Of a DNA stretch of 21,099 nt, positions 1 to 21,099 are shown piece after piece. The first letter of the stretch is position 1, and every line of letters begins with the position of its first letter. Under the pieces are notes generated by a model. It did no database searches. It was not told where the DNA came from and was given only the letters and a program-made list of their open reading frames with translations. A program made the position numbers and the translations under genes. The stretch is from positions 5,524,695 through 5,545,793 of the forward strand of contig JBOZIK010000001.1 of assembly GCA_051453625.1 (NCBI GenBank). The letters are read 5' to 3'. This DNA is from Welwitschia mirabilis. Taxonomy: Eukaryota.

Positions 1-300
1 ACATGATTACACACTCAAAATGATGAAGGTAAAGAAGTGAGATAAAGGATAGAAAAGAATACTTTCAAATAACCCAAGACCTTAATACCATTGAAAAAGG
101 CATAAGAAACCAAGGTGTCTTCCTTCAATGAAGTCCATAGACATGGAAATGTCTTAAGATTGGGTGAATCCAATCTTACTATCATAAATACCCAAGTATA
201 TAACTAGTCATGAAACTCCATAAAGTAATGCATAAGTTAAGTTTAAAAGATATTCAGGTAACATCATAACATCAACCAAAGAAGTAGACTAAGAAAGAAC

Positions 301-1857
301 TTAGACAATGATAGGGAGTAAGTCCTCCTCATCGAGGGGAACCTTCAAAACAAGAACTTCTATCATCTTTATAGTTATGTCTAAAGATCTTTTATGTAAT
401 TTTATCCATTACCCATTAACCTTATGAATTTCTCAAGTCTCTAAGTCTAAAATCTCAACTAAGCCATTAAGACACACTTTTTGTACAAGGTGAGAACCTA
501 ATTATTTTGAGGTTAACTTATTATCCAAAAGATGAACTCTAGTGTTGTATAATAAGACAAGTTAACTAGATTCAAATTTTTTATGAAATATCTTTTTATC
601 ATGTTTGAAATTTGCTTAGGCTTTATGGATTAATTGATGATGTATGGCATGAGTTCTTTTTTATTAAAATGTTGTAATTGGTCTAATATATATTTAAAAT
701 TTTTATGAAAATCCACAAGCTTAAGTTGATGGGATACACAATAAGAATTATAATATACATCAATAGGTAATACACAAACTTTATTGTACATAAGTTTGTA
801 AGGTGAAAAACCAAAAGAAGTATGTCAAGTAGTATGATAAGCCCAAAGTAAATATTTAAGTTTATAAGTAAAGATAATTTTTTATAATATTTTCTTTATT
901 CTTCTCTATTAGCATTTTTAGCTTGTTCATTAGTTTAAGGATGATAAGCACAATCTATTCTATGTTATATACCAATGGATAAATGAAGTTTCTTAAAAAT
1001 CTGATTAATGAAATGAGTACTCTGATCAATAACGATAACTCTAGGAAAACTAAATCTATAAAAGATATGAATTTTAAGAAAATTATAAATAGTTTAGGCA
1101 TTATGCAAAGAAGTGGGTTTAGCTTTAATCCATTTAGTCACATAATCCATAGCCACTAAAATGTAATACTTATCAAAAAAAGATGGATGAATAGGATCTT
1201 TGCAATCAATACCCCAATAATCAAAATGCTCATACTCAAGAATAAGTCTACGGGGCATTTCCTATGAACAAACAAGACTACCATAACATTGACAAGAATT
1301 ACATCTTCTAGCAAAATCAAAGGAATCATGAAAAATAGAAGATCAATAAAAACTAGAATGAAGGATTTTTCATCACTTTTTTATATCCACTAAAGTATCC
1401 TTCATAAATACCACAATGACAAAGATGAAAGATTTTAGGCATTTCCTAATTAGGCATATATTTTTTCATAATTTATTCTTTACACCTATGATACAAATGT
1501 GGTTTTATCCACTCATTGTCACCAAATCTATAGAGAAAATATTTGTGTTAATTATAAGTCTAATGTTGTGGTGTTTTCATGGTCATAAGATAATTAACAA
1601 TGTTTACATACCAAGAAGGAGGATAAGAAGAAGATACAGTAAAAAGCTAATCATCAAGAAAGGAACATCAATGATAGAATCATCTAAAAGAGAAGAAAAA
1701 TAAGATAAATGATCGACAACAAAATTATGCTTCCTTGCTTTATCTATGATGGTCAAGTTAAATTATTACATAAGGTGAATCCATTTAATCAAATAAGAAC
1801 TAAAACCTTTCTTGATTATGAGGTAACAAATGGCATCATGCTTAGTGTAAACATTGG
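301..1857 (-). pseudogene. Element A pol, 3' part: RNase H C-terminus and integrase (HHCC zinc finger, catalytic core, GPY/F-type tail), with many stops and frameshifts
   Basis: Hand translation of the - strand gives: VYTKHDAICYLIIKKGFSSYLIKWIHLM..FNLTIIDKARKHNFVVDHLS (~1855-1705, cf. VYTDHAALKYLL..RLIRWILLLQEFDLEIKDKKG.ENVVADHLS); HLCHCGIYEGYF...RCNSCQ (~1430-1290); EMPRRLILEYEHFDYWGID...YILVAMDYVTKWI...RFSFPRVIVIDQSTHFIN (~1260-1005); AYHP*TNEQAKNANRE (~950-905); WAYHTT*HTSFGFSPYKLMY (~845-785); LVLLYNTRVHLLDNKLTSK*LGSH..KVNG (~565-412). A probable stop is at 303-301. Confidence 0.93.
1853..1857. repeat. Left copy of the 5-bp target-site duplication (ATTGG)
   Basis: It matches ATTAG at 9978-9982 with one G>A transition. 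The 5-bp length is supported by the restored RNase H frame. Confidence 0.88.
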
Positions 1858-2603
1858 TGTTACGGTGTTTTTTTACAACATTATATTGATTTTGATTTTC
1901 TAATTTTGTTTAGCACCTCTTTTTGGTATTTTAGGTCTTAACCTTTTGTCTATAACAAGGTCTAAATACAAGGCAATATTTATTTAAAAAGTATAACTTA
2001 TTTTTCTACCTATAGAATCATTAAAAAAAAAAATTGTACACATGTAATTAAGTTTTAATCTAAGAATTCTTACGAATTAACAATAATAAGTAATATCCTA
2101 GCAGTTCTCAGAAATGATATATAAATGATCAATCAAAATATTTAGCCGAAAAATAAGATGCTAACTATCCAAATGAATTCCCTGTTTAATGAAAGTACAA
2201 AGAATATAAAATCTAATGGTTGAATTTAATTGAAACACATTTTGACTAAAAGCTTTTAAATAAGACAAATTAATAAATAAGATTTCTAATTCCCCCATTT
2301 TTTTTTTAGAAATTGGATTGTATCTAAACATTTTTTTTAGAAAATTGATGGAAATAGATTGATTCAAACAAAAAATTATTTGTAGAAAAAAAAGGATAGC
2401 TTAGGAAAAAAAAAACAAATTTTATATTTGACGATGCATGAGATTTTTTTTTTTTTTTTTTGAAATAAAAGAAAGGAGTGATATAAAACCCTCTCAGATA
2501 AGTATTTGAATGGCTCTTAAAACAAAAGCAATACAGATGACATAAATTAATAGTTTTTTTTTAAAAAAAAGGTTATAAACTTGGATGATATTATTGCAAT
2601 TTC

Positions 2604-3470
2604 GTGTTTTTTTTAATTGTGGCGTCCTTCCCTGCTAATGGCGTTCTAGCATCGATGGCATATTTTTTTTTTTTTTTTTGTCGTCTTCTAGTCGTTGCTT
2701 CTCAGTGCCTGGTTTCAAGCTCCCGATGCTTTCCTCGGATGTTTCCCTTCTCACATGTTTTTTCTCTGTGTTTTTATTCTTTGCTTTCCCTGTTTCTACC
2801 GCATTGTGCTTTTGTGTCCGTTGGTGTTTCTCTTTGGTGCTGTCACTTTGTGTCTGTTCCTTTTGGCGTCCCTTTTGATCTTTTGCTTCTGATCGCTTCT
2901 CTTTGCCTACGTTTGGCCTCTCACTTTGCTGTCTCTCCTCGTTGTGTGCCTTCAAACATGTGTTCGCTGCGTCTATTTCTTGATGATAGCCCATTGTCTT
3001 TCTGGCTTTACAGATGTTCTATTCACTATGATTTCCCTGTTATTTGATCTAACTATAAATCTTCCTCTATTATTGTGTTTAATCTATTTTTACTGTTTAT
3101 GATCTCTCCTTGGGTATCCTTCAGATTTTGCCTGTCGTGCCTCTATGTCACTACCGCCTGTTACTAATGCCGTTCCCTTCGATTTTTTGTCTGCCATTCT
3201 GGCGTTCACTGTTATTTTTGCTGCCTCTGTCTTTTTGGCATTATTTGATGCCATTCTCGCTGTCAGATCACTTCCTCTTACTATCTATTTATGATTTTGG
3301 CGTTGTCGCTGGTTTCTTATGCCTAGTATTTTGATGTGTCTTTCCTCCTTTTTATTGCACCTCTTTCCATGATCTCCTCCTTCTCTTTTTACTCGGTGCC
3401 TTAGCGTTCTTCTTTGGTTGCATGTACTCGCTGTTTCCTGAATGTTTGATAATCTCCCCCATTCTTGTTT
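2604..3470. repeat. Pyrimidine-rich, CpG-retaining low-complexity tract with recurring TGGCGT(C/T)-type motifs (left arm of the 8.1-kb insert)
   Basis: The + strand has a strong T/C skew, with repeated TGGCGTC/TGGCGTT words at ~2620, 2639, 2864, 3200 and 3298. The skew explains the stacked spurious ORFs here. Confidence 0.6.
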
Positions 3471-4884
3471 ACTGCTCAATCCCTTAAACATTGCCAGCAA
3501 TGGACTTACTAAAGTGGCGCATGGAAATACTCAGTAATTCTCAATAAAGGAGTGACATTTGATGGGTGAATGAGATCTGAAGAATTTGGATCTGCTATCC
3601 TTGAATTCCATTTTACTATTTCTATTCAAAGGAGCATTCAAAATTTGAACGGCAAATCTGGTGGATTATACATGGATAGGCTCTGTTGTGAAAATTGCTC
3701 TTACAACTCCTTGAACTTGGAGCAACATCTTCTAAGTTTATCCCTTATGTTTATTTTGAGCTAGATTTCAAGAAGGTTATAACCAAAAAGAATGCAGTTA
3801 TTGATTCTCAAGAGCACATGAAGATTAGTAACATAATTTCTGTCAAACCATTTCACTTAAATTAAGAAACATTGAAATTATGGTGTCAATCTCCAATGAC
3901 CCTTCTTTATCCTCCGAGATATAATCTTTCTTCCATTTATAGTTCTCACCCTTGAAAGAAAGCGATGCCTTCACTTCCAAGTTTTGTTGCCTCACTGGTC
4001 AGTTGTCTTAGTTTTTAGAATCACCAGCATCACTATATCTGTCGCTTCTAGAAAGCTGGATTCTTGCGGTACCAAGGGAAGCAAATCCTCCAAGGGAAGT
4101 GGATGCAAAAAACTGAGAAAGAGCGAAGGATGTTGAGGTTCTTATCGTATAAAGCTTTTGGTAAACATCTTTGCCAAACAATGAACATTTAAAGATGAAA
4201 TAGAAACTTTTAAATAATCCTGCAAAATGAAATCTCGAGAATTTCAACTCGTAATGACTATTTTTAAATGGGAAAATAGATGCAACGTGGCTACGACGAA
4301 AAAACCAACAAACAGTCGTGCTTTAGAACAGCTCCATAAAAGCTTCGGCGGAACTTCGCAAGCACTAGAATTTCGATAGTTCTAGAGAAAGAATCAGATG
4401 CAACTTGATGGGTCTCCTGCCTTACTGCTCAACCACTCTATGATATGGTATCTACCCTCTCTGACCATTACCATAGATGCTACATTTTGTCTTCTGTGGA
4501 TGCTTACTCGTAGCTAGCTTAGCCCATGTGGATGTCAATGTCTTTTGTTGAGTTGGCCTTCTATTATGTAGTTTGAAATGCTACCACCCTCAACTAAAAT
4601 GCTCTTTTCTACATGTGGGCGTGCGTCCCATGACTGCATGTTCAGGTGTAAGACAACCAAGTGTGGTTGTTAATCTTGTTTCAACTGAGTATTTCTAGTC
4701 GGGAATAAGCCTAACAAGACTAAAATCAAAGACCTTGATCTTCAGATCATCTCCAATAAGGATATTGAGCAGTTTAATGTCCTAGTTAATGCAACTTTTT
4801 TCAGATGGACGACTATACAGACATTTAACTCCTCTGGTGACATCCAAGGCAATGGTGAGTCTCTTGGATTAATCTACAACTTTC

Positions 4885-4892
4885 TATAAATA
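4885..4892 (+). promoter_or_regulatory. Candidate TATA box upstream of the RING copy
   Basis: CTATAAATA matches the plant TATA consensus and lies about 400 bp upstream of the ATG at 5292. This is a motif match only. Confidence 0.35.
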
Positions 4893-5291
4893 TACCTATT
4901 TTGTGAATCTCTTGAGAGAAGTAACAGTCGAGGTAGATCATTAAACATCCAAAAATCTTGAAACATTGGTAATTACCTTGATATTTCAGAGTTTTATTTT
5001 CTCTGACAACATTTTACTGGTCATTCTAAAGAAAAGACAAGCACAAATAAAAAATCAGCTCTCAAAGTAAGTAGATCTAGGAGTTTAATCTGCCCTTTTC
5101 TGTGGCAATGTTTACTTGCTTAGTGAGATAGGCTTCATACATTTCCACCATGGGATGTGGGTCCTTGTCAACTAGTTCTTCATATTCATCCCTAGATGTA
5201 AAAGACGAGACTTAATTGTTCCTTGTTTGTTTGAATTTAATCTTTTATATTCTTTGATTCTCTGTTCATTGGAAAAGTTTCACAAATAAAG

Positions 5292-6267
5292 ATGGGGTTG
5301 GAGTGCACTAGAAATTTGCCTTCAAAGGGAGATCTTCATCTGCATTATCCAAAATCTAGGGATGCCTCCAAGAAGAAAAAAAGTCAACAGGCATGTGAAT
5401 CTAAAACAGAGCAAGCTGGATGTCCAGAGGGAGCAATGGCTATCTCAGGAAAAGAATAAGATTTTCAGACAGCAACAGAATCAGAATGATAGCATGCATC
5501 AGGATATAAAAAATGCCTTAAACGATACCAATGGAGACTGCAATAGGCAAGGAAATGATCTTATTCAGAGAGAGCTAGGAGATAGTATTTTTAATAGCAG
5601 CTTTTTAGACAAGGATCCTAGAGTCTCAAAGAGTTCTATTGAGGAGGATGAATGATGGAGTTCCAAAGACAATAATAACAAAGGACAGGGATCTAATGGC
5701 AGCCAGGATGAAGAACATAAAGAACGTGATCTTGTTTCTGACGTGGAGGACGATTGGGAAGCAGTGGTTGATGCTCTTAATGTTAAAGAACCAAAATCTC
5801 CTTTGAAATATTTGAATAAAGGAATTAGAGCCATAATATCAATTGAAAACCAACACAGATCCTATTTTTCAATATAAGATGGGATGCTTAGTTCAGAGTA
5901 TAAGATCAAATCACTAAACCCTCCAAATCAATCCTCTAGATCATCAAATTGCAGGGAGACTGGATGATACTTGTAGGCCAAATTGTTTATCAAAGCTCAC
6001 AATACTTTTCCATCACAATCATTCAGACATTCTTGGAATGATTGGAGTAATTCTTCTACAGGGTCCATTGAAACAAATGATCCTTTGTCATGCCCTATTT
6101 GCTATGAGGATTTAGATCCTACCGACACAAAGTTTTTACCATGCCCCTGTGGATTTAGGCTATGCCTCTTTTGCCACGATAGGATTATGGAGCAAGATGC
6201 TTGGTGCCCAGGTTGTAGAAAGCGATACATTCAAGGAAGCTATTGTAAGCTTACCTCGTTCCTTTAG
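5292..6267 (+). pseudogene. Disabled, intronless copy of a plant NOT4-like C4C4 RING-finger protein (short family with a REQWLSQ N-terminal motif and a C-terminal RING; putative E3 ubiquitin ligase)
   Basis: Family motifs occur in order: SRDASKKK/KVNRHVNLKQSKLDVQREQWLSQ, EDDWEAVVDAL (~5746-5778), RLDDTCRPNCLSKL (5957-5998, cf. AWRPDDAFRPQSLPNL), and RING CPICYEDLDPTDTKFLPCPCGFRLCLFCHDRIMEQDAWCPGC (6091-6216; C-x2-C-x13-C-x-C-x4-C-x2-C-x10-C-x2-C). Lesions are a +1 frameshift in the A7 run at 5376-5382, TGA 5653-5655, TAA 5875-5877, and two compensating frameshifts near 5954 and 5998. Confidence 0.9.
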
Positions 6268-6628
6268 CATGTCATTGAAGACTTAGTACATGCTGCATTA
6301 TGCTCTATTTTTCATCAATCTTGCATGGATTAAATTCGTGCATATAGACATTTACACACGTTTAGGAAGTACAAGGGCTAGTTTAGCATTCTTTGGTGCT
6401 TGTGGATACAAGAGTCATTTAGGTGGTGAAAACATTTTATGTTTTCATACATATCCTTTTGATAAAGAGAGTCAAGTCTATTTCAATGTGATGAAGTTGC
6501 TTAGAGGGCTTTTATCTCCATCCTAAGATCAAAATTAGAAGAATTGTATTTATGTTGTTTTCTTAGTGTTGTCCTTATGTAAGAAGTACATGTAAGTATG
6601 TAAACACTCCTTAGAGTTTTTAAGAGAC

Positions 6629-6658
6629 AATAAATTGAGTTATCATGAAAAAAAAAAA
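6629..6658 (+). other. Polyadenylation signal plus genomic poly(A) remnant of the RING copy
   Basis: AATAAA at 6629-6634 is followed 13 nt later by A11 at 6648-6658, about 380 bp after the stop codon. Confidence 0.6.
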
Positions 6659-7189
6659 TTAATATTTACATACAGTTGCATTAGTATTCGTGATTGATTA
6701 CCTCAAAGTCATCTTTCACATTTACTCTAAATTTATTCAAGACTTCTTTTACTTTTCAAGTTAATTGATTACCTATTAGTACTTAAAATCCTTTTATCAT
6801 ATGCTCTTATTTTGTTATCAGTCTCACTTCTTCTATCTCCCATTTCATTACCTCCCATTTTTCACATAATTGTTTCAATTCATTACTACTTCATTCATCC
6901 ATGTAATTACCCCACCTATTATTCTCTCATTAGCTCATTCATAATCTTTAATCATTAGCCAATCATGTATTCATTATCTATTCCATGCATATGTTTAGGT
7001 TTGCCTCAAGTTACATCTTCATCATTTAGTTGAGTCACGCCCAATTATCTCAATTTTTATTTCACAACTTGTCTTGTAAAGTTTTTGATGTAAAGCTTAC
7101 CCTTTTGCCTCACATCAAAAAGGGGGCAAACTGTATGCAATTATTTTTTATTTTTTATTTTTTTTTAAAAAGGAATACAAAACCAATTT

Positions 7190-7301
7190 TAAGAAGTAAG
7201 GCCAATTATGTACTGCTTACTATCCTTGAGTAAAACTTGAGACAAACTCAAGACATATCACTCTAAGAAGTAAGGCCAGTTAGGTACTTCTTATTATCCT
7301 T
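7190..7301. repeat. Two 38-bp direct repeats (7190-7227, 7264-7301; 34/38 identical) separated by a 36-bp spacer
   Basis: The copies read TAAGAAGTAAGGCCAATTATGTACTGCTTACTATCCTT and TAAGAAGTAAGGCCAGTTAGGTACTTCTTATTATCCTT. Confidence 0.85.
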
Positions 7302-8137
7302 AAACATCAATGGAAAAAAATTACCCCCTTTTATTACAAGTCTCCAATGAACTTTGCTTTGTTAAAAAATATAAATATAATAAATTAAAACAAATGCAAA
7401 GGCCAAAACGAGAGAATATCAATTTCCACCCAGGCACACCAGTTCTGAAACAGCCTCATTGATAAGGCTACACACATAAACACAGCACATTACATACTCT
7501 GCCATGCATGCTTCAGTGGTCTTGGACAAGAAGCCGCTTCTGTTTTTGTTATTTGGAAAGGCTTTCAAAGGCCTCATAAACCTGAAGGCCGTGCATTTGC
7601 TATGTTTTGTTTCATTTTCTTCTCTATCTTACGTTTGCTTGGCTTTCTCAATTAGACTTTACCAGAAAGGGCCGCTTGCCGTTTTTTGGCGTACATTTCA
7701 TCATTTAACGAGGATTTGCATAGCTTATGCCAGGATGTTATGGTTACTTTGAGATATCTTCCACTTTCCTTAAAATTTTGTATTTTCTAGCTAACGATGC
7801 ATGGATGCTTTTCGATTTCCTTTGATTTATGAGAGTATTGTATCTGGATTTGTTTTTCCTTTGTTCTAGTTTTAATTTTTTATTTCTTAAAGAATTCGGA
7901 GCTGTATCGATTTATTTTAGAGACTCTCATACTTTTTGTAGCTAACGCCTTAGTGCTCTTCGACTCCTTCAGAGTCTAGAGAGCCTTCTTCAAATTTGTT
8001 CTTCCTTTTCAGTAGTTTGGAAGGCTTCAAAGCCAACTCCAAATTCTAGACTATGGATTTCTTTTGTCGATTACATATTTTTGGTCTCCTTTATCCAAGA
8101 GCACAGAAAGCGGAGTTTTCAAATAATTTACAGTAAC

Positions 8138-8959
8138 ATGGCTGCTAGCTTCTCAAGAAGAGATCTACATGATCTTTTTGTAAGGTCTATTGATTTTTTT
8201 CAACATTTTGAATCTCGCTCCGGTTGAGGAAAAGGTTTATGAATGGAAAAGGCGGTGAAGAGTGAGATATACAAGAGTTTTCTTCAATGGGAAAGCCGAA
8301 AGTGTCCTGGGGGCACAAAAATATGCTTTGGAAGGAAATCCGAAGGTAATTGCTCGTTCTTCAGAAAGCCAGCGGTTCAAGCCGACAGGGGCGTGGTCAG
8401 AGCAGAGAAGGAAATTCTACTTGATAATCATAAATCCATTATTATCAATGGCAACAAGCACAATATTTGGTCTTATTCATCACAGAAAAGAAATGAGGAA
8501 GTGTAGAATGGTGTAGTAGGTGATTCCCTAAGGAAAGTCAGTGCCTTTGAGGAAGTGAACAACAGGATGGATGTAGAAGAAAAGGCACAGATGATTGTAA
8601 ATTTGGAATGTAACATCAAGCTCCGATATCTGAGGCATTTTCTTCAAGTATTATCCAAGAATTCTGCCAGTAAACGTCATTCCAATGTATAACTCATACA
8701 AGATAAAGTAGGAGATGATAGAGCTAACACTAATGCTTCAGATTTGCCATTTGTGGGAGGTGGAGCAAGATCTGATAATGGAGAAAGAGACGAAAATGGA
8801 TACGGAGACTCACCGACGGTATGCCAAAAATTAAGGAAGATTAAAACGGAAGAAGTGATGTATAAAACAACAGCAAAAAAGAATCAAAAAAGACGGGGAG
8901 AAAAAGACAGAACCACAACGCAGAGAGTAAGGACCCAGAGAATTCCAGAGATGTTCTAG
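8138..8959 (+). pseudogene. Cryptic decayed ORF (~273 codons) of unknown family in the right arm of the 8.1-kb insert
   Basis: The ATG is in an AACATGGCT context. One frame joins the track ORFs 8243-8506 and 8744-8959, with only four internal stops (TGA 8225, TGA 8240, TAG 8504, TAA 8690), each one C>T change away from CGA, CAG or CAA. No recognisable domain. Confidence 0.45.
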
Positions 8960-9240
8960 AATGTAGTAAAGCTATGGCAAAACGCGCATCAGGGAGAATG
9001 GAGCAACAACAAAACATGCATCAGGAGAGGCTAAGAAATGCACAAAATAATAGCGCGTGCAAGCGAACAACACCGGAACACAGAGATAAGAAATAGCGGA
9101 CAACGCTAACAGGTGACAACGATCAGGAGGAAGCAGAAACCTCAAATGCATCAGAGCAAAACGGAAGGGTAATTAGAGGCAAAATAACACCACAAAAAAG
9201 GCTAAGTAGAGCTGAAATAGGAGAAGCGTGGAGGATACAA
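8780..9240. repeat. Purine-rich, CpG-retaining low-complexity tract with recurring GCATCAG motifs (right arm; compositional mirror of 2604-3470)
   Basis: The + strand has a strong A/G skew, with GCATCAG at ~8985, ~9018 and ~9148. Confidence 0.55.
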
Positions 9241-9977
9241 AATCTATGTTTTTTCAGGAAGAACTGTACAGTTAAAGAAGAAACACAGCAAAAACATGGT
9301 AATTGCCTAGAAAAGTTATGGTAATTTGACATTTTTAAGGATATGTCAAGCACATTTGTAGGAATCTACAACACAGGAGAAAAGGAAACAGACGAGATGA
9401 TTCAGATATCTTCTTGATCTCATCTCTTAGGTTTTATAGTCATTGAAACAACAAACCTTTTGTTTTTTATAAACTTTTTTCCCCTTATTTTTGAGTTTGT
9501 TCGAACATGCTATTTTTCTTATTAAGAATCATAGATTCATAGAGTTGTGTAGTCATTGAATATTCTTCAAAATGTTCTAAATCTTTTTAATTTCTATTAC
9601 GATCTTTTTTTACATCACGTGTTAGAATATTTAGATATTTAACACTAAAGTTTTTAAATTTGCAAATAGCCTATTTTATATTTGAACTTTTACTTTAAAA
9701 AAAAAGGGATTTTAAGAAGACATCATTTAATTCTTTCTTTTTAGTTTATTTTCTTTTATTTTACCTTTTAAATGTATTAGAAATTTTTTTTATGATATTT
9801 GTTTGGAAAATGGATCAATGTAAAATGAACGCATTGTTGTATCTTTACGGCTTATTCTGATAAAGGGTCAAATTTTAAAACATCCTTTTTGTTCTAGTTT
9901 TAATACAGTAACGTTAGCTTCATTAGAGAAAACCTAGAATTTGGATAAATTTTAAAATTGCGAAAATAGTAGCAACA

Positions 9978-9982
9978 ATTAG
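9978..9982. repeat. Right copy of the 5-bp target-site duplication (ATTAG)
   Basis: It directly follows ...GCAACA and matches ATTGG at 1853-1857 with one transition. Confidence 0.88.
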
Positions 9983-12900
9983 TATGAAAGCTTAAAAGAT
10001 AATGTCTAAAAGAATCAAAGTAAAAGATAATAGCTAGCATCTCTTTCTCTATTGTGGTATAATTCATTTGAGATCTAGACAAAGATTTGCTAAGATAAGA
10101 TATAACATGGAAATCATTTTCATAATTCTAATAAAGAATCCCATCTACAACAAAATTACTTAAATCACACATGATTTTAAAATCTTTTTCCTAATTAGGT
10201 TCCATTACTATAGGAGTATAAGAAAGTTTTTATTTAAGCCTATCAAAAGCAAGTTGACAAGATTCGTTTCATTTAATTTTAACTTATTTCTCTAGTATTG
10301 AGTAAATAGGTTTACAAATATTAGCATAATCATGAATAAACTAACGGTGAAGAGCAAAATAACTAAGAAAAGATCTAACCTATTTAACATTTATAGCAGG
10401 ACTTAAGTTTTCAATAATACCAGCTTTAGAAGTGTCCATCTTAATTCTCTCTTTTGAGATATGGTAATGTAAAAGAATTCCACTTTCTATAAGAAATAAA
10501 CCTTTTTTCCAACTCAAATGTAGGCCACTAGAAATACAATAATCTAAGACTTTTTCTAATCAATCTAAAATTTATTAAAATGTTTCAACATAAATAAAGA
10601 AGTCATCCATAAAAATCGCAATGGAATCCTGAAGCATATCAGAAAAAATTCCCATCATAGCATGCTGAAAAGTACTGGGAGCATTACAAAGTCTAAAAGG
10701 CATGGGTTTAAAAGCAAAAGTGTCAAAAGAAGAAGTAAAAGTGATTTTGGCTTGGTCTTCACTAGCAATGAAGACCTAGTTATAATTGCTATAATCATCA
10801 AGAGAACAATAAAAGCATGACCCTAAATCCTATTAAGAATCTAATCAAGAAAAGGTAAAGGACAGTGATCTTTTTCAGTTACCTTGTTTACTTTTTAAAA
10901 GTCTATGTACATTCTCTATTTTTCACACATTTTAAAAACTACTATTAGGAAGTTAACCCACTCACTATCATCAATTGAATAAATGATTCTAGCATCCATT
11001 AATTTTATGATTTCATCTTTAATAATTTCTTTAAAGGTTAAATTAAGTTTATGTTGGGGTTTCCTCATAGGTTTAGCATTTTCTTTAAGGTAGATTTTAT
11101 GTTGAATAATGGAAGTGGATATGGTTGTTAAATCATAATGGAAACAAGTAAACACATTTACCTTAGATTGTAGAAGAGAGACTAGACTTGAGTCTTATTA
11201 ATGAGTAAGTTTTTAATTAATGATCAAAGGTTTATTTAGGTTACTATTTAGGAAAATGTATTTTAGACCACTCTCTAAAGGTTTCAGGTTTAGGTATAAA
11301 CTTAGATTTTTATGTTTTGTAAAATTTTCAAGAAAATAAACTATCATCTTAGATTGTCATCTGAACGTTAGTATGGATGACCACTATTAAAATAAGAAAT
11401 CTTAGGTCTACTAAATTCTTAAACTTTTACACAGTTGACAGACTTAAACTCTCTATTCTTTAAATCATAAAATTTAGTTTTCAGATGTTCTAAATCAAGT
11501 TGATCATAAAAAAACATATAAGTTATTTACTCTTATTAGGTTATTAAACAATGTTGGTTCATAAAACATGGATCATCTTTTCTCAAGTGGATGGTGCTAT
11601 AGAAATAGAGTTAGCCTAATTTCTTCTTTTACACTTAAATCATTATCTAAATCATTTTTAGCCACGTTAAAAACTCTTATTACAAACTTTCTATTCCATA
11701 AATGATACTCCATTAAACTAGTTCTTGTATCTATATTACAGTGAACTGTTGCACAGAAATCTCTAATTAGAAGTAAATAATATCTACCATTGTGCTTAAC
11801 TTTTATAACTACAACATCAATGGGATAAAAGCTTCCTCTATCTAAATAACCAAATCCTTAATCATAATTAATGGTTTCTTCATAGATGAATCAACTAGTT
11901 CTAAGATAATTCATGTAAGTTCTACTCTTTTTTCCAACTCAACTCTTTGACAAACATGCAAGGGCATAATGTTGATACTAGCTTCAATATCTATCAAGGC
12001 TTTCTTAATCATATGGTTNNNNNNNNNNNNNNNNNNNNNNNNNNNNNNNNNNNNNNNNNNNNNNNNNNNNNNNNNNNNNNNNNNNNNNNNNNNNNNNNNN
12101 NNNNNNNNNNNNNNNNNNNNNNNNNNNNNNTATTTTTAATTTTTTATAATAAAGTCTTTTTATAGCTTTGAATATTTTGGATTTTCTTGCAAAAGTTTCC
12201 AAAATGATAAGTTGATGCTCATATTTTTCATTAAGGCTTTTAAATGATCATCAAAAACAGGATTTGTGTTAAGTCTATAAAACCATGGCGTAGGGGGTTT
12301 CTTATGTAAAGAGTTTTTATTTTTGTTTTTTAATGGATAAGAGAAACAATTGTTTTGTAATATTTCTATGTCCTCTTCTTTATCATTTTTTTTCACTTTA
12401 TGATGTGAAAGCCTTATGAGTAGGAGGAGTTATATCATTTTCACTTCTTATTACCACCTTATAATCTTTTATATATTTGTTTAGATTTGATAAAGATTGA
12501 GTGGCAAGAGACCCTTATGGTATTTAGTTGACAAGCATAGTTTATTATAGGATACCCACAAGGTTTTCAATGTTGATGTTTCACTTTTTAATGTTTGAAG
12601 TTATCTTTTCTTATGATTTTCTAAACTCCTTAATGAAATTCTTAAGAGGATCACTTTGGCTTTAGTAGTTGGATGAGCTCACTAAGTTGTCTGAATTGTT
12701 AGATTGGAATTTTATGTTCTCAAATCTATTCTTAAAAGGTTGAAATTTAGGATGGTTTATTTAAAAATTTTTGAAGTTAAGTTGTTCACTTATCCTAGGC
12801 TAAAAGTTATTATGATTTTAAACTTGTCTTTGATTTTGGTTCTGGTTATAGTTTGAATACCTCTGGTTAAAAGCACATACTTACTCATAAATTCTCTCTT

Positions 12901-13880
12901 TATAAGTTAGAAGCAAAGGAAATTCTTTGATAATATGATAATTATCCTCATATAAATCACAAGTAGGAACTACAACTTCACTCTTTTTGGTTTCCACCTT
13001 TGCATCTAGAATCATTTATGTGTATTTTTCTAAGGTTGAAGTAAAATCCTTTATGACATTTATTAGTTTATTTTTAACTCTTATTTCATTTTTCTCATGT
13101 TTCAACTCTTTTAGATCTTTAATAATTTGGCATACTATTCAATTTTATTTAGGTGAGGGTTTAGGCCATGTCTAACTCACTTCTACCAAGTCTTCTAATA
13201 CTTCTCAAGCATCTTTTAAGATTTAATTCAATAAGATACCTTCACATGAAAAATCTACAAATTGCTTTATGTGAATATTTACTCTACTAAAAAAGTAGTC
13301 TACAAGTTTTACCTATGAAAAGGCATCTACAGGTTTTAAATGTAAAGCAACAAAGAATCTCTTATAGACAGAGGCATAGTTTTCATTGGCCATTTGTTAG
13401 AAGGTGGTAACTTATTTCTTACATTTTTGAATGGTGGTTTCAGTCATAAATCTATTGATAAAGGCTTTCTAAAATTGACTTTAAGAGTTTAAGAATCTGT
13501 GGAAAATCATTTTAAGCCATAGTTTTTCTTTATCTTTTAAAGTGATGGGGAAGATGACCATGTAGGTTCTATCACTTATGTGTTTTTTACTATTTCTAGA
13601 AATGAGGAATAACTATTCTATATCAGTAATGTGTTGTAAAGAATCTTCATTGGATTTACTACTAAAGGTAGGATATGCATTTATATTTTGAAGATCAACA
13701 TCATCATCAAGAGGTAGGTCAAATAAGGTGTGGATTTCATGTTTTTTTTCCTACTATGAGATCTTTAAGGATAACACGGGCATTGGTATAAATAAGAGTT
13801 GTTATGAGGGTTCCAATAATAAGGGATAAATTTGGTAAGATAGGTTGTTTTTGCTTTTATAATGAGGTAGGCATCATTTA
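9983..13880 (-). pseudogene. Element A gag-pol, 5' part: gag, decayed zinc knuckle, aspartic protease, reverse transcriptase and RNase H N-terminal half (start coordinate approximate)
   Basis: Gag: YPTFSSKSNEDSLQHI...IFPITLKDKEKLWL...KAFINRF (~13680-13450). Knuckle remnant: CDLYEDNYHIIKEFP (~12960-12918). Protease: ALIDIEASINIMP...LELVDSS (~12000-11885). RT: SIIQHKIYLKENAKP...SEWVN (track ORF 10916-11155) and EDQAKITFTSSFDTFAFKPMPFRLCNAPSTFQHAMMGIFSDM..IFMDDF (FMDD at 10613-10602). RNase H: QMNYTTIEKEMLAIIFYFDSFRHYLL (~10070-9990). Confidence 0.93.
12019..12130. other. Assembly gap (112 N)
   Basis: A run of N between gag and protease of element A. Confidence 0.99.
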
Positions 13881-14133
13881 AAATGAGAAACTATCATCTA
13901 AACAACTCTTTAAAACATTCTTGTTAGCAATATCAGACTCTACAAAAATGAAATTAGATATTGCAAGAAATTCTAAATCTTACATAACTTTATTATCTTT
14001 ATCTGATTCAATTTCTATATCTATCAAACTTTCTTAGATATTTTTCATAATAAATAAATACTCTCTCTAGTATGTTTCTTTTTTAACAGATTTTACCATA
14101 CATGCTCAGTTTTGGATGCATAAAGCACCGTCC

Positions 14134-14233
14134 NNNNNNNNNNNNNNNNNNNNNNNNNNNNNNNNNNNNNNNNNNNNNNNNNNNNNNNNNNNNNNNNNNN
14201 NNNNNNNNNNNNNNNNNNNNNNNNNNNNNNNNN
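14134..14233. other. Assembly gap (100 N) flanked by a 44-bp duplication
   Basis: 14090-14133 and 14234-14277 are 43/44 identical and directly abut the gap. Confidence 0.97.
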
Positions 14234-14696
14234 ATTTTACCATACATGCTCAGTTTTGGATGCATAAAGCACAGTCCCTATAATCGTCTGGATAATAGTC
14301 TAGATGATAAAACACAGAGACCACAAAAAAAAGGAAAAAGAAGAAAACAAAAATGAAAAAATGATAGATACTAAAAAACTCTAAAAGTAGACTATTACCC
14401 ACCTGAGCTATCTAGATGACAAAGGGAATGATGGAAAAAATCCTAAAACTTTTTGATAGAAAACTAAAACAGAAAACTCATGGCATAGAGGCTATTGTTA
14501 CCTAACTCTTTATTATAGAAAAAATGAAAAATTTTATTTGAAAAATCGAAAACTATTTATTTAAAAAATAGAAAACTAACACTATGAAAAGGAAAAACCT
14601 ATACTATTACAGATAATGATACAACACTATTGTAGGTAAACACTCAAACCAAAATACTCATTAGAGAAATGAAAACTCTTAAACTCTAAGTTGCTT

Positions 14697-14714
14697 TCCT
14701 TGGTAATAGTGCCA
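14697..14714 (-). promoter_or_regulatory. Primer-binding site of element A (deaminated Athila-type, tRNA-Asp)
   Basis: The - strand reads TGGCACTATTACCAAGGA against the Athila consensus TGGCGCCGTTGCCGGGGA; all six differences are G>A or C>T. It lies 3 nt inside the LTR end. Confidence 0.82.
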
Positions 14715-14717
14715 AGT

Positions 14718-15768
14718 TGTTGTGATGCATATTTATATAATGTTAGTCCATAGTAAAGTTGAATCTTATTAATCATAAATATAATGCATAAACACAACAC
14801 ACTAATATAGATGAAAGTAACTTGAATGTCGTAATCCAACAATGGCCAAATTAAGAAATAAGAGAGTCGCTTTCTACAAAGAAATGCTTGTACTCTAATT
14901 CATAGAAACAACTTATAATAAATGAAAGTAAAAGTATAACACACTTATGCAAATCTAATATACAAAAGAAAACAATAATGCACCTAAATAAACTAATTAA
15001 GCATGACCTTGATAAAGGTTTCCTTCATAACCTATATCACTAGAAAAACTCTCACTGGATTATAAGCAATATAAGCTCTGAGGGTGGAAAATAATCATAC
15101 ATTAAAATCAGAAAAAAGAAATATTTTGTATTAGGTTGTGAACCACATCTGTATTACAAAGTAGCCACATCTCAATGGAGAAAACACTATTCAATACCAA
15201 GGAAAACATCTCTCTGTAAACAAAGATAAGAAGAAGTTTAAGATGAGACCACTATTTATTAACACACAAGCACATAAGAAAATAGATAGAAAGGCATGGG
15301 TAAAATTGTAATGATCGCATTAGAAGAAACAGATGCATACATAGTAGAATTTAGGTGAATTTTTAGTGTAAACATTATAATAGTATCATCCGACAGGTTA
15401 TCTGGCTCATAGAAGAGATGATGCCATCTCATATTAATCCACATTAGCTACCAGCTTATTTATAGTCAGCATTTCTATTGACACTATTTTCTCAGTCATC
15501 TATATAGTTGTCCAGACGATGACATTGATGATGGCCTTCGACAAATCTTTAATTAGTGCATCAGCCTTAACATTTTTCACTTAGTTATCTCAGAAATGTA
15601 AATTATTCATAATTGTTCAAAATGTTATAAATCATTATGGATATTGCATGTTTCCATCTCTTTCACTTCAGCTCTCCATTATATAAGAAATCAAGCATTT
15701 ACCTATCTATTATCTTATAAAACCACTCAGAACACCCTATGAAATATTCTTAAGTTAGTAGTGCAACA
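14718..15768 (-). repeat. 5' LTR of element A (~1,051 bp)
   Basis: It has TG...CA ends (TGTTGTGATG...AGTAGTGCAACA on +). The inner end abuts the PBS and aligns with the terminus of the related LTR at 20957. Element B integrase sequence (FSGHYS) resumes immediately after 15768. Confidence 0.8.
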
Positions 15769-16263
15769 ATTTTAGTGGCCATTATTCTACAAATAAAACT
15801 ATCACCAAGATTTTATAATTATGTTTTTATTAGTCTTTAATTTTTAAAGATGCATATATTTATTGCAAATACTATGAAAAATGTTAAAAAGTAGGAAACC
15901 TCATAAGAAGAAACACAATGCCTCTAAATCATATTTTCATATTAGAATCTTTTAATATTTAGAGAATTAATTTTCAAGGCCCTTATCCTCACTTAAATGA
16001 AACATTACTACATTCTCATTTATGTAAACTATGTGATTAAATGAGTAGAAGATTATGCATGTAAAAATAATGATGCCCAAATAGTAGTTACATTCTTTAA
16101 AGAAAACATCTTAACAACATTTGGTTATCTTAGGATTATAACTAGTAATAGAAGCACCCACTTCTATAGCAAAGTACATAACAAACTATTGGCCAAATAT
16201 GGGGTTACTCATAAAGTCTAAATACATTATCTCCCAAACTAGTAGATAAGTTAATGTCATTAA
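15769..16263 (+). pseudogene. Element B integrase, N-terminal piece (zinc-finger remnant and catalytic core)
   Basis: FSGHYSTNKTITKIL*LCFY*SLIFKDAYIYCKYYEKC*KVGNLIRRNTMPLN...FNI*RINFQGPYP...YILIYVNYVIK*VEDYACKNNDAQIVVTFFKENILTTFGYLRIITSNRSTHF...LLAKYGVTHKV...QTSR*VNVIN, matching the Athila/Tat integrase consensus. Confidence 0.9.
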
Positions 16264-18035
16264 CACCAGGTACTGATCGTCACCTTGGTAAGCCATTGCC
16301 TTAATAGCTAATTAACCAGATGTAAGACCCTCCTTAGATGGATTTATCCTTTTCCCTCCTCAGCCTATAGGATATTAGAAACCATTTATGGCTCTTATTC
16401 CCCTTCCAAGGGTAGGTTCTCATGCATTACTTATCCATCTACCACGAGAAACACCACTTCCCATTTGGCTATACATTTTTATAGATAGAAATTATGATTT
16501 TATATTCTTTTGTTAAATGAATTATAAAACATTGATATGCTATGTTATAGGGAAGTCTTTCATGATGTTTTAGAATGAATATAGAACCCTGATTCCTAGA
16601 TTTCAAACTCCAAGTTTATCTTTAAAGAGATAATTAAAGTGTATTAGGATCTATAATAGATTTTATTTGCAAAAAACTAAACACTATGACTTCATTAATA
16701 AGTTCTACTAGGTCTCATGCTATATAATCTAAGGTTCTAGATCCAAAAACATTGAGATAGAATAATGCTTTTTTCAAGTCAAATACTTTACTATGTAAAA
16801 GTTTCATTGGGGGTAAGAAGCATTCGAATATTGATAAATTGATTTAAAGTTAGTAGAATTAGATCCACTTTTCTAGGATCATAAGTCGAAGCAATAAAAA
16901 CAATATTTATTTTACTAAAAAAATATTCTCATCTTAGTTCTTCTCCATAAACTCAATTAGTTACAAAGAAACATATTCATCTTAGAGAATTTATTTATTT
17001 TTAAGGCAGAAATGAAATCAATCTTTTGTTTTATATCTATAGGAGAAGTGTAATATTTTTCTTTCTTTTCTATCATGGTAGAAATACAATCAATCTCTTT
17101 GACTATGGTATAAATATTAGTCCATGCCATTTGATCAATGCTTGGGATCCATAATATGCAAGGATACATTGCTTCTACCATTTTCAAAATCTGTCAAAAT
17201 TAGGGGAAAGTTTTATAACTAGAAAATAATCAATCTAAATTGACTTTTACTAAAGGAACATAAGAGTCTACTATTAGACTTCAAACCAAATAGTATCAAC
17301 TAGTTTTCTAAGGACCTATCAGCAAAAATCCCTTTGAAAAAGGATGATCCTAAAAATAAACGAGTTTTTCTAGCTTTAGAAAATATGTTCTGGTTAGATT
17401 TGGTAATATTATGATAAAAAGCAATGAAGATACTTTATTCAGGTGAACAAAATAAATTAAACTTATAATTCATTAGATCTTTTTGAAAAATTTCATTAAA
17501 TATTATAAGTGTAAAAACCCTAGCTCTTCCATGGTTTGATAACCTTTGTAGATAGGATGCTCGTCGGTCAAATTTGATTCAAATTAGGAGAGGTCTTTTG
17601 CTATTCTTAGGAAGGAGGCTTAGAGCATTAGACTTCCTGAGGCTGCTGTCAATCATGTGATGCAGCAATACTAAGCCCTTATTTTCTACAAATCTACAAC
17701 CCCTATTTTTTAGCAATGCTCTATGCTGGGTGTCAAGCATTCACTTAACGCTCTCATATGGAGATCCTATTTTAGCAATCAAAGAGATAAATCCCTAGGC
17801 TTTACTAATATGCCTTCTCCATTATGTTCTTCTTGAGGAAAACTCTATGTTTTCTAGGTAATTTGCTACTCTCTTAGGACATTTCCTCCCTAGTTTTTTA
17901 TTTTAGTTGATTTAAAGTGACTTATTCTAGGTTCAATTTATTCTTTTTTTATAAGAGTTTATTTTATTATCCTCCTCTAGTAATGAAATGGTTTTAATTT
18001 CATTCAATTAAAAAAAAAGACTTAAATTTTTAATG
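16264..18035. mobile_element. ~1.77-kb insertion splitting element B integrase; possibly a decayed CACTA-like element or a LINE ORF1 (DUF4283-like) fragment
   Basis: Integrase stops at VNVIN (~16263) and resumes at NQEIKKI (~18038). The ends read CACCA...TAATG (cf. CACTA...TAGTG), with TAA on both sides (16261-16263, 18036-18038). That it is an insertion is secure; the class is not. Confidence 0.6.
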
Positions 18036-18615
18036 TAAACCAAGAAATTAAAAAAATCGTATAGAAAGTAGTAAGTTTAACTAGGAAAGATGGGTCTTAT
18101 AAGTTGAACGATGATTTATGGGCCTACAGAATAGCTTATAAGATACCCTTAGGAATGTATCCCTTTAGGCTGATCTATGGTAAGGTGTGTCATCTCCCTA
18201 TTGAGTGGGAATACAAAGCTTATTGAGGAATTAAAAACATGAAATTGGACTTTGAAATAACAAGGAAATAGTGAGATATCTAATTGAATGAGTTAGATGA
18301 GATTAGGAATGATACATACAAGAATAGAAATATTGATAAGGATAGGATGAAAAAATGACATGATCAAAATATCTTAAGAAAAACATTTAAGAAGGAAGAA
18401 CTAGTTTGATTTATAATTTAAGGCTACATTTATTTCCATGAAAACTAGTTTCTAAATGGAAAGATCCTTATGTAATAAAACAAGTATTGTCAAATGATGT
18501 AATCCTCATTAAAAACCTAAAAAATCATTAAGCTTTTAAAGTTAATGGTTACCACCTTAAGCACTTTCATTCATCTCTTCCATCCATCTATAAGTTTGTG
18601 AAATTATTAACCTAG
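18036..18615 (+). pseudogene. Element B integrase, C-terminal piece
   Basis: [64 protein letters not shown]...LNELDEIRNDTY...YNLRLHLFP*KLVSKWKDPYVIKQV...FKVNGYHLKHF. Confidence 0.92.
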
Positions 18616-20000
18616 GTTAATAATCCTTAATAATTAATTTAAAATAATAAGTTATCATTATGTTATCATAAGTTTATATTAAAATTAAGTTTATGTGTTT
18701 TAATTAAGAGAAAGTATGCTTAGTTTGAGTTATTTTATTAAGGCTAGCTTCACTTGAAGTTTTTAATTTGACCAAAGGAAAAAAATGGATAAAAGGTAAA
18801 ATCTACCTTTAGGAAGTACTCTTGATTTTCAAGCATTTATGGGATTAATATTAATTCTTAATTGGGATAATGAGGTAATGACCTTGATTTGTATTTAAAA
18901 CAAAAGAAAAAGATACATATGAAAAGAAAAGTCAAAAAGAAAATATATCTTTTTTCTAAAAGCACATTTTATTTAATCAGTATCACTAAGTTTAGTTAAC
19001 TACATCAAGGATGTGGACACACATTGGTAATGTAGCTCTAATGATCTATTTATGGCATGATCAACTGCATTGGGGCTATGATCACTCCTTAGCAATGTAG
19101 CACTGATTTCTTCATGAAGAAAATGTTTAACTCCATTAGAAAAACGATTCTTTAACATTGGATGCTTAATTAGATAAAAATTCTTGAAATAGATTTAATC
19201 TTAAGGGTGGAAAGGAAAATGAAAAGATAAAAAGAGGGGAATTAAATATTTCATTATGTTTCTTTTCCTTAACTCTTATACCTAGATTTTGCTTATTGAC
19301 TTTTAAAATTTCATGATTTTACTTAGTGGATACCTTGCTTAAATAATAACTTTATCCATTATATAAAAAATAAATTTTACCAAAAAAATTCAATAAAAGG
19401 GCCATTAGCTTAGGGAAGTTATTTCATTTGTTCATAGGCTGAGTTACATTTCTCTTCCTTATCCATTACCATTTGCATTTCATATCCATTTCATGCATAG
19501 TCATAATTCATTTCCTCACTTTACCTTTATTCTATTTTCATGAAGAATAGAACATTGTAAGATACACATGTTTCTATCACAGGCTGAACTTTTTCATCAT
19601 GTTTTCACTAAATAAAAAAGAAAAAAACAAAATTGAATTATTGGTAGGTAGAAAATATGAGATTGTGTTTAATAGTTTTTCTTCACATTATGGCATTTTG
19701 CATTTTTTCCTTTTTGAATTAAAAAACTTGTGTTGAATAATTTCTAGAACTTTAAATTTATTTCTCAAAAGTCGATTATAATTTTTCCTATCTTAAAAAT
19801 TTTGAGGACAAAGTCTAATTTTGGTTGGAGGTGTAGCATCCACTCTTTTTTTTTTTTTTTTTTGAAAAATCATAATGTTAATGGCTTATTTTTCTTTAAA
19901 ATTGATCAAAAAGTTTTCAAAATTTATATCATCTTATAAAATCTTGAATAATTTTCCTTAGAATTTTTCCATGCTAATCATTCTTTATCATGCCTTTTTT

Positions 20001-20036
20001 TTACTAAGGGTCTAGCAAAAGTCTAGTTAGGTGGTG
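20001..20036 (+). promoter_or_regulatory. Athila-type pre-LTR motif and decayed polypurine tract of element B
   Basis: TTACTAAGGGTCTAGCAAAAGTCTAGTTAGGTGGTG|TGAT resembles the Athila TTGCTCGAGGACGAGCAA..AAGTTTGGGGGTG|TGAT junction. A related internal copy (TTTGAGGACAAAGTC..GGTTGGAGGTGT) is at ~19801-19834. Confidence 0.65.
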
Positions 20037-20956
20037 TGATAACATGTAAAAATTAACATTTAGATCATGTATTTTAGGTTAATTTAGCTTAGAAAATATA
20101 TTTAATTAATCACTTTTATCATGAAATTATGTCTTTCCTTAGTTTTATTGTAAATTATGAAATTATGCACTTTTTTATGAAAAACTTAGGTACTTAACAT
20201 CATAATGGAGAATGATGCCAAATTAGCTTTAAACTACCATGCTTGACTTATCATTGAATAACATGTGGTAGGAAGTTATGGGCCCTATCAATTATTGCAT
20301 CATAGTTAGCTAAGATCCTTAAAGACTTGATATTGATATGGTGGATATGTAATGCTAATGTGACAAACACATAGCAGTGAGTTGATAGTGTAGTGCTAAT
20401 AGCATATGGTGGTGGTATTAATACAAATGGTGCTAGTATCAGTTGGAAGTTTTTACACAAATGGCCAAATGTTGAAGGAATCATGATAATTTTCTATCAA
20501 ATGTCACAAAATAAAACTTTCACCTAATAGGATAGGATGAAGCTCTAATCAAATGATAAATGATGAAGTGCTACAAGAAAAAGATTCCATTTAATGATAT
20601 AAGATAATAAATCTTTACTTACACTTAAATATATAAGATAAAATATAGTTTTATAATGCTAAATGATGAAGATTCTATTTAATACTACCAGACAGAGTCC
20701 ACTCATCTCACTTATTAGTACAAGCTAAGAAACCCATTCATCACCCTCCTTAATTTTACCTATAAAAGGCCTTGAAGACCCTCATTATAACATGACTTCC
20801 TCAATGGTGAAAGCTCCATTATACCTTAGCATGATCTTCAACATGATGCCTTGCTAAGTTTCCTTTAGAGTGAGCTAGTCTCAAGGATATCTTAAGGAGT
20901 TTGTACTTGATGATGCCTCTTTTTTATAATGTAAGGTAATTTCTTTTATTTTATAT
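20037..20956 (+). repeat. 3' LTR of element B (partial; interrupted at 20957)
   Basis: It begins TGATAACATG directly after the PPT-like motif, has an AT-rich U3, and has a candidate TATA box (TATAAAA) at 20761-20767. Confidence 0.7.
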
Positions 20957-21099
20957 TGTTGTGGTGTGAATTTATGAAATCTTGAAGTCCTTAGGTAAAC
21001 CTGTAAATCATATAACTTATAGAAAAACACACGCTAGTATAGACGGGAGTTCACCCGAATGTCGTAATCCCAACAAAGGCACTAGGCTCAGAGTTAGAG
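20957..21099 (-). mobile_element. Terminus of element C, a younger LTR related to element A's LTR, inserted in B's LTR; continues beyond the window
   Basis: TGTTGTGGTGTGAATTTATGAAATCTTGAAGTCCTTAGGTAAA aligns with TGTTGTGATGCATATTTATATAATGTTAGTCCATAGTAAA at 14718. CACGCTAGTATAGACGGGAGTTCACCCGAATGTCGTAATCCCAACAAAGGC aligns with ~14798-14846. Confidence 0.82.

Follow-up and report, generated by a model that had tools for sequence, protein, structure and literature searches.

The locus raises the question of what kind of DNA has split the RNase H gene of a retrotransposon in Welwitschia mirabilis, and whether it is a gene-carrying mobile element of its own. The analysed window comprised 21,099 nucleotides of contig JBOZIK010000001.1. 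The interrupted host is a decayed, very high-copy Ty3/gypsy element on the minus strand: RVT_1 and RT_RNaseH_2 were found right of the insert and rve left of it, which is the Ty3/gypsy domain order, and the RT_RNaseH_2 match covered model positions 3–95 of 100, stopping 12 bases short of the insert (Table 1). The read depth differed profoundly, from about 9,000–29,000 in the host flanks to 0.6–72 within the insert (two end bins and a nested repeat excluded). With a probability of roughly 0.4, the preferred reading is that of an LTR-type, solo-LTR-like insertion in which the middle accumulated layer by layer. The insert resembles a decayed insertion of several layers more closely than a novel gene-moving element. 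It has no coding content of its own, shows no detectable transcription and is inert.

The junctions read ...AAAC ATTGG / TGTTACGG... on the left and ...GCAACA / ATTAG TATG... on the right, which set the bounds of the insert at 1858–9977 (8120 bp). The flanking duplication is of 5 bp, with four of the five positions identical and a G/A mismatch at the fifth, while the outermost 6 nt of the termini, TGTTAC...GCAACA, are inverted and one transition apart. Among 400,000 random position pairs drawn within the window, TG..CA ends occurred in 0.31%, 6-nt inverted ends (up to one transition) in 0.34%, flanks agreeing at four or more of 5 bp in 2.6%, and all three together in a single pair. The frame test consisted of three in-silico removals: two of them (8125 bp, i.e. 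the insert plus one duplicate) left one frame through the joint, and removal of 8120 bp produced a frameshift in the host. This confirmed both the integrase-type footprint claimed in the initial annotation (TG..CA ends and a 5-bp duplication from a single integration event) and the in-frame repair of the host RNase H upon removal. Moreover, positions around 1852–1855 were joined straight to 9978–9987 in public contigs from three DNA runs, the joints skipping 8125 bp (3 contigs, DNA run X7), 8127 bp (1, 2 and 2 contigs across three DNA runs), 8129 bp (1, 1 and 3) or 8131 bp (3, 1 and 0). These contigs are host-family copies without the insert.

Two readings of the borders appeared highly improbable. 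The first is a false joining of unrelated contigs. The window contains two N runs, at 12019–12130 and 14134–14233 (the latter between duplicated 44-nt flanks), indicating that the assembly was scaffolded, but after a false join the sequence would not pick up again in that very host copy, at the codon where it left off and with a 5-bp duplication; besides, 16–70% of the sampled words of 1300–10500 were present, in terms of word content only, in runs from four studies. The second, of the same very low probability, starts from the duplication being alternatively readable as 8 bp, ATTGGTGT/ATTAGTAT, with six of eight positions equal and both mismatches G/A transitions, and would make the insert a hAT-type element spanning 1861–9977. 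However, the ends at these borders share no inverted repeat, Pfam detected no hAT transposase remnant in the insert, and, as the host paralogues read TAT at this place, one mismatch would imply that the left copy underwent an A-to-G change. A poly(A)-ended element was rejected, since neither outer end of the insert carries poly(A).

Table 1. Features of the insert and its host element (window coordinates)
Feature	Position	Strand	Evidence
Host integrase core, rve	938–1222	-	Pfam E 2.6e-8
Target-site duplication, left copy, ATTGG	1853–1857	.	Junction sequence, frame test, contig joints
Inserted stretch, 8120 bp, TGT...ACA ends	1858–9977	+	Junctions, frame test, contig joints, chance test
5' terminal AT-rich block, GC 0.24, CpG o/e 0.69	1858–2662	+	Composition, contig matches
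T17 run, boundary of terminal block and GC-richer interior	2663–2679	.	Sequence
CT-rich block, GC 0.42, bin 2846–3186 at single-copy depth	2680–3500	+	Composition, depth
bL34 domain, dead, in-frame stops	3884–4009	-	PF00468 E 4.6e-7, 30.1 bits vs cut-off 25
Kinase C-lobe fragment	4530–4915	-	Pkinase E 7.8e-5, under curated cut-off
RING (zf-RING_4) gene, complete coding region	5292–6283	+	PF14570 E 2.5e-15
Poly(A) signal and tail of RING copy	6630–6658	+	AATAAA 6630–6635, A11 6648–6658
Nested mid-repetitive block, 652 bp	6662–7313	.	Flanking direct repeat, contig depth
DUF1639-family gene, first 136 codons	8243–8599	+	E 1.5e-17; tblastn 47% identity, 136 aa
GA-rich block, GC 0.40	8601–9254	+	Composition
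3' terminal block, AT-rich from ~9400	9255–9977	+	Composition, contig matches
Target-site duplication, right copy, ATTAG	9978–9982	.	Junction sequence, frame test, contig joints
Host RNase H, RT_RNaseH_2, interrupted by insert close to its end	9990–10265	-	Pfam E 9.8e-23
Host reverse transcriptase, RVT_1	10494–10823	-	Pfam E 2.7e-8

The composition changed abruptly at about 2600–2680, where the switch carries the T17 run, and at about 9250–9400. The two terminal blocks are of ~0.8 and ~0.7 kb, together ~1.5 kb, and the middle between them is of ~6.6 kb. Both blocks belong to a repeat family, with 4–15 further contigs matched per DNA run at 2153–2154 in the 5' block and at 9530 and 9906 in the 3' block. 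Their CpG o/e was 0.65–0.85, in contrast to 0.12–0.15 in the surrounding transposons, which is unusual for old LTR sequence. Inside the insert, the GA-rich block is the compositional mirror of the CT-rich one, and the alignments revealed no similarity between the two; the CT-rich block had no protein family match in six-frame Pfam.

A Ty1/copia or Ty3/gypsy solo LTR resembles the insert in the TG...CA ends, the short inverted termini and the 5-bp duplication, as well as in the lack of coding capacity and the location inside another retrotransposon. It differs in that the insert is 8.1 kb long as a unit (or ~1.5 kb when the terminal blocks alone are counted), holds four gene-derived pieces and has kept CpG in its terminal blocks. 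An LTR of about 1.5 kb is of ordinary size, while one of 8120 bp would, to our knowledge, exceed any known LTR. The duplication and the short inverted TG...CA termini agree with those of LTR retrotransposons, for which 4–6 bp are the norm in the accessible part of PMC6696364.

The initial claim that the insert lacks both an LTR pair and a transposase withstood further searching. Neither an LTR pair nor a TIR was found by seeded repeat search, by blastn with word size 7, by transition-tolerant or purine/pyrimidine-alphabet alignments against shuffles, or by a sliding-window test. The only lead to an LTR pair came from position 9595, where the 5' end recurs at 19/25, and the implied 383-bp pair was outranked by 42–195 of the 1510 sliding windows. 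Six-frame Pfam at E<=0.1 produced no transposon protein in the insert; the initiator-Met tRNA PBS motif, the sole PBS type tried, was absent from the whole window at up to two mismatches, and no polypurine tract could be placed without an LTR border. LARDs and other non-autonomous LTR elements are similarly large, non-coding and reliant on the enzymes of another element, but, as far as the part of PMC6696364 at hand describes them, LARDs keep the paired LTRs, PBS and PPT, of which the insert has none.

The cargo consists of dead copies of at least four plant genes on both strands of the insert, in disagreement with the single captured host gene that had been assumed; the evidence came from Pfam, PDB and tblastn matches. 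The bL34 region matched PDB bL34 chains with a best E of 8.3e-6. The kinase fragment, which lacks the N-lobe and contains in-frame stops, stems from a plant receptor-like or cytoplasmic kinase; among the plant kinases of the PDB its best match had an E of 4.7e-9 and covered chain residues 115–237 of 305. The RING copy can be aligned colinearly along residues 1–349 of a 349-aa transcriptome protein, with 77% identity over residues 36–325 and with three in-frame stops and two frame changes within the aligned stretches. The named proteins nearest to it are from gymnosperms. RNA-read similarity stopped at the A11 run and no flanking duplication of at least 7 nt was found around the RING copy; being full-length with both AATAAA and A11, it looks mRNA-derived, which points to a putative RNA intermediate behind this piece. 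The C-terminal DUF1639 domain of the fourth gene copy was not found. Transposon-borne gene fragments are common in gymnosperms.

Mosaics assembled from fragments of several genes, in either orientation and in small families, are also typical of Pack-MULEs, Helitrons and Pack-CACTA elements, whose duplications (9–11 bp, none and 3 bp, respectively) and end motifs misfit the insert: a MULE or Pack-MULE needs long TIRs in addition to its duplication, and a Helitron needs an AT dinucleotide as its target and 5'-TC/3'-CTRR ends, in place of the TG/CA ends and 5-bp duplication observed.

A mosaic could likewise be carried by a Pack-type non-autonomous DNA transposon with very short inverted ends, mobilized in a seed plant by an integrase-related, Ginger- or GingerRoot-like DDE transposase. 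The 6-nt inverted termini, TG..CA ends, short duplication, AT-rich terminal blocks with CpG kept, low copy number, genic cargo in both orientations and a somewhat higher number of contigs matching the termini than the cargo are all compatible with it. GingerRoot itself, as portrayed in the available portion of PMC6839031, has LTR-like end dinucleotides, a short duplication and a size of 4–13 kb (3.9–12.9 kb); gene fragments are frequent (22 of 77 intact elements), the transposase is lost in cargo-bearing copies, and TG...CA ends occur occasionally (5/77). According to the same portion, however, GingerRoot is defined by TIRs of 100–150 bp and a 6-bp, rarely 7–8-bp, duplication, as opposed to 6 nt and 5 bp in the insert, which thus lacks two of its defining features; this proposal of the initial annotation is not supported in the form given. 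Furthermore, GingerRoot was undetected there in gymnosperms and angiosperms, being reported among plants from bryophytes and lycophytes only, while the RING cargo has its closest named relatives among gymnosperm proteins; introns are kept in the cargo of GingerRoot (PMC6839031), whereas the RING piece looks mRNA-derived; and Pfam revealed no rve-like or other DDE remnant within the insert. Such an origin is considered unlikely.

The origin is quite unlikely to have been non-mobile, with a staggered break in the host repaired through synthesis-dependent strand annealing that copied in filler DNA from several places. Filler is a similarly unlinked, partly genic patchwork at a transposon-type break, and the part of PMC3445842 that was accessible reports gene-carrying filler alongside a transposon insertion in wheat; this would account for gene pieces that are unrelated and lie in both orientations, for some single-copy stretches and for the lack of transposon features. 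On the other hand, precise TG...CA ends and 6-nt inverted termini, each at ~0.3% of position pairs by chance, and terminal blocks that are members of a repeat family are not expected of filler, and a clean 5-bp duplication requires a 5-nt staggered cut.

Within the middle, the nested block is flanked by the 10-bp direct repeat AAAAAAATTA at 6652–6661 and 7314–7323, its depth reached 155–1640 in bins 6597–7278, and 16–25 contigs were matched at 7005 and 7071: it is demonstrably an independent later insertion with its own duplication. Among the outcomes that would count against it, the initial annotation had named a solo LTR inflated by later insertions; this one block bears out such a scenario in part only. 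At the borders of the middle the best direct repeats were 9–11 nt long, of low complexity and at about chance level; the middle shows neither a convincing duplication nor a convincing end signature, which counts against the layered reading. Contigs were colinear across the junctions of unrelated pieces at 4512–4945 (85%), 4130–4485 (89%) and 3935–4205, whereas different contigs ended at the junctions 4629/4915 and 4152/4404. At least part of the patchwork is consequently present at another locus, as would be expected if a unit and its cargo had been copied together.

These contigs, crossing the patchwork junctions at 85–94% likeness, speak for a doubtful but still sizeable possibility: that the whole 8.1 kb was integrated as a unit with the patchwork already inside, as a giant cargo-bearing solo LTR or an aberrant non-autonomous LTR-type element copied a few times. 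Interior positions matched 1–9 contigs per run, not far under the terminal blocks, and the bL34 region at 4026 matched 6–7 contigs in X1 and X5, although bL34 is normally a low-copy gene; no internal end signature of a later insertion was found apart from the nested block. Gymnosperm LTR retrotransposons do carry gene fragments, with two or more in 13.7% of the host elements in the available text of PMC13477047. In the consulted parts of PMC13477047 and PMC13317346, the captured copies are dead gene pieces inside LTR-type ends, with donors still expressed and decay by C-to-T change, as in the insert, but mostly with one fragment per host element against at least four donors here; the insert also lacks an LTR pair, gag, PBS and PPT and has pieces on both strands, which template switching among packaged mRNAs would not predict. 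Making such an element by reverse transcription needs paired LTRs, an established mechanism also given in the part of PMC13317346 seen. The length of 8.1 kb, beyond that of any LTR known to us, and the later arrival of the nested block speak against a single unit as well, and the bins 2846–3186, 7961–8301 and 8984–9324 had a depth of 2–8, i.e. about one copy, from which it follows that the 8.1 kb is not merely one of many copies of a giant LTR. From the initially proposed 8.1-kb gene-carrying vehicle, the footprint therefore stands, as does the lack of both LTR pair and transposase, while the patchwork nature of the cargo, the nested insertion and the single-copy bins do not support it.

In the layered, solo-LTR-like reading, LTR-retrotransposon-derived DNA would have entered a much older Ty3/gypsy copy in a single integrase-type event, the enzyme making a 5-bp staggered cut and joining ends that begin with TG and finish with CA. 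The AT-rich terminal blocks would represent the termini of a repeat family of low copy number, left as a solo-LTR-like remnant, and the ~6.6-kb middle would be a layered patchwork rather than one captured gene. The 652-bp repeat was inserted later and made its own 10-bp duplication. We infer that the joining was performed by an LTR-type integrase, that both terminal blocks consist of LTR sequence and that the middle, for the most part, arrived only after integration.

The insert that interrupts the RNase H of the host element, an old and decayed minus-strand Ty3/gypsy copy, spans 1858–9977 (8120 bp). Its left junction reads ...AAAC ATTGG followed by TGTTACGG..., its right junction reads ...GCAACA followed by ATTAG TATG..., and its terminal six nucleotides are inverted copies one transition apart. 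Three removals were tried in silico: two, of 8125 bp (the insert and one of the two 5-mers), kept the frame through the joint, and the third, of 8120 bp, shifted it. Among the matches listed from three public DNA runs (X1, X5 and X7), contigs of other host copies joined 1852–1855 straight to 9978–9987, skipping 8125 bp (three contigs in X7), 8127 bp (one, two and two in X1, X5 and X7, respectively), 8129 bp (one, one and three) or 8131 bp (three, one and none), with one 5-mer and then TAT between some of the joints. These empty copies are independent support for an insertion and, together with the 8125-bp removals, bear out the in-frame repair of RNase H proposed in the initial annotation. The TGT...ACA ends and the 5-bp ATTGG/ATTAG duplication described there were likewise confirmed by the junction sequence and by a chance estimate with 400,000 random position pairs drawn from the window: TG..CA ends occurred in 0.31%, inverted hexamers (at most one transition) in 0.34%, a four-of-five flank match in 2.6%, and all three jointly in a single pair. 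The footprint is thus real and not a product of chance. An alternative 8-bp duplication would match at six of eight positions, with implied ends that share no inverted repeat and one mismatch that would require the host consensus to have changed from A to G; the 5-bp duplication was therefore kept.

The window is AT-rich (GC mostly 0.22–0.40) and reads like nested, decayed plant transposons. The Pfam matches of the host, in three of the six frames searched, give a domain order that is of the Ty3/gypsy type. On the minus strand of 12131–21099 Pfam gave no family at E ≤ 0.01; the upstream host part (gag, protease) and anything else located there are too decayed for recognition. The host family is enormous, with a flank depth (summed contig depth) of about 9,000–29,000 in the three DNA runs, against 0.6–72 within the insert once the nested repeat and the bins at both ends are left aside. 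The window contains two runs of N, 12019–12130 and 14134–14233; the second, of exactly 100 N, is bordered by 44-nt copies (14090–14133 and 14234–14277) that are 98% alike, and looks like a scaffolding gap between overlapping contig ends.

Features of the host element and of the insert (window positions)
Feature	Position	Strand	Evidence
rve (integrase core), left of insert	938-1222	-	Pfam E 2.6e-8
bL34, complete domain	3884-4009	-	Pfam E 4.6e-7 and PDB comparison
Kinase C-lobe, plant receptor-like or cytoplasmic	4530-4915	-	PDB plant kinases, best E 4.7e-9
RING gene	5292-6283	+	Colinear over the full 349 residues of a transcriptome protein
Nested mid-repetitive block, 652 bp	6662-7313		Depth 155-1640 in its bins
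DUF1639-family gene, first 136 codons	8243-8599	+	E 1.5e-17
RT_RNaseH_2 (RNase H), right of insert	9990-10265	-	Pfam E 9.8e-23, model positions 3-95 of 100
RVT_1 (reverse transcriptase), right of insert	10494-10823	-	Pfam E 2.7e-8

The TG...CA ends, the inverted hexamers and the 5-bp duplication are what an LTR-retrotransposon integrase leaves behind, and no other plant superfamily fits them. The duplication lengths of MULE, CACTA and PIF elements do not match that of the insert; hAT was rejected because the ends implied by the 8-bp reading are not inverted, Helitrons because a duplication is present, and a LINE-type insertion because neither outer end carries a tail. The earlier dismissal of MULE, CACTA, hAT and Helitron elements was upheld on these grounds. 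LTR-retrotransposon integrases duplicate 4–6 bp (as given in PMC6696364). Since reverse transcription is described as always rebuilding two LTRs (PMC13317346), a footprint around a single copy means a solo LTR or a remnant.

No direct or inverted repeat linking the ends of the insert was detected by a seeded repeat search, by blastn at word size 7, by transition-tolerant alignment against shuffles or by alignment in a purine/pyrimidine alphabet, which is blind to C-to-T decay. The only lead to an LTR pair was a recurrence of the 5' end of the insert at 9595 (19 of 25 positions matching), and with three scoring schemes between 42 and 195 of the 1510 sliding windows ranked ahead of the 383-bp pair that it implies, which was rejected. 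A long inverted repeat between CT-rich 2560–3560 and GA-rich 8500–9450 was also rejected (DNA score 38, shuffles 32.4 ± 4.3; purine/pyrimidine score 26, shuffles 29.0 ± 3.6). Six-frame protein comparison of the same two segments gave one high score (78, shuffles 37.6 ± 4.5), dismissed because it came from a low-complexity K/R-rich alignment of about 25% identity outside open frames. The initiator-Met motif, the sole type of PBS covered, was absent from the window at up to two mismatches, and nothing matched in scans for Rfam families and tRNAs. Six-frame Pfam comparison of the insert at E ≤ 0.1 returned solely zf-RING_4, zf-RING_2, Pkinase, PK_Tyr_Ser-Thr and Ribosomal_L34, and no gag, RT, rve or DDE family. 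Both absences claimed in the initial annotation, of an LTR pair and of gag, RT, integrase and DDE transposase, therefore stand.

What did not stand was the idea of a single captured host gene: the cargo is derived from more than one gene, with RING, bL34, kinase and DUF1639 pieces. The RING copy is 77% identical to the transcriptome protein over residues 36–325; its aligned stretches contain three in-frame stops and change frame twice. Its similarity to RNA reads extends to about 6600–6640, ending at an AATAAA (6630–6635) which is followed by A11 (6648–6658), and from this arrangement the piece looks like a processed, mRNA-derived copy; no flanking duplication of at least 7 nt was found. A search with it among longer proteins gave one match, which covered the RING domain along with two short stretches, one N-terminal and one in the middle. 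The kinase piece scored below the curated Pfam cut-off, had no relatives by word search, and lacks its N-lobe where RING-related sequence starts. The DUF1639 piece had a single match among 1.84 billion representatives, and its C-terminal domain was not found. The closest named relatives of one cargo protein were gymnosperm proteins (44–48% identity), and the source was accordingly taken to be a gymnosperm-lineage seed plant. At ten listed positions within 8248–8346 the X1 contigs agree with the expressed relative and not with the window, X5 has no depth, and the window's own sequence is absent from the contigs aligned there.

Reads of one oligo-dT RNA run covered most of 3187–9324. By likeness, only one of the 1513 aligned reads reached 99%, with 35 at 95–99%, 529 at 90–95% and 948 below 90%, and no RNA run was listed as containing this stretch; the reads derive from related genes. 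Window-to-read mismatches were dominated by A>G (179) and T>C (183) versus C>T (55) and G>A (66), i.e., window A/T stood against read G/C roughly three times more frequently than window G/C against read A/T, so that the copies have decayed by C-to-T change. Exon borders suggested by loose read ends at 4152, 4737, 5407, 5462 and 6221 were discarded, the consensus showing local divergence or small indels at these places.

The composition of the insert switches sharply at about 2600–2680, where a T17 run lies, and at about 9250–9400. In the AT-rich terminal blocks outside these switches (1858–2662 and 9255–9977), the positions listed were 2153/2154, 9530 and 9906, with 4–15 other matching contigs in each run; interior positions matched 1–9, and the bins 2846–3186, 7961–8301 and 8984–9324 had a depth of 2–8, about one copy. 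Exact scans with either terminal sequence gave no match in metagenome contigs, where this plant would not be expected. Our preferred reading, held tentatively at a probability of roughly 0.4, is a solo-LTR-like vehicle whose ends are the two terminal blocks (together about 1.5 kb) and whose middle was filled in layers. One such layer is seen directly, one looks RNA-mediated, and the rest we infer. The directly seen layer is the nested block, which matched 16–25 contigs per run at 7005 and 7071 and sits in the RING copy's A-tail between the two copies of a 10-nt direct repeat, AAAAAAATTA; it inserted later, in a separate event that left a duplication of its own. Later insertions with their own duplications had been named as the scenario against an unusual gene-capture element, and this holds for the nested block; around the 6.6-kb middle the only duplications were low-complexity 9–11-mers. 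The nested block has neither a TIR nor a tRNA-like part, its 3' junction is A-rich, and it may be a SINE-like repeat or another kind mobilised by LINEs; within it lies a 57-nt direct repeat (7190–7246 and 7264–7320) with hairpin-forming arms.

Among the matches listed, contigs were colinear across joins of unrelated pieces (4512–4945 at 85%, 4130–4485 at 89%, and 3935–4205), and part of the patchwork is therefore present at at least one other locus; longer contigs ended at the patchwork joins 4629/4915 and 4152/4404. In this listing, which covers a small part of over 125,000 aligned pieces and in which the T-run at the left border of the middle is masked, a joint between the two terminal blocks would have gone unseen. 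The junction-crossing contigs speak for integration of the whole 8.1 kb as one cargo-bearing unit, which we nevertheless regard as rather unlikely, given how large it would be, the stretches present in single copy and the cargo pieces pointing in different directions. If the insert were a mobile unit lacking both LTRs and long TIRs, with an integrase-type enzyme reading only a few terminal bases (either a Ginger/GingerRoot-like DNA transposon of seed plants acting as a Pack-type gene carrier, or LTR-less DNA that hijacks a retrotransposon integrase), the same contigs would be sister copies made by transposition, an improbable reading. An integrase-related Pack-type DNA transposon finds its parallel in GingerRoot, a plant superfamily with the same end dinucleotides, size range and gene-fragment habit (PMC6839031); such an origin is clearly doubtful, however, and membership in GingerRoot fails on two tested features, its TIRs being described as 100–150 bp and its duplication as 6 bp, compared to 6 inverted nucleotides and 5 bp in the insert. 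The same description found no GingerRoot among gymnosperms or angiosperms. Repair of a break with filler DNA, as outlined in PMC3445842, would explain the patchwork but leaves the ends unexplained, and is very unlikely.

Two properties are not accounted for by the solo-LTR-like reading and fit a young or unmethylated DNA element a little better. First, CpG is retained, with an observed/expected ratio of 0.65–0.85 in the terminal blocks and outer interior, versus 0.12–0.15 in the host and the rest of the window and 0.22 in the RING copy. Second, the plus strand is CT-rich at 2680–3500 and GA-rich at 8601–9254, a mirrored composition just inside the terminal blocks; DNA and purine/pyrimidine alignment revealed no sequence similarity between these segments.

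Because gene fragments are very common in gymnosperm transposons, a gene-laden insertion with LTR-type ends is of a known kind: a gymnosperm survey gives an average of about 400,000 such fragments per genome, captured by all major superfamilies, with at least two in 13.7% of the host elements (figures as presented in PMC13477047). The unusual point is that no paired repeat surrounds the 8.1 kb, which layering alone may explain. If the solo-LTR-like reading is right, the insert is another case of transposon nests gathering dead gene copies in a large gymnosperm-type genome, and a long stretch without repeats that bears an integrase footprint is then not necessarily a new vehicle. If it moved as a unit, an integrase-type enzyme would have moved DNA without LTRs, and this could place an integrase-related DNA transposon in seed plants, a group from which the one plant superfamily described for this type was reported absent.

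Over 1300–10500, the runs labelled as a second organism (B) contained 21–56% of the sampled 31-mers and those of organism A up to 70%; the same insertion or a near-identical copy is therefore present under another species label.
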